Source: a virus (taxonomy: Duplodnaviria > Caudoviricetes). Taken from it: a DNA stretch of 64,000 nt. A model generated the notes under the pieces. It did no database searches. It worked only from the letters and a program-made list of their open reading frames with translations, and was not told the origin of the DNA. The position numbers were made by a program, and so were the translations under genes. The stretch covers positions 32,001-96,000 of the IMG/VR virus record IMGVR_UViG_3300009031_000221; one strand, written 5' to 3'. Positions 1-64,000 of this stretch are shown one piece after another (the first letter of the stretch is position 1; each line of letters opens with the position of its first letter).

Positions 1-3000
1 TCCCTTGCCGCTGTGCTTGCGGCATAGGACAAAGTTGTTACCGTTGATGAAGTCCCGGGCAAAACCAAATACCGTGCAAACTACAACGAATTGAAAGTCC
101 TCAAACGCATGCGGGGACGTTCCATATTGAAGCGCCCTTGTCAAGTCCAGAACATTCGATGGGACGATATAGGTATGGTCACCCGTTTGTTGCGGCCCTC
201 CCAGAGGAGACGTTATATCCTGCGCTCCATCCCGAAGGATGAACAAGGTTTGGCTATCCACGTCCTCTCGTAGGAGGTTCGGAGCAGCATCATTGTCCGC
301 GCCCCAACGATTGTTGACATCGATGGTACGCCCGCCCTTGGTCACGAAGTCCCGGTAGTCATACACCCCAATGAGGCGTGCCACACCGTAGTAAGGGGGC
401 AACTGAATACCCTTAAGTCCACGACCGAAATCCGATGAGTTCACTGCAGCCAAACTGTCAATGACATTCTGAGCATACGGGACAACATTGTTGATACTAG
501 TGGTCTTGCGTGCCGCAATGTAGGGCTGATTGTTCGTGCCAACAGTGGTCGTACCGTGGTGTGCATATGTTGCCAAACCCGTCACAAACAACATATTCTT
601 GACTTGGTTTCCGCCAGTCGGGTTGTCTTCCCCACCAATGACATTGAACACAGGTCGCGTCACATCTTCCCTATCCAGGAACAAGTGATTGATACCAGGC
701 ATGAAGGGCTGGGGGGATTCCCCTATGTACTTGTAGTATGGAATATCCTGCCTGCCGAAGCGAGGCATGAATTCGTAAGGAACCGCAAAGCCCATCTTCT
801 TGCCGTCCGCGGGCGTCCCTGTAAATATTTGATTGCAGTCCTTGGCCCCACCATCCGTATATGTATACGGACCCATAAGAGATTGCGGCAAGAAACCCGT
901 GAAATCCGTAGCATCCAAAGTCATATCCCGGCTTCGGAATGGCCGGAAAATGATAGTCTTGCTACCACGGTCTACGAACAACTCGTGTTCGCGGTCTTGC
1001 TCCGTGAACCCGACAACGTTACCCCCATAGTTAGGGGCGAACGGTGCGTGCCAACCGAGACCGGGCAAACGATTCCACAACTGGACATGATTTGCATTCC
1101 AGAACATTTCGCCGGCGGGGCCAGGGAATGTCGGGTCTACCGCAATGGGGCTCTGCCGTAGGTAGGGCCCGTCAGAAGGGACGCTGCCGACACGGGCAAA
1201 ACGTACCAATTCATCTGCCACACGTGCCGTTGCCCCATGTCCCGGATGGTACATGAAGGTCGTGTTGAGGATCATCTTGTTCGGGACACCTGACGCAGGT
1301 AGAGATAGGTCATATCCATCAACGGCACCGAATCCCAAGTATTCTTTCTTCCACGGATGCTCCGTCAATCCGGCTACGTCCGTCAGGACAACAGCTACAT
1401 CAGCCCAACGGCTAGGGTTGTATACCGACAAATCCTCGGAATGGGTGTATTGCGATCGAAATTCAATCGTGACAGCCCCACCAGAAGCCGAATTGAAACC
1501 CCCCGTCGTAAATCCAGGACTCAATGCCTGAACTACAATACCTGTGGATATAGGGGCATTCTTATTTGTATAACCTGCGGTCATACCCGCCCCGATAACC
1601 TTGAATGCTCCGTTGTTATTCTGGGCCCCTGCGGCATCGTCCCCATATAGAACAACATAGACTTCCGATGATGCCCCCGTGCTATCCCTACCCCCATCTG
1701 TCAACATCCCGTATAGGGTCTTGAGGTCGTGGAACAAGGGATTGGTAATCAGGGTCGGATCATCCTGGAAATTACCCGCGATATCCTTGCTGAACCAATT
1801 AACATTATCAAAATCGACGCCGACATCGATATATCCAATAGCATTAGGGATATCTACGTCGAACAACTTCGTCGCAAGAATATTCGTCATCCGCAGGCTC
1901 GTGTGCAGGATGCTGCCAAGGACAACGAATGGGCGTTCGAAGTTGGTCTCCCGCCAAGGATACATCGGCCCAACGTGACGGGCGGCATCAATAGCTGATA
2001 GTCCCGGAGGCGCCGCTTCTAATCCACGTTGCTGCACAAAACGCAACGATACAGGATTCTGATTACCATTGGCGGGATCCACAATGGGGTATCCCGTCTT
2101 CCAGTACTCCTTGGGGGTCACAAGGCGAACCCCACGAGTACCAGAATCCTTGAATGTGCCACGAACACCCTGATTGCCGAACTCGCCGCCTGTAAACAGA
2201 AGAATACTCGAACCATCGGTCCAGTTTGTCCCGCCTACGTCATTCATGAATCCTGATGGGTGGAAGTCCGGGCCTACATCCCAAGTCACGTTCACGTCAA
2301 ATGGATCTGTAGTTATCCCAACCGTACCCTGATCCTGTGTAGCCTCATTGTCACACATGATTGTTACATCAGTCTGCAACGCTGCTGCGTCTGACCACAC
2401 CGTACGAATACCATCGGGCCCATCTACTCGAGTGGTGTAATTCGGAGTCGCAATAGCACTGCCAGCCAACAACGAATCAACCTCATGGATAACGGGTCCA
2501 ATGGTCGTGCCCTTGGATTCCTGCTTCCATGCAGACTTGAGCGTGCCCTTTGTCAATGCAGCTACGTTATGTGCCAATAGACGATTGTAATCCCAATCCT
2601 GGGCATTGATGGCATGACGGAGATCCAACACGTCCTGACGGGCAATCTCGTCCGCAAACAAACCATCGGGACGGTTGTTGTAGAACTTGATGGGTGCCCC
2701 TAGGAGATGACCTGCTGCGGCAGTACCAAATCTACCACGCCCGCCAGCGGGGATTGTGATATCCCCCGTGTTAGTATCCACAGCACTGACACCAACAATT
2801 TCATTGTCAATGACCAGGAACACATGAGACAAATCCGCCTGCATATAAGGGTCATCCAAACCAGATGCACCTAATAGCAATGGGTCTGTATGGATTACCA
2901 AATCCGTTGACAACATAATGCTTGTCAATAGCGGAGTCTGGAGTTCACGTGACGTAGGGTTCGGAGCATGTGTTGCCATCGGCATACGGTCGAATGAACC

Positions 3001-3903
3001 ATTGTGCGTTGGATTGCCCCCACCATGTTGAACGGCACTGTAGTCATTCGACCCACGGCGGAAGATGGCACAAACAGGAATGGCATATACATAGCCATCT
3101 ACCGTGCCGAATGAATTGTCTGGGTCTCCGTTGCCCGCACGCCACAGAGAAGGATCCCCAAGCTCCGTCCGCATATTCTCAAATGCGCCGAGTAACGCCA
3201 CGGGGCTTGCGAATGTACCCTGCCCATAGATGTAGGGATCTCCCAAACCATCGGGATAGACATTCAATGTTACGGTAGACCCATTGCCTACACCACCACC
3301 ATGAACACGAAGACGGTACTGAACCTGAATCCGTGCCGTAGTGTCATAACCAATGGTGGGATCCTCAAGGTCATCGTCAATATTCGTCCCGCCAAACAAA
3401 ACATTGCCATACTTGAAAATCTTCGTAGCCTCAGGCTTGTTTGCGGTAGACGGGTTTGCATCTACCCGAGTCTGCCATGCCTCTAGGAACACATAGTCAA
3501 TCCGGGTGTCAGATTCTGGAGGTGCCATGAGGCTAATGACGTTGGACAAGTCATCGATCTGCGTTCCGGCAATAGGTAGAACCCAACCGTTGACATTCGC
3601 CCAAACTACAGGCTGCGTTTCAGGAGATTCCTGCATTCCCGTTGGCGTACGAGGGTTCCCCAGACGAAAACGATTAGCCCAGTTTGGATTGAACTGGAAG
3701 TCTACATCAGCACGAGTCGGATCCATAAAGAAACCAGACGGCACCATGGTACGAACCACTTGCCGCAGGCTCTCCCAAGCCTCCAAACTCATTAGGTTTA
3801 ACTCTGAGTCCAAAGGCGGCTTGCCTTTCTGCCATACCACGGCAGAAAACTGCCGTGCGAAAGCATCCATGGGACGGGAAACACCAGGTCCGAAATCTAC
3901 CAT
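1..3903 (-). CDS. Large virion structural protein (fibre/baseplate adaptor, DUF6519-like N-terminal motif); 3'-partial, at least 1301 aa; paralogue of 15718..19212
   Basis: Not in the ORF track, as expected for a frame with no stop inside the window. ATG at 3903 with GAGG upstream; translates MVDFGPGVSRPMDAFARQFSAVVWQKGKPPLDSELNL...RIDYVFLEAW...ARIQVQYRLRV...TVDGYVYAIPVCAIFRR...RPDGLFADEIARQDVLDLRH; the frame is still open at base 1 (...ARDFINGNNFVLCRKHSGKG). Confidence 0.9.
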   Translation of the reverse strand, partial: MVDFGPGVSRPMDAFARQFSAVVWQKGKPPLDSELNLMSLEAWESLRQVVRTMVPSGFFMDPTRADVDFQFNPNWANRFRLGNPRTPTGMQESPETQPVVWANVNGWVLPIAGTQIDDLSNVISLMAPPESDTRIDYVFLEAWQTRVDANPSTANKPEATKIFKYGNVLFGGTNIDDDLEDPTIGYDTTARIQVQYRLRVHGGGVGNGSTVTLNVYPDGLGDPYIYGQGTFASPVALLGAFENMRTELGDPSLWRAGNGDPDNSFGTVDGYVYAIPVCAIFRRGSNDYSAVQHGGGNPTHNGSFDRMPMATHAPNPTSRELQTPLLTSIMLSTDLVIHTDPLLLGASGLDDPYMQADLSHVFLVIDNEIVGVSAVDTNTGDITIPAGGRGRFGTAAAGHLLGAPIKFYNNRPDGLFADEIARQDVLDLRHAINAQDWDYNRLLAHNVAALTKGTLKSAWKQESKGTTIGPVIHEVDSLLAGSAIATPNYTTRVDGPDGIRTVWSDAAALQTDVTIMCDNEATQDQGTVGITTDPFDVNVTWDVGPDFHPSGFMNDVGGTNWTDGSSILLFTGGEFGNQGVRGTFKDSGTRGVRLVTPKEYWKTGYPIVDPANGNQNPVSLRFVQQRGLEAAPPGLSAIDAARHVGPMYPWRETNFERPFVVLGSILHTSLRMTNILATKLFDVDIPNAIGYIDVGVDFDNVNWFSKDIAGNFQDDPTLITNPLFHDLKTLYGMLTDGGRDSTGASSEVYVVLYGDDAAGAQNNNGAFKVIGAGMTAGYTNKNAPISTGIVVQALSPGFTTGGFNSASGGAVTIEFRSQYTHSEDLSVYNPSRWADVAVVLTDVAGLTEHPWKKEYLGFGAVDGYDLSLPASGVPNKMILNTTFMYHPGHGATARVADELVRFARVGSVPSDGPYLRQSPIAVDPTFPGPAGEMFWNANHVQLWNRLPGLGWHAPFAPNYGGNVVGFTEQDREHELFVDRGSKTIIFRPFRSRDMTLDATDFTGFLPQSLMGPYTYTDGGAKDCNQIFTGTPADGKKMGFAVPYEFMPRFGRQDIPYYKYIGESPQPFMPGINHLFLDREDVTRPVFNVIGGEDNPTGGNQVKNMLFVTGLATYAHHGTTTVGTNNQPYIAARKTTSINNVVPYAQNVIDSLAAVNSSDFGRGLKGIQLPPYYGVARLIGVYDYRDFVTKGGRTIDVNNRWGADNDAAPNLLREDVDSQTLFILRDGAQDITSPLGGPQQTGDHTYIVPSNVLDLTRALQYGTSPHAFEDFQFVVVCTVFGFARDFINGNNFVLCRKHSGKG

Positions 3904-3919
3904 GTTCGCCTCAGTTCAA

Positions 3920-4756
3920 TCAGAACAACACTGCGTAGGTTGCGATATACCGCTTGCTCGCGGAGGTGTTCAAGAAAGCCACCCTAATCTTCGTTGTCTT
4001 CGAGCAGAATGCTATGGACTCCAATAGTCCCGCTTGGCACCATGTCGTTCCATTATCAGGAGACAAATAGGCAGAGAACCCACTAGGTTCCTGATCGCAT
4101 TCCTTGATCGTCCTAATCGCAGGGTCATTGGTCAGGTTATGAGCGACATCATTGGAGATATCAAACTCGTAAAGCTTCCAATACATAACGAACTCATCGG
4201 CGCCAACCGGGTCACCTGAAAATGGATCCAGTGTGTATGCCCCGATGTCAATCTCCTTGGTGATAAGAAGACCAGGGTGATTCGGGAGGCTCGTCGGATG
4301 AACAGGATCCAAAGTTGGATTGATCGGGAGCAATGCTGTATGCGTTGGCATTTGCCCAGGCAAGGGGTTCAGAATCGAACGACCCGTTTGCAACCGTGGA
4401 GAGTAAATGTGAATGTTCGGAGGATCGGAGAACGTATCGCGGAATGTCGCCGTGAAATCAAGTTCCTCAACATGCGTGGAGGTCAACAACGGGTTAAAAT
4501 AGACGTTGCCGAACATCGGATACTGGGCTAACAGGTAGGCATACGAGATGCTGGATACATCGCCACCATCGCAATCCCCTAGACCATCCAATACGTAGGA
4601 GCTACTATCGATTGGGAACTCCGCGCCTTTGACTACAGGTATCGCGTACTTCCCATTAATGGGAACGGCGCCATCAGTACCAGTCGTGGGGGTGCGTTCG
4701 ACCTGAACGATCTTAGGGTCATTAGGATGGCTTTTAAGGTCTATGAGGATCCGCAT
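3920..4756 (-). CDS. Hypothetical virion structural protein (278 aa)
   Basis: Long ORF co-oriented with the tail genes, GAGG upstream, 16 nt from the next gene; C-terminus is beta-strand-like (FSAYLSPDNGTTW...TKIRVAFLN). Confidence 0.75.
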   Translation of the reverse strand: MRILIDLKSHPNDPKIVQVERTPTTGTDGAVPINGKYAIPVVKGAEFPIDSSSYVLDGLGDCDGGDVSSISYAYLLAQYPMFGNVYFNPLLTSTHVEELDFTATFRDTFSDPPNIHIYSPRLQTGRSILNPLPGQMPTHTALLPINPTLDPVHPTSLPNHPGLLITKEIDIGAYTLDPFSGDPVGADEFVMYWKLYEFDISNDVAHNLTNDPAIRTIKECDQEPSGFSAYLSPDNGTTWCQAGLLESIAFCSKTTKIRVAFLNTSASKRYIATYAVLF

Positions 4757-4798
4757 GTCTTATGATACCTCTCGTACAACGTACTCATTCACGGGGGA

Positions 4799-4805
4799 CT
4801 ATAGG
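4799..4805 (-). promoter_or_regulatory. Candidate late-promoter element CCTATAG upstream of 3920..4756
   Basis: The same heptamer occurs at 32247-32254, and related TAT-core elements occur in the other minus-strand intergenic gaps. Confidence 0.35.
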
Positions 4806-4848
4806 ATACCTAACGCCGTTCATTATACCGAAAGTTACGTTTTACAGG

Positions 4849-4876
4849 CTTACTATTCGGAAGTTCAGCGTAGATG
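4849..4876 (+). promoter_or_regulatory. Repeated bipartite promoter-like motif, copy 1: CTTACT-N11-CAGCGTAGAT
   Basis: CTTACT 4849-4854, CAGCGTAGAT 4866-4875; identical boxes and spacing in copies 2 and 3; 37 nt upstream of ATG 4912. Confidence 0.8.
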
Positions 4877-4911
4877 TTATGTGGGATGCCTAGCACCCCC
4901 AGGAGATGTCA

Positions 4912-5631
4912 ATGAAGTTCCTCAAAACCATGACCCTGGCGCTGGCCCTTTCCCTTCCCGTGCAGTCACATGCGGCGGAATCGAAGCCCGTGATCGTCGT
5001 GGCGGAAGACTTGGCACAGCAGGCCAAAGAACGCTTCAAGGCCGGGGAATTCGAAGTTGCTGCCAAGATGTTCATGAACGCTTACGCCAAGAGCCATGCC
5101 CCGGCGATGGTGTTCAACGCCGCGAGAGCCTACGAGAATGCGGGGAAGAACGGCGATGCCGCAAGCCTGTTCCGCCTCTACGTCAGCCTGTCGGATGATA
5201 CGGATGGCATGATTGAAGCCCGTCAGCATCTCGCCAAGTTGAACACGCCCTCCCCGGTCATCGTTCAGCCCCCGCAGGCACGCCCGACCCCGCGTCCAGT
5301 GGCCCCGATGGTTCCTGTTGCCGTTACCCCCGCTCCGTCGCATACGGCAGCGTGGGCGGTCACTGGAGGCGCCGCAGCGGCAGTGTTGAGCGGTGTTACC
5401 CTCATCGGCATTGCCAGTGCAGACTCGAATCAGGCCAATGCGGATTACCGTCGCACGGGGGACTTGCAGGCATACAGGAACGCCTATAGTACGTCGCAAA
5501 CCGAATGGTGGGCCGGAGTTGCCATCACGGGTGCTGGCGCGGTCCTAGGTGGCGTTTCCGTGTACATGTGGAACAAGCCCGTCACCGTCACGCCCATGGG
5601 CAAGGGAATCGCCTTCGGCGGATCTTTCTAG
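4912..5631 (+). CDS. Exported TPR-like protein with Pro-rich linker and two C-terminal hydrophobic segments (myxobacterial-type envelope protein), 239 aa
   Basis: AGGAG 6 nt before ATG 4912; signal peptide MKFLKTMTLALALSLPVQSHA; TPR-like AKERFKAGEFEVAAKMFMNAYAKSHAPAMVFNAARAYENAGKNGDAASLFRLYV; hydrophobic segments AAWAVTGGAAAAVLSGVTLIGIA and WWAGVAITGAGAVLGGVSVYMW; ends GKGIAFGGSF. Confidence 0.8.
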   Translation: MKFLKTMTLALALSLPVQSHAAESKPVIVVAEDLAQQAKERFKAGEFEVAAKMFMNAYAKSHAPAMVFNAARAYENAGKNGDAASLFRLYVSLSDDTDGMIEARQHLAKLNTPSPVIVQPPQARPTPRPVAPMVPVAVTPAPSHTAAWAVTGGAAAAVLSGVTLIGIASADSNQANADYRRTGDLQAYRNAYSTSQTEWWAGVAITGAGAVLGGVSVYMWNKPVTVTPMGKGIAFGGSF

Positions 5632-5641
5632 GGATTGATGA

Positions 5642-5669
5642 CTTACTTTGGGAGAGTTCAGCGTAGATG
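5642..5669 (+). promoter_or_regulatory. Repeated bipartite promoter-like motif, copy 2
   Basis: CTTACT 5642-5647, CAGCGTAGAT 5659-5668; begins 10 nt after the upstream stop codon. Confidence 0.8.
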
Positions 5670-5693
5670 ATGTGTACGCTGGTTGTCACATCA
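5668..5693. repeat. Perfect 7-bp inverted repeat TGATGTG-N12-CACATCA (operator-like site or 5' hairpin)
   Basis: Read directly; overlaps the 3' end of promoter copy 2. Confidence 0.55.
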
Positions 5694-5742
5694 GCGGGAT
5701 CCACATCGAAGCCGAAAAGTAGTCCCTGGGAGGGGCGTACCT

Positions 5743-6042
5743 ATGCCAAATTTTCAGCGAGTGGTGGTTGGTCTTCTGGTTCTCGTCATCATCAACCTGT
5801 TCGGGCTGCTGGTGACGGGGCATCAGGTCAATGTCAACCTGAAGAAACTGGTCGCACATAGCCCCGCACCGGAGGAACATGCCAAAAAGGGGATCGACGA
5901 GCAGATCCTGGATCTGTGGGCGGAGCAGAACGACATCCCCCTTCCACAACATGTATCAGCGGATACGATGTCCCAAAAGGAAGTGGAGGACATATTCAAC
6001 AAGCGGGGGATCGTCCCGGCATTGCCGATTTCTACGAAATGA
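5743..6042 (+). CDS. Small single-pass membrane protein, 99 aa
   Basis: GGGAGGGG 7 nt before ATG 5743 (the track start at 5683 has no RBS); N-terminal hydrophobic helix VVVGLLVLVIINLFGLLV. Confidence 0.75.
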   Translation: MPNFQRVVVGLLVLVIINLFGLLVTGHQVNVNLKKLVAHSPAPEEHAKKGIDEQILDLWAEQNDIPLPQHVSADTMSQKEVEDIFNKRGIVPALPISTK

Positions 6043-6074
6043 ACGGTTCGTATCATAAATACAGCTAAGCGTGA

Positions 6075-6101
6075 CTTACTTTTCCCATCGACAGCGTAGA
6101 T
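6075..6101 (+). promoter_or_regulatory. Repeated bipartite promoter-like motif, copy 3
   Basis: CTTACT 6075-6080, CAGCGTAGAT 6092-6101; 40 nt upstream of ATG 6141. Confidence 0.8.
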
Positions 6102-6109
6102 AGAAGGTA

Positions 6110-6126
6110 GGGCGCCTGAGGTGCCC
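6110..6126 (+). promoter_or_regulatory. 5' leader stem-loop GGGCGCC-TGA-GGTGCCC
   Basis: 7-bp stem with one G-U pair, lying between promoter copy 3 and the AAGGA RBS. Confidence 0.5.
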
Positions 6127-6140
6127 ACAAGGAACCTTCG

Positions 6141-6746
6141 ATGAACTGCCTCAAACTCGCAATGTTGCTCCTGGCCCTGACGATGCCCGCGTGCCTCGCG
6201 GAACGTCTGGATGACCCCTGCGATGCCCCCGCCAGCACCCGCCTGAAGGCGAACGGCGATGGCACGTTCCACGACAAGCTCCTGAACATCGATTGTTCGT
6301 TCTTCAAGGCGGAAGGTCACGGCAAGCTATGCTTGCCCGTGTGGACACACCAAAATGGCACCAATGGATTCGGCAACTCCGATTTCCCTGAGGCCACTGC
6401 TACGGTGAACCACCAATCATCGGATTGTCAGTCAAATCAGATATTTTGGGCCAATCAGGGGCCTTTCGGGGACTTCCCCAAGTATGGCTTCACGATGGCG
6501 TCGGCGGATTCCGTATCCGCGGTCTTCAACCTTCGTGACCCTGACCCGACAACCGTTACCAGCACAGACCCGAAGACCGGAAAAGCAACGGGAATCAGCG
6601 ATTACTATTCGACGGCAGATTGCATTGGACCGAAGACCGCAAAGGATCAACAAAACGGATTCTTCATGATTGCTGATGGACAAGCCTCCATCCCTGCGTG
6701 CCCCTACATGACAGGCCTGGGATTGTTTGCGGGCATGCCTCAGTAG
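6141..6746 (+). CDS. Putative Cys-rich lipoprotein, 201 aa
   Basis: AAGGA RBS; N-terminal MNCLKLAMLLLALTMPA-C (imperfect lipobox); motif STRLKA...FHDKLLNIDCSFFKAEGHGKLCLP; Cys-rich mature part. Confidence 0.7.
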   Translation: MNCLKLAMLLLALTMPACLAERLDDPCDAPASTRLKANGDGTFHDKLLNIDCSFFKAEGHGKLCLPVWTHQNGTNGFGNSDFPEATATVNHQSSDCQSNQIFWANQGPFGDFPKYGFTMASADSVSAVFNLRDPDPTTVTSTDPKTGKATGISDYYSTADCIGPKTAKDQQNGFFMIADGQASIPACPYMTGLGLFAGMPQ

Positions 6747-6748
6747 GA

Positions 6749-9700
6749 TTACACGTTGCCGTTGTTCGCGTCGACATTGCCTGCGACAATTCCCGCCGCG
6801 AATACATTCTGTGCCACATTACCAACCACAACAACCGAATTTACCTTTGCTGCCAAAGTATCCGTGTTGGTGATTCCCGCGGCACCCAGAATCATATTGC
6901 CGGTAAGGACTACGGGATCGACCTGAGCCGCCGCAGCCGATCCGAGGACAATACTATTGGTAACCATGTTGCCCGTGATTACGGCATGGGTAAGGTTTTC
7001 ACCAAAAGTAATAAATCCCGCAATGTTGTTAAAAATCATGGTAGAACTGCTCAGGATGCTGATAGTGTTTCCTGTCGGGAGATTGTTCCCCGCTACCTGT
7101 GTTCCCCCGCTAGCCGCATTCACCGTGATTCCCCCAAACATCTGATTACCAGTAATCATGTTGTTTGTCCCTGTGACATCAATAGCGCCGGTCGTGTTGC
7201 TTGCGATGACGTTTTCTGCCCCCACAACCGTAACCGTACCGTTATTTCCCGCAGAACAAGTACTGTTACCTGTGAAGTTCAATTTACTGGCATAGGCAAC
7301 CAATCCCGTTGCGCTTTGCATTTGGTTACCTGTCACCGTCCCATAGATTGCGACATGTCCCGCATCCCCAATAATGAGTCCAGGACTTCCTATTGTATTC
7401 CCCGTAACTGTGAAGTAGCTGCTTAGTGTTCCTCTACCTAGAATCAGGGATGCGGCAAACGTGTTGTCTCCAATGGTGCCGAAGTTCGCATCCAGAATCT
7501 CGAATACCCCCGCAATCCGATTTCCTGTGATCTCGTAAGGACCCCCAATGTTGATCTTGTCTGCAGTCCCCGCACCGGTACTGATGCTAGTAATGACATT
7601 GTTGGCGATGATTGGACGCAAGCTTGCAACGGCACCGGCACTGAGTCCAACGTAATCAGTAAGTGTCGCGATGGTGTTCCCTATCAGTTTGCAATCATCA
7701 TGGAAGCATAGACCTGAACCAAACGTGTTGCCCTCAACGGTATTCCCGTCCCATACGTAACCATTCGCAAACGTATTGCCTACGATAGTGTTATTTGAGC
7801 CTCCCGTTGGCAAGTTAGTTACAACATCATAGCCCGCTGCCAATATGTAGGCGTAATTCCCTGCAATGTAGCAATTAGTGCCATCAACCTTCATCACATT
7901 GCACACATTGCTTTGAACAGACGCGCCATAACCGAAAACGTAGATGTGCCAAGGGTTTGACACATTTACAGTGACCGTATTGTGGTGGACGCTAACCGTA
8001 GGAGGGCTGCCAAGAACAGGATAGCCTACGTGAATACCATCATCGTAGTTTCCAACAACGGATACATCCATATCTACTGAGTTGTGGCCAACGGTAGTAT
8101 TGAGGTTTTCCTTGGTGAAAACCAGAATGCCATACTTGAACCCCCACAACATGTCCACTAACCCGGTGTGGATCACGCTCAGATTGTTGTTGTTGATTTT
8201 CACACCACCCGCAGCAATGAGTCCCGTGTGCAGGGTGCCATTGATGTAGTTCCCATCAATAATGCCCGCGCCCCCACCAACCCAAATACCATTACCGAAT
8301 CCAGTAATGTAATTGTTCCGAATGGTCACATTCGAAATCTTGTCATTCAAGTAGAAGGTAGCCGTGTCATCATGAAGGATCTTGATTCCTACCGTACCTG
8401 TTCTACCTCCCAATACCGAAGTCCCAAACAAGTTCCCTTCGATAATCGTGTTTGCTATGGGTGATCCAATCTGAACGCAATGAATGCCGTCCCCACGCAA
8501 TGAAGTAGCATGGTTGCTTGTGATCCTAGATTCCGTTACCACAAATGCCTGCGCCTTGAGGAAATTGTAAACATAGCCATTTGCACGGCAGTTGTCGATG
8601 ATCACATTAGATGAGGGCCCGCTGGAAGTAATGAAAAGAGAATTGGTGGCTACCATGGGATCTGCCCCCAGGAATCGGAATGCCAAATCACGAAATACAA
8701 GATCCGAACGACCATTCAGATCAATCAGATCCTTGGTTGCGTCGTCCCACGAAATTTCCGTTGTATTGATTCCGGATGCCGAAAGAGGCATACCCTCAAT
8801 GACCAATCCATTGGTCTTGATCTCAATAGGCAGGACGGTTTCCAATGTACGCCCTATTACTCGAATCCGAACCTGCTTATAGGCGGGGCCTCCTGATTCG
8901 GGAGCCATCATTTCGCTAGCGTATCCGACAGCTTCCCCTAGTGTCTTGAAATGAGCATGCCCATTGTTGAACGAAATCCAATCTACATTGGTCCCACCGA
9001 TTTCTCCTACCGTAATTTCCAACCGCTTGTCCATGTCCCGAATAGGATTCTGGAGATTCATCACGGTAGCAACACCGCCCGATACCACAACCTTCGCGAT
9101 AAGGATATCCTCAGGGTGAGGAAGAGGGAATGCATTAGCCCCATCAATGAACCATGACGTGTAATAACACGCAGGGCATGTTGTGCCGTCATTGTGTTCA
9201 AAATAGAAGTAGAAAATGTTAGGATCCACCGCAGAAGGGATCTGAATCGTTACCTGCGGAGTCAGCATACGTTGACCCTGCATCAAAATTGTTGCCGGAT
9301 CGATCGTGATATCGTAATGAGTCCCTGCAATAAGCGCACTTGCAGTCACTCGAGTTGACTTGAGATGCCATGATGAGAACATGTCATCGAGGTTCTTCTG
9401 AAGGTTCAGTGTCTGCGTACCCTTGGCACGCACGGTTACCGATCCATCCGTGTTAGCAACAACATCGGCATCATCGAATCGAACTGAAGAGGAGCGCTTC
9501 GCTGAACCATAGGTCGTATCGAATTGGTAATTGACACCGGCTACACCCGTGAGGTCATTCGGGGTAACAACCTCACGGCGGAATACCACAACATGAGGAT
9601 TGGCAGCATCAATAGTGAAAGAATCTACAGGGCCCCCAGCCTGGACGCCGCCCCCATAAAGCTCACCCAATATTGTGAAATCAATACCTGTAACAGGGTC

Positions 9701-11998
9701 TACATAGAGTGCTACTTTGCGGTATCCAAATAGGGATCCCCGATATCCAACCCCGCCAACGACAGCCGGATCCCCATCGGAATAATCCCCTTGAATCAAC
9801 TCAAAGAACCCCGATCCAGGGATACTTACAGTCCAATCCCCTTCAAGTGCAATAGTCTGAGGATTGGACATATCCACGACATGTTGACTAGTTATTACCT
9901 GAGGCATCAGAACACTGACAGGAATCACAATCCGATTACTGAAAGCGTCTACGGTATCCTTGGTCGCAGGCGTGTCCCCACAGTAGGCTCCGTCAAGCAT
10001 CGATGGATGCCCCCCAGTCACACGGATATTGGCCCCAAGCTGTCCTTCCTCCATGGAGTAAGGAACACAACATGCGAACAAAACCATCTCACCACGGGGA
10101 TTATCCGTTGACGTAAACACCGTTGGATCAGAAGGATAAAGTGGGCCATCCTTGATGGGATGCGAGAACCGAACCAATCCATTAGAGTAATCTACCTCTA
10201 CGTACTGCTTCTCGGCATTCTTGGATGAATCAAGCATCAACTCGTTTGATGTAACGGGGTTATCCCAATCAGGAACAAGAATTGGGATGGCTGGCCCGCC
10301 TAGAGGGTTCGGTTCAGCACCGACCTTCGCAGGGAATAGAACCATACGGAATCCGAGATCCATCAAGCTACCAGGATTTGCATAGCCCGCAGTTCCGCTC
10401 TTCGCCGTATCAAATACTGCCCGATCCGCCCGACCAGGATTCAACCCACTGGACTTCATCGAACGCTCAACCCAACGGGGATCGATGATGTTGGTCAACC
10501 TTGCGGATTGAATCTTGTCGATGTCGGCATACCGTGTAGACCACAAATCCGTCACAGGATCATGGACAGTGGCCTCCACAAAGATGCCCTTACCGACAGC
10601 AGGGGCGGATGTATGGATCGAGTAATATTCCCCAGATCCCGTCCTTGAGAAACCAAGGGCGGGATTATTCTCTTCCATACGACGCAGAACCCAATAATTC
10701 AAAGGCCCGGCGACGGACGCCGTAACCTCAAACCATCCCATCAAAGAGGATTGATTGATTTCAAAGTCATTGGGCCATCGGAATGCCGCACCCCCAACAG
10801 TTTGAACTGATGTGATATGCAGGATTTTCCCTACCAAGCTTCCCGTGAATACGGGATCCGGGGCATCCATCAATATGAAAGTGCCCGCGGGACTTTCAGC
10901 CACAGGCCATGCAGGATCCAATAACCCTGTTACAGGATCAATGCCATGCAAACGACCCTTCCAATTTCCTACGGGACGCGGAATAGGCAACTTGGGGCCG
11001 TAAGCGTAATCAAAGGTGCTGCCCGTAAGCAATGGGAGATTAATTTGGTCTTCTGTCCAGTTAGGGATAGTAGTCCACACATTGTAAGGGTAGCGTTCGT
11101 CTGTACCCAATGCTCGACGAGGGGGCACAACAGCAAATGCCTGCGACTCTTTGACCCCGCCACTCGATGATCCAGGCACGGCAACTAGACGGGTTGCCTG
11201 CGGTTGTAGGATTGTGATGGCACGAATGACGGGATTCGCAGGAATCGTGAAATAATTTGCCAAACGCTTGTTTGGATCCAGTATGATGACATCAACACGA
11301 ACTGCAATGATACGGAAAATCTCATATTTAGCGTTTGGATCTACCGGGGTCAATCCGGTATATCCCACAATAGGACCAGGAACAGAATTCTCCAATACGC
11401 ATCCGTCACCAATACCACCGACAACAGGGCCGGGCAGATTTCCTTCGCCTCCGGTCTGAGATATGACCATGTAAAGGCCACCAGGATAATCCGTTGCGCT
11501 AATAACCCCATTGGGAATCCCGTACAAATCTGTAACGGTATCACCTGGAGTCACTTGGTTCAGTTGCAATTCATCTCCGCCACCAGGGCTGGTAACCGTC
11601 CACTGCCAAGAACCCGTGTAACTATTCTTGAGCGTGGGGCCAACCACGGAGAACGAAATCGGATGTCCTACGAAAGAACCACCCTTGGAACCGAAACGAT
11701 TGGTGCCCCAGTTGTAGGGGGCGAAATTGATTTCAGGGTGACCAGGTTGACCGATCTTGCTAATCTTGTACTGTGAAGGATTTGGAACGTTCGCATCATC
11801 CGAACGGGACTCATTATAAGACCCTGTATCCATTTGATGGGATGCAGCCCATGATCCAGCCATACCACGAATGACTTCAGCAGCTTGAGACACACGTGCT
11901 GCCGGAACAGTTTGCCACTTGGACAAAGCTTCCTGCCACGAGTCCCTCGATGATGTCGTTGCGGTGATAGGATCGGCACCGAGATTCTGATTCGCCAT
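6749..11998 (-). CDS. Tailspike/receptor-binding protein with C-terminal right-handed beta-helix (pectin-lyase-like), 1749 aa
   Basis: The C-terminal ~700 aa consist of Asn/Gly/Ile/Val-rich repeats (IxxNxI, VxGNxF, IxGNxI), preceded by ITVG...HFKTLGEAV, typical of beta-helix entry; lies in the fibre region. Confidence 0.8.
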   Translation of the reverse strand: MANQNLGADPITATTSSRDSWQEALSKWQTVPAARVSQAAEVIRGMAGSWAASHQMDTGSYNESRSDDANVPNPSQYKISKIGQPGHPEINFAPYNWGTNRFGSKGGSFVGHPISFSVVGPTLKNSYTGSWQWTVTSPGGGDELQLNQVTPGDTVTDLYGIPNGVISATDYPGGLYMVISQTGGEGNLPGPVVGGIGDGCVLENSVPGPIVGYTGLTPVDPNAKYEIFRIIAVRVDVIILDPNKRLANYFTIPANPVIRAITILQPQATRLVAVPGSSSGGVKESQAFAVVPPRRALGTDERYPYNVWTTIPNWTEDQINLPLLTGSTFDYAYGPKLPIPRPVGNWKGRLHGIDPVTGLLDPAWPVAESPAGTFILMDAPDPVFTGSLVGKILHITSVQTVGGAAFRWPNDFEINQSSLMGWFEVTASVAGPLNYWVLRRMEENNPALGFSRTGSGEYYSIHTSAPAVGKGIFVEATVHDPVTDLWSTRYADIDKIQSARLTNIIDPRWVERSMKSSGLNPGRADRAVFDTAKSGTAGYANPGSLMDLGFRMVLFPAKVGAEPNPLGGPAIPILVPDWDNPVTSNELMLDSSKNAEKQYVEVDYSNGLVRFSHPIKDGPLYPSDPTVFTSTDNPRGEMVLFACCVPYSMEEGQLGANIRVTGGHPSMLDGAYCGDTPATKDTVDAFSNRIVIPVSVLMPQVITSQHVVDMSNPQTIALEGDWTVSIPGSGFFELIQGDYSDGDPAVVGGVGYRGSLFGYRKVALYVDPVTGIDFTILGELYGGGVQAGGPVDSFTIDAANPHVVVFRREVVTPNDLTGVAGVNYQFDTTYGSAKRSSSVRFDDADVVANTDGSVTVRAKGTQTLNLQKNLDDMFSSWHLKSTRVTASALIAGTHYDITIDPATILMQGQRMLTPQVTIQIPSAVDPNIFYFYFEHNDGTTCPACYYTSWFIDGANAFPLPHPEDILIAKVVVSGGVATVMNLQNPIRDMDKRLEITVGEIGGTNVDWISFNNGHAHFKTLGEAVGYASEMMAPESGGPAYKQVRIRVIGRTLETVLPIEIKTNGLVIEGMPLSASGINTTEISWDDATKDLIDLNGRSDLVFRDLAFRFLGADPMVATNSLFITSSGPSSNVIIDNCRANGYVYNFLKAQAFVVTESRITSNHATSLRGDGIHCVQIGSPIANTIIEGNLFGTSVLGGRTGTVGIKILHDDTATFYLNDKISNVTIRNNYITGFGNGIWVGGGAGIIDGNYINGTLHTGLIAAGGVKINNNNLSVIHTGLVDMLWGFKYGILVFTKENLNTTVGHNSVDMDVSVVGNYDDGIHVGYPVLGSPPTVSVHHNTVTVNVSNPWHIYVFGYGASVQSNVCNVMKVDGTNCYIAGNYAYILAAGYDVVTNLPTGGSNNTIVGNTFANGYVWDGNTVEGNTFGSGLCFHDDCKLIGNTIATLTDYVGLSAGAVASLRPIIANNVITSISTGAGTADKINIGGPYEITGNRIAGVFEILDANFGTIGDNTFAASLILGRGTLSSYFTVTGNTIGSPGLIIGDAGHVAIYGTVTGNQMQSATGLVAYASKLNFTGNSTCSAGNNGTVTVVGAENVIASNTTGAIDVTGTNNMITGNQMFGGITVNAASGGTQVAGNNLPTGNTISILSSSTMIFNNIAGFITFGENLTHAVITGNMVTNSIVLGSAAAAQVDPVVLTGNMILGAAGITNTDTLAAKVNSVVVVGNVAQNVFAAGIVAGNVDANNGNV

Positions 11999-12048
11999 TT
12001 TTGTTCCTACGCCTCCCTATTGGAGGACGCCTATAACCTACCCACCGA

Positions 12049-15000
12049 CTAGAGGCTCTGAACCAATGACGGATGAACCACCTTGATACCGCATAGCCCC
12101 CGCACTTCATTTGGGAGCAATCCAGGGGTTGGGACTACGCCAAACTGTCCCGGAGGTCCCAGGTATTCCAACGTCATATCGTAATCCACGGCCAATTCGT
12201 TCATGATGACACGAACCAGGATCGGGACTTCAAACACACCGCTAGCAGGAACGGTCTCGATTCCTTGGCACAGGTTAGCCCACGGGCCGACATTTGCCTT
12301 GACCTGACAACCTACCATGCCGGTAGATGAATCATAAACATCAAACGTATTCACCCCTGCTACTTGGCATCCCGCCCCATCTTGGGCAGGATCCTGCTTG
12401 CTAGGGCCTGCCCCGTCCATACGTCCAAGATCCATCCATGTCGTCAACCCAGGAACTTTGACCATAATGGCAATGCCCGTGTAGGTTGCGAAGGTCACCC
12501 CGTCACCCAACCCACCAGCCCCAGGTGCGGTGTAGGCGAAGTCCTCCAGGCGAAGTCCTTCAATACGGAATACAACCAAAGGTTGTCCAATCACACTTGG
12601 GACATATGGAGTCACAGGGTCAGAACCAAACCGTGCAAATGCTGCGTCGAAGCATCGCGTGTAGAACCGCGTTCCCACCGACCCTACGTAGTTAGGTTGT
12701 ACAACGGCTTCTCCCAACAGCCCTGGGGTATATCCTGCGGAATAGTCAGTCTTGGGATACTGAACCAATCCTGCAGATGGGAAAGGATATTGCACCCCTG
12801 CCAGATAGGCGGGGTTACGATAAGGCAACCCTGCTACCTGCAATTCCCACCCTACAAGAGGTGTTGCATAATCTCCTGTCTGGAAGGTTGAATTATCCGA
12901 CCAAGCATCCCCCGCAAATACTTCGGCGGTATCTCCCGCACGCACAGGAACAGGAATGGGCCCGCCAATCCAGGCACCAATTCCAGGCCCTACTATTGCC
13001 GCGATAGTACCTGGATCCCCAATGGCGTTGAAATCACCGTAATAGCGGTAGATTTCATCAAGGAATCGTTCTTCCGTATCCTTGAGCGGTGTAACCAAAC
13101 TAACGGCACATGCAGGAGGAACAGCCCCTACAAAGTTACCGTAATGTGCCGCCAAGGGGTTGAGAATATTAGCCGCATGCCACTTAGTTGAATGGTACAG
13201 GATCTTGGCACCCCCATCAGGAGTAGGTACCATCTTGATGCCATTGCCATCCGTAGCCGTAACAGGCTGAATCGGGATGTCCGAAAGAGGCCTACGGATG
13301 AATACCGTCGGCACCGCTTCCGTAGAGAATGCGGGTAAATCAATATCCCCCGTAAACTTGACCCCAGTATTTAACGTGCTGATGATAATGTGATCCACAT
13401 TCGTTGGGCCTACCACATCCGTAAATCCAAGATGCGTAAAGGGAATCTCCAAGCGCTGAGACCTAGATGTCAAAGTGCCAAAGAGGGCGCCCGGAACTTG
13501 CGGGGCTACCTCAAATGTAAATGGTGCCAATCCCATAAATACGGGGCAAGGGCTAGACAACCGTGCCGGGGGGATCTGGGCATCTGTTGTCAATGGATTG
13601 TCTTCTGTCCGATAGAAGTCAATCCATGCCTGCGTCACATCCAAAGCCATATCGGACAACCAGAAACCTGCGACGGCAGCGGCATTCACGGGAACAAAAT
13701 ATGCCACGCCCGACACATACATGAATACAGGGGTATCCATAGCCCAATCAAATGTCTTGGTTACGACAGTCGGGTTCGTTGTGTTGTTCGCAGTCACCAT
13801 CGAAGAACGTAGAACATGATATGACCGAGAGCTATAGCCATAATCTGGGGCTGGCCCCTTACCCGGAGCGAAGGGTGTCCCAAACGGGGGCCCTACAACG
13901 GCAGAATCCAACGGGTTGACCAAGTTGTAATCACTAGCAACATTGTCGGCAGTCGTATCCAACAAGGTTGCCCCATAGACCTCATAGCCATCCGGTGCGG
14001 CAGCCCAGGGCATAATACCATCACGGACAAAGGCCTCAAAGTTCGCCTCTGTCTTAAAGTGAATCATCCAATATGTACCGAGGTTTACTCCAGTAATATC
14101 CGACCCAGGAACGTAGAACGAATGTCGGAACCGAGCTACCTGCCAAGTCCAGTAATCCTCTTGGAAATTATCGTAATTCCCCGCTTGATTGAGGTAATCC
14201 GTCCCGCCAATGTTGGTCATCCAAGCACTGACCGGTTCATACGTATTCACAGGCCCTGTCACGAAGTACCTTGCGGACTCTCGTGTCAAGTATGGATCAA
14301 TACCATGTGGCGTGTATTTCAATCCCGTTGCCTTGCTATAGTCCTTCAGGTAAGGCAGGCGGTAACGGAAAAAGTTCGTATCCAACACCAAGGTCTGACC
14401 CAAGTAAGGATATGCCGTAGGAGCGGGGATTCCTGGGAATACATTCAACAATGTAACAGTCGCGGCAACACCGCCTGCGTCATAAGCATCCGGGCCCGCC
14501 CCTAGAACAGGAATGCCGTATTCAACAACAAGCGATGGAGCAGGCAAAGGCGGGTCAACCGTAGCATCCGTTCCCAACCGAACCTGTCCAGCACCTCGAT
14601 TTATTGAAAATGAATTCCGTACCCAGGGGGTATCCCATGGAATAGCTAGGGGGCTTCCGTCAATATCCGAAATGCCCGTATTGATTTCGTGGAGATCATA
14701 CTGACCTGAAGCCTGCCCTGGATACTCAAATGGGTTGTAACTTCCATCAGGATTCAAACCAATGCTGAAGATACTTCCAGATACCGGGCCTGTACCAGGG
14801 CTGCCATCACAAGTCACCGGCGGAATGGTGTCCTTGGTGATACATGCACCTGAACCCGCACCATCGCCCGCACCGGAACCCATGACGAGGGCTGCAACGC
14901 AACGATCCAATACCGGCTGTGCAAGGAAATCGACAACGGTGTTCTCTTTAGGCCAGTGGATGATGGCAATAACGCCACGATCTGCCGGGAAAATTGAACC

Positions 15001-15705
15001 CGATACCGTGACAGGCAACATAAATGGCCCAGTTGAAGGATTTGTATCCTGTACTGCAGCGCCTCGAGTACGAACAACAGAGTTATCAACTTCTGTGAAA
15101 GCCCCCGCCGCAAACCTACCAATTCCAGTACCAGGGATATTCAACCCATTTACAGAATTCCCGTTCCACACCATATCTGTTTGAGGGTCAGAACCCGCAT
15201 AAGTTAGGGAAGTTGGGGACCAATCCGTTGTCGGTGAAGGTGCCGTCCAGTATTCGGTATAGATTTCAGGGTTTGCTATTATGCCACTATTTGATCTATC
15301 CGCCAGCTTAGCAACGCCCCAGTCAGGAATGCCTGAAAAAGTCGTGTAATTGGCGGATTGCCCCAACATTGGAGGACGGACTGCCACACCAGAAGCCATC
15401 TCATCCAAAGCGCCTTCAACATTCTTCGAATAGAACAAGTCAGGATACGTGCCAATACCAATCGCGGTTGCTTCATGTGCATCGCTAGGGTCGCTAACGT
15501 GACTTGACAGATCTGCCCCGCCCGTGTCACTAGGGGCAGGAATGCCCAAACGGACACCACCACCAGGGGCTACATAGCCCGGTTGCCCGATGTTGTTGCC
15601 CACAGGAACCATCCCCCCACCCGTCAAGACAAGGTTGTCCATCGTGGTTGGAAGGGCTTTACCGGAGCCGGTCTTGATACTGCCAGGGTTCTTGATCCGG
15701 GGCAT
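12049..15705 (-). CDS. Large virion structural/fibre protein, 1218 aa
   Basis: N-terminal fibre-like motifs HVSDPSDAHEATAIG and NVEGALDEMA; Gly/Pro/Thr-rich beta-type composition; co-oriented within the fibre block. Confidence 0.7.
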   Translation of the reverse strand: MPRIKNPGSIKTGSGKALPTTMDNLVLTGGGMVPVGNNIGQPGYVAPGGGVRLGIPAPSDTGGADLSSHVSDPSDAHEATAIGIGTYPDLFYSKNVEGALDEMASGVAVRPPMLGQSANYTTFSGIPDWGVAKLADRSNSGIIANPEIYTEYWTAPSPTTDWSPTSLTYAGSDPQTDMVWNGNSVNGLNIPGTGIGRFAAGAFTEVDNSVVRTRGAAVQDTNPSTGPFMLPVTVSGSIFPADRGVIAIIHWPKENTVVDFLAQPVLDRCVAALVMGSGAGDGAGSGACITKDTIPPVTCDGSPGTGPVSGSIFSIGLNPDGSYNPFEYPGQASGQYDLHEINTGISDIDGSPLAIPWDTPWVRNSFSINRGAGQVRLGTDATVDPPLPAPSLVVEYGIPVLGAGPDAYDAGGVAATVTLLNVFPGIPAPTAYPYLGQTLVLDTNFFRYRLPYLKDYSKATGLKYTPHGIDPYLTRESARYFVTGPVNTYEPVSAWMTNIGGTDYLNQAGNYDNFQEDYWTWQVARFRHSFYVPGSDITGVNLGTYWMIHFKTEANFEAFVRDGIMPWAAAPDGYEVYGATLLDTTADNVASDYNLVNPLDSAVVGPPFGTPFAPGKGPAPDYGYSSRSYHVLRSSMVTANNTTNPTVVTKTFDWAMDTPVFMYVSGVAYFVPVNAAAVAGFWLSDMALDVTQAWIDFYRTEDNPLTTDAQIPPARLSSPCPVFMGLAPFTFEVAPQVPGALFGTLTSRSQRLEIPFTHLGFTDVVGPTNVDHIIISTLNTGVKFTGDIDLPAFSTEAVPTVFIRRPLSDIPIQPVTATDGNGIKMVPTPDGGAKILYHSTKWHAANILNPLAAHYGNFVGAVPPACAVSLVTPLKDTEERFLDEIYRYYGDFNAIGDPGTIAAIVGPGIGAWIGGPIPVPVRAGDTAEVFAGDAWSDNSTFQTGDYATPLVGWELQVAGLPYRNPAYLAGVQYPFPSAGLVQYPKTDYSAGYTPGLLGEAVVQPNYVGSVGTRFYTRCFDAAFARFGSDPVTPYVPSVIGQPLVVFRIEGLRLEDFAYTAPGAGGLGDGVTFATYTGIAIMVKVPGLTTWMDLGRMDGAGPSKQDPAQDGAGCQVAGVNTFDVYDSSTGMVGCQVKANVGPWANLCQGIETVPASGVFEVPILVRVIMNELAVDYDMTLEYLGPPGQFGVVPTPGLLPNEVRGLCGIKVVHPSLVQSL

Positions 15706-15717
15706 AGCTACACTCCC

Positions 15718-18700
15718 TTAGGGTCCAGGGACTACACAGGCACGATCCCCAACCAGGAGCAGAAGATTCCGCGTCCTGTACAAGGCGGCACATGTCCGAT
15801 TATCTACAAGTGGGTCCGTGAATCGCACGGTATTCTCATCATCCAATTCGGCAAACCGAGTCAGGACAACCAAAAGCAATTCATTCTTACGATACAGCAA
15901 TCCATCATCCGAACCCGCCACATCCTCAACCGCACGGGCAAGGAATGGGAACAGAACCTTGTGCCGAACCGCACCGTACAAAGGCTGGGAAAGTACCGTT
16001 GGACGATACATCCAGTCCGCAGCAAACGGGTAATAGGCACGAAAATCCGCATCTTTACGGGGTCGTTGATCAGCGGCGGCACCACCAAACTCCAGGATGT
16101 TCTGCCCATCGGCCTGAACAAATGGACGAAGCGCTACCAAACCAGTGTCGGCATTGAAGTCCGCAATGGTCACGTCAGCCGTTCCGCAGAAATACCATTC
16201 CTTGATTTGCCCCGGAATATCACCATCATTGGTAGGCATCTGATCCATAGGCGCCAAGTATGGGAATGCCCGATCCTGTGACCCTGCCCCAACTTGACCC
16301 GTCCACACATCAGAACCCATGCACAGAGGTTCTACATGCAGCGTAGCCGGCAATACGCCAGACCCTATTGTATCCATGACACCTTCCACGACCCCTGCCG
16401 TTTGTGGAGCATTGGTACGGAAGTATACATTCAATTGGTACCCTGAATTTCCATAATTCGGAATTGGATCCTGTGCAAAGTACTCAACCTGACAAAGAGT
16501 TTGTCCCGGATTCGTCAGGATAACGCTGGTCTTCACCAACCTCGAAGATGACCCCCACTCAGTGAGTGCCAAATCGACAACATTCATTCCAGGTGCCAGC
16601 ATATCGGACACCTTTGTATTAGCTCTATCCTCGAAAACCCGACGAGGGAATCGGAGATAATCCTGATCCATGCTAACCAGGTATTCTTCATGCCCCGCCG
16701 TAACCCCAATGGGAACATGCAACTGATCAGGAACTGTAAGTCCCGTAGTATCATTCGCCTGATACTCAAGCTGGACTTCCCGGTAACCTTCGCGGAATCG
16801 AGGGGCCAATAGAGTTTGCATGTCATTGGGTTGTTCGCTTACGTCATCCGCAATAACTGGCCCTGGGCCATTCCCCGCCGTCCCGTCATAAACGGTAGTA
16901 TCAGGATCCAACGGATAATACACAGTATCCGTTGTACCAGCGCCAATTGGATAAGTGATCTCAATCTCTACGAATATGCGGCGTTGGGATCCAAAAAGAA
17001 CAATATCCTGTCCTACCATCGGATATGGAACTGGGAATAATACTGCGCTACCGCTATCTACCAAAGTAGGGTTGGTATCCAATGGGATCTCAACGTGCAG
17101 TGTGCCTAGACCCTGGATAACTCCAGCCTGAACATCTTGGCCTACAGCAGCTACGGAGTAACCGTCATCATGACGAATAGACAACACATCCGTAATGACC
17201 GTGCCAACCGGCATACAATCACTCGTATGCCACGCAGCAGCTACGGAAGGAACGTTGACGCCCCCTTGGAATATGCCACCCAAAGTCGTCGGATTGAATT
17301 GTGTCAGGTCAAGGTGTAGAACGTCACCTACATACCAAGCCGCGGGGTCACTGCCAACAGCCTTGGTGACGTACTTGCCCAAGTTGGTTATCCCAGGGGG
17401 AACCGCACCTACTGTCCTGTCCCCAGGATAAAATGAGAACACAACCCGTTCTACGATGGATTGATCCCCGAACCTACGGGCGATGTGGTCAAAGTCTCGT
17501 TGGAAGTCCCCTCTGGTAGAGGTATTTCCATGGCCTCCATGGGCCGCAGAACGCCCAATGGCATTGCATACCAAGAACTGAGTGGATACATCGCCAGAAC
17601 CATTGCCCAACAACTGCTTGCTAGAAGCATCAATAGACCATGTTCGAGTCGAACCATCCAACAAAGATTGAATTTGGTACTGCAACTCCGCCGAGGTATC
17701 GACACCCGGGAAGATAACATGACGACGCAAGTCCAACAAATTCTCTTGGACAATCACATCCGCAAAGTGCTGGTCAGGACGATCCGACAATCCCGGAGGA
17801 ATCACCCCAATGATGCCCACATAGCCCGCATGGTTCCATAGCGGAGCACAGTTCGTGCCCGTTTCAGGATCAAACCCAAAGAACGGCCCTGTCGATACGT
17901 CATTGTACCTGTGAACGAAGCAAACCGGAATGGCATAGACGAACCCGTCTGCCGCGCCCAATGCGATAGCCGCCGCTTGTGTGCCGTCTCCGGCAACCCA
18001 CAAACCCGAGTCATCGATACCATAGGCGACTGCGGAAGAAGATGCCTCCGTGGTCGTCCTGTCCGCAGGAACGAAGGGATATCCCACAACAGGAGCTACA
18101 TTCCCACACTGTGCGAGAATCGTACGATTGCCCCCGCTCTTCGCGGAAAAGCCGTCCGGGTGCGTTTTGTAATTGACCGCTTCCGGCGTCCCCGTTGAAC
18201 GAAGCCGATATTGAAGCTGAATCCTCTGTGTCGTTTCTGTGTTGACAACAGGATCTTCCAGTTCATCCGGCAAACCAACCGTAGAAGGTGCCAACACGTT
18301 TCCGTGTGGATATAGCGTAGACTGCGTAGGCTTGTTCGGGTAATCCAAACCTCCCGCCAAGTTGACAGGGCCAGGGCCACCCGAAACAGTAATGCATCCC
18401 GCATTGACCAGTACCAATGCCAGGACATGTGCATTGCCTGCCAAGCCCGGGTCGATAGATTGAACGGTCACTACATTGGCATTTGCTCGAGCCGTCACCA
18501 AGGTATTAACCGGGGCAACCGTATTAATCGCGCCTGCAATGCTCAACGCCGTTGCTGTTGCATCTCCGCCAATGGCCCAATCCACACCTTCAGTCAGAAG
18601 GTTCCCATCCACTGAAACCTGATCGCCAGCGACGATGTTCCCGTTGGTCACAACTTCAATTGTTCCGGTTGCCTTCGGGCTAGGGGCTACAATGGCCTTC

Positions 18701-19212
18701 CATACCTCAAGGAATACAAAATCCGTCCGCTTGGTATTGACCCCAGGACCACCATAAATGGTGGGGACGGGCAACGTAATCAGGTTGTATTCAGATGTTG
18801 ACGTATTGGAATACTCAACAACAACAGGCATACCTGCAACTTGAGCTACCAATCGGGGCATGATGAACGAGTTGATCAACATCACCCCATTATGATTAGG
18901 AGCAGGAATGTCCGATAGCAACCCAGCATTCGCGCCTAGCGTATAATCGCAGTATACGTCATGTCGAGTGTGACCCCGTAGCCATCCCGAAGGTGCCTGA
19001 TGACGATTAAGGAGGCTCGCAGCAAACTGATTGGCATCCTGCTGTAGCTGAAATTCTGAATCCAGTACCGCCTTACCGGACTGAAATACAACCGTTTGGA
19101 ATGCCCTATCGCCCACCTTGAGGGAACGCGATACAGTATTCGGCGTCGGATCAGGCATCGCCGCAGGATCTGCAAGGCCACTGTAGAAGTTTTCGTGATC
19201 TTTGACACTCAT
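15718..19212 (-). CDS. Large virion structural protein (DUF6519-like N-terminal motif) with an inserted sheath-type domain, 1164 aa; paralogue of 1..3903
   Basis: RAFQTVVFQSGKAVLDSEFQLQQD, RTDFVFLEVW, QRIQLQYRLR, ADGFVYAIPVC and RPDQHFADVIVQENLLDLRRH each have a collinear counterpart in 1..3903; GGGTAGGAG RBS. Confidence 0.8.
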   Translation of the reverse strand: MSVKDHENFYSGLADPAAMPDPTPNTVSRSLKVGDRAFQTVVFQSGKAVLDSEFQLQQDANQFAASLLNRHQAPSGWLRGHTRHDVYCDYTLGANAGLLSDIPAPNHNGVMLINSFIMPRLVAQVAGMPVVVEYSNTSTSEYNLITLPVPTIYGGPGVNTKRTDFVFLEVWKAIVAPSPKATGTIEVVTNGNIVAGDQVSVDGNLLTEGVDWAIGGDATATALSIAGAINTVAPVNTLVTARANANVVTVQSIDPGLAGNAHVLALVLVNAGCITVSGGPGPVNLAGGLDYPNKPTQSTLYPHGNVLAPSTVGLPDELEDPVVNTETTQRIQLQYRLRSTGTPEAVNYKTHPDGFSAKSGGNRTILAQCGNVAPVVGYPFVPADRTTTEASSSAVAYGIDDSGLWVAGDGTQAAAIALGAADGFVYAIPVCFVHRYNDVSTGPFFGFDPETGTNCAPLWNHAGYVGIIGVIPPGLSDRPDQHFADVIVQENLLDLRRHVIFPGVDTSAELQYQIQSLLDGSTRTWSIDASSKQLLGNGSGDVSTQFLVCNAIGRSAAHGGHGNTSTRGDFQRDFDHIARRFGDQSIVERVVFSFYPGDRTVGAVPPGITNLGKYVTKAVGSDPAAWYVGDVLHLDLTQFNPTTLGGIFQGGVNVPSVAAAWHTSDCMPVGTVITDVLSIRHDDGYSVAAVGQDVQAGVIQGLGTLHVEIPLDTNPTLVDSGSAVLFPVPYPMVGQDIVLFGSQRRIFVEIEITYPIGAGTTDTVYYPLDPDTTVYDGTAGNGPGPVIADDVSEQPNDMQTLLAPRFREGYREVQLEYQANDTTGLTVPDQLHVPIGVTAGHEEYLVSMDQDYLRFPRRVFEDRANTKVSDMLAPGMNVVDLALTEWGSSSRLVKTSVILTNPGQTLCQVEYFAQDPIPNYGNSGYQLNVYFRTNAPQTAGVVEGVMDTIGSGVLPATLHVEPLCMGSDVWTGQVGAGSQDRAFPYLAPMDQMPTNDGDIPGQIKEWYFCGTADVTIADFNADTGLVALRPFVQADGQNILEFGGAAADQRPRKDADFRAYYPFAADWMYRPTVLSQPLYGAVRHKVLFPFLARAVEDVAGSDDGLLYRKNELLLVVLTRFAELDDENTVRFTDPLVDNRTCAALYRTRNLLLLVGDRACVVPGP

Positions 19213-19234
19213 TAGGTCAATCTCCTACCCATGA

Positions 19235-19912
19235 TCAGAATGTGATCCGCCACGTAATCGTAAGGATAGCGGTTGCGGGCTTCGAAATCACGCTGAAGGT
19301 CAAGTAATTGGCCAACAGATCCTGATTGCTCATGTTGAGCGTGGTGTCCCGAGCCCCCCACAAAGCCGGACCATTATTGATCCAGTTCGTGGTTCCTGGA
19401 TTCGAACTAAACGTAGCTACTACACCCATTTCATTCAATGGCCCTACAGCTTCCGTTTCAATGAACGTTGCGGTAAAGTCCACAATATTCGTAGGATAAT
19501 TAACTGCGACACCAGCCCCATCACGAAACTGCGCCGAAGAAAACGCCTTGCGCTGAATCTGATTGTTCAATCTGCGCTGATTTGGCGTTGGCGCATCCGG
19601 CGCCAATAGATTACCTGTGGCGCCCGTGCCTATACTGAGCATAGTCAACCCCTTATTGGGGCTAGAACCAAGTACCGAGGGATCACGACTATCCCGGAAA
19701 AGACGAGCAGCAAGGATTCCCGCATCATACGTAATTACATTAGGCTTTTCCCAATGTGCTAATACTTCACCTGTATTGGCGTCCCGCATATCGAATATAA
19801 ACCCGCCCTTGGCATGGCTTGTCAAAAAGGGGTCGGCAAAGGTTCCCATGTCCATTCCCATCTTTATACCTTGTCCCGGTCGGTCAAATTTTTCTTGATG
19901 CATTTGAGCCAT
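19235..19912 (-). CDS. Tail-collar/fibre-attachment protein (DUF3751/gpH-N-like), 225 aa
   Basis: Pattern NVITYDAG.LAA...LSIGTG...Q..L.....RK...VDFTATF...EAVGPLNEMGV...FSVISK...LTITWRITF resembles fibre N-terminal adaptor proteins. Confidence 0.65.
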   Translation of the reverse strand: MAQMHQEKFDRPGQGIKMGMDMGTFADPFLTSHAKGGFIFDMRDANTGEVLAHWEKPNVITYDAGILAARLFRDSRDPSVLGSSPNKGLTMLSIGTGATGNLLAPDAPTPNQRRLNNQIQRKAFSSAQFRDGAGVAVNYPTNIVDFTATFIETEAVGPLNEMGVVATFSSNPGTTNWINNGPALWGARDTTLNMSNQDLLANYLTFSVISKPATAILTITWRITF

Positions 19913-19962
19913 ATCTACCTCTACCTCACAGGGGCAGTGATAGGGACTCTACCGATGAAGCC

Positions 19963-22900
19963 CTAAACGGTAATGTAAAATACAGCCCCTTGAGGCAACA
20001 AATTACCGCCCTGAAGGGTAAATGCCTTAAGAGGATCATGTACGCCATTCGTCAATGACACACTACCCCCGCCAAGCAGAGACTGTTGTGTGATATCCAC
20101 AACAGGAAGCGGAGGAGGAGGGATTGTCGGCGACGCGGAAAGAGCCCGCATTCCACCCCATGGGCCAAGGTGTGAAAAATCCCCTCCGCCAACCATTATA
20201 GCCAAAGCAGCCCCATCACCAACGACAGCGCCACTAGGGTTAGGATTGTAATTCGGTGGCAACGTAGGAGGAGTGCTATCCGAAGCGGCGGGCAACGTAT
20301 CATCTAGCAATGTGCTATGCCCAACTTGGTCTGTCAGCACTTCTTGCAATCGCATATACCATTGCGTACTACGGTTGATCGCCCCCGCATCCGTACCTGC
20401 TTTCACCGTTCCAGAACGAGCATTCGGGTAGAGAAGTACCGTGCCCGGACCTAATGTGCCGCCAAGGGGTTTCTGTCCTATGACCTTGCCTGTCCCATCA
20501 ACCACCGGCCCCATGTAATTGCCGCCAGAGGCCATGAAGAACTTGCCGGGCATGCCGCCGCCTTGTTCCAAAGCCTCTTTCTTGGGTGATATAGGATGCT
20601 CCGAAAACTCGCGACCCTTGAAATCTAGAACCTGCGCCCCTACACCTTGACCAACATGAACACCGGTATTGGCGCCTGTGTTGTCATAGATGAATTCGCC
20701 CTCATTCGAAGACCACCCGGACAGTCCGACTGGAAGTGTTCCTTCCCCAGCAATCGTAATGAGGCTGTTCCACCCACCGTTGTCTACGGTCATGAACTTC
20801 ATGTTTTCGTAAAGCGCTGCGGGAGATACTGTCAATGCCTCATAGATCGTATTTGGATCCGGGGCCAAATCTGGGTCTTGGTATATGCCCCCAGCGAATA
20901 CCAACTTTGTATCCGGGTCTTGTTGACTCTTCGGAACCGGAGGAGTGCCCTCGTTCAAAAGGGTCATACTATCCAGCAACGGCTGTGCCATCAAATACGT
21001 ATCCGTGACAGGCTTGCCAGGATAATAAGTCACTGCAACCGGATTTCCTGAGAACGTAACATAACTGTTGTTCGGTTCAGGAGCAGGCAATTGATTGAGC
21101 GTAATCAGTTGTGACAATGGATCAAATGTCCATTCATCCTGAGTATAAAGCCTATTTCCATCTACGATCTTGTAGATGTCACGGGCGTAGATGTGCGTAG
21201 GCTTGAGTGTGACCCAACGGAACCCTTGCCCCTTCACGACCTCTATGGGATTGATGACCACATTTTCCAGGGTCGCATCCAGAATGGGCTCGCCACTTGT
21301 CATGACATTGAACTGGTTCAACACCATATGCTGAGGCTGCTTCCAATCATCCGTCAACGGCTTGAATAGCCTGAAGTTCACATCCTCCCACCATTGCTGG
21401 GTGATAGACCGGGAATCAAATGACCCGAATCCGACAAATCCCATATTGCTGGGCACATAAGGAAGGTTGCGATACTCGACGTTGATCCAACCTGCAGCAG
21501 GGACAGCATTCTCCGTGGCGAAATCTGCAGGAGGTCCAAGGTAATATGGGGGCGGCGCCTGATCGGGGCGGAATACCGTGACACCCCATGTCCAAGTGCG
21601 TTGCACTCGAACCTGCATGGAGGAACGCCAGTCCATATCCTCAATGGTGGGGCCTACCTGATCAGAGTTCTTTGCCGATGATGAGTCCCTACGAGGGATT
21701 TCCCACTGGTCAATATCATCCTTGTCCCCGCCAAGCCAAACACCTAGTGTCCGATGTACGTTTGCATGTGGCAATACCGCGTAGGATGCAGCCCGCCAGA
21801 TAACCTTGCCCGCCCCTCCTACGTCCGTAACCCCGAACAGAGATCGATGATTACCGGAACCTTGTGCCCCGAACAAGGCAATGTTGACTGCAGGAGCCAT
21901 GAACGTTTCATCAACGAACAATGACACCGTGCCACTGGATTCAACCACCCGGTAAGTATGGAGCGCCCCGTCCGTCCAATCGAATGTGTATGCCTGAACC
22001 AAGGCGAAGTTATTAGGCTGAACCAAACGAACCTGAGGAGTTGCCCCATTCATATACAGGGTTACTGCTACCCCATCCGTTGCTGCAGCGCCTACATCAG
22101 CCGTCATGAATATGCCGGTGGCACCTGTTGCATGCGGAACGTAAGCAGCATCGACCGCAATTGATGCCTCAATAACTCGATCCCCGCTATCAGGAGCAAT
22201 CAAATTCGCCATTGGAAGGGCTTTGGAGTACCGAACAAATTGACCCAGGACTTGATCAATTACCAAATCGGATTCGTGGTTATAGGCGTCCCCGGTAACA
22301 GGGTCTAGGATCTTTGTCCACCCCTGTTCACTGAGTTTCACCAAGCCCGCCATACTGACTGCAGGCATACGGACGATTTGCCTGTATGGGTCAAGGGCTA
22401 CATTCTCGTAATAGGCGATTGTGGCTACCCGAGCTTCCCTTGTCCCATCATTCAGGACAATCTCGGCATCCCCCGCACCAAGAACAGCACTATCCACATG
22501 GAACGTTGCTGTCAAGTCTATATTAGAATCCTTCGTGAAGAAGGGTTCATTACGCCCATAGGCAAATGTCGTGTTCAGGGTTTCATTGGATGACGTGGAC
22601 TTGATGCATAGTTCCCCGCCTAGGAGCCTCGAATATCCAAATGCTTGTGTTTGGAACCATGATTGATCCGGTTGATCTTCAGGCAATACGGACATATCCG
22701 TTGTTGCCATCTTCGAGTGCCCGCGAATGGCGGTATCGTCAGGGACAACGCCGTAACGGATGAAACTCCACGAGGCGTTACTCTTGGCAACGTAACTCAA
22801 TGACCCCCAGAAAACGGCTCCCGTATCCTGTCCGCCCTGTCCAAGGAACAATGCCAACGATGTTTCCGCCGGCTGCGGGGTTGCCGTCACAACGTCATCA

Positions 22901-25539
22901 AATTCAGTCACAAATGTCGATGTCAAACCTGCCATCGACAACTGCACAAGCTTCTTCGCAGCCTGTTTCACTCCAAATCGATCTACGTTGACCCGATTTA
23001 CCAAGGTCATACGGTAAGTTGAAGGCTTCCCTGTCCAAATAGTCTCGAATAGCGCATCGGGATACTTGTTGCCGTACTTATTAATCGCAGCCGGGAATGC
23101 CGTGGTCAATGTCAGCGTTGTGTTACCATCACTATGCCGAACGATATGAGAAACCGTATAGACACCCGCCTGCGTCTGAGGTGCCAGAATCTGGAATCGA
23201 TTGCCTACAACGATACTCGTTGGAATCGATGCAGTTGGGAAGCTGACCGTGGTCGGGGTTAGAATTGTAGCCTTGACTTTAGGCCCGATCTGCCACGAAG
23301 CCAATAGATGCGGATACCGGGCGTCTACCAATAGACCAACGTGCTCTACATCGTTTACCTTCAGGTTGCCTACCAGGTAGAGCCGTTTGTCATCGTGGAT
23401 ACCAAAACCAACACCGGAGAACACCCCATCCAAAGTCGTACTGTTTACCATGTATCGAGACACTACGGTCACAGATGATGGGAATGACAAATCTGTCCCA
23501 TGCCGATACAGGGTGCAAGGAGGGTTAGCGGAGTAGGATCCCGTTTGGTTGTCGTCTACAACATAGGTGATGTCCTGAATCGTATTGCCATTCACAACGA
23601 TATCGTGAATGGCTACGCCGCCTGCGTCTGCCCCAACCAATTCCCAGGCATCATTGACCGGGGGAGTCGTACCTTCATAGGCAACGCTTACACCCTGAGG
23701 GATTTGCTCGAATCCAGGGATCAGGTAATTGGCAGGGTTCTGATTGAGCACCATCGTTGTGGCGCTATTCAACAATGCAGAGGATTCCTTCTCGAATCCC
23801 ATATACCGATGCCCGATTAGCAAAGGCTCAGGCGTATCCATGGGCCCAAGGACAATGCCCATGGGGAATCGAGAAATATCGGGAGCGCCACGCCTATTGT
23901 ATGGGATGTACGTCAACAGCCGAGTATCCCAGCCCGTCCAATCAACGGCACCGTTGTCATGGAATCCGTTGATGTTGCGATCCCACTTGTTCAGCACCTG
24001 ACCATCGGCATTCAAGCCTGTCATCTCCATGACAGGACTTGCCAACCATATGTAGTCCGCCTTCACATCAATGCTGCCAGGAGGCATAAACGGAATTGGG
24101 ACGGCAAGGGTAATCTTGCCAATGTGAGGATTGACATCGGATACAACAACAGGAACGTTGTTGACCCGAACGGCCACATCATTCTTGGTGGCGGGGGTCA
24201 TGTCTCCCCAGTCCTTCACCAAGGGGCCGCGATTCGTCAGGATAAAGTCTCGAGTCAGGGCATTTGACCCTTGGAATACCGATTGCCAATCGTGCAGGAA
24301 GTTCCATGCTGCGGAATAAACCGTATGGCTAGCGAATGCATTGATGGAATCAAGTCTGAATCCTGCTATGCTTGTAGCGGCATCCAACAATGCAAAGGAC
24401 ACACCGGGAATATTTGATGCACAAACCCCATCCAAGTTTGTAATGAGGGTTGACCACACGGGCAAACCATTCACTACAAGGGTGTAGATTCCCGCCAAGG
24501 CATTCCGAATAAACGAAATGTGAGCAGGCCCCGTTGACCAACCTGATAGGATAACGACACTGAAAGTTCCGCTACTTACGTAGATTTCATCCACGCCTGC
24601 ATTCTGTCGAAATACAATATTGACTAATGCCCCTCCATTTGCAATATCTGCCACAGCCAATTGTGCTATCGGCACAATGCCTACAAAGGAAGACAAAGGC
24701 GGGGTGTAAACAGCCGTGCTAGCATCAAATATGGCGTCTACTTGATAAGTAGATGTGGGGTCTAACCTTCCAGTAATGTCCCCGAAGTCCCACCCATACA
24801 CAACGGATGCAGGGCGGGAAATTTCTAGAACTCCACCCGATACTACAGAAGTGCCCACACCGGGATTAATTTCACTGCCGACAAAGTTAGTCCCCGCCGA
24901 AGGCAAATACGACCCATCGTACTCAGCAATCCCAGCAGGAGCAATACGGCTAGTGTAATGCAGGGTTGTCATCCCTAAAGTGCGTAGTAATATCTTGGTG
25001 TAATCGCCCTCATAGGGAAATACGACGCTATCGATTTGAATCCCAATAGGGTAGGACTCTACGGCTAATATTGAATATAGGGCAGGGTCTGAAAGATCCT
25101 GAGGTAGAAGGGGGTGGCTAAATGTGAGTAGGATGTCTTCGCCTGTTGGGCACGTTACGGCATACGTAGGGGATTCCCCTAGAGCGTAAAACGTAACAAC
25201 AGTGGCGTCGATAGGAATGCCGTGAATACTAGTTGGGCCGGAAGCCGAAACATCATACGTCCCACCCATGGTTGTACCAGAGTGTGCAATGATGACAGAA
25301 GTCGCCCACGTATCCCCATAAACCCCTAATACCACACTGGATATAATGGGGGTTGCCCCAATGATAGGAGAAAATGAATAGGACGCTGAATCAAGTAGCG
25401 CCAGGTTTGACAGCGCCATGGGTTCCGAAAACGTTACCTCTATTTCCCATCCATCAAGGCTGACCACGGATATAATGGATGGTGTAGAAACCATCCATTG
25501 ACCCATCGGCCATGGTAATATCGGGGAACCAGGAAGCAT
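19963..25539 (-). CDS. Multi-domain virion protein with N-terminal Ig-like repeats and lectin/LamG-like beta-sandwich domains, 1858 aa
   Basis: Two tandem units (IEVTFSEPM...DSASYSF and ILLTFSHPL...DPALYSI); segments such as FDWTDGALHTYRVVESSGTVSLFVDE and GIYTLVVNG. Confidence 0.65.
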   Translation of the reverse strand: MLPGSPILPWPMGQWMVSTPSIISVVSLDGWEIEVTFSEPMALSNLALLDSASYSFSPIIGATPIISSVVLGVYGDTWATSVIIAHSGTTMGGTYDVSASGPTSIHGIPIDATVVTFYALGESPTYAVTCPTGEDILLTFSHPLLPQDLSDPALYSILAVESYPIGIQIDSVVFPYEGDYTKILLRTLGMTTLHYTSRIAPAGIAEYDGSYLPSAGTNFVGSEINPGVGTSVVSGGVLEISRPASVVYGWDFGDITGRLDPTSTYQVDAIFDASTAVYTPPLSSFVGIVPIAQLAVADIANGGALVNIVFRQNAGVDEIYVSSGTFSVVILSGWSTGPAHISFIRNALAGIYTLVVNGLPVWSTLITNLDGVCASNIPGVSFALLDAATSIAGFRLDSINAFASHTVYSAAWNFLHDWQSVFQGSNALTRDFILTNRGPLVKDWGDMTPATKNDVAVRVNNVPVVVSDVNPHIGKITLAVPIPFMPPGSIDVKADYIWLASPVMEMTGLNADGQVLNKWDRNINGFHDNGAVDWTGWDTRLLTYIPYNRRGAPDISRFPMGIVLGPMDTPEPLLIGHRYMGFEKESSALLNSATTMVLNQNPANYLIPGFEQIPQGVSVAYEGTTPPVNDAWELVGADAGGVAIHDIVVNGNTIQDITYVVDDNQTGSYSANPPCTLYRHGTDLSFPSSVTVVSRYMVNSTTLDGVFSGVGFGIHDDKRLYLVGNLKVNDVEHVGLLVDARYPHLLASWQIGPKVKATILTPTTVSFPTASIPTSIVVGNRFQILAPQTQAGVYTVSHIVRHSDGNTTLTLTTAFPAAINKYGNKYPDALFETIWTGKPSTYRMTLVNRVNVDRFGVKQAAKKLVQLSMAGLTSTFVTEFDDVVTATPQPAETSLALFLGQGGQDTGAVFWGSLSYVAKSNASWSFIRYGVVPDDTAIRGHSKMATTDMSVLPEDQPDQSWFQTQAFGYSRLLGGELCIKSTSSNETLNTTFAYGRNEPFFTKDSNIDLTATFHVDSAVLGAGDAEIVLNDGTREARVATIAYYENVALDPYRQIVRMPAVSMAGLVKLSEQGWTKILDPVTGDAYNHESDLVIDQVLGQFVRYSKALPMANLIAPDSGDRVIEASIAVDAAYVPHATGATGIFMTADVGAAATDGVAVTLYMNGATPQVRLVQPNNFALVQAYTFDWTDGALHTYRVVESSGTVSLFVDETFMAPAVNIALFGAQGSGNHRSLFGVTDVGGAGKVIWRAASYAVLPHANVHRTLGVWLGGDKDDIDQWEIPRRDSSSAKNSDQVGPTIEDMDWRSSMQVRVQRTWTWGVTVFRPDQAPPPYYLGPPADFATENAVPAAGWINVEYRNLPYVPSNMGFVGFGSFDSRSITQQWWEDVNFRLFKPLTDDWKQPQHMVLNQFNVMTSGEPILDATLENVVINPIEVVKGQGFRWVTLKPTHIYARDIYKIVDGNRLYTQDEWTFDPLSQLITLNQLPAPEPNNSYVTFSGNPVAVTYYPGKPVTDTYLMAQPLLDSMTLLNEGTPPVPKSQQDPDTKLVFAGGIYQDPDLAPDPNTIYEALTVSPAALYENMKFMTVDNGGWNSLITIAGEGTLPVGLSGWSSNEGEFIYDNTGANTGVHVGQGVGAQVLDFKGREFSEHPISPKKEALEQGGGMPGKFFMASGGNYMGPVVDGTGKVIGQKPLGGTLGPGTVLLYPNARSGTVKAGTDAGAINRSTQWYMRLQEVLTDQVGHSTLLDDTLPAASDSTPPTLPPNYNPNPSGAVVGDGAALAIMVGGGDFSHLGPWGGMRALSASPTIPPPPLPVVDITQQSLLGGGSVSLTNGVHDPLKAFTLQGGNLLPQGAVFYITV

Positions 25540-25549
25540 GGATTACCCC

Positions 25550-26125
25550 TTAGGCAGGAACTTCGGGTTTCCCACGTTCGTACACATTACCCAGTATTCC
25601 AGTAGGATTCCCGTCCGCGTCTTTCAAAGGCCACCAGCTTAATAGCACAAGCCCCGTATCATCATAAATTTCTAACCGTTGGGCTGCCACATTTAGCTTG
25701 GTCCTGTTGTTTGCGATAGTTGCAGCAATGGTGGATTGATTCGCGGCATTTGCCATGTGCGTTGCAACCAAATCCGATGCAGCGCACAACCCCTCATACC
25801 TATAACCCCATTCAAACATGCCGTTCTGAGAGCTATAAGTCCCATCTTCAATGACTGCGGTACTAAATAGAAACAGCCCAGATCTGTAATTCCCAGCGTT
25901 AGGGATTATCAGGACCCATTCCCCATAAGTGGGGTCAACGGTGGTATTAACAAACCCACCACCACCACCGGTCAGGCACAAGTAATTCACTCTTACCGTA
26001 TAGCTAACCGGAAACATTGGGGCGATAGATTTGATTGTGTTGGCGGGCACGCTGCCGTTCAATTTCCAAGGACGTTCCAGAACTATGATAACGTCATCTG
26101 TAGCACGGAACTGATACATGGTCAC
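25550..26125 (-). CDS. Hypothetical virion protein, 191 aa
   Basis: ORF in operon orientation; GTG or ATG start with GAGG upstream; C-terminal NRTKLNVAAQRLEIYDDTG...WPLKDADG. Confidence 0.65.
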   Translation of the reverse strand: MTMYQFRATDDVIIVLERPWKLNGSVPANTIKSIAPMFPVSYTVRVNYLCLTGGGGGFVNTTVDPTYGEWVLIIPNAGNYRSGLFLFSTAVIEDGTYSSQNGMFEWGYRYEGLCAASDLVATHMANAANQSTIAATIANNRTKLNVAAQRLEIYDDTGLVLLSWWPLKDADGNPTGILGNVYERGKPEVPA

Positions 26126-26168
26126 CTCGATTCTTCAAGCACCCTACAAACTAGCCTAGATAACCCTT

Positions 26169-27563
26169 CTACCGCACAAACCAAGTCGTATAGTCCTCAT
26201 TCGTAATCTGATGAGGCACCTGAACACCCAATCGGTCTACATCCACTCGATACATTTGACTCGTCGAGGCAACACCCATTCGGGGCTGAACCCTCAAGAT
26301 ACTCGGAGAAATACGAATCGAATTACCTGTCCCAGTCGTCCCCGTAGCCCCAATCGGACCTCCATTCAGGCCCAACAGGCTCTTGATTCGGTACGTCCCC
26401 GCATTGGGGCCTGTCGTGAATGTGATCGTTGCCCCTTCCAATGCGGTTGCCCACAATACCTGATTAGGATCCGTCACTACCGACCCTCCAGATATAGTAG
26501 CCGTTCCTGACAATCCCCCACTAGTTGTGTAGGGTCTAAGGGTTGAATCCGCCGCTAGGGGGAAAGCCAGAATCTCAACCACCCGATAGCTACCGTGGAA
26601 CCCCTCGAGTCTGCCATCGGGAGTTGTTGCATCATTGTCCCCACCCATGTTTGGGCCAGATAGAATGGTGAGCACCGCCCCAGGGTTGATGTTCGTAAAG
26701 TCCCTAGCAGGGTCCGAAAACAATGTTCTATCAGTCAGGGTTGTCCCGCTACCCGTAATACTCTCGGCACCAATCCAATATCGGCGCATGTCCTGGTAAT
26801 GGTAATCCCGATAATCATAAGCGGTATATGTTTCCGTGAACGCAGGCTTGAAGGTTTCCTTGAACAAATGCCGGTATTCATACAGAACGTGGGCAGGCTT
26901 CAGTGCCCGTAAAACAAGCTGGACATTCCGTTGAAGGGTGAAGGGATCCGTTGGAAATGTGTAAAGAACAACGGGTTCACCATCAACCTCGATGGTTGCA
27001 CCTTCTTGACTTACGTTCACCTCAAAGGTGAACAAATCATTCGACCCCCATGCAGATTTGCCATTGAGTTTACGAGCTTCGATCCCACGTTCGATAATTT
27101 CAACGGTTGCCGTGGTCAGAAGCTCAATGCCCTCCTTCATGGTAGCCTTGGTCGCGCCCTGAAGTAGGAGCGTGACCATCCGTTGCAAGAAGGTGCGATA
27201 TGTGATGTCACCTTCAAGATCGGGATACCCGGATTCCATTGCATCGGGAAATACGAGGTTACCGAGGATCTGGTACAGAACCTCAGACCGTGTGTAATCG
27301 TACATGGAGTCCGCAAGAACTTCCTGAGCAGTGATTTGGAAGTCCGCAATCCGTTCCGCTGCCGCCTGAAACTGGATCGTATAGAACGGACCAGGGACTT
27401 GGCTGGCGTAGTTACTAGGCAACAACTTGAAGAACGCCTCCATCACCCGATCCATTTGGGCACGGACAGCATCCTTGCGAGCTTGACTGTCCGCCAGCAT
27501 CGGAGCAGGATTCTGCTGAACGAGGGTTGGTAGAAGATTCTTGTCCTGTGGCTGATCTGCCAT
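26169..27563 (-). CDS. Baseplate wedge protein, P2 gpI / T4 gp7-like, 464 aa
   Basis: Directly follows the J-like gene (TAATG overlap); motifs FFKLLPSNY, YRTFLQRMVTLLLQGAT, VLRALKPAHVLYEY. Confidence 0.75.
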   Translation of the reverse strand: MADQPQDKNLLPTLVQQNPAPMLADSQARKDAVRAQMDRVMEAFFKLLPSNYASQVPGPFYTIQFQAAAERIADFQITAQEVLADSMYDYTRSEVLYQILGNLVFPDAMESGYPDLEGDITYRTFLQRMVTLLLQGATKATMKEGIELLTTATVEIIERGIEARKLNGKSAWGSNDLFTFEVNVSQEGATIEVDGEPVVLYTFPTDPFTLQRNVQLVLRALKPAHVLYEYRHLFKETFKPAFTETYTAYDYRDYHYQDMRRYWIGAESITGSGTTLTDRTLFSDPARDFTNINPGAVLTILSGPNMGGDNDATTPDGRLEGFHGSYRVVEILAFPLAADSTLRPYTTSGGLSGTATISGGSVVTDPNQVLWATALEGATITFTTGPNAGTYRIKSLLGLNGGPIGATGTTGTGNSIRISPSILRVQPRMGVASTSQMYRVDVDRLGVQVPHQITNEDYTTWFVR

Positions 27564-30500
27564 TACCGACTCCTACCCTTGACCAGTGCTTCAAAGTTCG
27601 TATCCTCATCATATGTGAATTCCAAGTCCCCAAGCTCCAGGTAATCCGTAGGGCCGGGCTCAATATTCTTGACGCCCGAGTCCCCGTAAACAACGTAGGA
27701 TACCGTGTACGATCCTGTCGCAGGGGTTTCCGGGGACTTCAATGCCACTAAAATACGCCGGCTTGTGATTGACTTCCGTATGGTTAGGATCTGCGACGCC
27801 TTCTTGTCCGGGTCACTTGGCAACACATAGTTCGCAATGATAGTGGCATCATCGCTATATCCGGGAATATTGAGCCCGTCATTGCCAATGATGTACGAAG
27901 CATCCGCCGTCATCTTGATTGGGACACCATTTGCATCCGGGGCTATATCATAGTTTGTCAACAACACCGGGCCTTTGAACACCCCACGGAAGTCATTGAT
28001 CTCCCCCCCGCTACCAATCGTGCCCGACTCCAAACGCTGCGTAATGAAGTAAACCTTCACGTTATTAGTAGACCATGCGGAGATTTGAACGTAGTCCGTC
28101 CCCAATTCACTGGACACTAGGGCTTCCCGAACAATGATAGAACCATCGGACTTGCACATCGTCACCAAAGGCAACACAACGTAAGAAACGTCCTTCGTGT
28201 TGTCGATGACTGCCCCAATGTCAGATTGGCGTACGGGCTGTCCTAAACCAAAGCTCCCGAAGAGCCGGGCAAGGTTCGTGCGAATTGCACCATCAATCGT
28301 AGCCGCGGACTTATCCTTGACGATGACAACCGTAGCCTTGATATTAACCCCCGTCGGAATCGAATCCTTCACAAGCACGTCCGCCGTAACATGGCGATCC
28401 AAGTCAATAGCGTTTTGTGTGATAGATACTAGCGAGTTAGCTGTGTAATTGATGACGAAATTCTCATCATGTTCATAGCTGATTAGAAGCGTATCCCCGT
28501 CAATGAATCGGGCGGTGGTGGTAGCCTTGAACCCCATGGGAGTTGTGCCAGTTTCATCAACGAATGTGAAATCGCGATTACCTAGGCTCAACGGGTGGAA
28601 GGGCCCAATGTATTCTACCGTTTTGTCCACATTCCAAATGCGTACTGTCATGGGGTTGATGCCCAGGCTTTGTAGATATTCAGTTCCGCCCAGGAATACG
28701 TGATTCTCATCAGTAATCACAACGGGATCCCCTGACGGCAGCACGCCCGTTGTGCCAGGATCCAAAGGCTGGATGACTTTCATGTAGTCCCCAGCCTCAG
28801 ACGAACGACCCATATCCAAAGGATCACTTCCATGGAACAATTTGTATGTGTCCGGATCTACGGTGCCCGTCTTCTCCCCAATCAAACTGGAAATGGCAGT
28901 CACAGGTTGGCGAGTAAACACATACCGATTACTTGTCCGGTACCGATATGACCCCGTGAATACGTCCCCCAAATGAAGGTGCGAAGGGTCATTATACGTA
29001 GAGGACAACTGGATCCGGTCAGGAGCTATCAACACCGCATTGGTAAGATCCATAACATTGCCGTTATGCGTGAACTCAATCCCCCATGTTGGGATGACAA
29101 GCATCTCAATGATGGGATTATCTGCGGTCAATGCGGGATTGATCGCCCGGAATAACATGTTGGCAACATCTCCCACGGGTTCAAACTGACCGTTCTTCAC
29201 CGTGTCAAAGGTGAATGCAAACGAGTCGGACAGGGTCGATACATTGTCCCCACGCACCCACACGTCCACCTTGCCGCCCGTATGTTTGCCCAAGGCCACA
29301 TCGTAGTCCCGCATCATCAACGTGTGCCCAGCGTCCACTACGTTGACCTGACGGATACCCGGGACCTCAATGGCGTTCTGTGAATAGCCTCGGTACGTGC
29401 CCGAGTCAACTGCCGAAAGAACACCCTCAGCACGAGCAGCCAAGTCCTGATTCGATTCCGTATCCGTACCCCCGAATGTCTGGGAGTCATTGATTACCTG
29501 AACGTTATTAGGAGCCCCCGTGATAACCCGAATCTGTCCGGGAGCTAAGTTTCCATTTGATCCAGTGCTATTGGCCTGGATGAAGGCTCGAGAGTAATAA
29601 CGACCTGTAGAGGGATTGTAGAACGTCGTACCCCCAAAGGATGAAATCTCGGCGGCGGATGTTGTAAGGAACGTTGCGCCATTACCTCCCGATACGGAAG
29701 TCCCGATTGGGATGCTCAGAGTTCCGTTTGGCTTGGACGTTGTGTATAACGTCACCTCGCCCTGTGCTCGCGTTCCCGTCTTACGAATCGTGCCACGACG
29801 GGCTGCCAAGTGGTCAAACATGTTATCGATCATGTTCTGTACGGACTGATTGTCCTTGAGATAGAATGCCTGCCGCAACGTCAATTTGTACTGAGACTGA
29901 TCTACCGCAATAGATTCACCGGTATTGCCTGGGTCATCAATCGGCAAAAGAGTTGCAGGCGCCTGTGCCGCCTGAAGGAACCCAATGATGAATCGAACCC
30001 GTTCAGCCTCCGTCGAGAATGGATCGATGACCGTATCCCGAAGGACACTACCGGGCTTGATATCCACATCCGGGTGCGACCGGAAAATAGACAACGAAGC
30101 ATCCCGGATAATTTGCTGCCGTGCGACCGTTGGCAGGGAAGCTATGGCAGGGGTAACAATGAGGGGAGCCGCAGCAACCTCAGGAGAGAAAGCCGACTCG
30201 TATTCCACATTATCAATCAGGTATACCGCCGTAACCACATAGTAAAGCGGGTCAGTATCAGGAATAGCGTTGAAGTCTGAATTGGGGATGGCGGGGAAGT
30301 CCATCGAAGACTCAGTGGATCGGCGATCATGTGTAAAGGAGAACCGTTCGGTCTGGCGAATACCCTCTACCACCATTGTTGTCCGCATCCGTGAGGTTGT
30401 CTCCGGGATGGTCAACAACTGATCAAAATCCGTTTGGAATACATTCGCATTCCGATCCATCTGGACCCCAGTGACCCGAAGATACTGAGGTGTCGATTTC

Positions 30501-31093
30501 TGGGATCCATCCTGGTTCACGGCAACAGGAGCATCTACGGAAAGATTTCCAATGTTGTCATAAACCTGAATTGGAGTCCCGGAAATAACCATATGCAGAT
30601 TGATCTGGGTGTATCCAATGGATCCCCCACCCGGTGCGGTAGATGCGTAGAAGTTGTACCCAACCACATTGTTGTCTGCAACTCCATCGACCGTAATTGC
30701 GACCCGTTGATCAAAGCGTTCTACAAATACGCCTGAAGGTGCCAGCACTCCGGCCTTGATGTCTCTGTCCAAGGACAGATTGGCTTCAATGATTCCAGGT
30801 GCCGTCACCTCCCCATTCGACATAATAGCTTTGACTTCGATGTGATTAGCACCGGGCAAGAGCCGCAGTCCTTGTGGGTATGCTGAAGGGTTAGGAACAA
30901 TGAAGGTTGTCCCTTCAAAGTAGATGCTATCGGGATCCGAAGTCCAACCATTGGAACGAATCTTGATTTGCATGTCTACCGTATCGGCATCCATCTTTCC
31001 GACGAAAAACCGCGAGGTCATATCAGTCGTGAAAATATAGCGATCCCGATACACGCCATCGGGGCCTTGAAACTGTGGGGTCTTCGTAGCCAT
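27563..31093 (-). CDS. Baseplate J-like wedge protein (T4 gp6/P2 gpJ family) with N-terminal extension, 1176 aa
   Basis: DIKPGSVLRDTVIDP; FIQANSTGSNGN; GTDTESNQDLAAR...SGTYRGY...VPGIRQVNV; C-terminal LGQPVRQSDIGAVI...VSYV. Confidence 0.9.
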   Translation of the reverse strand: MATKTPQFQGPDGVYRDRYIFTTDMTSRFFVGKMDADTVDMQIKIRSNGWTSDPDSIYFEGTTFIVPNPSAYPQGLRLLPGANHIEVKAIMSNGEVTAPGIIEANLSLDRDIKAGVLAPSGVFVERFDQRVAITVDGVADNNVVGYNFYASTAPGGGSIGYTQINLHMVISGTPIQVYDNIGNLSVDAPVAVNQDGSQKSTPQYLRVTGVQMDRNANVFQTDFDQLLTIPETTSRMRTTMVVEGIRQTERFSFTHDRRSTESSMDFPAIPNSDFNAIPDTDPLYYVVTAVYLIDNVEYESAFSPEVAAAPLIVTPAIASLPTVARQQIIRDASLSIFRSHPDVDIKPGSVLRDTVIDPFSTEAERVRFIIGFLQAAQAPATLLPIDDPGNTGESIAVDQSQYKLTLRQAFYLKDNQSVQNMIDNMFDHLAARRGTIRKTGTRAQGEVTLYTTSKPNGTLSIPIGTSVSGGNGATFLTTSAAEISSFGGTTFYNPSTGRYYSRAFIQANSTGSNGNLAPGQIRVITGAPNNVQVINDSQTFGGTDTESNQDLAARAEGVLSAVDSGTYRGYSQNAIEVPGIRQVNVVDAGHTLMMRDYDVALGKHTGGKVDVWVRGDNVSTLSDSFAFTFDTVKNGQFEPVGDVANMLFRAINPALTADNPIIEMLVIPTWGIEFTHNGNVMDLTNAVLIAPDRIQLSSTYNDPSHLHLGDVFTGSYRYRTSNRYVFTRQPVTAISSLIGEKTGTVDPDTYKLFHGSDPLDMGRSSEAGDYMKVIQPLDPGTTGVLPSGDPVVITDENHVFLGGTEYLQSLGINPMTVRIWNVDKTVEYIGPFHPLSLGNRDFTFVDETGTTPMGFKATTTARFIDGDTLLISYEHDENFVINYTANSLVSITQNAIDLDRHVTADVLVKDSIPTGVNIKATVVIVKDKSAATIDGAIRTNLARLFGSFGLGQPVRQSDIGAVIDNTKDVSYVVLPLVTMCKSDGSIIVREALVSSELGTDYVQISAWSTNNVKVYFITQRLESGTIGSGGEINDFRGVFKGPVLLTNYDIAPDANGVPIKMTADASYIIGNDGLNIPGYSDDATIIANYVLPSDPDKKASQILTIRKSITSRRILVALKSPETPATGSYTVSYVVYGDSGVKNIEPGPTDYLELGDLEFTYDEDTNFEALVKGRSR

Positions 31094-31094
31094 A

Positions 31095-32222
31095 TCAATT
31101 TCTCCCTGTCAACCCGGCAATTTCTCCGCCCAGCATCAAACCATTACTTCCCATGAGTGCCACTACATTTGGCACTGAGAACACAATAGACAGATCAATA
31201 GGATCCGAGGATGCGTTCTGTATTACCACATCAACCATGTAGGTTGTCGGATCCTGATCATGTTGCTTGACTTGTACCGACAGGATGGTATAGAGCCGTT
31301 CCTTGAACGACACACCCTGATAATTCGATTGCTCTTTCTGCAAGTCCTGGAATTTAGTCAACGCCCGGCGAACATCCTCATTAACCAAAGTTGCGATACC
31401 TGCCAAAGCCTTCGACCCAATCCTTGACCGTAAACTCGTGCCATACCAAGGATAGTATGGATTCGATCCTCGATCGGTCAACAGAATCTTGAGTGCCGCT
31501 TGGTACAAAAGGTTCTCGTTCTGAATGGTAATGAACTGCCCCGTCTCATCGAACCGGTAGTCATTCTCGATGTATGCCGAACCGCAACGCAGACACCTAT
31601 TGGGAGGAACTGTGTACGTCACCTTGAAAATAGGATTGGTACGGATGGGGTAATCGAACTTGGGAAATCGATTGGTTATCTCATCGGGGCGTGTGTGCAG
31701 TCTCCATGCGGGGTAAATCTGTGCCCCTCGAGACATCCACTGGTAGTTATTCGTCCCATGTGCGCCAAACCCCAGGGCTACCGCCGCCGTCCCCGTAATC
31801 TTGACATAGGAATCAGGGCCAACACTTGTAATGTCCATAAACACAATGTGCCCATTGAATGAAGATGCCACGGCAATGGATAGATTGTTCTTCGCAAGGA
31901 ATTGTACCACTTCGTCCGCAGTCAATCGACTAATCCCCCGAACGCCGAATGTAAACGTCTGCGATCCGGCAGATGTTGTAATCGTTACGGTGTCCTCGTC
32001 CTCTATGATATCGTAAGGCCCCGATCCATTTGCATAAATGATAGCGGGTGTTGCCAACCCACCTTGAGGCAGAAAGAATTCATCGTTGACCATAATACGG
32101 ACGGTCCCACCATTAGCGACAGGCTGGCGGCACTGCAATGAACAACGATCATCCCCAAGAGGGACAACCTCCTCCATTGTCAAATGAGGGCAAGACCAAG
32201 CAAGTTGCATATCCTTTGACAC
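31095..32222 (-). CDS. Baseplate wedge gp25/gpW-like protein with N-terminal extra domains, 375 aa
   Basis: C-terminal QAALKILLTDRGSNPYYPWYGTSLRSRIG...ERLYTILSVQV; GGAGG 6 nt before GTG; immediately upstream of the J-like gene. Confidence 0.85.
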   Translation of the reverse strand: MSKDMQLAWSCPHLTMEEVVPLGDDRCSLQCRQPVANGGTVRIMVNDEFFLPQGGLATPAIIYANGSGPYDIIEDEDTVTITTSAGSQTFTFGVRGISRLTADEVVQFLAKNNLSIAVASSFNGHIVFMDITSVGPDSYVKITGTAAVALGFGAHGTNNYQWMSRGAQIYPAWRLHTRPDEITNRFPKFDYPIRTNPIFKVTYTVPPNRCLRCGSAYIENDYRFDETGQFITIQNENLLYQAALKILLTDRGSNPYYPWYGTSLRSRIGSKALAGIATLVNEDVRRALTKFQDLQKEQSNYQGVSFKERLYTILSVQVKQHDQDPTTYMVDVVIQNASSDPIDLSIVFSVPNVVALMGSNGLMLGGEIAGLTGRN

Positions 32223-32246
32223 AGATGACCTCCCACATGGCGTTGC

Positions 32247-32254
32247 CCTATAGG
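32247..32254 (-). promoter_or_regulatory. Candidate late-promoter element CCTATAGG (palindromic) upstream of the gp25-like gene
   Basis: Lies in a 44-nt intergenic gap; matches the element at 4799-4805. Confidence 0.35.
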
Positions 32255-32266
32255 CGAGGCACCGTA

Positions 32267-33145
32267 CTAGATGCCCAATTCCACCATGAAGTCCTCAGGG
32301 ACATCCGGGAGAACGAATGCCAAATACGCATCATCCCTCATCCGGGGTGCAATGATATCCCCTAAGTCATCAACCTTGTAGATCAATCCTTCCATGTCCC
32401 GAATCATATTCTGAACCATGAGATTCTTGTCAAATCGTTCCTCATCCAAGGGGGCAACACCGAATAGCGCCCCGCCAAATGCCTGTACAAGCACTACGTC
32501 TCGTTCATGGACTAATTGTTCCCTCAAATCGCACTGCTTGATGATTCGGGCTTCTAGATCCGATAACCGTTCCTTGATGTCCTGATTTGTCCAATCCCGA
32601 ATCTGATGCATCGACTTCACAACGGCATTGTAGTCATATGAACCAGGGCTGATTCGCCCGCCTTGGCGGGCAGGAAAATAACGATGCGTCCTCGGCATAC
32701 CGCCTGGAAAAGCGCCATATCCAGTGTCCGTAGCACTCACATACGGTTCATTTGGTTCCGCAGACCGAGGGGCTATCAAACCATCAAAGGGGTATTGGCT
32801 GACGCTAACCGTATTGCCCTCATCATCAACATCGATATCGGTGCTTTGGGGATGCATAAAGGAGGATATGTCAAGAGGATTCCCCCCTTGTGCAACATAA
32901 GCCTGAACCAACCGTTCCAATGTAGATCCCGCAGTAACCGAAATACCCAAGCGATCTTCAGAACGCTCGGTGCTACCCGCAGAATCCAGTCCCTGATAGA
33001 ACACCTTGATGAATCCAATACGGGACACTTCGGCATTGATAGTTGCCACACGGGCGGCTACCCCACGACGATTGTTGAGCACCCAACCAGAGAATGCACG
33101 AAAGTATCCAACCGGCCACACACCCATCCTGCTAAATGTACTCAT
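32267..33145 (-). CDS. Hypothetical protein with coiled-coil C-terminal half, 292 aa
   Basis: Long ORF in operon, GGAG RBS; helical segment IKERLSDLEARIIKQCDLREQLVHERD. Confidence 0.75.
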   Translation of the reverse strand: MSTFSRMGVWPVGYFRAFSGWVLNNRRGVAARVATINAEVSRIGFIKVFYQGLDSAGSTERSEDRLGISVTAGSTLERLVQAYVAQGGNPLDISSFMHPQSTDIDVDDEGNTVSVSQYPFDGLIAPRSAEPNEPYVSATDTGYGAFPGGMPRTHRYFPARQGGRISPGSYDYNAVVKSMHQIRDWTNQDIKERLSDLEARIIKQCDLREQLVHERDVVLVQAFGGALFGVAPLDEERFDKNLMVQNMIRDMEGLIYKVDDLGDIIAPRMRDDAYLAFVLPDVPEDFMVELGI

Positions 33146-33153
33146 CGTGACTC

Positions 33154-36096
33154 CTACAACGTATCTGGAGGGGTGTCCCCTACTGGAGGTGGGGGCGGCG
33201 GCAAATCTTCAATGCCAACGGCATCGGGGATCGCGGGCTTCGCCAGAGCCAATTTCCCTGGACCCGGAGGGCCGTCCTGTGCCTTGATCATGGCCTGAAC
33301 AATGTCCATGGCGAGGGCGGGCCCGAACGGAATAACTACTGCGATACCTGCCCCATAAGCCAACGGGCTATCATTGGGCTTAAGCTTAGCTGCAACCAAG
33401 TCCCCTACAACGCCCTGCGTACCGTTAGATACCATCGTCAGGAACGCACACTTCGGGATCTGGAATGCAAACCCCAATATATTCTGAAGTAGGCTATTGA
33501 TTCTCCTAATCAAACCCTGGAGTTCAATGATTCGCCCCTCGATGAACTCGATATACCGTTTGATGGTGTCCACAATAGACTTGATGGACTTCTCCAGTGC
33601 TTGCAACCAGTTGTTGATAGTGGAAAAGAAATCGTCCAATGAAGGGAATATGTCTAGCAATCGCAATGCAATCCAGTCCCCCTTCTTCTTCCGAATCGCG
33701 GAAGCGGCGATGCTCAAAGCCAGTTCGGTTTCATGCATCAGCTGTCCGCCATTAGCCTCCGTCAATAACCCGCGACAGTAGAATATCCCGGCATTCACAC
33801 TAGGGTTGAAGGGTTCACTTGAATCTATAGTGGTTAACAGTCCATTGTTCAAGAAGAACACAGGGGACAAATCAGCGGATCCCGTAATTCTTCTGCGAGT
33901 AGCCAGGACTTCCAAGGGCCTCGAGAAATCAATCGGCACTACAATATCCCCGGTATCAGCATCTATCCAGCGTTCATAGAATAGACGCATCCCTTTCGTA
34001 AGCGTTGCTAGGAAACCTGCTACTTCCGCAGCAGGGATTGTCATTTTATCGCTAACCCCCAACCCAAGCCCTCCATTGGACATCTCCATCATCTGGGGCT
34101 TACGATTTTGGATCAGATCAGGCACGTAAAACCATTCCTGTACGATATCTTCTTTAATTCCCATGCTGTAAATGTTAGATGCAATCCCGCTATCGGGATG
34201 CCCGCCAGCCCAAGTACTAGGGTCAATGCTTTGAATTAGCGTCGCCGTATCAAACCCGATAGGAGTTTCAACAGTACCCTGAGGAAGAGCTTTCCCTGTA
34301 TGTGTGTCCTTGAAAATGTCCTGCCATGTAACCTTGCGAAGATATTGGGTTTGATCCACGACAATCTTCTCAAGCTGGGCGTTTGCACCAGTCATGTTGT
34401 AAATGTTGTGCGCCACTCGATCAATACTGGTCATGAGATTCTTACGAAATACCTGTGGGTTGCCCGGGCCGTCCACTTGTTCGATCGTCTTCCGGTAATC
34501 ATCCAGAACCAGACTTGCTAGGTAAGCCATGGATTCCAATCCGCAACGTTCCATTGCTTTCTGGTCCAGCACTAACGTGCCTTTCGCAATCATCTGCTTC
34601 TGCATTTGCGAATAACTAGCATCATTTGGATCGTACACATCCAAATCCGGGCGAACCAATACCAACACCAACAGCGCCGTCTTGAGGGCGTCTAAATATG
34701 CCTTGGTGTTTGCGCCTGGGAATGCCACCCGAATAGGCCGTGACCAGGCCCCTATCATCGTATCCTCTAGCCCGAAGGGGTCTGCTTCAACATAAGGCTT
34801 GCCCCCTTTGGCATCCGGGGATTCAAATGTATACGTCACCTTCTGAGCGTAAGCCTCTTTGGATATTGCTGCCACACGAACATACGCAGTCGTTGCAATT
34901 TCAATATTCTTCGGGAGAATTTGACCGTCCGTTCCGGTCTCCCAAGTGCAGTTGTAGGGCATATCCTCCGCTTTCATGACGTACCCATACTCTCCCGATG
35001 CCCAAGACGCCCACTTCTCCGTTGATGGAACGTAGAAAGTCCGCTGCATTAGATGCCGAAGTTTCCCATTCGAATCCTTTGCGGTCAAATACTCCAAAGG
35101 AATAATCCCGTCATCCCCGGATACCTTCTGTGCATAGATCCGTGTCACGCCGTTGGATACATTACCGTTTTTGTCTAATGACATGGCATAACCCAAATTA
35201 ACAGGAATCAGGTTATCCTCAGGAATCATATCGGCGCCCCCATACAGAATCATAGGGGTTCCCAGGTCATGGGATCGTACATGCCCATAATCACGGGGTT
35301 GGACTACTAATGTTGGATCCTTCGCACTGGGATCCAGGGATGTATCGGATTTAGGAGCGTCATACATGACCTTCAATCCGTCCTCTACTGTGGACACCGT
35401 AACGATGAATCCTCCAGGGGGCAAAGGAGGTAAAGGGTTGCTGGGATTCTTCTGTGCCGTGGAACTCAATGACCAAGTAAACTTAGCTACCCCAGGAGGG
35501 ACAGATGAAAGATGGTACAATTCTGTCAAGGACTTAGGGTGTGTGATATCTACCGCATCCGTCCCGTATTTCACACTGGACAGCACTGCCGTGGGTTGTG
35601 ACCCCTTATCCGTTACGGATTGGTTGAAAAATCGCATGAGCTTCTTGACAAACAATATAAGCTGCTGAATCTCTGAAACATCTACAGACAGGTAGAAGAA
35701 CATTGACAGAACTTTGGTGTTGGCAGATACATTCGGACGAGTTGGATCCGTTATGTCCGTCAATCGGGCAATCATCCTGCGTTGGTACTCCTGAAAACCT
35801 CCTTGAAGATCATCATAGGGCCATTCCAGTAGCTTCCAATCCCCCGTGATGTAAATACCAAGCTGCCGCAAATCGGAAATAAGGCTGCGTACTTCCTGAA
35901 CGATTGCATGGACAATAGCGGCAATGGGATCCAAATAACCCACCAGGAAGGTCTTCACGAAGTCCAAGGCAGTAAGTGCAATGTCCAATACAGCAACAAG
36001 GAACTCAGCGGTCGTGTTGATCTTGTCCCGTGTAGACTCCAGAAAGTCCGGAACCTCAAATGTAACCGTGCCCCATTGATTGAATTGCTCTGCCAT
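33154..36096 (-). CDS. Hypothetical baseplate-region protein with amphipathic helical domains at both ends, 980 aa
   Basis: Long ORF, TAATG coupling; long amphipathic helices at residues ~15-85 and ~820-890. Confidence 0.8.
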   Translation of the reverse strand: MAEQFNQWGTVTFEVPDFLESTRDKINTTAEFLVAVLDIALTALDFVKTFLVGYLDPIAAIVHAIVQEVRSLISDLRQLGIYITGDWKLLEWPYDDLQGGFQEYQRRMIARLTDITDPTRPNVSANTKVLSMFFYLSVDVSEIQQLILFVKKLMRFFNQSVTDKGSQPTAVLSSVKYGTDAVDITHPKSLTELYHLSSVPPGVAKFTWSLSSTAQKNPSNPLPPLPPGGFIVTVSTVEDGLKVMYDAPKSDTSLDPSAKDPTLVVQPRDYGHVRSHDLGTPMILYGGADMIPEDNLIPVNLGYAMSLDKNGNVSNGVTRIYAQKVSGDDGIIPLEYLTAKDSNGKLRHLMQRTFYVPSTEKWASWASGEYGYVMKAEDMPYNCTWETGTDGQILPKNIEIATTAYVRVAAISKEAYAQKVTYTFESPDAKGGKPYVEADPFGLEDTMIGAWSRPIRVAFPGANTKAYLDALKTALLVLVLVRPDLDVYDPNDASYSQMQKQMIAKGTLVLDQKAMERCGLESMAYLASLVLDDYRKTIEQVDGPGNPQVFRKNLMTSIDRVAHNIYNMTGANAQLEKIVVDQTQYLRKVTWQDIFKDTHTGKALPQGTVETPIGFDTATLIQSIDPSTWAGGHPDSGIASNIYSMGIKEDIVQEWFYVPDLIQNRKPQMMEMSNGGLGLGVSDKMTIPAAEVAGFLATLTKGMRLFYERWIDADTGDIVVPIDFSRPLEVLATRRRITGSADLSPVFFLNNGLLTTIDSSEPFNPSVNAGIFYCRGLLTEANGGQLMHETELALSIAASAIRKKKGDWIALRLLDIFPSLDDFFSTINNWLQALEKSIKSIVDTIKRYIEFIEGRIIELQGLIRRINSLLQNILGFAFQIPKCAFLTMVSNGTQGVVGDLVAAKLKPNDSPLAYGAGIAVVIPFGPALAMDIVQAMIKAQDGPPGPGKLALAKPAIPDAVGIEDLPPPPPPVGDTPPDTL

Positions 36097-36323
36097 TATG
36101 AACCCCCGCCATGCTCAAGCCGTGCCATCTGTTCATACAGCAACCCCACCGCACGCTGATCATTCTCCACAAGCCCTTCAAGAGCCGTGCGAAGCCGGAT
36201 GAGGGCATCCCTCTGCCGATTGACCCCCGCCATTTCTACATCTCCGCCCTCAGTAACACCCCATGATCCAAGGTCTACACCAAGTTCATCCAATTCCGCC
36301 ATAATTTCTTCAGGTGTTTTCAT
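36096..36323 (-). CDS. Small acidic coiled-coil protein, 75 aa
   Basis: Start overlaps the megaprotein stop (ATGA) and stop overlaps the next start (TAATG), exactly filling the gap. Confidence 0.75.
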   Translation of the reverse strand: MKTPEEIMAELDELGVDLGSWGVTEGGDVEMAGVNRQRDALIRLRTALEGLVENDQRAVGLLYEQMARLEHGGGS

Positions 36324-39300
36324 ACGTCACTCACGGAGTTGTTCAACGCTACAATATTCTTTTGTGCATCCAACCGATTAGGGATGTCCGCTTCCAACCG
36401 ATTGATAGCGGCTAGCGTGCCTTGAACCTGATGGGTTCTATAGGACAGCCACACATACCTTACCTGCCGGAACTTGTCTCGGCTGTTCAGAACATCATCA
36501 ATTCGTTCAGGCAATACGGGGAGTATCGTAGATCCTGCAACATCCGTAAATGCCGTGTAGGATGTGTCTCCAGGCATGGAAGTCCTCATGCCGCCTACGG
36601 AAGTCACATTCGCCGTAAGGGAATCCAGGCGAGTATCGTGGATCCACACACGACGATCCATCAAGGATAAACATGCTGAATTGTTTGCGTAAGGCACAAT
36701 ATCCATACGCCCGCCAACTGCCTCAATGTAGAGGTTAGAAGGCACACCCAACCCCAAATCCGGGTCAGTTGGGCTTCCCAATTCCTTGATGTGTTCATCC
36801 CGTTGGAAAATGAAGTAGGATCCACTCTTGGTTCCCTTCATCGCCCTTTGCAAAAGTTCAATCAAGGACAACATTCGTTCACGCATCATCAGCACCAAGT
36901 CAATGGCGACATCCGAGAACAACTTGGATGGACGAATGACGTGATAAGAGAATGGGCGAATCGAATGACCCAGGAAACTGTCCGTCCGTACCTTGAATGA
37001 CTTGGTAACGGCATCTCGCTTCAAGGTCGGCCGCAAAGCCATCTGTGATTCATATGCCGGATTGATAACCGGATAAGGTACCTTCTTGAGGCGGGAATCC
37101 GTAATCGTCGGATAGACCGCATAGGCGTGCGCTGTGTCCCCAAACAGTACCGGAGTAGCTTCTCCCCCCGCATATGTATTGATGGGATCTACCAGCAAGT
37201 AGGGCGGGGAAGCCGAATCCACAACCTGCTTGACCCGATAGAATCCTCGGTTGTCATCCACAAGGCTGGGGGTACCTGCTACATAAACTCCCGCGGCTAC
37301 CCGAACAGGAACGCCCTCATCCCCAAGAGGGCGTGTCCCCTTTTCAGGGACAACAGGCATGCCCCCATCCTGTGGGATTGTTCCCGCTGGATCGATGATG
37401 ATGATGTCACCCTTCTGAACCCCAAGCTTCGCAAACGTATTGCCGCTACCGGATGCATTGAGGTCATCACAAAGCCGATTGACGGCATTGGCATAAGTTG
37501 TAACTCCTGTAATGTCCGGAACATATCCGCCGGCTTGAGTTACCCAATTAGCTTCCGTGCGGCAAACTGCCCTCTCAGTAATGAGTTCTAGCAACTCTTC
37601 GCAGGACTGTTCATGTGGCACAGGCGCCCGCTTAAGGAATACCTCGAACCGGAATCCAACCGGGTTGTTTACACGAAGACCTGGAGACGCCAAAATGATT
37701 GTTTGACCATCTTGAACCGATTCAACCCTAACCTCTTCCTGCACAACCCCATGTTCATCCAATAACCTGAACAAGTCCCCTGGATGAATGTTCACATCAC
37801 CATTGTCAAATCCGCCAAGGTTTGTACCGGCATAAACCTTGCCATCATTCCACACATCCGGAGCCAGGGGGAATCCTGGATGCGCCGTGTTCCAATTCAT
37901 CGTGAAATTGGCAGTGACATTGCCGTTTTGTTTATCCCCAATGGTATAGCCTGATATGATCCCACGCCGAATCTCGTAAGCAAATCGCAATGGTGCAAGA
38001 TTCTGATCCGCGATATTCAGTACGTCATGGAACCTACGGATACGACGTACCTCGAAGGTAACCTCATCAGGATTAGGAACTACTACAGGCGTGTAGTATT
38101 CTTGAGAATCCCGCATCCCAATATCCCGATGCCAATCCGACATAATCGAAGGATTCGGGAAAGAATGCGTTGCATCTACAATATGTTCGTAGATCGCAGT
38201 AAGAGACATGGAAGAACGTGGGAACGTCGGCTCCAGGAATACGCCCGCCTGAGCATTGAATCCGGGATTAATCGAATCCCCCAAATTCAACAACGTGCCA
38301 GGAAGCACACAATCTACTGCAGACACACCAAATCCGGCGGAAGCTGGGGGGATATTCAATGCCTCCCACTGAGCGTGCGTTACTTCCCGAACGTCCAAAG
38401 TCCTCACAACCCAATCATAAATTGCCCTTGCTGGGTCAGACTGGAAAGTAAATGCATTCGCTACCACCCCTGGGATAGGTACGACGCATTGTGCTACAGG
38501 AACCTTGCGAATACCGGGGACGGCAAAGTCATTCCCCATAAATTGCAACGATGAAGCAGCACTCAATGGTGCCGGAGGAATCAAGTCCAACTGATGGAAA
38601 CCGTAGATAGATCCATCTGCAGGGTGAGGGCCTGGAATGCTGTCCGTATCCAACCCAACGCAATTATTGCTAGGCAGATCCGTTCCAGTGACATTGATAG
38701 GCCAGTAGGTCATCCCAGACACGGGATAAGGGCCCCCGGCTTCCACCAGGGCTTTGAAGTCTGCCGCCGTGATTGGGTTGCCGAATGCGTCCTGATAATC
38801 CGTCAAGGTCAATACGCCCGTGTCCCCCAACCCTAATGCGATAGCTGTGTACCTTGCACTGATTACTGATGTCCGATATACAGCAGCATCCGAGGATGCC
38901 AAATTGGTAATGCTACGCACAGCATAAATCCGTGTTGCGGGACCAACTGCAGGGAATCCTCCAGGAATACCCCCAACCGCGGGGCCGCCTTCTGCCGGCG
39001 CAACATCCGATATGGTCAACGTGTTCGTTCCGTCTACGAAGCTGACAATCGTAGGGAAATGCAAGGGGCACCACCCATCCTCGTTCCCCGCCACCGTAGA
39101 AGGATGTGCCCAGTAACTTGAACCCCCGCCATGGGGGTCTACCGCATGTCGTACAAGGTAAGTGCCAGCCTGATGTGTTGCAGGATGCGCCACATTTGCG
39201 GACTCCTTAATGACAAGAATATCCCCAGGTTCGACATATAATGCTAGCCCGTCCGACACCGAAATATCTGTTACTCGATTGTCATATTTGGCACGTTCCA

Positions 39301-42300
39301 AAACCGTCAAGTCTGCATTGAACCGGCTTGCAGTCTTGCCAGTACCTGTAAGGATATGGCTTACGGTCAAATCCGTCAGTTCATTTGATGGAATCGCAGA
39401 GAACGTTACTCCCGTTCCCGTGATAGTCTGATTGCCCGCAATATCCGAATGCCCCTCGAAGGCCATGGCCTTGATAACACCCCTCTCCGTTACCGCACCT
39501 ACTCGAGGGGCAAAGTACCCCACAGTATTCGCATCCATACGCGGAACGAATGTCAATGGGATAGGATCAGGTCCATTCATGCCGTTGATGTAATTGTTGA
39601 TCGTTGACGTGACGGCAATACCTGCAGTTTGACCAACCGTAATCCCTGTGATAGACAACTTGGTTTCCAAATCCATGCTCGACTGCGGATGAACAAATCG
39701 ACGCTGCTTGGCAAAACTCAAGTCACACACCTCATTGAACGTAAGGCGGTCATCCGAAATCCATGCCGTGGTGGATTGACCCGAACGAGTGTCAATGTCA
39801 AATGTAAATTCAAGGCCATACAAGGTCGAATAGGTCGGCCCTGCCGCGACCACATGCGGCAAGAACCATTGCGCAGGCGTGCCCGGCCCTGGCCCCCATG
39901 GGATCTTCCCCACCCCAACCAGAGTGATTTGCCTATTTCCAGCACCCCCGAACACAGGGGCTACGCCCAGCCATCCCGTAATACCACCCTGGTAGTCCTC
40001 GACTTCCCACGCATTGTTACGGATACGGATAGTCAAAGCTACATTGCCGCCCGCACCCGCCCATGGGGATGGGTTTATTCCCGGCAACCCGTTCACGATA
40101 TCCAAATCCCGACGAGATATAATCTTGAGGGTCACGACATTCGACGCGCTAGCATTTACAATGTCATTGAGGCTCCCAACCCCAATCGTCTGCCCGTCAT
40201 TCAACGTGATGGTTGTAGAACCAAATTCCAATACCGTTGTATTCGCAACAGTATCCTCAATGATGTACACCCCCCGAGGAGGGGACAAATCTGCCTGAGG
40301 GTGGTCATGATAGGGCCCTTCCACAAACACCATAGCGTTCTGCAGGTAATAATTTACAGGGTCACCCGTCTGGTTTGATCCTAGAACCGGAGGCTTGGTC
40401 GCAGTGACAAACCTTGGGGGTTCAATCACGGATGGATTTCCTGCTGCGACAGCGCCTACCGTATGAATGCCAATTGCGCCAACCGTGCTGAATGGGTTTG
40501 GATTCGTCAATTGGCATAGGATGAGGTCATAAGGCCGAACGTTCCCTTCCCCGGGACCAAACCCTGGAGAAGTATTCATGGAGGTGTTCAATGATGCCGG
40601 AAGCGCCCCGACCGTCGTTACGACTTGCCCGTCATCTCCCAGAATCTCGTTCGGGTAAAGCGCATGGCTCAACCAACTGTCCGCTGTGAATATGGCGGAC
40701 AATCCAACGGCTGCCTGTGCAAACCGATCCATTTCAGTATTCCCTGTACGGATATACGGGATCTGATAGTCCCCAGAATCATCCTGAATTCCACCATTCA
40801 ATGCAGGAATCATCAGGGGTGTCAATGCGTCATAACCAAACGTAATCGTGCCTTCCAATGAAGACAACGGTTGTGGAGAGTTCTGTCCAAATATTTCCTT
40901 GAATGCAAAGAATGATCCATCAAGCGCGGATTTCATCGTGATATCTATCATGCTTCCGTCAGGCATGACCTTCACGTCAAACCCATCCCGATAGGTATCC
41001 AACCCCCCATTCATAGCCTGAAGGGTTGAAAATTCCGCAGGGTCAGGAGGAGGGGCACTAAATACTTCTGGCGAAGCCCCCACAAACAGCGTATCCCCTT
41101 GCTCCACAGGGAGAAGGGATGCCGTTGTATCCCCTGCCATGATGAATAGGGGGTTAGTGATTGAGGCCCCATCGGATGCTTGGAACCGAAGGACACAACC
41201 ATATTGCACGTCACGAACAAACACGCCCGTATACGTAGGCACCGAGTAAATGTCAATGGGGTCGCTACTATTGAATGCAGGATATATCGTGCCATCCGGT
41301 TTGCCCCATGTAATCTGATCACCGGGTTCAAATCCAGGAACTGCCAGGGCGGGGTCTCCTACAAGCGCGTCCTGAATCGTACCGCCCTGCGAGAGGAACT
41401 TGGCAATATCGGGATATCCTGTCTCAGGAAGGATTGGTATATCTCGCATCATCGCAGGAACAGCAATGATACAAGGATCCGTAATGGCGGCTGGGGGTGT
41501 CATAGGCCCAAATGCACCTGAAGGGATGCCATTCGGGAAGTAACCCCAAATACGGGCACGAGCACGCCGTTTGTGCAAGTCCGCCGCCTGAACGTGCGTA
41601 ATATTTCCAAGCACTGGATTATGTAGCTGTCCAATGGAACTTCCCGTCGTACGAGACTGTTTGCCACCTAATGTCCGACCCGCCGTATACACGCCCGCTT
41701 GCCCATTTGTAGGGTCATAGCCAATGCCCGGCAAGGTGCGAAGGAATGCCTTAGTGATAGTTGGAAACAATCGGGACATACGATGGGATTCCCACATCGG
41801 TTGAAACGTGCCCTTCGCCTTCATGTGGAAGAATGGAAAGGACGCATCAAATTCAAGATGCGTTGAACCAATCCCCGTGAGAACAACATCATCCACATCG
41901 TTGTGGATCAATCCCTTCTGCTGTGCCCCTAGTCGATAGAATGCCTCCGTATCAAGGAGGGTACCGTTTACTTCCCCATTCACAACCGTAAAGGTCGCAG
42001 GGTCTACCATCCAGTCCGAATCCAAACCAAAGTATTTGACACTCGGATTCGTTTCATTCACCACACCCGTCCATACATTGTAGGGTGTCATATAACCTGT
42101 AATGTCATCCTCATATCCAGGAGTTGGGTAATCCGCACCATGCCCTACTCGGAACCGGAACTTGCCATCCCTGTCCCCAATGAATCCCCCAGCAATGGTT
42201 TCTTCAACCTGCTCGAAGGCCACGATTACCGTGTTGAAGAAATCCAGGAATGTCCTAGCCGCACGGTCTTTGTCCAACAGGTGCCTACGTTCTCCCGTGA

Positions 42301-45300
42301 ATCCAAATCGTCCTTGCTGCCAATTCTTGGCACCCTCATGCGGAAATATCAATGACCCAGATGCGGGTTGCTTCGCAGCAATCTCTGCAAGGGCCTCTTG
42401 AACAGCCTCACCCAGGAATGATGTCAATGACACCGCCCTGAAATAAAATGCATCTGGACTCGAGTAGGTGTACGTTCCTACCAGTGTCCTATTCAGAAGC
42501 CCATTAGCTTCTGATGGAATCCCCTGAGATAGGTACTTCGCCTGGAATCGCGGGATGACCATGATCCCGTCCTTCATGTAAGGACGCAACGGATTGACCC
42601 GGGTGAATGCCATATCAATATGCTGACCGGGGATTAATCCATCAGGACTCAACAGGTGAATGGCACCTGTTGATGTATCCAACGTATAATCCAAGTCGGG
42701 AACCAAATCCCGACCAGGTTTACCTGGTTCGAACAGCAATAACCCAAACCCTTCCGACTCTAGGATACTTCCATCCCTACCATTGTGCGCCCAGTTCGCA
42801 TCCTGCGGCCCGATTCCAATGAGGTCAGTAGCAAACGGAGGGTATACAGGCCGGTAGGACAATTTGACGGTCGGGTTGTCTTCAACCGCGAAACCTCTCC
42901 AGAATATGGAAGTCACAGTAATGCTTGTACGACTGCCGTCCGCATCTATTGTCACATCCGCAATGGTGTAAGGTGTCCCCCCAATCTCCAGGATATGCCC
43001 AGCAACCGCAAACTTTGTCAAGTCGCCACGGAAGACCACAATGGATTGTCCACGACTAATGGGTTCAAATGGAAAACCCACTAGACTGAGCGCCGACATG
43101 AAACCCGCAGGCGCCGTTGTCGGCACGGGCGTCGTCCCGTCCGGGTCTACAACGGTTGTGATAGGTCCATAGGTGATAACCGTCACCACGTCGTTGCCTG
43201 GGGCACGACTGCCGACCTCATTGACCGTTGACGGGAAGATAGATATCGAGGTCACATCGCCCGTTCCCTGAGCATTCTGGGGGTAGTACTGCAAAGCCTT
43301 GACATAGAAGCAATCCTGCCCGATACGGAACATCTGTCCAGGAGCGAATTCGCTAACCCGGTTTCCACGGATACCAAATCGATTCTGACCCGCCTTGATA
43401 AAGAATGGGGGGCGGTACACAGGCTTGGTACTCACCTCAAATGCCCGTTCCCCGCCTAGCATGTCAAATACGGCATAGGTAATCGTGACAGGCACATAGT
43501 CAGGAACCGCATGGCTAACGAACGTGATGCGCCCTTGTCCCAATAGATCTGCAGGGTAATCTACCACGTAATCCAATTGCCCGAAGTTCTGCTGAATCGG
43601 CCCAATGTAGACCAAGGGCGGAATACTCTGGTCAATCGTATGCACCCGGCTTGCATTGAACAAATAGACATTCTGCAATGTCCGGGTCATGGTTTCATTG
43701 CGAACGAACACAGGCAGGAATTCAGTGATTTGATCCCCGGTCTTGCGACCCTCGAGATCCGCGGCCCAGTATGACGCTTCTACGGAGGACCCCTTCGACA
43801 ATGGAACATTCGGGGAGAATGCACCCAACATAGGATTGAGGGATACATCCTTACGATTCTCTGTAATGAGTTGTTCCACAAAATAAAGGGGTTTTCCTGC
43901 GTTCGCCGTTTGATCGGCATCCGATATATTCACAATGCCCGTATTGGGATCGTATTCCCCCTGACCAGCAGCTAATTCCGTCCCCAACTTGAAAAGTTCA
44001 ATGTAGTAAACCAAGGAACTTGCTTGCCCGGATAGCACAGAGGATCCGAATTTCAACCTCCCCCTCGGATCATCGATAGTCGCTGCAAGCAGGTATTCAA
44101 TCCCAGCGGGGTCAGCGCTGAAACTGAATACAGGAATCAAATCTACATTATTGACAAATACCTGTGTACCAACTCGAATTGAGAACTGTCCGTTATCCAA
44201 TCTCGATGTATCAGGCACCGTGAGTGTTCCGTTACCTATCTGTCCAAGTTCTAGCTGCTGAAGAGCGGTCAGTGCAACTTGGTTTGTCAATGAAGCGTTT
44301 TCCAAACCAAACCGCAGATTGAACTGCCTACCGTTAGCCAACGCGGCAGCCATGTCCGCCTTATACGAAGCCCCTATTGGTGAAAGCACCTTGATGACCA
44401 TCACTTCCTGAGGAAGGTGGTTGAACTCCTTGTAGCTCATGTCAGCTACAATGATAGGGGCGTACACGGAATCGGGATAACCCTCATGGAGATCCCAAGG
44501 CAAAAGGGATCCCGTAAACGTTGGCGTAGGGGATACCTGCAATGCTGTAGCATTAACAACGGACTCCACTTTATAGAAGTGTTCCGTGCCGTGCCCTATG
44601 GAAATAATATCCCCCACAGCGGCCACGGAGAAATCGGCATTGGCGTCCACAAAGAAGGGGCTTCCTGCTGTTGTCACACCCTGAGCCCCCTCCGTCAACT
44701 TACGAAGGAACCGCTGAATAAGCGTTGAAGTCCCTGGGATTCCTTCCTGTGGAAGGATGTAATCAACATCCCGTTGTAGGAGTGTCAAGGGTCCGCCATC
44801 TTTGGATACGTACAAACCCCCACCGATAGCGGTTTCCAAAGACTCCGGAGCAATCCCCGCGGCACCAAGGTTCAAAGTCACGGTCGCGTTGGTAACGGTG
44901 TTGACATCAAACCCTTCTTGCACCCAATCAAACTTCCGTTGCCCGAACCTGTAAATCACTTCCTGGTAATGGCTCAGGTTCTGATATGTCGTGACGGGAG
45001 TCTCGTTCACCGTTGATTCAGTCAACAATGCGAAGAACTCACCCTCATTGATGCCCGCTATGTCCTGGAGCGGAACCTTGTCGAGGAAATAGAATGGGTT
45101 TCCGGGCACACTGTCCGTAATGACTTGATAGTCCTGCGTCCGCTCCGTAGCCTGGAAATCAGATATGCCTTGTGACCCGTCCAAATCCAGAGGACTACGG
45201 TAAAGCCCCATGGATATACCGGAATCCGGAAGCCAGTTGTCTACACCACCGACCACCTTCCATCCAGGGACGAAACCTAGAGCGGTGGCCCCCGTGAAGT

Positions 45301-47491
45301 CCAATACCCCGCCTACACCCCATCCAATTTCCACGCTCCCCGTAGTGGGGTTAGATGCCTCAAGGACAATGTATCCGTTATAGGCATAGGCATGTGGAGT
45401 CACAAGGTTAATATCGGCAGCTACTTCATCCGATGTGAAGAATGCCTGACCTGGATGAGCCGCAACAAGAGCTGCCGAAGTCCAAGTGTGCCCCACACCG
45501 TCAACAGCAAATCGCAGAGCCTCGAGTCCCGTGAATCGAAATATATCCCGATTGCGAGAAAATAGCCTCGCCTGATCCGTCCATGTTGCGGGATTGAGCG
45601 CAGCCTGAAGGAAGAACATAGGCTTGTTAGAGAACCGAGCCCTATCTACATCCCCAATCATAACTCGAGACCCGTGAGTGCTGGACTGCCGGGCGATATA
45701 GGCAGTGCCCCCAGGGATGTCGTAGCTGTGACTCGGCAAATCCGAGTTGTGGTCTACCTCAATGATCGTACTAATGGATCCATGCTGTGAATAAACGATA
45801 GTGTCGCTGACCCCATCATGAATCTGTCGCACCCGTCCCGTTGTGATGTCTACGGTGTTATCCCCACCAGGACGAATGGGAGCTACAGTTGCAGGATGGT
45901 CAGGGACCGCGCCTGTGCCATCAGGAGCATCCAGAATGCCAGACTGACCCAATCCCCGACGAGTGTTCGCAGCAATAAACTCCGTGGGGAGATATTGATA
46001 TGCGGGAATGTACATCTCGCTCGAACTTGATGTTGCAGGATTTCCATTCTGGTCAACAAGTTGTACCGGGGCACGGGTCGGCTGAATCTTGCCGCTCAAC
46101 GACACCCCGTCATAAACAACATCTTCACCGAGGAAATACTTGCTGAAATTGACACTATTGGGATCAGCCTTTGCGACATCAATAGGGCTCAGCTTGACCT
46201 TACCCGTAGAAGCCGAAATGTTCACATTGCCTGACAAAGGGTCAGGCAGAGCGATAAGGGCTGCATCTGTCAATACCATATGAGGCGTTAGGTATTTACG
46301 ACTGCCAAACCGAATGAGCGGCATATCGGTTGGCGAAGGAATCGGAGCAATGAACAAATCCGAATCCACCATCTTGCCGATAATGCCGTCCGATGTCTCT
46401 TGGAACCCTTTGTAAACATACCACAAATGCCGACCCGCATTCGCGATAATGAAAGCGGGGCTGAACTGCATCATTCCATTGGTTTGCCCTACGACACCAT
46501 TGACTCCGGGTTCCAAAAGGAAGTCAAAGGGGGAACGCACAGCATCATCGGACACAACCTTGATGAGGTCTACAGGAATACTGGAAACCGCACTGGGGGT
46601 GACCCCAACACGAATCATAGAATAGGCATCAGGTGTCAAGGCATTACCAGGTAGGAATGCCCCTATTGGGAGATTCCGCACAGCAGGATTCATGAAATAA
46701 TTCATGACATCGATTTGGATCGTGCCGAGATTCTTCGGTGCGGTGCCCTTGAAAGGGGTCCAGCGCCTTTCTCTGCCATTCCATCCGAAACGAGCCTCAT
46801 ATCGATCATTCCGTGTCCAGAAAAACCGAGCGGAACCTACAGTGTAATGCACCGTGATGACTTTATCGCCACGATCCCGTGACAACCCGCCCCCAAGCGT
46901 TGCTAGATGTGCATTCGTAAGGTATCCAATGCCTTGACGAGAATCCTGTTGTGCCACATCAAAATAGAGAGTAATGTAAGGATTGGTGCCCAAACGAGGT
47001 TGCCCGCCGTATGTTGCAGGGTTTACATCATCTGGATTCTTCCAACCATCATCGTCATAATCAGTCACATCCCCACGGGATACAACAACAGCAAATATGC
47101 GATCCATATCCCTATTGCCATTATCCCGAATGATGACCTTGTTAGTTCCATCGGTGTAGACCCCAACCGTAATGCTATCTACCGGGAATATTCCCGTACC
47201 ATCCTCAGTCCACCATGTCGAATCCGTATCTATGGGGCCACTGAGGTCTGCGGTATTGGCTGCCCAAATCGTGTATTCATTCGGAGTTGTACCCGGAGCA
47301 TCAATAATAGCAGCACGATATTGATTCGCAGCAGCATCCACAAATGACGGGGCATCGGCACTAGTCGTATAGATGACGGGCACAGGACGGGCATCCCGAA
47401 CAACACCAGTATTCACATCCCCTGTCGTCACCGCATTAGCAGTTGCAATCTGGGCGCTTCGTAGTACCTTGCCGTTGAAGCTGAATCCCAT
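36320..47491 (-). CDS. Virion megaprotein of unknown function, 3723 aa
   Basis: Uninterrupted 11.2-kb ORF between the spike and wedge genes; beta-rich, with recurring DYxLD/YD..TG.I motifs; helical C-terminus. Confidence 0.9.
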   Translation of the reverse strand: MGFSFNGKVLRSAQIATANAVTTGDVNTGVVRDARPVPVIYTTSADAPSFVDAAANQYRAAIIDAPGTTPNEYTIWAANTADLSGPIDTDSTWWTEDGTGIFPVDSITVGVYTDGTNKVIIRDNGNRDMDRIFAVVVSRGDVTDYDDDGWKNPDDVNPATYGGQPRLGTNPYITLYFDVAQQDSRQGIGYLTNAHLATLGGGLSRDRGDKVITVHYTVGSARFFWTRNDRYEARFGWNGRERRWTPFKGTAPKNLGTIQIDVMNYFMNPAVRNLPIGAFLPGNALTPDAYSMIRVGVTPSAVSSIPVDLIKVVSDDAVRSPFDFLLEPGVNGVVGQTNGMMQFSPAFIIANAGRHLWYVYKGFQETSDGIIGKMVDSDLFIAPIPSPTDMPLIRFGSRKYLTPHMVLTDAALIALPDPLSGNVNISASTGKVKLSPIDVAKADPNSVNFSKYFLGEDVVYDGVSLSGKIQPTRAPVQLVDQNGNPATSSSSEMYIPAYQYLPTEFIAANTRRGLGQSGILDAPDGTGAVPDHPATVAPIRPGGDNTVDITTGRVRQIHDGVSDTIVYSQHGSISTIIEVDHNSDLPSHSYDIPGGTAYIARQSSTHGSRVMIGDVDRARFSNKPMFFLQAALNPATWTDQARLFSRNRDIFRFTGLEALRFAVDGVGHTWTSAALVAAHPGQAFFTSDEVAADINLVTPHAYAYNGYIVLEASNPTTGSVEIGWGVGGVLDFTGATALGFVPGWKVVGGVDNWLPDSGISMGLYRSPLDLDGSQGISDFQATERTQDYQVITDSVPGNPFYFLDKVPLQDIAGINEGEFFALLTESTVNETPVTTYQNLSHYQEVIYRFGQRKFDWVQEGFDVNTVTNATVTLNLGAAGIAPESLETAIGGGLYVSKDGGPLTLLQRDVDYILPQEGIPGTSTLIQRFLRKLTEGAQGVTTAGSPFFVDANADFSVAAVGDIISIGHGTEHFYKVESVVNATALQVSPTPTFTGSLLPWDLHEGYPDSVYAPIIVADMSYKEFNHLPQEVMVIKVLSPIGASYKADMAAALANGRQFNLRFGLENASLTNQVALTALQQLELGQIGNGTLTVPDTSRLDNGQFSIRVGTQVFVNNVDLIPVFSFSADPAGIEYLLAATIDDPRGRLKFGSSVLSGQASSLVYYIELFKLGTELAAGQGEYDPNTGIVNISDADQTANAGKPLYFVEQLITENRKDVSLNPMLGAFSPNVPLSKGSSVEASYWAADLEGRKTGDQITEFLPVFVRNETMTRTLQNVYLFNASRVHTIDQSIPPLVYIGPIQQNFGQLDYVVDYPADLLGQGRITFVSHAVPDYVPVTITYAVFDMLGGERAFEVSTKPVYRPPFFIKAGQNRFGIRGNRVSEFAPGQMFRIGQDCFYVKALQYYPQNAQGTGDVTSISIFPSTVNEVGSRAPGNDVVTVITYGPITTVVDPDGTTPVPTTAPAGFMSALSLVGFPFEPISRGQSIVVFRGDLTKFAVAGHILEIGGTPYTIADVTIDADGSRTSITVTSIFWRGFAVEDNPTVKLSYRPVYPPFATDLIGIGPQDANWAHNGRDGSILESEGFGLLLFEPGKPGRDLVPDLDYTLDTSTGAIHLLSPDGLIPGQHIDMAFTRVNPLRPYMKDGIMVIPRFQAKYLSQGIPSEANGLLNRTLVGTYTYSSPDAFYFRAVSLTSFLGEAVQEALAEIAAKQPASGSLIFPHEGAKNWQQGRFGFTGERRHLLDKDRAARTFLDFFNTVIVAFEQVEETIAGGFIGDRDGKFRFRVGHGADYPTPGYEDDITGYMTPYNVWTGVVNETNPSVKYFGLDSDWMVDPATFTVVNGEVNGTLLDTEAFYRLGAQQKGLIHNDVDDVVLTGIGSTHLEFDASFPFFHMKAKGTFQPMWESHRMSRLFPTITKAFLRTLPGIGYDPTNGQAGVYTAGRTLGGKQSRTTGSSIGQLHNPVLGNITHVQAADLHKRRARARIWGYFPNGIPSGAFGPMTPPAAITDPCIIAVPAMMRDIPILPETGYPDIAKFLSQGGTIQDALVGDPALAVPGFEPGDQITWGKPDGTIYPAFNSSDPIDIYSVPTYTGVFVRDVQYGCVLRFQASDGASITNPLFIMAGDTTASLLPVEQGDTLFVGASPEVFSAPPPDPAEFSTLQAMNGGLDTYRDGFDVKVMPDGSMIDITMKSALDGSFFAFKEIFGQNSPQPLSSLEGTITFGYDALTPLMIPALNGGIQDDSGDYQIPYIRTGNTEMDRFAQAAVGLSAIFTADSWLSHALYPNEILGDDGQVVTTVGALPASLNTSMNTSPGFGPGEGNVRPYDLILCQLTNPNPFSTVGAIGIHTVGAVAAGNPSVIEPPRFVTATKPPVLGSNQTGDPVNYYLQNAMVFVEGPYHDHPQADLSPPRGVYIIEDTVANTTVLEFGSTTITLNDGQTIGVGSLNDIVNASASNVVTLKIISRRDLDIVNGLPGINPSPWAGAGGNVALTIRIRNNAWEVEDYQGGITGWLGVAPVFGGAGNRQITLVGVGKIPWGPGPGTPAQWFLPHVVAAGPTYSTLYGLEFTFDIDTRSGQSTTAWISDDRLTFNEVCDLSFAKQRRFVHPQSSMDLETKLSITGITVGQTAGIAVTSTINNYINGMNGPDPIPLTFVPRMDANTVGYFAPRVGAVTERGVIKAMAFEGHSDIAGNQTITGTGVTFSAIPSNELTDLTVSHILTGTGKTASRFNADLTVLERAKYDNRVTDISVSDGLALYVEPGDILVIKESANVAHPATHQAGTYLVRHAVDPHGGGSSYWAHPSTVAGNEDGWCPLHFPTIVSFVDGTNTLTISDVAPAEGGPAVGGIPGGFPAVGPATRIYAVRSITNLASSDAAVYRTSVISARYTAIALGLGDTGVLTLTDYQDAFGNPITAADFKALVEAGGPYPVSGMTYWPINVTGTDLPSNNCVGLDTDSIPGPHPADGSIYGFHQLDLIPPAPLSAASSLQFMGNDFAVPGIRKVPVAQCVVPIPGVVANAFTFQSDPARAIYDWVVRTLDVREVTHAQWEALNIPPASAGFGVSAVDCVLPGTLLNLGDSINPGFNAQAGVFLEPTFPRSSMSLTAIYEHIVDATHSFPNPSIMSDWHRDIGMRDSQEYYTPVVVPNPDEVTFEVRRIRRFHDVLNIADQNLAPLRFAYEIRRGIISGYTIGDKQNGNVTANFTMNWNTAHPGFPLAPDVWNDGKVYAGTNLGGFDNGDVNIHPGDLFRLLDEHGVVQEEVRVESVQDGQTIILASPGLRVNNPVGFRFEVFLKRAPVPHEQSCEELLELITERAVCRTEANWVTQAGGYVPDITGVTTYANAVNRLCDDLNASGSGNTFAKLGVQKGDIIIIDPAGTIPQDGGMPVVPEKGTRPLGDEGVPVRVAAGVYVAGTPSLVDDNRGFYRVKQVVDSASPPYLLVDPINTYAGGEATPVLFGDTAHAYAVYPTITDSRLKKVPYPVINPAYESQMALRPTLKRDAVTKSFKVRTDSFLGHSIRPFSYHVIRPSKLFSDVAIDLVLMMRERMLSLIELLQRAMKGTKSGSYFIFQRDEHIKELGSPTDPDLGLGVPSNLYIEAVGGRMDIVPYANNSACLSLMDRRVWIHDTRLDSLTANVTSVGGMRTSMPGDTSYTAFTDVAGSTILPVLPERIDDVLNSRDKFRQVRYVWLSYRTHQVQGTLAAINRLEADIPNRLDAQKNIVALNNSVSDV

Positions 47492-47493
47492 AT

Positions 47494-48144
47494 TTACCCT
47501 ACCTTCGAGAACGAGGGGCCAGTTGACGCCATAGGTCCAGATGCCCCTGTTACAGTACCAGTGCCGAAGGCAGTAAGAACAAGAGCCGCAATACCCATCC
47601 CCAACCCATTAGCCATTCGTATAGCCGCAGCACCGGTCATATTCTGTCCCGCCATTGCTTCTATCAAGGCCTCGATCAAACTCGGAACATTGACCCATAC
47701 AACTTTAGATGTATCCGTTCCCGTACCTACAGTTGGGCATACTCCAGTATAGCCGCCGAACTGTGTAACCACATGTGCAATAGCCAAAGTTACGACTGTC
47801 GAGAGACTAGGAGTCAAAGGCCCGTTGAGCCCCGCCGATTCCATCCCTGCAGTCATCAAAGGGATTACGGGAGCAAGGAACATTCGGGAAGTCCGTTCCA
47901 TTATTGCACCAACTCCCGCTGTCCCTACAGAAACCCCTACTAGGGTCACATTCAAAGGGCTATCAATCCAATCATCTACCGCCCATGCAATTGCCCAAGC
48001 TAATTGATCAAATGCAGGGCCATTGAATGGGAACTCCCCCACATTGCTATACATCTTAAGGGCGGCATAAATAACCCCTACGTTGATGCCTAGGTCTGCA
48101 TGCCCCGATACTATGCCTGGAGATTTGCTAATAGAAATTGCCAT
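47494..48144 (-). CDS. Hydrophobic Gly-rich protein with three internal repeats; candidate spike-tip protein, ~216 aa
   Basis: ATG overlaps the spike TGA (TGATG at 48146-48142); repeats FNGPAFDQLAWAIAWAV / LNGPLTPSLSTVVTLAI / MTGAAAIRMANGLGMGI. Confidence 0.7.
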   Translation of the reverse strand: MAISISKSPGIVSGHADLGINVGVIYAALKMYSNVGEFPFNGPAFDQLAWAIAWAVDDWIDSPLNVTLVGVSVGTAGVGAIMERTSRMFLAPVIPLMTAGMESAGLNGPLTPSLSTVVTLAIAHVVTQFGGYTGVCPTVGTGTDTSKVVWVNVPSLIEALIEAMAGQNMTGAAAIRMANGLGMGIAALVLTAFGTGTVTGASGPMASTGPSFSKVG

Positions 48145-50555
48145 CATATACCCACAATGTGGTTCTTGGCGCCAATTCCCCAAGTCGAAAATGGCAAACC
48201 TGTGAATGGTTCAAGGCTTCCCGCACAAACTATCGGGCCAAGATCAGGCCCAGTAATTGGCGCCCCCAAGTACACCCCGGTAGATCCACGTACCGTTGCC
48301 TGTCCGCCGGCGGCTACTATGGTGACACCGGAGAATCCAGACATTGTCGCAGTACCCGCAGACGCCGTAAGCGTCACGGTGCCTACAGGAGCAAGTGCCG
48401 TCATCCCAGATGAACTTAGGGTCATCTTGCTGGATACGGCTCGAGCCGTCCATGTTCCCGTGTTCGTCTCATAGGTCATGTCCCCAATGAGAATTGAAGT
48501 CTTATGCGAACCCAGCTTGAAGGTTTCCTCCCGGTCACCTTGGTTATACGTCACCTTCTCGCACACGCCAGGGACAGTAGGAGCATAGGTACGTTCATGC
48601 AAAGGGAAATTGGTAGGCAACCCATACTTTGGACCCGTGTAGGATTCCTGTGCCGATGCACTGACAGATTTCTGAAAGTTCTCTGTGGTGATTGATGTCT
48701 TCCGTACACCGGCAATCGCCACTTCCTCATGCCCATTCAACTGAATGGAAGTGGCGTTACCAATAATTTCAGCAGACTTGAGTACAATCTGTCGATTCGC
48801 CCGAACATGGGCATTCGTATTTGCCAGGATGTCTACGGATGGTAGATCCCCTTCCCCATTGCCCGTGCCTGAGATACGTTCCACGGCAGCAGAATTTGTC
48901 TTCGGCGGGCCACCTCCGAAAATGAATACGGAACCCTCGTCCGCCTTCATGTTCAAACTAGACTTGCTACGAGTGACCCATTCGATGTGCCCATCAGAAA
49001 TGAATCGCATACCGCCGCCTAGGGCAATCTGCATTGACCCTGCCATCGCGATTTCAGCGGAATTCCCTCCCCCTGCGATGGAGGCCTTGAGTTGTCCTTG
49101 CTTGTTCACACCCCAGAAGGTTCCGGGGGATTGCGAATTCTGTAGAGGAGGCACCATGCGAAACAACATCGCCAAGTGATCCCCAATAGCCGTTTCTGAA
49201 TCCTGACCAATATTGGCGGCTTCAATCCGAGGAACCGTCCGATCCCCATCAAAGATGTTGGCTACCAAAGGCATCCCGTACTTCTTACGCCCTTCTTGGC
49301 TGAAGGGGTCATTGCCAACAACGGAACCCAGTACCAGTTCAATGAATGGCGTGTTCGTAGCGGACAACCCGGGCTTCCCGAGGGGGTTCGATCCAGGCAA
49401 ACGCTCTGCATCAAACATGTCCGTTTGTTCAGTCACGGGCAACAACCCATCTGAAGTATGGGTCACCTCAATGCGGTACTCCGTGAGTGTGGGGCTCTTA
49501 GGATGCAATGTTGCATTGGCCTTGCTATTTGCAGCAACCCGGAATATAGGCTTGCCTCCATAGATGGAATCAGATTCGTGTTTATTATCAAGTACGAATC
49601 CTGAATCACTAATGAAGCTGCCGCGTGCCAAGAAACTGTAGGGATCAATGTTCCGATCCGTAATGATTGTAGGGCGAGTCATGCCATCGCCCGTGCTATT
49701 ACGAGCTTGAGCACGGGACGGCTTCAGGAATCCCTTCGGGGATCCAGGATCATTTTCCAGGTCGTCATCCGTGAAAGGTTCCCCATTGAATGCCTGCCCG
49801 ATTGCCTCCCAATCCTTGCCGTCCGATACCATCGTTGGGGGCAGGAATGTCGCATCGCGTTGCACCATACCTGCATAGATACGGGCGCCTGCCATTGCAT
49901 GAAACTGCTGAAGGGAACGCAGAATCAATGCCTGATCCTGATCCCTCAACCGAATCTCATTACCACGGCGATTGGAGAGCATTACGCCCTCATCCAACAC
50001 CAAGTCGGATCCTTGTGCGGAACTCGCGACAATATTTCCAGGATGAATGTGCCTTAGTTTATGCCGAATTACATCATGTGCCCCTGAAACCATTGACCGA
50101 GCACGAGGTGTAGTAGTATCGTACTCATCAATATCAAATGCACCCGTAGTAGCCCAGTCTCGACCCGGCCACACACCTGGGATAATCCACGCCAGGATGA
50201 TAGGAGACTTGGTGCCACCGCCTTTCTCGCTACTCTCCTGAGGCATCCATCCGATAATGCATTGATCCCCTATTTGCGGCATTGCCCCGAGGAAGTGCCT
50301 TGCGCCTGCTCCAGGGAAAGTGATAGGCACAGGCACACGTTCATACATCTGTGATGCGCCCATGAGCGTCCGCAGTGTGACGAAATACTCCTCATAGTCT
50401 ACATTGACGACCCTCGCCATACCGAGGCCCCAATTCATATCGGGGCTCATCTGTTCGATGTCCCGTTTGGCCTTCAGTGAGGATGCACGCAATGATCCAC
50501 GATGTACGGACTCGACGGTAGATACCGTCCTACGCCCTTGAGTTCCATCTGCCAT
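48144..50555 (-). CDS. Baseplate central spike (gp5/gpV-like), 803 aa
   Basis: N-terminal OB-fold-like ARVVNVDYEEYFVTLR...GAMPQIGDQCIIGW; C-terminal Ser/Thr/Gly-rich beta-solenoid repeats; follows the hub with TAATG overlap. Confidence 0.85.
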   Translation of the reverse strand: MADGTQGRRTVSTVESVHRGSLRASSLKAKRDIEQMSPDMNWGLGMARVVNVDYEEYFVTLRTLMGASQMYERVPVPITFPGAGARHFLGAMPQIGDQCIIGWMPQESSEKGGGTKSPIILAWIIPGVWPGRDWATTGAFDIDEYDTTTPRARSMVSGAHDVIRHKLRHIHPGNIVASSAQGSDLVLDEGVMLSNRRGNEIRLRDQDQALILRSLQQFHAMAGARIYAGMVQRDATFLPPTMVSDGKDWEAIGQAFNGEPFTDDDLENDPGSPKGFLKPSRAQARNSTGDGMTRPTIITDRNIDPYSFLARGSFISDSGFVLDNKHESDSIYGGKPIFRVAANSKANATLHPKSPTLTEYRIEVTHTSDGLLPVTEQTDMFDAERLPGSNPLGKPGLSATNTPFIELVLGSVVGNDPFSQEGRKKYGMPLVANIFDGDRTVPRIEAANIGQDSETAIGDHLAMLFRMVPPLQNSQSPGTFWGVNKQGQLKASIAGGGNSAEIAMAGSMQIALGGGMRFISDGHIEWVTRSKSSLNMKADEGSVFIFGGGPPKTNSAAVERISGTGNGEGDLPSVDILANTNAHVRANRQIVLKSAEIIGNATSIQLNGHEEVAIAGVRKTSITTENFQKSVSASAQESYTGPKYGLPTNFPLHERTYAPTVPGVCEKVTYNQGDREETFKLGSHKTSILIGDMTYETNTGTWTARAVSSKMTLSSSGMTALAPVGTVTLTASAGTATMSGFSGVTIVAAGGQATVRGSTGVYLGAPITGPDLGPIVCAGSLEPFTGLPFSTWGIGAKNHIVGI

Positions 50556-53500
50556 TACAATAACTCCTTAGGTAACGGTTTCCCTGGATTTAGAAGCTGA
50601 AACTTCAATGCCGCAGTCTGTTTGGTTGCGGCATCAAATGCTGCCTGCTTATCCTTCGTCGCCTGATCGGTACCTCGATCATGATCCATGAGGGAACCGA
50701 CGGCGGAATTCACCGAACTGATGAAGCTTGTAGGAGGCTCTGGTACCGATCCTCGCAACGCTGCCTGCGATTGAGTCCAAGGGATGGCAACCCGTGCCGT
50801 CACATCCTTGATCCACTGAATAGTCTTATCCTGACCAGATTCCGCCGACCCCTTCACTGCCGGGATCCCCGCTTGCGTGAATTGCACAAAGTTCTGTTCG
50901 CCCGCAATGTCCAGCAACACATCGGCTTCCGCAGCCTTGCATGAGCAGAAATCCCTTGACGTATGGGGCGCTAAATCGGCCAATGAAAACGCGGCGTTGT
51001 TGATCGGCAGCTTCTGAATGCCATCCTTCCCCTTGTCCGCCATCCAGTTATTCAGGTTTGATTCCAAAAGATTGCCATTCATTTTGGCAACCCCATGATC
51101 AATCATATCCTGATTTGACCAGTTCTTCCGAATTGCCGCAAACAGCTTCTTTTCAGTTTCCGCCGTAAGCCCGTTACCAAGTTTTTCTAACAGGAATTGC
51201 TCTACCAAATCCTTGTCCAACATAGACAATACGTCCTGACTGTGAAGTACGTCGAACACACCATCAGGGTCAATATCTACGTCCCTTCCATAACGATATG
51301 ACCCGACAACTTGGTACCCACGTGAGTCAGATACAGGGAACACAGGACTAACAATGGGGTGCTGAGCTTTGCCTATCGTGGCACTCGTCTCCGTCTCACT
51401 AGGTGTCGTATCAATACCCATCGTTCCCATAAGTGCCGCCACAAAAGCCGAATCGATAGCATTTGCATCTGCATCTGGGATGTCATTCGCCTTGAGGGAC
51501 GACCGCCACGTAATCTCCGCTGCCCGAATACTATCGAACTTGCCGCTCCCGTATTGACCTGCTAATTCCTTCCACATGCTAGTCAATTTGATAATATCCG
51601 ATTCAGGGAAAGCGAGAGGTTTTGGATATGCTTCTGCGGTATCTGAGAACTGAAAGCTATTCATTGGGACGGAGGTCAATATCTGCGATCCTTTGATTGT
51701 GACCATGACCGGAGGGTTTGCCGCAGGGAAATTTGGGATCTCGGTTTTCCAATTAGGCACAGCACGCCGAGCTACCTGCACAGCACTTTGAATGAATACG
51801 TCAATACTGTCATTCCATCCTGCCAGCGCATCCTGGATGCTAGATGCTGGAGAGGGGGTGCCAACGCCATCATCATTCTGTGCGGCTAATTCAAATGCGT
51901 TACGGACACTTCCGTTCATGTTGTATCGCACTACTCGTTTATTGACGCTACTCTGCTTTTCCCCCAATACCAAATGAGTCGCAAACATCATTTCCCGAAT
52001 TTCCGACGTTGGGAGGATCTCTCCCTCACGGAAATTCGGATTACTCGTCAGCACCTTGATACCCAGCTTGGGTTTCTTGGATACCAGTTGAGCTTCAGGT
52101 TTTGGAGCGCCCGGTGGGGCCTTGATGAATTGGTCTAGAGTGTACTGAGGCACATCCTTCCTAGACCACAAAGGTTCCAAAAATGAGGTCGTTGTTACTT
52201 GCCTCTTGCCATTCGTATCCGCTTTGTCCTTCCGAGTATTAATGGTCAACAATCGTTGACCCTGTTGGTCAGGATCCGGGTGTGCCGATGAATAATACCG
52301 GTACGCCCCAGGCAACGAACCATTTGAGAATATAGCCTTCTTGTCTGACAGCATGTCCAAAACGGTGATAGCGGAATTTGGATCCCCGCTATATCGGCTT
52401 TGGAAATGTTCGGGCTTCAAGAATTGCTTGCGGATCTCCCCAAGCAATGCCTGAAGGCTCGCGATCAGGTTAGCCTCATGCGGAGACTGCCCCTTGCCCT
52501 TCCCCATCAGACTTGCCGTATCCGCTTCCTGCGTTGCCTTAAGTTGTGCCGCTAATTCTTTAGCCTTGTCATTGAGTTTGACAGCCTTCGCATCCGTCGC
52601 CCCGTTTTTCTTGGCGTTCGCCGCTTTCTGTGCAGCGGCGGCAGCTTGTTGAGCTTTCAATCCGGCTTTGCCTACCTTGGCCTCCGCAGTCAATGCCTTC
52701 TTCTGGAGTTTCACGAAAGCATTAGCTGCTTCCTTGAAATCGACAATGGTATTCCCGCTCTTTGATACCTTGGCAGGGGATCCCACTATCGGAGGAGAGT
52801 TCGAGGTCTTGAGATAGAACATGGTTTCCGCATGATCCCCTGTCACCATTCGATAGTAAGGCCCCGGTTTCTCAGGATCCTGATCAGGTGCTAGAACGGG
52901 TTTGACTATCCCCAATTGCATAGCCTGTTCCATAATCCCTTCTTGTACATCGTCATCATCAATATGGGCTACATCAACGCCAACGATAAAGAACATGGGG
53001 TCAAGTTTCGTAGGGTCCAGTGCCATCACAACATTCGGGAACCCTGACAAACGGGGATTTCCAGCATTATCCAGAACCTGCAAAGGCTTCTCGGGCAATC
53101 CAGGTTCTCCTAACTGAATACCCGAAATCCCCTTGGTCTTCGGTTGACCCGGGGCAAAGAACTTGGACCGCTTGGCGATAAGCTGCAATGACGTCGTGCA
53201 GCTTCCACCCACGCTGAAGCTATGTGCAAACGAATTGCAATAATAGTAGGCATCAATGTAAGGGATGTAGACAGGATACCCGGGCCTCAATTCAGGGCGA
53301 AGCGGAATCGTAGCGGAAGCGGACTTTGTAGGGGCATTCAGAATGTCCAACCGGTTGACCCCCGCAAGGAACATGCTCTTTGGGTCCGTAAAGTACGATG
53401 TCTCCAAATCCGCAGGGCGCCATCCGTACTGAGCAACTAAGCGGAAGTCGATGTATTGGCCCATCGAACCCATCTCATTGTCGGTCCCCGTCCCCTTGAG

Positions 53501-55594
53501 GTTGGCTGCCAATGAGCTACCTTTGCACGTGATATAAGTTGCCTGAGGCTCCTTGTCCTCAAAGTTGAAACTGATAATGTCAATTTCCTCGAGGCGATAG
53601 ACCCGGGAGCTAGACGTATCCAGATTGTACATGGGGGGTTTGAATACGAAGTCCCCATCCACGTCTTGATAGAATTCAAACCCTGTTACTTGGCATACCT
53701 TTACCGCCACGTCATGCTTGGATTCATAGGTGGATTCGAATAACTGAACGCCCCCCCATTGCCCGATGTCCGATACGAATGCGATCATTTCAGGCATTGA
53801 AAGGTCAAATTGCGGGGTATTGGAATTCTTATTGATCTTCCCTGCGACATTCTGTGTCCAAAGCAATGCCTCTAACTTCCGTTTATTCCACAGGCCAACT
53901 GCCATTGCCTGACTAAGGATGCTTTTCCCCTTCGCCACAGAACCATTGAACCGACCACTAAGCAAAGCTAGGAGGCTGTCACTGGATTGCTTAGCCAGGA
54001 ATGTTGCCTGGGCGGTATTGAACAATTCCCCTGTCGCCCCGTGCATCCGCAACTTGATGTCCCGAGTATTGAAACGCTTCTGCCAATACTTGATGTTCAG
54101 GGAGTAAAGGGTTTCACCTGTGAGGCTGCTCCGTGCATCCTGATTGGTCTTCTGACTGATTGCCCATGCCACACCGCCGGCGGCGCCCGCCGTATCGTTG
54201 TGCAGGTTGTAGATGATTTCGTATGGATGCTTCCCGGTGAAGTTGTTGCCTACAAGCGAAGGCTTGTTGCCCGTATTCTTGACTGTGCCGAAGATTGCAG
54301 CATTCGTGCTCATCCGGTGGTATTCCCAGAAGTGCAACATCGACATGCACTGTACGGATGCAGTCTGGACACCGCCTGAATAGGAATGCGTAACCTGAGT
54401 CACAACCCCGTGGAACACATGATAGTATGGGTAGGCAAGGATGTTATCAATGTCATACCCGTCCAAACCCATATCCTGAAGTGCCGATGTCCCTTGTGAA
54501 TTTGTTGAAGCAGCATAGGCAGGATCAGTTGTTCCTGGATCCTTTGTGTTCAGGGTCGAAGGTGTAGCCACCGGAGGCATGTTCTTTTCCTCTGCCAACA
54601 CCTTATGATTCAACTTTGAATCACTCCAAGCACTTCCAAATAACTCCGTGCCGTGCTTAGCCCGCCCCTCCACATTCTTGCCGTTACCTCCAGCACCCGC
54701 ACCCGAGAAGTACATTGCCCGAAAACAATCATCAGCGGTGGCATTTTGGGAGACCCCTCGATTATGAACCGTGCCCTTCTTCATCGCCAACAACACCCTT
54801 GCAATATTGGTTTCCGGGTCTTGGGCGTTGTAATAAGTATCCGGGTTGTCCTTCGCCATTTTGGCACTGCCCGCCGTCTTATTATCCATGAAGTTCGGAG
54901 TTGGAGTTCCAATAGCATCCGCAAATCGATTCAATTGGAACAACCCGTAAGCAACCCCATTTGGCGTTTTCTTTGGATCCGTCCCTGGATTAATGGCATT
55001 CGGATTCAGGTTGCTTTCAAAAGATGCCTGATCCATAGCGGCTAATGCCATAGCAGGAGTCATCCCGCCTTCACGAAACCGAGCATAGATCAACTCCGCG
55101 CTCTGCCTACGCCCATCCTTGAAATGAGCCCGGTCCATCAATTTACTAATTGTCGGAGGAATCTTTCCGGTTACAGATCCAATATTGGTTGTTTCAGATC
55201 CTGACTTGACAGATCCCCCAAACTGGACATTCTCTTGCTGCGTTGTGGGCTTGCCCAGATTCGAGTACATCCCCTTCACCGGGAAATACCCTCGCATGTA
55301 AATGTGTACCTCAAGCCCCGACCGGAGAATGAACTGTGCATCCCGCACAAACGATTGCTGATGATGCGATGGGAGGGACAAGGAGAAACTTGCGGAGGCG
55401 CTTCCAGGTTCTACCCCCGCATCTACGGACACCTCCGTGATGAATCGTTGGATGTCAATACGGCTATTGCACTTCTGACATCCAGGAAGAGACAAGTCCC
55501 CATTAATATACACGAGTGCATCTGGAGTATGTTGCACAAGCTTCTGTGCATTCATCTTCCATGTGCCAGCAAATGGGCGATTCTCAATACTCAT
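50555..55594 (-). CDS. Baseplate hub protein (gp27/Mu gp44-like) with inserted lysozyme-like/transglycosylase domain and long C-terminal extension, ~1679 aa
   Basis: Start moved to ATG 55594 (GAGGGG RBS, TGA-t-ATG coupling); hub motifs YHVFHGVVTQVTHSY, FEFYQDVDGDFVFKPPMY, IPLRPELRPGYPVYI; lytic motif FESNLNPNA...YGLFQL...DPETNI. Confidence 0.85.
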   Translation of the reverse strand: MSIENRPFAGTWKMNAQKLVQHTPDALVYINGDLSLPGCQKCNSRIDIQRFITEVSVDAGVEPGSASASFSLSLPSHHQQSFVRDAQFILRSGLEVHIYMRGYFPVKGMYSNLGKPTTQQENVQFGGSVKSGSETTNIGSVTGKIPPTISKLMDRAHFKDGRRQSAELIYARFREGGMTPAMALAAMDQASFESNLNPNAINPGTDPKKTPNGVAYGLFQLNRFADAIGTPTPNFMDNKTAGSAKMAKDNPDTYYNAQDPETNIARVLLAMKKGTVHNRGVSQNATADDCFRAMYFSGAGAGGNGKNVEGRAKHGTELFGSAWSDSKLNHKVLAEEKNMPPVATPSTLNTKDPGTTDPAYAASTNSQGTSALQDMGLDGYDIDNILAYPYYHVFHGVVTQVTHSYSGGVQTASVQCMSMLHFWEYHRMSTNAAIFGTVKNTGNKPSLVGNNFTGKHPYEIIYNLHNDTAGAAGGVAWAISQKTNQDARSSLTGETLYSLNIKYWQKRFNTRDIKLRMHGATGELFNTAQATFLAKQSSDSLLALLSGRFNGSVAKGKSILSQAMAVGLWNKRKLEALLWTQNVAGKINKNSNTPQFDLSMPEMIAFVSDIGQWGGVQLFESTYESKHDVAVKVCQVTGFEFYQDVDGDFVFKPPMYNLDTSSSRVYRLEEIDIISFNFEDKEPQATYITCKGSSLAANLKGTGTDNEMGSMGQYIDFRLVAQYGWRPADLETSYFTDPKSMFLAGVNRLDILNAPTKSASATIPLRPELRPGYPVYIPYIDAYYYCNSFAHSFSVGGSCTTSLQLIAKRSKFFAPGQPKTKGISGIQLGEPGLPEKPLQVLDNAGNPRLSGFPNVVMALDPTKLDPMFFIVGVDVAHIDDDDVQEGIMEQAMQLGIVKPVLAPDQDPEKPGPYYRMVTGDHAETMFYLKTSNSPPIVGSPAKVSKSGNTIVDFKEAANAFVKLQKKALTAEAKVGKAGLKAQQAAAAAQKAANAKKNGATDAKAVKLNDKAKELAAQLKATQEADTASLMGKGKGQSPHEANLIASLQALLGEIRKQFLKPEHFQSRYSGDPNSAITVLDMLSDKKAIFSNGSLPGAYRYYSSAHPDPDQQGQRLLTINTRKDKADTNGKRQVTTTSFLEPLWSRKDVPQYTLDQFIKAPPGAPKPEAQLVSKKPKLGIKVLTSNPNFREGEILPTSEIREMMFATHLVLGEKQSSVNKRVVRYNMNGSVRNAFELAAQNDDGVGTPSPASSIQDALAGWNDSIDVFIQSAVQVARRAVPNWKTEIPNFPAANPPVMVTIKGSQILTSVPMNSFQFSDTAEAYPKPLAFPESDIIKLTSMWKELAGQYGSGKFDSIRAAEITWRSSLKANDIPDADANAIDSAFVAALMGTMGIDTTPSETETSATIGKAQHPIVSPVFPVSDSRGYQVVGSYRYGRDVDIDPDGVFDVLHSQDVLSMLDKDLVEQFLLEKLGNGLTAETEKKLFAAIRKNWSNQDMIDHGVAKMNGNLLESNLNNWMADKGKDGIQKLPINNAAFSLADLAPHTSRDFCSCKAAEADVLLDIAGEQNFVQFTQAGIPAVKGSAESGQDKTIQWIKDVTARVAIPWTQSQAALRGSVPEPPTSFISSVNSAVGSLMDHDRGTDQATKDKQAAFDAATKQTAALKFQLLNPGKPLPKELL

Positions 55595-55595
55595 A

Positions 55596-57113
55596 TCACG
55601 CCCCTCTGAATGGTTCAACTAGATTAGGAGTCTGGATGTTAACCGCCCTTTGACCCGGCAGGACTGCCTCTACAGCCTGAGGCTGGAAGCCGCCGGTACT
55701 GCCACCTGGAGGGGCATTAGGCAATCCGTTCGTTGTACCCAATGATGTAGTCTGAGGCGTATGAAAGCCCGGCACAAACACTTGGACGGCGTTCTGGGGC
55801 ACTAGCGTTCCAAATGCATCCCCTACACCCACAGCCCGCCCTTGCGTCGATAGACCCTTCGCACCCAAGGCAAACTCCCCCGTAGGATTCCTAGCCCGAT
55901 TGATCATTCCCTGATACCGTGGGTCACTCAAACTTGGGATCGGAGACTTCATCGGAGTCACAGCCATGACCTGTTGCGAGGTATCCACAATCGAGGATGC
56001 CGTGAACTCGATAGAGAACTCGATTCCACCGTGCATGTGTTCCTCATCAAATGTCCAAGTGAATGATTCCATGTGCCCAAAGTAAATCCACCCATCATAG
56101 TGAATAGACAACGCCCCTACTAGATGATGAGCGTTGGATTTCCCTACCGTGTCATAGATATACCCATTGTTCCGGTAGAACTGGAAAGCGTTCATCAGAT
56201 TCTGCCATGCCAGAGAATCCCGTTTGCTCCCGGCATGCACACCACGACCGCCTGATACGAAAGCACCGCAACGAGCCGTAATAGACAACTTGGGTTGATC
56301 ATTGCCCCATGCATGGTAGATGAATCCGTGGCGTGAACGATCCGAGTATTGAGCCACCTTGCTACGATTGATGGACATAGTTGTCGGGTTGATAAGCAAT
56401 ACCAAAGGAGGGACTTTTGCAATCGCAGCCAACTGCATGGCAATGTCTACCGCGGTGTAAACATCTGCGATGGCTGGTTGTCCTATGTTACCCTGACTGT
56501 CAGATTTATCCCCGGTCGGCAAGGTATTCTTCTGAGCCCCTTTGCTATTCCGGGTAATCGTTTCTTCTACCGAAGCATTGTTTCCGCTCAATCCCGACAA
56601 TTTCGACTGCTGCAACGCTCGCCTTGCCATATCATAATTGGTAAGGCTTGTCCCGGCGCTTGCGGAGAAGTCCGTTGCGGTCGAATTGGTTTGCTTGTTC
56701 TGGAACCCGCCATTTTCCCCATAGACCAACGGGGGTTCTACCCGAATCATGAATGGGGACAGATTTCGCAGCAATGAATTGGACAGTTCAACTTGAGGTA
56801 CCGGAGATGCCTCAAGTTCGATAGACATCCCCACGCCTACCTGCAGTCCGATGTATTCCTTTGGAGATGGGGGGCTCGATACAGATTGTGCCATCACCTG
56901 GGAGTCATCGAATTCCGGGGCAGGACGGGCAACGGGTTTATCCATCTTGGGAGGATCTGGCGTCGAAACAGGTACCACAGCCTGAACTTCCTCAGCCTTA
57001 CCCTTGGAAGGGGTTTTAGGCCCCGCCCTCTGGGGGATAGGAGGGCCTTGGAACTGTGTTGTCTGCAGCATTTGCAGCGCCAAAGCCGTATAAGGGACAA
57101 ATCCATCAGCCAT
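55596..57113 (-). CDS. Tube-initiator/baseplate-tube junction protein (gp48/gp54- or CIS-tube-like) with disordered N-terminus, 505 aa
   Basis: LVLLINPTTMSINRSK...HAWGNDQPKLSITARCG...IYFGHMESFTWT...FSIEF; paralogous to 57113..57808. Confidence 0.7.
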   Translation of the reverse strand: MADGFVPYTALALQMLQTTQFQGPPIPQRAGPKTPSKGKAEEVQAVVPVSTPDPPKMDKPVARPAPEFDDSQVMAQSVSSPPSPKEYIGLQVGVGMSIELEASPVPQVELSNSLLRNLSPFMIRVEPPLVYGENGGFQNKQTNSTATDFSASAGTSLTNYDMARRALQQSKLSGLSGNNASVEETITRNSKGAQKNTLPTGDKSDSQGNIGQPAIADVYTAVDIAMQLAAIAKVPPLVLLINPTTMSINRSKVAQYSDRSRHGFIYHAWGNDQPKLSITARCGAFVSGGRGVHAGSKRDSLAWQNLMNAFQFYRNNGYIYDTVGKSNAHHLVGALSIHYDGWIYFGHMESFTWTFDEEHMHGGIEFSIEFTASSIVDTSQQVMAVTPMKSPIPSLSDPRYQGMINRARNPTGEFALGAKGLSTQGRAVGVGDAFGTLVPQNAVQVFVPGFHTPQTTSLGTTNGLPNAPPGGSTGGFQPQAVEAVLPGQRAVNIQTPNLVEPFRGA

Positions 57114-57808
57114 TAGCGACCTCCCCCGCCCGCAGAGGCTAACGATGAAATCCTATCCCACGATGCTGTCATTCCTTGAGCGCCACGTCCCGATGTCTCC
57201 AGGCTGAACCCCGTACGAAATCTCTGAACTTCCTCAGCAATAAGGAAGTTCGCCGTCACTGAAAACTGGTAGGGCTTGGATGAATCCTCTGTCACGTTGA
57301 AATTGGAAAACCACCCCAAGTAAATCCCACCATCGAACGTAATCTTGATGATCCCCTGGAATACAGTCTTGCCCGTTGTATCCGTAATGCTTGCACCATT
57401 CAGATATAGCGCAAGCATGTCTAGATACTTATCGTGCGATATGGTTTCCCGACGATTGCCTTTCGTATCAATCGCACCGGGGCCTCCTGTGACATTGGAC
57501 AATCCAGAGTAGAGGCGCATGAAGCCTCCCGTCGCAATATTGAAGTCGATAGTCTTTGCGGCGTCCCCCCAATGTTGTTCAACGTACCCCCCTCGAGTCT
57601 GTGTCCGTTCGATAGTCTTGGCATAGTTCATTGCCATCGATTGAGGGTTGACGTGAAGTACCATCTTCATTCCATCGGGAAGGATGCTAGTCTCCCAGTC
57701 CGGCGCCAGGATATCGAACACCACAGGCTTCTTGCCTGTCCCGTTGAACTCGTCATCCGCCGAGTTGAACGCTGATCGAAACAATGGAATTGCACCACTA
57801 CGAGCCAT
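57113..57808 (-). CDS. Tube-initiator/baseplate-tube junction protein, 231 aa
   Basis: MVLHVNPQSMAMNYAK...QHWGDAAKTIDFNIATG...IYLGWFSNFNVTED...YQFSVTANF; directly after the tape measure gene. Confidence 0.75.
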   Translation of the reverse strand: MARSGAIPLFRSAFNSADDEFNGTGKKPVVFDILAPDWETSILPDGMKMVLHVNPQSMAMNYAKTIERTQTRGGYVEQHWGDAAKTIDFNIATGGFMRLYSGLSNVTGGPGAIDTKGNRRETISHDKYLDMLALYLNGASITDTTGKTVFQGIIKITFDGGIYLGWFSNFNVTEDSSKPYQFSVTANFLIAEEVQRFRTGFSLETSGRGAQGMTASWDRISSLASAGGGGR

Positions 57809-57813
57809 CTAAA

Positions 57814-60800
57814 TTACCTCCCCACCATTTCCATTGCATCCTTGATCATCTTCGGCACACTCACATCATGATAAACGTGAATGTTGATGATGCTTCCTCC
57901 ACCGCCTCCCTTGGACAGAGGTCCTCCAGGCTTGCCAAATGCCACCGTATCCCCCGCATCAGGAATGATGACCCGACCGCTGGGAGTCATGACGGCATCG
58001 TGAACCGGAACTTTATTCCCCATTGCGCCTTGAATTTGGGCTTGATACTTCATAGCAGTATCCAGAGCATCTCCGCTTACCGCCTTGTTCGTCGCTAGAG
58101 CCAATGCATCATCCGGGGATATTGTGCCTCCCGCACCAGATACCGCGGATACGATAGCCGCCGCCCGGGCTGAATCCGCCAAGGATTTATCAAATGCCTC
58201 TTTGAAACTGTCCGTAATCTTAGGGATCCGGTTGTCATCGATCTTCTTTGTACGTCCTTCGGATGCCTTTAGTGCGGCGTCTTCTAATTTCTTTTGCTCT
58301 TCAGGGGTTAGGATAGCGGATAGTTTTTCTTCCGCGCCTTCACCCTGAAGTCCAAATCTACTGGCCCCCCTACTCACCGCTAGATCTTCTTTCGCCTGCC
58401 TTAGATTAGCAGTTTCAATCCAGTCGAGTTTCTTCAATTTCGATTTGCGGTCGAATTCCCCAGGGCCTCCTGTTGTTGTTGTGTCCGCCGCAATAACCCT
58501 CTTCTGTTCCCGAAGCTCTGCAATCTTCGCCTTCATACCTAACTTGACCGATTGTATTTGCGGACCTTCCCCCATCTTCTTAGTCAAAGCTTCGATTTGT
58601 TTATCCAGAGAAGACATAGCATCAGCCTTCGCCTTCTTGTCCCCCTTATCCTGTCCACCCATGAACCAGTTGACAAAGCTACTAAGGGTTTCATTGATGC
58701 TCATCAACAAGGACTCAATGACTGTATCCATCTTGTCCGAAATGCTCTGCGTATTATCCACGACCTGTTTTGCCCGTTGCTGGTCATCGGTCAACTGAGC
58801 CTTCATTTCGTCTGCCGTTTTCTTCTGTTCCTCCATAGCATTGAGATACAGCTTGTTGAAAGTGGCCTCATCCTTGCCCGACAAATCCTGCCCTTGCATA
58901 TCAACCAGCTTTCCGGTTTCATCGATCATTACCCTGAACAGTTTGCCTTGAGTTTCATTGAAATTCTTGATGTCCGCAGCACTTCCTTTGCCCCCACTCA
59001 ATGCGGCAGCGTTGGTCTGCATACCGGTCACATTACGTGCAACCCCAACAGCGTTAGCTCTTGCTTCTGGAGACATACCGCTAAGCTTGTCCGCTGCAAT
59101 ATTGCTCGTCAAATCTTTCTGACTTATCTGGTCTAACCTCTTGCCCAATACTCCTGCAAGGCTATACAACTTCGCCAATCCTGTTTCAGCAGGCCCAAAT
59201 TCCGACATAGCAGCAACTGTCCCCCCCTTCGTCAGCGCCAGAGAAGACTGCTGCTGTGCCGCGAACTGCGTACCTAACGTACTCTTAATACCGTTCAATG
59301 CTGCGGTTAACGCATCCGTTTGATCCTGTGTTAGTTTGCTGCTTCTCTTAGCGAATTCATCCGCCGATAGTGCCTCCCCCTGTGCCCCTGTCAACCCCGC
59401 TTTCTGCAAAACAGCCCTCACCATATCCGCTTGTGCCCCGCCAACACCACCCGCAGTTTCCTGAAATGCACCGGCAGCCCTTGTTGCCCGTAATGCCCCA
59501 ATAGCTTGTGCCCTGCCTCCCCCCATCTTCATTTTCATCAGTAACCGATCTTCGGTACTTGTATCCTTAAACCCCTTAGCCATATCAGCCGCCATTTCAG
59601 CGCCCTTCTTTGGCCCCATTATTTTGCCCAAAGTCGTTAACATGCCCAATGTTTCAGACAGTCTAACGTTGTACATGGCCATACCAGATGTTAGCTGCAA
59701 CACCATCCCAAAGAATCGTTTGGTACCAAATGCGGATTCCTTTGCAGCAGCCGCAATCTCCGAATACTTCTCCCTCACACTCTCCAAGCTCCTGCCCGTC
59801 TCTTCCGCCATGGATGCCATATCACCCGCTATCTTTCCGGCGCTCTCCCCAAACAGTTTCGAATAAATCAACGCCTGCTTATTGGCATCCTGCAATCTCT
59901 GTGTTGCAAGAGTTTGATCATCAATATCCCCCGTAAGCTCTCGTATCGTCATACCTGCATCGCCCCAAGCGTTCAGGATTTCCACGTTCTCCTTAGCAGA
60001 TGTCCCCCACTCCAAATTGAATTTCAGAGCCTCCCCTAATCCCGAAAATGCCCCTCGAAGTATCCCTAGATTTGTATCCATGTCCCCAACAATATCATTG
60101 GCGGACACCCCTCCGGCTAGAATCTCTTTGTTCAATTCCTTGATCTTCGCATCCGCATCCAATACAACCTTCACAATAGCGGCGAATCCAAGGGCTATGC
60201 CCCCAATAGCTATCAGGGCGGGCCCAAGGCCGGATAGCACCTTGCCAAGGCTTGCCATCGCCGCACCTCCAGCACCCCCAGCCGTATTGGTTTCCATAGC
60301 TGTAGTGCCCTTAGTGGCCAACGCCCCCGCCTTCTTGAACATATTGCCAAACATTCCGATATCTTTACCCGCAACATCCTTGAAAGCCCCGTGAATTCCA
60401 TCCCCGAAACTCTGGGCCATATCTCCGGCGCCCTTCAATGATTCCTGCCACATCTTCCGATCAGCAATAGTTCTACGAGCCGCAATAAGACGTTTTCCAA
60501 TTTTTTCGACGTGTTCCTCCTCTATGGAAAATGACTTATCCAATGCGGCTAGATGAGATTCCGCTATCTTCTTTTCCTGTTCCAACCTACTGCGGAGCCT
60601 GTCATCGTCATGCGCCATCTCGATACGATGGTTTATACCTTCAGCCCGTGCCTGAGCCTCCTTCATCTTGTCAACAGTATTCTTGAGTCCCTTGCCCATC
60701 CGGGCTAGAGCCTTTGCGTCAAAGAATGATTCCGCGGCCTTTCCTAGAATACGGGAAGCATCAGCAGCAGCTTTCTCCGCCACTTTCTGCATCTGCTTGG

Positions 60801-60843
60801 ACATGCCAGCAGTGAACATATGGCCTTCATCTAAACCCGCCAT
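57814..60843 (-). CDS. Tail tape measure protein, 1009 aa
   Basis: Ala/Gly/Lys/Met-rich and predominantly helical; hydrophobic segment LIAIGGIALGFAAIVKVVL; located after the chaperones and before the baseplate genes. Confidence 0.85.
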   Translation of the reverse strand: MAGLDEGHMFTAGMSKQMQKVAEKAAADASRILGKAAESFFDAKALARMGKGLKNTVDKMKEAQARAEGINHRIEMAHDDDRLRSRLEQEKKIAESHLAALDKSFSIEEEHVEKIGKRLIAARRTIADRKMWQESLKGAGDMAQSFGDGIHGAFKDVAGKDIGMFGNMFKKAGALATKGTTAMETNTAGGAGGAAMASLGKVLSGLGPALIAIGGIALGFAAIVKVVLDADAKIKELNKEILAGGVSANDIVGDMDTNLGILRGAFSGLGEALKFNLEWGTSAKENVEILNAWGDAGMTIRELTGDIDDQTLATQRLQDANKQALIYSKLFGESAGKIAGDMASMAEETGRSLESVREKYSEIAAAAKESAFGTKRFFGMVLQLTSGMAMYNVRLSETLGMLTTLGKIMGPKKGAEMAADMAKGFKDTSTEDRLLMKMKMGGGRAQAIGALRATRAAGAFQETAGGVGGAQADMVRAVLQKAGLTGAQGEALSADEFAKRSSKLTQDQTDALTAALNGIKSTLGTQFAAQQQSSLALTKGGTVAAMSEFGPAETGLAKLYSLAGVLGKRLDQISQKDLTSNIAADKLSGMSPEARANAVGVARNVTGMQTNAAALSGGKGSAADIKNFNETQGKLFRVMIDETGKLVDMQGQDLSGKDEATFNKLYLNAMEEQKKTADEMKAQLTDDQQRAKQVVDNTQSISDKMDTVIESLLMSINETLSSFVNWFMGGQDKGDKKAKADAMSSLDKQIEALTKKMGEGPQIQSVKLGMKAKIAELREQKRVIAADTTTTGGPGEFDRKSKLKKLDWIETANLRQAKEDLAVSRGASRFGLQGEGAEEKLSAILTPEEQKKLEDAALKASEGRTKKIDDNRIPKITDSFKEAFDKSLADSARAAAIVSAVSGAGGTISPDDALALATNKAVSGDALDTAMKYQAQIQGAMGNKVPVHDAVMTPSGRVIIPDAGDTVAFGKPGGPLSKGGGGGSIINIHVYHDVSVPKMIKDAMEMVGR

Positions 60844-60845
60844 AG

Positions 60846-62039
60846 CTAATCCTCCCCTACACTGAATGTCACCTGACGGTTCGCAATTTGCTCATCCAAG
60901 GACATACGTTCTTCCGGGTCTACAATCGCAATCCGTCCATCTTCAGTGCCCCGAAGTGCTCCAGGATCTGCACCCCGCTCTAAGTACTTCTTATAGAGGT
61001 GATCGCGAACCCCGTTCATCCCAGCGCCAACCTGACGAACTCCGGGTGACCCAGGATTCCTATCCTTCAGGATATCCGCCAACTGTTCAGGGGTGTAGCC
61101 AACCAACTGCACAGGTTCGCCCGACTCTTGTTCATGCAATTCCGCCAAAGCCGCTGCCCGTTCCGCAGCCTCAACCTTGTGTTGTTCGTAATTGTTGACG
61201 ATCCGTTGCTTGTAATTATTGACAACTTGATCGTGCCAGTCATCCGACCCGGAAACCCAGTTGTGCATTTCCTGAGCCAAATCATCGGCGGACTTGGAAC
61301 CCATGAGGTTTGGATTGACATCATTCTTGGATGAATCCTTGGTCAGGGGTTTCATCACACCCTTGCATACGTAATAGAACCTATCTAGGATCGCCTGCCT
61401 ACGATCCTTTTCTAGCTGCCGAGTTTGGCGATCCCGGTCATCAATCTTCTTGACACCCTTGGGAGCTTGTGCAGATGTGACCAGCTTGAATCCTTCCCAC
61501 ATAGATTCATCCGCTACCTTCGTATCCTCCGTGATGTTGTAGAATGTCCACAACCGTTGGACATGATTGGTTCCAAGCTGATCAAACCCTGAATGCTTCG
61601 CTGAAATATGCCCGCCATATGAACGCCACTTGTAACGGGACGTAGATTCATACGTATATGCCTCTACAGCCTCTATGGCCTTATTGACTCGACCGAACAA
61701 GCTGAGAACTACGTTGAACATGATCTGTCGGACATTCTTAGGCAATTTACGCAACAACTTGGCGATTGCTGGAGGGGCATGTACCTCCCCCAGCAAGTTG
61801 TAGCCATTGACCATCCAGGTAGCCGTTGCGATAGCCCACGTACGCCATTCATCATTCGAAGCATTGTGTATACGATGCCGAAGGATGAATTGATCCCCAG
61901 GATTTAGGGACCGCAAAGAAATCGCTATCCCCTGGATAGTGATCGATTGCGATAGAAACCCATAGTCAATAAGGGACTCAACATCATCGTAAAGAGATGC
62001 CCTTTGCTCTGGAGTCGTATTTGGCAGCATCCCTTGCAT
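60846..62039 (-). CDS. Tail/hub assembly chaperone-like protein, 397 aa
   Basis: Immediately upstream of the tape measure gene; N-terminus (SITIQGIAISLRSLNPGD) resembles that of 62053..63207 (VFDVNGTPITLKMLLPEE). Confidence 0.55.
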   Translation of the reverse strand: MQGMLPNTTPEQRASLYDDVESLIDYGFLSQSITIQGIAISLRSLNPGDQFILRHRIHNASNDEWRTWAIATATWMVNGYNLLGEVHAPPAIAKLLRKLPKNVRQIMFNVVLSLFGRVNKAIEAVEAYTYESTSRYKWRSYGGHISAKHSGFDQLGTNHVQRLWTFYNITEDTKVADESMWEGFKLVTSAQAPKGVKKIDDRDRQTRQLEKDRRQAILDRFYYVCKGVMKPLTKDSSKNDVNPNLMGSKSADDLAQEMHNWVSGSDDWHDQVVNNYKQRIVNNYEQHKVEAAERAAALAELHEQESGEPVQLVGYTPEQLADILKDRNPGSPGVRQVGAGMNGVRDHLYKKYLERGADPGALRGTEDGRIAIVDPEERMSLDEQIANRQVTFSVGED

Positions 62040-62052
62040 TCATTGCCATCCG

Positions 62053-63207
62053 TTACAAAGGCTTCTTAGGAGGATTGAACCGGGGATTGACACCCTTGGG
62101 AGGAGGAGCCTTCTCCGGAGCCGGAACACGAGGCATATTAACCTCCTCGGGCGGGTTAATGCGGAATCCATCTACTCCGTCACGTTGACCCACATACTCA
62201 GGCTCCTCCAATACTCGAGCATCCATATGAGGTGCGCGACGAATTGATGTCAACAATGACGGAACTTCCTGTTGGGGTTGCCCGGAAGCAGCTTGACGCT
62301 GACGCATCAACCGGATGTTCTCGGCCTGAATCGCTTCATCCATGGAACCCGAGTCCGCAGAATCTACGAACGAGTCAGGGACATCCATTCCGGCAACGTA
62401 GTGTCCCGCATCAGGTACTGGCGGCGGGGGAGGTCGAGGAGGTTGAACCTGAGGACGTGCCTGAGGGGTTGCAACCGGAGGGATCGAGGAACGGCGTGCC
62501 TGAGGGACTTGCGGGGCTACAGGGGCAGGTTCCGGCTCAATGTGGGTTGCCTGAACGGGTTCTGCTTGTGCAGGCACCTCCTCCGTAATGAACGCTTCCT
62601 CACGGACACGTTGCTTACGGGCATCCTCATCCGCAACAGCCCGAACCATCTTGGACATGTCGTTCTCAAGACTCTTCGCATGGGCATCCCGAGTTTCCTT
62701 CAATGAAGCAACCCGGCTTTCCAACCGCTCGATCTCCTCATCAATATCCGAAGGATCGAACTTGATGGCGAGTTCCGCTTGGCGTTCTACTTGGGTAACC
62801 AGTTCCGTGTACTTACGGAACATTGCCAACCGGACAGGGTTCGACCACTTCATGATGATCTTTCGCAATGCCAGGACACGGGATACCTTGACAGCCGTAC
62901 CGTTGGGCAATTTCTCCCCGGTCTCGACGTAATCAACATCCCGCAAATCCTGGGCGCCAATTGCAATAATGCAATGCGATAGAATTCCGAGCTTGAATCG
63001 CTCCAGGTATTCCATAGCATTGCCACGTCCTTCTTCCCCTTCAGGGGACAGGACATAATTAGCGAATTTCTGAACTTCAGCTTCCTCTTCTGGGAGGAGC
63101 ATTTTCAAAGTGATAGGAGTGCCGTTCACGTCAAAGACGCTTTCACCCTTACCTACTTCTTCAATGGGAGCTAACGCTAGCTCCAGGGCTTCCAATGTAA
63201 TCTGCAT
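62053..63207 (-). CDS. Tail assembly chaperone-like protein with Pro/Gln-rich disordered C-terminus, 384 aa
   Basis: Follows the tube gene; acidic N-terminal domain, coiled coil, then a low-complexity tail. Confidence 0.6.
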   Translation of the reverse strand: MQITLEALELALAPIEEVGKGESVFDVNGTPITLKMLLPEEEAEVQKFANYVLSPEGEEGRGNAMEYLERFKLGILSHCIIAIGAQDLRDVDYVETGEKLPNGTAVKVSRVLALRKIIMKWSNPVRLAMFRKYTELVTQVERQAELAIKFDPSDIDEEIERLESRVASLKETRDAHAKSLENDMSKMVRAVADEDARKQRVREEAFITEEVPAQAEPVQATHIEPEPAPVAPQVPQARRSSIPPVATPQARPQVQPPRPPPPPVPDAGHYVAGMDVPDSFVDSADSGSMDEAIQAENIRLMRQRQAASGQPQQEVPSLLTSIRRAPHMDARVLEEPEYVGQRDGVDGFRINPPEEVNMPRVPAPEKAPPPKGVNPRFNPPKKPL

Positions 63208-63210
63208 CTG

Positions 63211-63242
63211 TTGCTTTCCCCTTCAAATTCTGAGGGAAGCAA
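63211..63242 (-). promoter_or_regulatory. Hairpin occluding the RBS of 62053..63207
   Basis: mRNA UUGCUUCCCUCA-GAAUU-UGAAGGGGAAAGCAA, ending 3 nt before the AUG; about 12 bp with bulges. Confidence 0.5.
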
Positions 63243-63341
63243 CCTCGGTCATTGGCCTGGACAGCGCAAAGATGCCGTAAATTCCGTTGAGTTCAAATCT
63301 ATTTAACCATCTCCGTAGAGAGGAAGTTAGCTCAAGCGGTT

Positions 63342-63369
63342 CATCTATCGAGTCATTGGGTCTGTCAAG
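63342..63369 (-). promoter_or_regulatory. Candidate sigma70-like promoter TTGACA-N15-TAGATG
   Basis: Lies in the 217-nt gap after the tube gene; CTTGAC-N16-TAGAT has the same geometry as CTTACT-N16-TAGAT of the island motif. Confidence 0.3.
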
Positions 63370-63424
63370 CCACCGGGGCTGCTATCCATCTATATCACCA
63401 AATCAACCTACTTGGATGATTGGA

Positions 63425-64000
63425 TTACTGAACGAACGCCGAAACCGCACCACCACCCGTGATACCACTACCAGCCTGAGAAACCTTGTATCCACCGCCC
63501 TGTGCGAAGCGGATAGAACCAAGCTGCCCAATGGTCGGGTCATTACCGGTTGCCAAGAACTCACCATACACGCTAGCGAAGTCATGAACATCCGAAATCG
63601 TGATATCCCCGGTCTCCATGATATAGCCCTGATCCTTCGTAAAGGTCGTGCTCCATGAGTTGAACCAGCACGCTTCATAGATGGTAATAATGGCGCTATG
63701 CCCGCGATTAGCTCCAGGCATACCCCCCTTGATGCCGCCCTTAGCAGTATTCGGGGTAACTTGCGGGAAGCTAACAGGCTTCACACCGCCGTCGAATGCT
63801 CCGGAAGTACCTTGGTGTCCCGTATTCGCGGCACCAATATCAAGATCCGCCAGTGTTGAAAATACGAGTTGCTGTTCCATATCGAAGGGCCACTTGTGGT
63901 GAGCCAACGAACGCACCGGGCCATCTACACCGCCAGCATAACCAGCAGCCTGCCACAGGTTGCATAGGTACAACAAGGCACGCTCAAATGAACCCGTCGT
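63425..64000 (-). CDS. Tail tube protein, 5'-partial
   Basis: Frame open to the window edge (TTGSFERALLYLCNLWQ...); RSLAHHKWPFDMEQQ and ITIYEACWFNSWSTTF...IMETGDITISDV fit contractile tail tube proteins; located upstream of the chaperones and tape measure. Confidence 0.8.
   Translation of the reverse strand, partial: TTGSFERALLYLCNLWQAAGYAGGVDGPVRSLAHHKWPFDMEQQLVFSTLADLDIGAANTGHQGTSGAFDGGVKPVSFPQVTPNTAKGGIKGGMPGANRGHSAIITIYEACWFNSWSTTFTKDQGYIMETGDITISDVHDFASVYGEFLATGNDPTIGQLGSIRFAQGGGYKVSQAGSGITGGGAVSAFVQ

What the first reader, a model, noticed from the sequence alone, without database searches (positions are those of the whole stretch)
4757..6748. Antisense three-gene envelope-protein island embedded in the late tail-fibre operon
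Seen in sequence: the only plus-strand genes in 64 kb sit together between the tailspike gene and the next structural gene. All three products are envelope-targeted (signal peptide + TPR + two hydrophobic helices; single TM helix; lipoprotein), and each gene has its own promoter-like motif. Inference: an early- or lysogen-expressed host-surface remodelling module (superinfection exclusion or receptor masking) physically linked to the receptor-binding protein whose target it might mask. This is the best candidate for an undescribed system in the window.
Basis: partly seen in the sequence, partly recalled or inferred. Interest (0 to 1): 0.85.

Follow-up and report, generated by a model that had tools for sequence, protein, structure and literature searches.

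The report
Envelope gene cassette beside megaphage spike
A 536-kb phage that probably infects myxobacteria carries, tail-to-tail with its putative receptor-binding spike gene, an oppositely oriented cassette for a membrane-anchored TPR protein and an outer-membrane lipoprotein of unknown fold. The cassette uses the phage's non-structural promoters, sits at the same spot in four related megaphages, and most likely alters the host surface during infection, possibly to stop further phage adsorption.

Summary
Window 4757-6748 holds the only credible plus-strand genes in 64 kb:
- A (4912-5631): signal peptide, TPR domain, Pro-rich linker and a transmembrane helical hairpin.
- B (5743-6042): N-terminal membrane anchor; an ORFan.
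- C (6141-6746): lipoprotein with a six-Cys all-beta domain.

Each gene follows an exact copy of CTTACT-N13-GCGTAGAT. That motif occurs 129 times in the 536-kb genome. It fronts non-structural genes (ArdC, NAD ligase, PARP, nuclease) and is otherwise absent from genome 40-100 kb (window ~8,000-64,000, the rest of the structural block).

The conserved core is two genes, not three. A and C, with the same promoter motif, sit at the same junction (C stop 0-2 nt from the spike stop) in four other megaphage lineages that form one clade. Eleven further relatives lack the island. One carries an unrelated antisense lipoprotein at the same site.

A comes from a large Myxococcota family whose genes are usually followed by a lipoprotein gene. 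C belongs to a small family seen only on phage or mobile-element contigs, with no structural match. A and C diverge much faster than the backbone, but I found no co-variation with the spike C-terminus.

The best reading is an early or middle envelope-acting cassette analogous to T5 Llp/Cor exclusion lipoproteins. The function is untested. The scan has not noted it on other DNA.

The parts
4849..4875 (+). Promoter-like motif in front of gene A (CTTACT-N13-GCGTAGAT)
   Evidence: Exact match to the genome-wide motif. The motif has 129 copies against 1 for the reversed control. This copy ends 36 nt before ATG 4912.
4912..5631 (+). Gene A: secreted TPR protein with a Pro-rich linker, a C-terminal transmembrane helical hairpin and a terminal beta-hairpin (239 aa; an alternative ATG lies at 4906)
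   Evidence: TPR_16 hit at E 5e-5. AlphaFold model with pLDDT about 95 over residues 28-112. Hydrophobic segments at 149-173 and 203-221. Homologues at 41-55 % identity. Family present in 142 of 301 genomes of the phylum of a MAG labelled Myxococcota. GC is 0.63 here against about 0.51 in the flanks.
5642..5668 (+). Promoter-like motif in front of gene B
   Evidence: Exact motif. It ends 74 nt before ATG 5743.
5743..6042 (+). Gene B: 99-aa membrane protein with an N-terminal anchor; lineage-specific ORFan
   Evidence: Hydrophobic segment within residues 1-31 and a GGGAGG ribosome-binding site. Coding score 0.18. Only self-hits among 5.8 billion proteins. Absent from L042, L089 and L092, and replaced by an unrelated 143-aa gene in L045.
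6075..6101 (+). Promoter-like motif in front of gene C
   Evidence: Exact motif. It ends 39 nt before ATG 6141. The 5' leader 6102-6144 folds into a hairpin with z = -3.3.
6141..6746 (+). Gene C: 201-aa lipoprotein (Cys18) with a six-Cys all-beta domain
   Evidence: Lipoprotein-type signal and conserved Cys. Family of 23 representatives. Model pLDDT 88.8 and pTM 0.81. No fold match in PDB, BFVD or AFDB. The stop codon lies 2 nt from the stop of the convergent spike gene.
3920..4756 (-). Flank: conserved 278-aa structural-block gene, divergent from A; used as the synteny anchor
   Evidence: 58-70 % identity (global alignment) to the genes flanking the island in L042, L045, L089 and L092. 13 further relatives were found in IMG/VR.
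6749..11998 (-). Flank: 1749-aa putative tail spike or fibre, convergent with C
   Evidence: N-terminal ~1200 aa are 52-59 % identical to relatives, the C-terminal 450 aa only 37-41 %. Beta-helix-like repeats are visible in the translation. No family match.

Best explanation
The island is an infection-time envelope cassette with a conserved two-gene core.

Shown:
- Gene A was taken from a large host (Myxococcota) family of secreted TPR proteins anchored by a transmembrane hairpin. In host genomes, genes of this family are typically followed by a lipoprotein gene.
- Gene C encodes a disulfide-rich lipoprotein with a fold not found in structure libraries. Its family was seen only on phage or mobile-element contigs.
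- Gene B is a lineage-specific membrane ORFan.
- Each of the three genes carries the phage's abundant non-structural promoter motif.

Inferred:
- Expression is before or apart from virion genes, on the strand opposite the tail operon.
- The products are exported: A to the inner membrane with its TPR domain in the periplasm, C to the outer membrane.
- The most likely role follows from the conserved placement 0-2 nt downstream of the putative receptor-binding spike gene and from the fast turnover of A and C. C, helped or positioned by A, would inactivate or mask the phage's surface receptor. That would prevent superinfection and the loss of progeny on infected cells and debris, as T5 Llp and the Cor lipoproteins do.
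- No step of this function has been tested.
For: - Real, exported proteins.
- The promoter motif has 129 genome copies against 1 control, with none elsewhere in genome 40-100 kb.
- Of the 20 motif-fronted genes scanned, 14 had a Pfam match and none of those is structural. They include SNase, a GHKL ATPase, PARP, NAD-dependent ligase, NAD synthase, PheRS and the anti-restriction protein ArdC.
- The A-C pair, with the same motif, sits at the same junction in L042, L045, L089 and L092, with the C stop 0-2 nt from the spike stop.
- These five lineages form one clade on the tree of the 278-aa flank protein, with support 80/82.
- Eleven relatives have the spike gene abutting the 278-aa gene. One (L058) has an unrelated antisense lipoprotein there with a coding GC3 signature.
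- Backbone identity is 52-83 %, against 42-57 % for A and 36-53 % for C. L089 and L092 share 82-83 % backbone identity but only 49 % in A and 38 % in C.
- In MAGs, A-family genes are followed by a lipoprotein-type start in 13 of 19 cases, against 3.7 % of control windows.
- A and C are adjacent or overlapping in two unrelated non-structural contexts.
- Published precedent (PMC9586334): exclusion lipoproteins are made early, Llp lies adjacent to and downstream of the receptor-binding gene pb5, and similar lipoprotein genes lie directly downstream of gpJ in many siphophages.
Against: - There is no expression data, so timing is inferred from promoter class only.
- C has no sequence or fold similarity to Llp or Cor and is about three times larger.
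- C identity does not co-vary with spike C-terminus identity in the five lineages.
- A-C pairs, or C alone, also occur away from any tail gene, and A occurs alone at another structural-block site in a close relative (L014).
- The receptor-binding role of the 1749-aa protein is itself inferred.
- Most relatives do without the island.
Confidence: 0.4

Rival explanations
1. The cassette remodels the host surface through the host's own TPR-anchor plus lipoprotein modules, and not for exclusion. The phage copy of A would compete with or substitute for host A paralogues that partner with Cys-rich, adhesin-like surface lipoproteins. That would install C on the cell or displace host lipoproteins, changing adhesion, aggregation, outer-membrane exchange or envelope stability to favour phage production.
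For: - The A family is multi-copy in 142 of 301 genomes of the host phylum.
- 13 of 19 host copies are followed by a lipoprotein gene.
- Those lipoproteins carry Cys-rich repeats and an Lcl_C adhesin-type domain.
- A-C pairs also occur in contexts unrelated to tails.
- A occurs alone in L014.
Against: - This reading does not explain why the pair is kept within 0-2 nt of the spike gene in five lineages, or why another lipoprotein occupies the same site in L058.
- No A-C contact could be predicted, though that job gave no answer either way.
Confidence: 0.25
2. The island is selfish or neutral cargo. Independently promoted genes were captured from host and mobile-element pools and persist at a permissive intergenic site without a specific role in this phage.
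For: - A has host-like high GC.
- Each gene has its own promoter.
- The middle gene is variable, and a homing endonuclease has inserted next to the island in L089.
- The island is absent from most relatives.
Against: - A and C kept open frames, signal peptides, all six Cys and their promoters across a clade whose backbone has diverged to 52-83 % identity.
- The phage-type promoter motif shows adaptation to the phage's own programme.
Confidence: 0.15
3. The island is a lysis accessory. B and C would act as an inner-membrane and outer-membrane spanin pair, with A as a further lysis factor.
For: - B has an N-terminal anchor and C is a lipoprotein.
- One C-family member lies two genes upstream of a PG_binding_1 protein in another contig.
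Against: - B is not conserved.
- C is a 180-aa globular six-Cys beta domain, unlike a short Pro-rich o-spanin.
- There are no PHROG spanin hits.
- The phage's endolysin-like gene (PG_binding_1 plus an M15-type motif) lies about 345 kb away.
- The promoter class is shared with non-structural genes.
Confidence: 0.05
4. The island is a SitB/SitA-like lipoprotein toxin cassette, as on the Mx-alpha prophage-like elements of Myxococcus. A would be the accessory protein and C a transferable lipoprotein effector.
For: - The gene order is the same: a type I signal-peptide accessory gene directly upstream of a polymorphic lipoprotein gene, on mobile elements of Myxococcota (PMC5562445).
- A-C overlap or abut in some contexts.
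Against: - C has no toxin domain, is far shorter than SitA (an escort domain of about 375 aa plus a nuclease), and has no downstream immunity gene because the spike gene abuts it (PMC8546572).
- A is a TPR domain plus a helical hairpin, whereas SitB is predicted to be a beta-barrel.
Confidence: 0.05

Closest known systems
T5 Llp and the Cor lipoproteins (superinfection-exclusion lipoproteins of siphophages)
   Same: Both are phage-encoded lipoproteins. The gene sits immediately next to and downstream of the receptor-binding gene. Expression is apart from the virion genes (early in T5). These are fast-evolving accessory genes that are present in some relatives and absent in others (PMC9586334).
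   Different: C is about 183 aa when mature, against roughly 60 aa for Llp. It has a six-Cys all-beta domain with no sequence or fold match. It comes with a conserved partner, A, which Llp and Cor lack. It lies convergent with the spike gene in a 536-kb phage of a different host phylum. The receptor is unknown and the function untested.
SitB-SitA-SitI cassettes of Myxococcus (lipoprotein toxins delivered by outer-membrane exchange, on Mx-alpha elements)
   Same: An accessory gene with a type I signal peptide sits directly upstream of a polymorphic lipoprotein gene. The cassettes are carried by mobile or prophage-like elements of Myxococcota and occur in many alleles (PMC5562445, PMC8546572).
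   Different: C has no nuclease or toxin domain, no long escort domain and no immunity gene. A has a TPR domain and a helical membrane hairpin, not the predicted barrel of SitB. Homology to SitB could not be tested here.
Slam (surface lipoprotein assembly modulator) with its substrate lipoproteins
   Same: A periplasmic TPR domain joined to a membrane domain, encoded next to the gene of a lipoprotein.
   Different: A has no DUF560 14-stranded barrel, only two helices and a short beta-hairpin. There is no evidence that C is surface-exposed.
Phage morons encoding envelope proteins (for example lambda bor and lom)
   Same: Small envelope-protein genes with their own promoters sit inside the late or tail region. 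Composition differs from the flanks in gene A. They are present in some relatives only.
   Different: These genes are driven by a phage-specific promoter class, not a host-type lysogenic promoter. No terminators were found. The cassette has been inherited vertically within a clade, and the phage shows no sign of lysogeny.

Membership tests
Llp/Cor-type exclusion lipoprotein | Lipoprotein signal peptide with a lipobox cysteine | tested here: met
   C has ...LALTMPAC with Cys18. This Cys is conserved in all family members that have an N-terminus.
Llp/Cor-type exclusion lipoprotein | Gene adjacent to and downstream of the receptor-binding protein gene | tested here: inconclusive
   The C stop lies 0-2 nt from the stop of the spike-like gene in five lineages. 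The receptor-binding role of that gene is inferred, with no family match.
Llp/Cor-type exclusion lipoprotein | Sequence or structural similarity to Llp or Cor | tested here: not met
   No PHROG, Pfam or NCBIfam hit. No BFVD or PDB fold match.
Llp/Cor-type exclusion lipoprotein | Early expression | tested here: inconclusive
   The promoter motif is shared with non-structural genes, including ArdC, and is absent from virion genes. No RNA data exist.
Llp/Cor-type exclusion lipoprotein | Blocks the phage receptor or prevents adsorption | not testable with these tools
   The host is uncultured and the receptor unknown.
Two-component spanin (Rz/Rz1) | A short Pro-rich o-spanin lipoprotein with an i-spanin, within a lysis cassette | tested here: not met
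   C is a globular six-Cys domain. B is not conserved. The endolysin-like gene is about 345 kb away. No PHROG hit.
SitB/SitA/SitI | A lipoprotein with an N-terminal escort domain and a C-terminal toxin, followed by an immunity gene | tested here: not met
   No toxin domain in any of the 16 C-family members. No gene lies downstream of C.
SitB/SitA/SitI | Accessory protein homologous to SitB | not tested
The A model is a TPR domain plus a helical hairpin, whereas SitB is reported as a predicted barrel.
Slam | C-terminal DUF560 outer-membrane barrel | tested here: not met
   Pfam finds only TPR_16. The model shows two long helices and one beta-hairpin.
Moron | Own promoter, own terminator, atypical composition, patchy distribution | tested here: inconclusive
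   All three genes have their own promoter motif. No convincing terminators. Only A has atypical GC. Distribution is patchy at depth but clade-wide within the subclade.

The most novel reading that the evidence does not exclude
A and C would form a previously undescribed two-component envelope system. A is a phage copy of a Myxococcota-wide TPR and membrane-hairpin protein whose host paralogues each serve a neighbouring surface lipoprotein. C is a novel-fold lipoprotein from the phage and mobile-element pool. Together they would reprogramme which lipoproteins the infected cell displays, giving receptor masking or exclusion by a mechanism unrelated to Llp or Cor. This reading would also expose an uncharacterised lipoprotein-handling module in myxobacteria.
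Probability: 0.25. Interest if true: 0.75.

Novelty: new variant of a known kind. Interest (0 to 1): 0.55.

Why it matters
Megaphages have almost no functionally understood host-interface genes, and none is known for phages of Myxococcota.

This cassette is a concrete, conserved candidate for how such a phage edits the host envelope. It sits where exclusion lipoproteins sit in model siphophages, but it is built from different parts.

It also points to two uncharacterised families. One is a TPR-anchor protein family present in about half of the sampled genomes of the host phylum and usually paired with a lipoprotein gene. The other is a six-Cys lipoprotein domain with no structural relative.

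The closest A homologues also give a host clue, a clade of freshwater and groundwater Myxococcota MAGs, for a 536-kb phage that has no cultured host.

Tried and rejected
- Complex prediction of mature A with mature C: verdict 'no answer', so it counts neither for nor against binding.
- Fold searches with the confident C model found nothing significant in PDB by Foldseek, PDB by VIA-align wide (best Z 2.3), BFVD or AFDB clusters (best E 1e-3, TM 0.38, unnamed).
- The ESM Atlas gave TM 0.50 to a DUF7481 cluster from Myxococcota. No C-family member hits any Pfam family, DUF7481 included, and DUF7481 was not found in four candidate-host MAGs. I keep it only as a weak lead.
- Atlas feature search for C was uninformative.
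- PADLOC and NCBIfam gave no hits for A, B or C.
- The only public runs holding the stretch are groundwater DNA metagenomes, so timing could not be tested.
- Searches for close relatives found nothing: nucleotide search of the phage collection, the single 278-aa protein in IMG/VR, and the A and C profiles in IMG/VR. The metagenome scan with C returned only the L009-type contig again.
- Co-variation of C with the spike C-terminus was not seen. Five lineages are too few to exclude it.
- No alternative 'late' promoter motif emerged upstream of the structural genes.
- No classic sigma-70-type promoters or convincing terminators lie in 3800-7200.
- The spanin reading was rejected (see rivals).
- The L044 contig suggested an inverted segment in the spike gene, but no inverted repeats lie at the junctions. 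It is probably an assembly artefact.
Full report
**Setting**

The window is bases 32001-96000 of a 536,053-bp IMG/VR virus record that CheckV rates complete. A crude gene map shows a long minus-strand block across the window. It holds very large proteins, and one of them has weak baseplate-protein matches. I treat this as the tail and baseplate part of the structural region. The finding lies between a conserved 278-aa gene (3920-4756, minus) and a 1749-aa gene (6749-11998, minus).

I scored all 207 plus-strand ORFs of 50 aa or more for overlap with longer minus-strand ORFs and for codon usage trained on the phage's long genes. Only three are both free-standing and coding-like.
- A: 4906/4912-5631.
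- B: 5743-6042.
- C: 6141-6746.

A has a cleavable signal peptide and a TPR_16 match. Its AlphaFold model shows a confident five-helix TPR domain (residues 28-112, pLDDT about 95), a disordered Pro-rich linker, a hairpin of two long helices carrying the hydrophobic segments, and a terminal beta-hairpin ending in Phe.

B has a single N-terminal hydrophobic anchor.

C has a lipoprotein-type signal ending in Cys18, followed by six Cys that are invariant or nearly so in its family.

**The promoters belong to a genome-wide class**

Each gene is preceded by CTTACT, 13 nt, then GCGTAGAT, at 4849-4875, 5642-5668 and 6075-6101. With one substitution allowed, this bipartite motif occurs 129 times in the genome, against once for the reversed control. 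It is absent between genome 40 and 100 kb. The 20-40 kb bin holds five copies, three of which are the island's.

I scanned twenty genes that lie directly behind the motif. Fourteen had a Pfam match and none of those is structural: a staphylococcal-type nuclease, a GHKL ATPase, two PARP-like proteins, a nucleoside deoxyribosyltransferase, NAD-dependent DNA ligase, an AAA ATPase, NAD synthase, PheRS alpha, ArdC, a cytidylyltransferase and metallo-beta-lactamase-fold proteins.

No classic sigma-70 promoter or convincing terminator lies in 3800-7200. The phage encodes sigma-like ORFs, and the motif's spacing resembles ECF-type promoters. Which polymerase or sigma reads it is unknown.

I infer, but have not shown, that the island belongs to the non-virion (early or middle) programme. 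No tyrosine integrase was found, so expression from a lysogen is unlikely.

**Gene A comes from the host gene pool**

A has homologues at 41-55 % identity. In one genome per species, 21 loci were found, labelled Myxococcota or Myxococcales in most records, some labelled otherwise but with 64-72 % GC. A profile search found the family in 142 of 301 genomes sampled from the phylum of one of those MAGs, often in many copies, with the best scores in a few MAGs. The protein-atlas neighbours are all Myxococcota TPR proteins of similar length. A's GC content (0.63) stands out from the flanks (about 0.51).

In the MAG loci, 13 of 19 evaluable A-family genes are followed within 450 nt by a start with a lipoprotein-type signal, usually within 30 nt. 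The rate in control windows is 3.7 %. The downstream proteins scanned carry Cys-rich repeats, and one carries an Lcl_C adhesin-type domain. So a TPR-anchor gene followed by a lipoprotein gene is a recurrent host architecture.

**Gene C belongs to a small family seen only on phage or mobile-element contigs**

The word-indexed search found only the protein itself. A profile of C and its L009 homologue, run against 1.84 billion representatives, found 23 proteins. Those retrieved with a complete N-terminus are lipoproteins, typically with an acidic low-complexity linker that the window's copy lacks. They share the six-Cys domain with conserved HDKLLD-DC, RC-P and CP--TGL-LFA motifs.

The family was not found in 301 genomes of the host phylum, apart from two weak N-terminal matches. 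The C model is confident (pLDDT 88.8, pTM 0.81; mostly beta). It has no significant match in PDB, BFVD or AFDB clusters. The only lead is TM 0.50 to a DUF7481 cluster in the ESM Atlas, which sequence searches did not back up.

Contigs that encode C-family members revealed four other megaphage lineages:
- L042, from a 520.7-kb scaffold;
- L045-47;
- L089-91;
- L092, from a 122-kb contig.

All share one arrangement: a large tail protein, the 278-aa homologue, then A and C on the opposite strand, then the spike-like gene, then the 1218-aa and 1164-aa homologues. Each carries the same promoter motif in front of A, and usually in front of C as well. In all five lineages the C stop lies 0-2 nt from the spike stop.

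The middle gene varies. It is B here, with no homologue anywhere. L042, L089 and L092 have none. L045 has an unrelated 143-aa cytoplasmic protein.

Thirteen more distant relatives came from IMG/VR. Three of them (L055, L056, L060) are near-identical, which leaves eleven distinct island-free lineages plus L058. None has A or C homologues. In all but one, the spike ORF runs right up to the 278-aa gene. The exception, L058, has an unrelated 261-aa antisense lipoprotein at exactly this site, with a coding GC3 signature.

On a tree of the 278-aa protein, the five island-bearing lineages form one clade (80/82 support). L054 (no island) and L058 (the other lipoprotein) are the nearest outside rows.

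Pairwise identities among the five lineages:

| Region | Identity |
|---|---|
| Backbone proteins | 52-83 % |
| A | 42-57 % |
| C | 36-53 % |
| Spike C-terminal 450 aa | 34-60 % |

L089 and L092 share 82-83 % in the backbone but only 49 % in A and 38 % in C. So the island was inherited at a fixed place, while its alleles diverge or are exchanged much faster than their surroundings.

C identity does not correlate with spike C-terminus identity (rho -0.09). Ten non-independent pairs cannot settle that question.

**Other contexts**

- A and C are adjacent in a different phage-like contig with thymidylate kinase and CinA genes (L009-12; C homologue at 36 % identity).
- In an ENA contig with type I restriction and ArdC genes, the A-family gene abuts a 286-aa gene of the same length as C-family member P0017. 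That identity was not checked.
- C-family genes also occur without A near RecA/HTH genes, and near PTH2 and a PG_binding_1 gene.
- A occurs alone, with the promoter motif, in a close relative (L014). It lies between homologues (about 84 % identical) of genes around genome 95.4-96.9 kb, together with a nuclease gene.

The pair is therefore mobile among elements of these hosts and is not obligatorily tied to a tail gene.

**Mechanism**

Shown:
- The three proteins are exported or membrane-inserted, so they cannot be cytoplasmically assembled virion parts.
- They carry the promoter class of the non-structural genes.
- A and C form a conserved pair kept tail-to-tail with the spike-like gene.
- They evolve fast.

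Inferred:
- A sits in the inner membrane with its TPR domain in the periplasm.
- C is an outer-membrane lipoprotein.
- Expression is early or middle.

The best-supported function is receptor inactivation or masking. That would protect against superinfection and against loss of progeny on infected cells and debris. The argument is by analogy with T5 Llp and the Cor lipoproteins. These are made early and are encoded adjacent to and downstream of the receptor-binding gene, and similar lipoprotein genes lie directly downstream of gpJ in many siphophages (PMC9586334).

The convergent, terminator-less junction also implies that island and tail transcription read antisense into each other. That would fit a temporal switch, but it is speculation. 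I put this reading at about 0.4.

**Rivals**

- Broader surface remodelling through the host's TPR-anchor and lipoprotein modules: 0.25.
- Neutral or selfish cargo: 0.15.
- Spanin-type lysis accessory: 0.05. It is disfavoured by C's globular six-Cys domain, by B's lack of conservation and by the endolysin-like gene lying about 345 kb away.
- SitB/SitA-like toxin cassette: 0.05. The gene order is shared, but there is no toxin domain and no immunity gene.

**Comparison and novelty**

The cassette works most like Llp/Cor but fails the similarity test for membership. It has a partner protein that those systems lack. It shares gene order with SitBA, and the TPR-plus-neighbouring-lipoprotein logic with Slam, without their defining domains.

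I class it as a new variant of a known kind, namely a phage envelope lipoprotein cassette linked to the receptor-binding gene. It is built from two uncharacterised families, in a megaphage clade that probably infects Myxococcota.

Other first-stage notes on this same stretch described the motif and the myxobacterial flavour of the proteins. The scan holds no note of it on other DNA.

Noticed in passing
whole genome (G000); window copies at 4849-4875, 5642-5668, 6075-6101: The bipartite motif CTTACT-N13-GCGTAGAT occurs 129 times (control 1). It fronts non-structural genes and at least one tRNA. Its spacing resembles ECF-type promoters. The phage has sigma-like ORFs at genome 162.1 kb (Sigma70_r4_2, above the cut-off) and 366.1 kb (weak region 2 match).
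   Followed up: partly
L058:9094-9879 (minus strand of the locus): A more distant relative carries an unrelated 261-aa lipoprotein gene, antisense, at exactly the spike/278-aa junction where the A-C island sits in the window's clade. The site seems to attract lipoprotein genes repeatedly.
   Followed up: partly
L014:1201-2998: In a close relative (flanks about 84 % identical to genome 95.4-96.9 kb, at and just beyond the window's end), an A homologue sits alone in another structural-block intergenic site. It has the promoter motif and lies next to a 210-aa gene and a staphylococcal-nuclease gene.
   Followed up: partly
L015-L035 (Myxococcota-labelled MAG loci): A-family TPR-anchor genes are followed almost immediately by a lipoprotein gene in 13 of 19 cases (control 3.7 %). 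The partners include very large Cys-rich proteins and one with an Lcl_C domain. This looks like an uncharacterised two-gene module of the host phylum.
   Followed up: partly
L044:4202-4947 versus L042:11780-12525: One 4.9-kb contig is identical to L042 up to a point inside the spike gene and then continues with an inverted piece of the same gene. No inverted repeats flank the junctions, so an assembly chimera is more likely than a tail-fibre inversion switch.
   Followed up: partly
L089:7898-8989 and L045:9464-9895: The island neighbourhood collects other insertions. L089 has a LAGLIDADG-type homing endonuclease between the 278-aa gene and A. L045 has a 143-aa cytoplasmic ORF with no family match between A and C.
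   Followed up: no
genome 381,945-383,625 (L093:1477-3157): The likely endolysin (PG_binding_1 plus an M15-type HxxxxxxD...H motif, 311 aa) lies about 345 kb from the island and is followed by a GIY-YIG-like endonuclease gene. SLT, T4-lysozyme and Amidase_2 families were not found in the genome.
   Followed up: partly
genome 114,487-114,730 and 131,560-131,920 (beyond the window): Two other small plus-strand ORFs (67 and 97 aa), embedded in the minus-strand block, also carry the promoter motif. Antisense mini-genes driven by this promoter therefore recur in the structural region.
   Followed up: no
window 1-3903 and 15718-19212: The N-terminal parts of the large tail protein at the window start and of the 1164-aa protein share local similarity. 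This was seen through their relatives: 29-41 % identity over about 150-aa stretches.
   Followed up: no
window 6102-6144: The leader of gene C folds into a stable hairpin (-18.1 kcal/mol, z -3.3) whose outer stem ends 4 nt before the start codon. The leaders of A and B are not unusual.
   Followed up: no

What the first reader, a model, noticed from the sequence alone, without database searches (positions are those of the whole stretch)
4849..6101. Three exactly spaced copies of CTTACT-N11-CAGCGTAGAT, one before each island gene
Seen in sequence: 16 invariant bases with an invariant 11-nt spacer at 4849, 5642 and 6075; copies 2 and 3 extend to TGACTTACTTT, and copies 1 and 2 share AGTTCAGCGTAGATG. 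I did not see the motif before any minus-strand gene. It does not match TTGACA/TATAAT. Inference: a promoter class for a phage-encoded or alternative host sigma factor, or a regulator site, that defines a regulon.
Basis: partly seen in the sequence, partly recalled or inferred. Interest (0 to 1): 0.8.

Follow-up and report, generated by a model that had tools for sequence, protein, structure and literature searches.

The report
Huge phage's own promoter class
The three repeated motifs are real copies of a promoter found about 130 times in a 536-kb groundwater phage, in front of its non-structural genes and tRNAs; it is most likely read by the phage's own ECF-type sigma factor, a familiar phage strategy used here on a very large scale.

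Summary
Observation confirmed. CTTACT-N11-CAGCGTAGAT occurs exactly three times in the window (0.12 expected), once before each of three plus-strand ORFan genes.

The window lies in a 536,053-bp phage genome with 69 tRNA/tmRNA genes. The motif is one sub-form of a genome-wide element, G[A/G]CTTACTT[T/C]-N10-nnGCGTAGAT:
- 131 position-matrix hits; spacing strictly fixed (127 copies at N15, 0-3 at other spacings).
- 128/131 intergenic and co-oriented with the next gene or tRNA.
- Median 39 nt from TAGAT to the start codon.
- Absent from the baseplate module that surrounds the island.

Two related phages carry sister motifs with identical geometry, in front of orthologous genes (Fisher p = 5e-10).

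No phage RNA polymerase was detected. One conserved 308-aa protein has an ECF-like sigma2 + sigma4 architecture, and its gene sits behind a TTGAC-N17-TA element in all three phages. Best reading: host sigma-70 transcribes the phage sigma gene, and that sigma then reads this promoter class. No RNA data exist, so transcription starts are unverified.

This is a new member of a known kind; the scan has met phage ECF-sigma promoter arrays before on other DNA.

In passing: the same promoter precedes integrase genes on retron and restriction-modification islands of one Myxococcales genome assembled from a metagenome (MAG).

The parts
4846..4875 (+). Promoter copy 1 (AGGCTTACTATTC...CAGCGTAGAT): upstream box CTTACT 4849-4854, downstream box GCGTAGAT 4868-4875
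   Evidence: Exact pattern match; matrix score 32.6 bits
4881..4899 (+). Predicted start region (YRYR-GG, 6-8 nt after TAGAT) and short 5' hairpin GGGATGC-CTA-GCACCCC (4883-4899); inferred only
   Evidence: Position-specific Y/R pattern at +31..+36 in 101 copies; sequence read
4912..5631 (+). Island gene 1, 239 aa (241 aa from ATG 4906): signal peptide, TPR-like segment, Pro-rich linker, C-terminal membrane segment; ORFan
   Evidence: ORF list; TPR_16 E 5e-5, below Pfam cut-off; no PHROG; no paralogue; no homologue in relative G001
5639..5668 (+). Promoter copy 2 (TGACTTACTTTGG...CAGCGTAGAT)
   Evidence: 33.3 bits
5669..5707 (+). Leader hairpin after copy 2 (predicted -16.3 kcal/mol for the 45-nt stretch)
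   Evidence: RNAfold
5743..6042 (+). Island gene 2, 99 aa, N-terminal membrane helix; ORFan
6072..6101 (+). Promoter copy 3 (TGACTTACTTTTCCCATCGACAGCGTAGAT); the same 27-mer, spacer included, occurs at four other places in the genome
   Evidence: 40.2 bits; identical 27-mers listed
6110..6126 (+). 5' hairpin GGGCGCC-TGA-GGTGCCC, followed by an AAGGAAC ribosome-binding site
   Evidence: -18.1 kcal/mol for the 45-nt stretch
6141..6746 (+). Island gene 3, 201 aa, signal peptide (possible lipoprotein), Cys-rich; ORFan
3920..4756 (-). Conserved minus-strand gene on the left of the island (43% identical homologue in G001)
6749..11998 (-). 1749-aa minus-strand gene on the right of the island. Its G001 homologue directly abuts the homologue of 3920-4756, so the three plus-strand genes are an insertion
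   Evidence: The same minus-strand cluster holds baseplate wedge (phrog_6, 1.4e-27) and baseplate proteins

Best explanation
The three sites are promoters of the phage's main non-structural promoter class. Host core RNA polymerase, carrying a phage-encoded ECF-like sigma factor (308 aa, genome 305,990-306,916, minus strand, outside the window), binds two boxes. The upstream box G[A/G]CTTACTT would be bound through sigma region 4. The downstream box GCGTAGAT, 15 nt after CTTAC, would be bound through sigma region 2. Transcription would start about 6-8 nt after TAGAT. Each site drives one small secreted or membrane ORFan gene of a 2-kb island inserted backwards into the baseplate/tail module. 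The sigma gene itself lies behind a sigma-70-like TTGAC-N17-TA element, which suggests a cascade: host sigma-70 (early), then phage sigma, then this class (middle-type genes, tRNAs, metabolic and accessory genes). Shown: the motif, its statistics, its placement and its conservation; presence and fold of the sigma-like protein. Inferred: that the motif is a promoter, that this protein reads it, the start site and the timing.
For: (1) 131 matrix hits in 536 kb against 1-5 in shuffles. 128 of 131 are intergenic. 128 of 131 have the next downstream feature co-oriented, and 108 of those 128 lie within 110 nt of it. The median distance to the start codon is 39 nt. Six copies precede tRNA genes. (2) Spacing is rigid: CTTAC-N15-CGTAG occurs 127 times, other spacings 0-3 times. 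(3) Genes behind the motif are not paralogues, so the similarity is not a by-product of gene duplication. (4) Relative G001 (435,804 bp, 213 shared ORFs) has GG[G/T]CTTAYYT...[CA]GAGTAGTCT with the same geometry: 60 hits against 15 in the control. 13 of 20 orthologues of motif-preceded genes also carry the G001 version, against 8 of 162 for other genes; odds ratio 36, p = 4.6e-10. A third relative (L093) has four copies of GGGCTTA[C/G]...GCGTAGATC before genes, one of them rIIB. A change of box sequence across a whole genome, with placement kept, points to a factor that travels with the phage. (5) No beta, beta-prime or T7-type RNA polymerase domain was found in six-frame searches. (6) The 308-aa protein: TIGR02937 sigma70-ECF E 8e-6 across regions 2 to 4; the family profile hits PDB sigma-H 3mzy at E 7e-4 over 150 residues. 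In its AlphaFold model, residues 107-198 superpose on sigma-E/RpoE region 2 (Z 7.5-8.0, rmsd 2.4-3.7 over ~80) and residues 230-306 on region 4 (Z 6.5-7.5). Essentially every top hit is a sigma factor. The family has at least 1177 members, some named sigma-24 by JGI. Orthologues are 56% (L093) and 43% (G001) identical. (7) The downstream box contains CGT and the spacer is inflexible, as in ECF-type promoters (established knowledge). (8) TTGAC-N17-TA lies upstream of the sigma gene in all three phages. (9) The motif is absent from the baseplate module of the window.
Against: No transcription start or expression data exist: only DNA runs from groundwater hold this sequence. The sigma assignment is by elimination and co-occurrence. 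The sigma hits are below the curated cut-offs (25.5 bits against 42.9 for TIGR02937) and the fold Z-scores are middling (8 or less). More distant phages with a 36-40% identical orthologue (G002-G005) lack CTTAY-N16-GTAG. The co-variation follows overall phage phylogeny, so it is not specific to this protein. The upstream box lacks the AAC typical of ECF -35 elements. The sigma gene has no copy of the motif, so there is no autoregulation. Three to four copies of the motif occur in a Myxococcales MAG in which no orthologue of this sigma was found. That is compatible with a host-encoded reader.
Confidence: 0.6

Rival explanations
1. The sites are promoters, but they are read by a host-encoded alternative (ECF-type) sigma factor that the phage exploits.
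For: The same extended motif occurs 3-4 times in one Myxococcales MAG (G006). No orthologue of the phage sigma family was found there. ECF sigmas are very numerous in Myxococcota (established knowledge).
Against: 0 of 36 other genomes of that order have the motif, and the MAG copies lie in low-GC integrative islands. So it is not a conserved host regulon. The box sequence differs genome-wide between related phages. Relying on a normally sequestered host stress sigma for about 130 promoters, tRNA arrays included, would be unusual.
Confidence: 0.15
2. The sites are activator-dependent promoters or operator sites. A phage DNA-binding protein would bind the upstream box and recruit host sigma-70 polymerase, in the way T4 MotA/AsiA act at middle promoters. 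Candidates are the 201-aa protein with only a sigma region-4 domain, or the 247-aa winged-helix protein.
For: The phage encodes several HTH proteins, one with a strong region-4 domain alone (Sigma70_r4 2.5e-12). T4 middle promoters are likewise bipartite (established knowledge).
Against: The downstream box GCGTAGAT[A/G] does not fit TAnnnT: its sixth position is A or G in 80 of 101 copies. Both boxes are nearly invariant with no dyad symmetry. A full sigma2 + sigma4 protein is available.
Confidence: 0.1
3. The sites are promoters for a phage-encoded, highly diverged RNA polymerase that profile searches cannot see.
For: Jumbo phages of the phiKZ and AR9 type encode very diverged multisubunit polymerases (PMC5449584). 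About 87% of PHROG families have no known function, and most large ORFs here match nothing.
Against: No match to RNA_pol_Rpb2_6, RNA_pol_Rpb1_2 or the T7-type family in six frames at E up to 1. The T7-type search also rang in none of the 14 control genomes, so it carries little weight. The bipartite -35/-10 layout with a rigid 15-nt spacer is the signature of sigma-dependent recognition.
Confidence: 0.05
4. The element is not a promoter but an RNA-level or DNA-level site: a processing site, a recombination or homing target, or the end of a mobile cassette.
For: Five copies share an identical 27-mer including the spacer. Many copies are followed by a hairpin. The island is an insertion. All three points are compatible with copying of cassettes.
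Against: Strict orientation toward the downstream gene, a fixed distance to start codons, presence before tRNA arrays, and conservation before orthologues while the boxes change all fit transcription initiation. Cassette spread would not exclude promoter function. No Rfam family matches.
Confidence: 0.04

Closest known systems
Coliphage phiEco32 gp36 and Salmonella phage 7-11 sigma with their middle/late promoters (PMC4331800)
   Same: A phage-encoded ECF-family sigma redirects host core polymerase to a phage-private promoter class that can be found by motif search.
   Different: Those are podophages of about 77 kb with about a dozen promoters, driving middle and late (structural) genes. Here there are about 130 bipartite promoters in a 536-kb genome, they avoid the baseplate module, and they also drive tRNA arrays. 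The boxes are unrelated in sequence.
Bacillus phage SPO1 gp28 (middle) and gp33/34 (late) sigma cascade (PMC13401047)
   Same: Early genes use host sigma-A and then phage sigmas take over. This parallels the TTGAC-N17-TA element before the sigma gene and the motif before other genes.
   Different: From my own knowledge, the SPO1 sigmas are not of the two-domain ECF type. Their promoters have different boxes, and the cascade is shown experimentally there but only inferred here.
Bacterial ECF (group 4) sigma promoters, e.g. E. coli sigma-E and B. subtilis sigma-W (TGAAAC-N16-CGTATA; from my own knowledge)
   Same: Two short boxes, CGT in the downstream box, a rigid spacer, and a reader made of sigma2 and sigma4 only. 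GACTTA-N16-CGTAGA aligns box for box with the sigma-W layout.
   Different: There is no AAC in the upstream box, no motif before the sigma gene itself, and no anti-sigma was identified. The protein has an extra conserved N-terminal domain of about 110 aa, and the copy number is far above any cellular ECF regulon.
Promoter-early stem-loop (PeSL) cassettes of T4-type phages (from my own knowledge, not checked in a paper here)
   Same: ORFan genes in plastic regions each carry their own promoter followed by a stem-loop. Near-identical promoter copies suggest shuffling by recombination.
   Different: T4 PeSL promoters are read by host sigma-70. Mobility of the cassettes was not tested here.
Earlier cases in this scan (e.g. 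e1-3669127, a 328-kb Bacteroidota phage with 58 ECF-type promoters)
   Same: A huge phage with its own ECF-like sigma and one repeated promoter before every one to three accessory genes.
   Different: Different phage clade, different boxes, different sigma family. That note was not re-tested here.

Membership tests
ECF (group 4) sigma-dependent promoter | Two conserved boxes with a fixed spacer of about 16-17 nt between hexamers | tested here: met
   CTTAC-N15-CGTAG 127 copies against 0-3 at other spacings. Read as GACTTA-N16-CGTAGA.
ECF (group 4) sigma-dependent promoter | CGT-type downstream (-10) box | tested here: met
   GCGTAGAT is invariant or nearly so in 101 seed copies.
ECF (group 4) sigma-dependent promoter | AAC-containing upstream (-35) box | tested here: not met
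   The upstream box is G[A/G]CTTACTT; there is no AAC.
ECF (group 4) sigma-dependent promoter | A cognate sigma made of sigma2 and sigma4 domains is encoded in the same genome | tested here: inconclusive
   The 308-aa protein scores TIGR02937 E 8e-6 but below the cut-off, and PDB sigma-H E 7e-4. Both model domains superpose on ECF sigma2 and sigma4 at Z 6.5-8.0. All lines agree, but none is above a curated threshold.
ECF (group 4) sigma-dependent promoter | The sigma gene is autoregulated from its own promoter type and paired with an anti-sigma | tested here: not met
   There is no full motif upstream of the sigma gene in G000, G001 or L093; TTGAC-N17-TA is there instead. An anti-sigma was not searched for.
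ECF (group 4) sigma-dependent promoter | Transcription starts 6-8 nt after the downstream box and depends on the sigma | not testable with these tools
   No RNA run holds this DNA.
Housekeeping sigma-70 promoter (TTGACA-N17-TATAAT) | Matches to both hexamers, with A at position 2 and T at position 6 of the -10 | tested here: not met
   The consensus scan finds no such site at the three copies. TAGAT[A/G] lacks the final T.
Single-subunit (T7-like) RNA polymerase promoter | A contiguous conserved block of about 20 bp and a T7-type polymerase gene | tested here: inconclusive
   The motif is bipartite with a variable 10-nt spacer, which does not fit a contiguous block. PF00940 is absent, but that search rang in no control genome, so gene absence is weakly shown.
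T4-type middle promoter (MotA box plus sigma-70 -10) | A TAnnnT -10 element with an activator box at -30 | tested here: not met
   There is no TAnnnT at the right distance. MotA or AsiA homologues were not searched for.

The most novel reading that the evidence does not exclude
The promoter and its sigma form a private transcription code of one huge-phage clade. The code co-evolves: GCGTAGAT in this phage and L093 goes with loop residues D-P-A-K in sigma region 2, while GAGTAGTCT in G001 goes with D-S-R-K. Integrative defence islands in a Myxococcales host (retron II-A, type I restriction-modification, reverse transcriptases) have placed their integrase and excision genes under this phage code. 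They would then sense infection through the phage's own sigma factor and excise or fire in response.
Probability: 0.2. Interest if true: 0.75.

Novelty: new member of a known kind. Interest (0 to 1): 0.5.

Why it matters
The motif gives a nearly complete map of one transcription class (about 130 units) in an uncultured 536-kb phage. It separates accessory, metabolic and tRNA genes from the structural modules. It also marks the three ORFan envelope-protein genes as an independently transcribed insertion. The sigma/promoter pairs of this clade have strict geometry and diverged boxes, so they could be tested in a heterologous host as orthogonal expression parts. The occurrence of the same promoter on host defence islands offers both a host clue (Myxococcota) and a testable idea about how islands detect infection.

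Tried and rejected
- RNA evidence: no RNA holder listed for window 3900-8900; only four groundwater DNA runs (possible source) and one small-share wetland run.
- Exact motif in IMG/VR: 34 contigs with a single match each, i.e. chance level.
- Phage polymerase domains: no hit for PF00562, PF00623 or PF00940.
A profile of 22 relatives hits only LexA-type winged helix in PDB, and no sigma Pfam family in any member. Rejected as a sigma.
- The 201-aa protein has sigma region 4 only and no region 2. The 378-aa protein has no significant hit.
- Rfam: nothing in window 3000-8000.
- Sigma-70 scan: no site at the copies.
- A loose pattern for a second motif ([CT]GGTAG-N7-9-TA[CT]) was not above shuffles. 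Only the strict TCGGTAG word is enriched.
- Downstream folding energy is only slightly below random 45-mers (-9.8 against -8.4). The hairpin is a positional feature of many copies, not of all.
- Distant relatives G002-G005: no CTTAY-N16-GTAG.
- G006: no match to the sigma family profile. Its islands share no genes with G000 or L093.
- A first G006 pattern search had a miscounted spacer and gave nothing; it was corrected.
- Literature: no paper uses GCGTAGAT as a phage promoter; the hits are primers. The huge-phage paper mentions phage sigma-70 and AsiA only.

Full report
OBSERVATION. The pattern CTTACT-N11-CAGCGTAGAT matches at window 4849-4875, 5642-5668 and 6075-6101, all on the plus strand. 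Nothing else in the 64-kb window matches on either strand, even with three mismatches. Shuffles give 0.12 matches on average and never three. Each copy precedes one plus-strand ORF. Start codons are at 4912 (an in-frame ATG also lies at 4906), 5743 and 6141, which is 37, 75 and 40 nt after the last T of TAGAT.

CONTEXT. The window is bases 32,001-96,000 of a single 536,053-bp virus record with 52% G+C. It has 69 tRNA/tmRNA genes. The only sequencing runs that hold it are groundwater metagenome DNA.

GENOME-WIDE PICTURE.
CTTACT-N15-GTAGAT occurs 101 times.
- An iterated position matrix finds 131 sites of at least 12 bits, against 1-5 hits of at least 8 bits in shuffled genomes.
- The spacing is rigid: CTTAC-N15-CGTAG occurs 127 times, any other spacing from N10 to N20 occurs 0-3 times.
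- 128 of 131 sites are intergenic or at gene edges. For 128 of 131 the next downstream feature is on the same strand, and 108 of those 128 lie within 110 nt of it. The median distance to the start codon is 39 nt. Six sites precede tRNA genes.
- Proteins behind the sites are not paralogues, and the three island proteins have no paralogue at all.
- Positions 31-36 after the first C show a Y-R-Y-R-G-G preference. Many copies are then followed by a short G+C-rich hairpin of the type GGGCAC...GTGCCC and an AAGGAA-type ribosome-binding site. This fits a start 6-8 nt after TAGAT, but it is inference.

THE ISLAND. The three genes encode a 239-aa protein (signal peptide, weak TPR match, Pro-rich linker, C-terminal membrane segment), a 99-aa membrane protein and a 201-aa secreted Cys-rich protein. 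None has a PHROG family. They are flanked by minus-strand genes belonging to a cluster that contains baseplate wedge and baseplate proteins.

In the related phage G001, the homologues of the two flanking genes (window 3920-4756 and 6749-11998) are adjacent, 9 nt apart. The three plus-strand genes are therefore an insertion into a structural module, each gene bringing its own promoter. The structural genes of the window carry no copy.

COMPARATIVE EVIDENCE. The exact motif is not multi-copy in any other IMG/VR contig.

G001 (435,804 bp, terminal repeats, 62% G+C) shares 213 of 653 ORFs with this phage. It has a sister motif, GG[G/T]CTTA[T/C][T/C]T...[CA]GAGTAGTCTAGG, with the same distance between CTTA and GTAG. 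There are 60 hits against 15 for the reversed control, and 54 at the canonical spacing against 0-4 at other spacings.

Among genes with an orthologue in G001, 13 of 20 that carry the motif here also carry the G001 version there. For genes without the motif the figure is 8 of 162 (odds ratio 36, Fisher p = 4.6e-10).

A third relative is a 24.6-kb contig, L093, with 61% G+C. It has four copies of GGGCTTA[C/G]...GCGTAGATC before genes, including rIIB. So placement is conserved while the boxes change across whole genomes. That is what is expected of promoters that co-evolve with a factor carried by the phage. More distant phages (G002-G005) lack this motif family.

WHO READS IT. Six-frame searches find no beta, beta-prime or T7-type polymerase domain. 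The T7-type model also rang in no control genome, so that result is weak. Searches for sigma regions 2 and 4 give several weak places.

Only one ORF combines both regions: genome 305,990-306,916, 308 aa.
- TIGR02937 E 8e-6 over model positions 17-161 and PHROG 1740 'sigma factor'.
- Sixteen relatives on phage contigs of up to 436 kb, and at least 1177 relatives in the large protein collection, some named sigma-24 by JGI.
- The alignment shows a conserved core resembling regions 2.1-2.4, with a conserved C-terminal helix-turn-helix.
- The family profile matches sigma-H 3mzy in PDB (E 7e-4, 150 residues).
- The AlphaFold model (pLDDT 71; over 85 in both domains) gives almost only sigma factors in Foldseek.
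- In the second-look alignment, residues 107-198 fit sigma-E/RpoE region 2 (Z 7.5-8.0, rmsd 2.4-3.7, about 80 residues) and residues 230-306 fit region 4 (Z 6.5-7.5). These Z values are middling, and the sequence scores are under the curated cut-offs. I treat the assignment as well supported but not proven.

A 201-aa protein has region 4 alone.

The sigma gene has no full copy of the motif upstream. In all three phages it has TTTC(C)TTGAC[T/A/G]-N17-TA..A., which looks like a host sigma-70 -35 box with a weak -10.

Orthologues from G000 and L093, which share GCGTAGAT, share the loop D-P-A-K in region 2 and a nearly identical region-4 helix. G001, with GAGTAGTCT, has D-S-R-K. With three phages this is only a lead.

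MECHANISM PROPOSED. Host sigma-70 polymerase transcribes the sigma gene early. The phage sigma then directs core polymerase to about 130 promoters in front of tRNA arrays, metabolic and RNA-repair genes (as other first readers noted) and many small ORFans, including the three island genes. The structural modules use something else.

I put 0.9 on 'these are promoters' and about 0.6 on the full statement with this particular sigma. The rivals are a host alternative sigma, activator-dependent sigma-70 promoters, an undetected phage polymerase, and a non-promoter element. They are weighed in their own section.

COMPARISON WITH KNOWN SYSTEMS. The closest known are phage-encoded sigma systems: phiEco32 gp36 and phage 7-11 (PMC4331800) and the SPO1 cascade (PMC13401047). 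Bacterial ECF promoters are also close. The layout, the CGT box and the rigid spacer match the ECF type. The AAC box and autoregulation do not. No paper in the library reports this motif. This scan has already followed up several phage ECF-sigma promoter arrays on other DNA, so the kind is known. This is a new and very large member.

IN PASSING. A scan of 185,579 species genomes gives 78 stretches with a match, about what chance gives, except in one MAG. That is 'uncultured Myxococcales bacterium A14_bin-1730' (G006), which has three exact copies, or four with a looser pattern. None of 36 other genomes of its order has any.

The copies lie in islands of 59-60% G+C within a genome of 65-67%.
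- One lies before a winged-helix protein, next to a type II-A retron (RT_II-A 8e-84, NDT_II-A 2e-45) and a type I restriction-modification system.
- One lies before an excisionase-like HTH and an integrase.
- One lies directly before another integrase, with an 811-aa reverse-transcriptase protein downstream.

No orthologue of the phage sigma was found in G006, and its islands share no genes with the phages. The islands may be switched on by the phage's sigma, or a host factor may read the motif; I could not decide between these.

A second word, TCGGTAG followed after six bases by TAT, is enriched upstream of genes without the main motif (10 observed against 0.87 expected). It recurs in L093 and may mark another promoter class.

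Noticed in passing
G006 (Myxococcales MAG) C15:8554-8580(+), C15:13074-13100(+), C29:8448-8474(-), C35:21660-21686(+); loci L175, L177, L178: The phage-type promoter occurs 3-4 times in one bacterial MAG, inside low-GC integrative islands. Two copies lie directly before integrase or excisionase-like genes. Cargo includes a type II-A retron, a type I R-M system and an 811-aa RT protein. No phage sigma orthologue was found there, and 36 other genomes of the order have no copy. This may be an infection-sensing island or satellite, and it hints at the host.
   Followed up: partly
genome 51955(-) = window 19955; also genome 115360, 189432, 201728, 449105, 488910, 508375; L093 about 16300(-): A second upstream word, TCGGTAG, followed after about 6 nt by TAT(A), is enriched before genes that lack the main motif (10 against 0.87 expected) and recurs in relative L093. 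It is a candidate second promoter class. A looser pattern was not above chance.
   Followed up: partly
window 4883-4899 and 6110-6126; about 40 other copies genome-wide: A short G+C-rich hairpin (GGGCAC...GTGCCC type) begins about 8 nt after TAGAT in many copies, followed by an AAGGAA-type ribosome-binding site. It would sit at the very 5' end of the transcripts, perhaps protecting the 5' end.
   Followed up: partly
genome 306917-307231 (L002 2074-2388); G001 about 159724-159900; L093 about 9150-9471: The sigma-like gene is preceded in all three phages by TTTC(C)TTGAC[T/A/G]-N17-TA..A., a sigma-70-like element. In this phage it overlaps a lone upstream box, GACTTACTTC, with no matching downstream box.
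   Followed up: partly
window 6075-6101; genome 441941, 444325, 492483, 494694: Five promoters share an identical 27-mer including the 'variable' spacer (TTTCCCATCGA), in front of unrelated genes. Copy 1 has near-twins at genome 273578 and 493741. This suggests promoter cassettes are copied by recombination.
   Followed up: partly
window 6744-6751: Island gene 3 and the convergent 1749-aa gene end 2 nt apart, and no terminator-like hairpin was found there. Transcripts from the two strands should run into each other.
   Followed up: no
window 4822-4830 (minus strand): TCGGTATAAT, with a perfect TATAAT, lies 65 nt upstream of the minus-strand gene 3920-4756. The island has cut that gene off from its former upstream neighbour, so this may be its replacement promoter.
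   Followed up: no
genome 161786-162391(-) = L003:1174-1779: A 201-aa protein has a strong sigma region-4 domain (2.5e-12) near its N terminus and a second HTH, but no region 2. It is not a sigma by architecture and may be a transcription factor.
   Followed up: partly
genome 365569-366312(-) = L001:1015-1758: The 247-aa protein suggested earlier as an ECF-like sigma has 42 distant relatives. Its profile shows only a LexA-type winged helix at the C terminus.
   Followed up: yes
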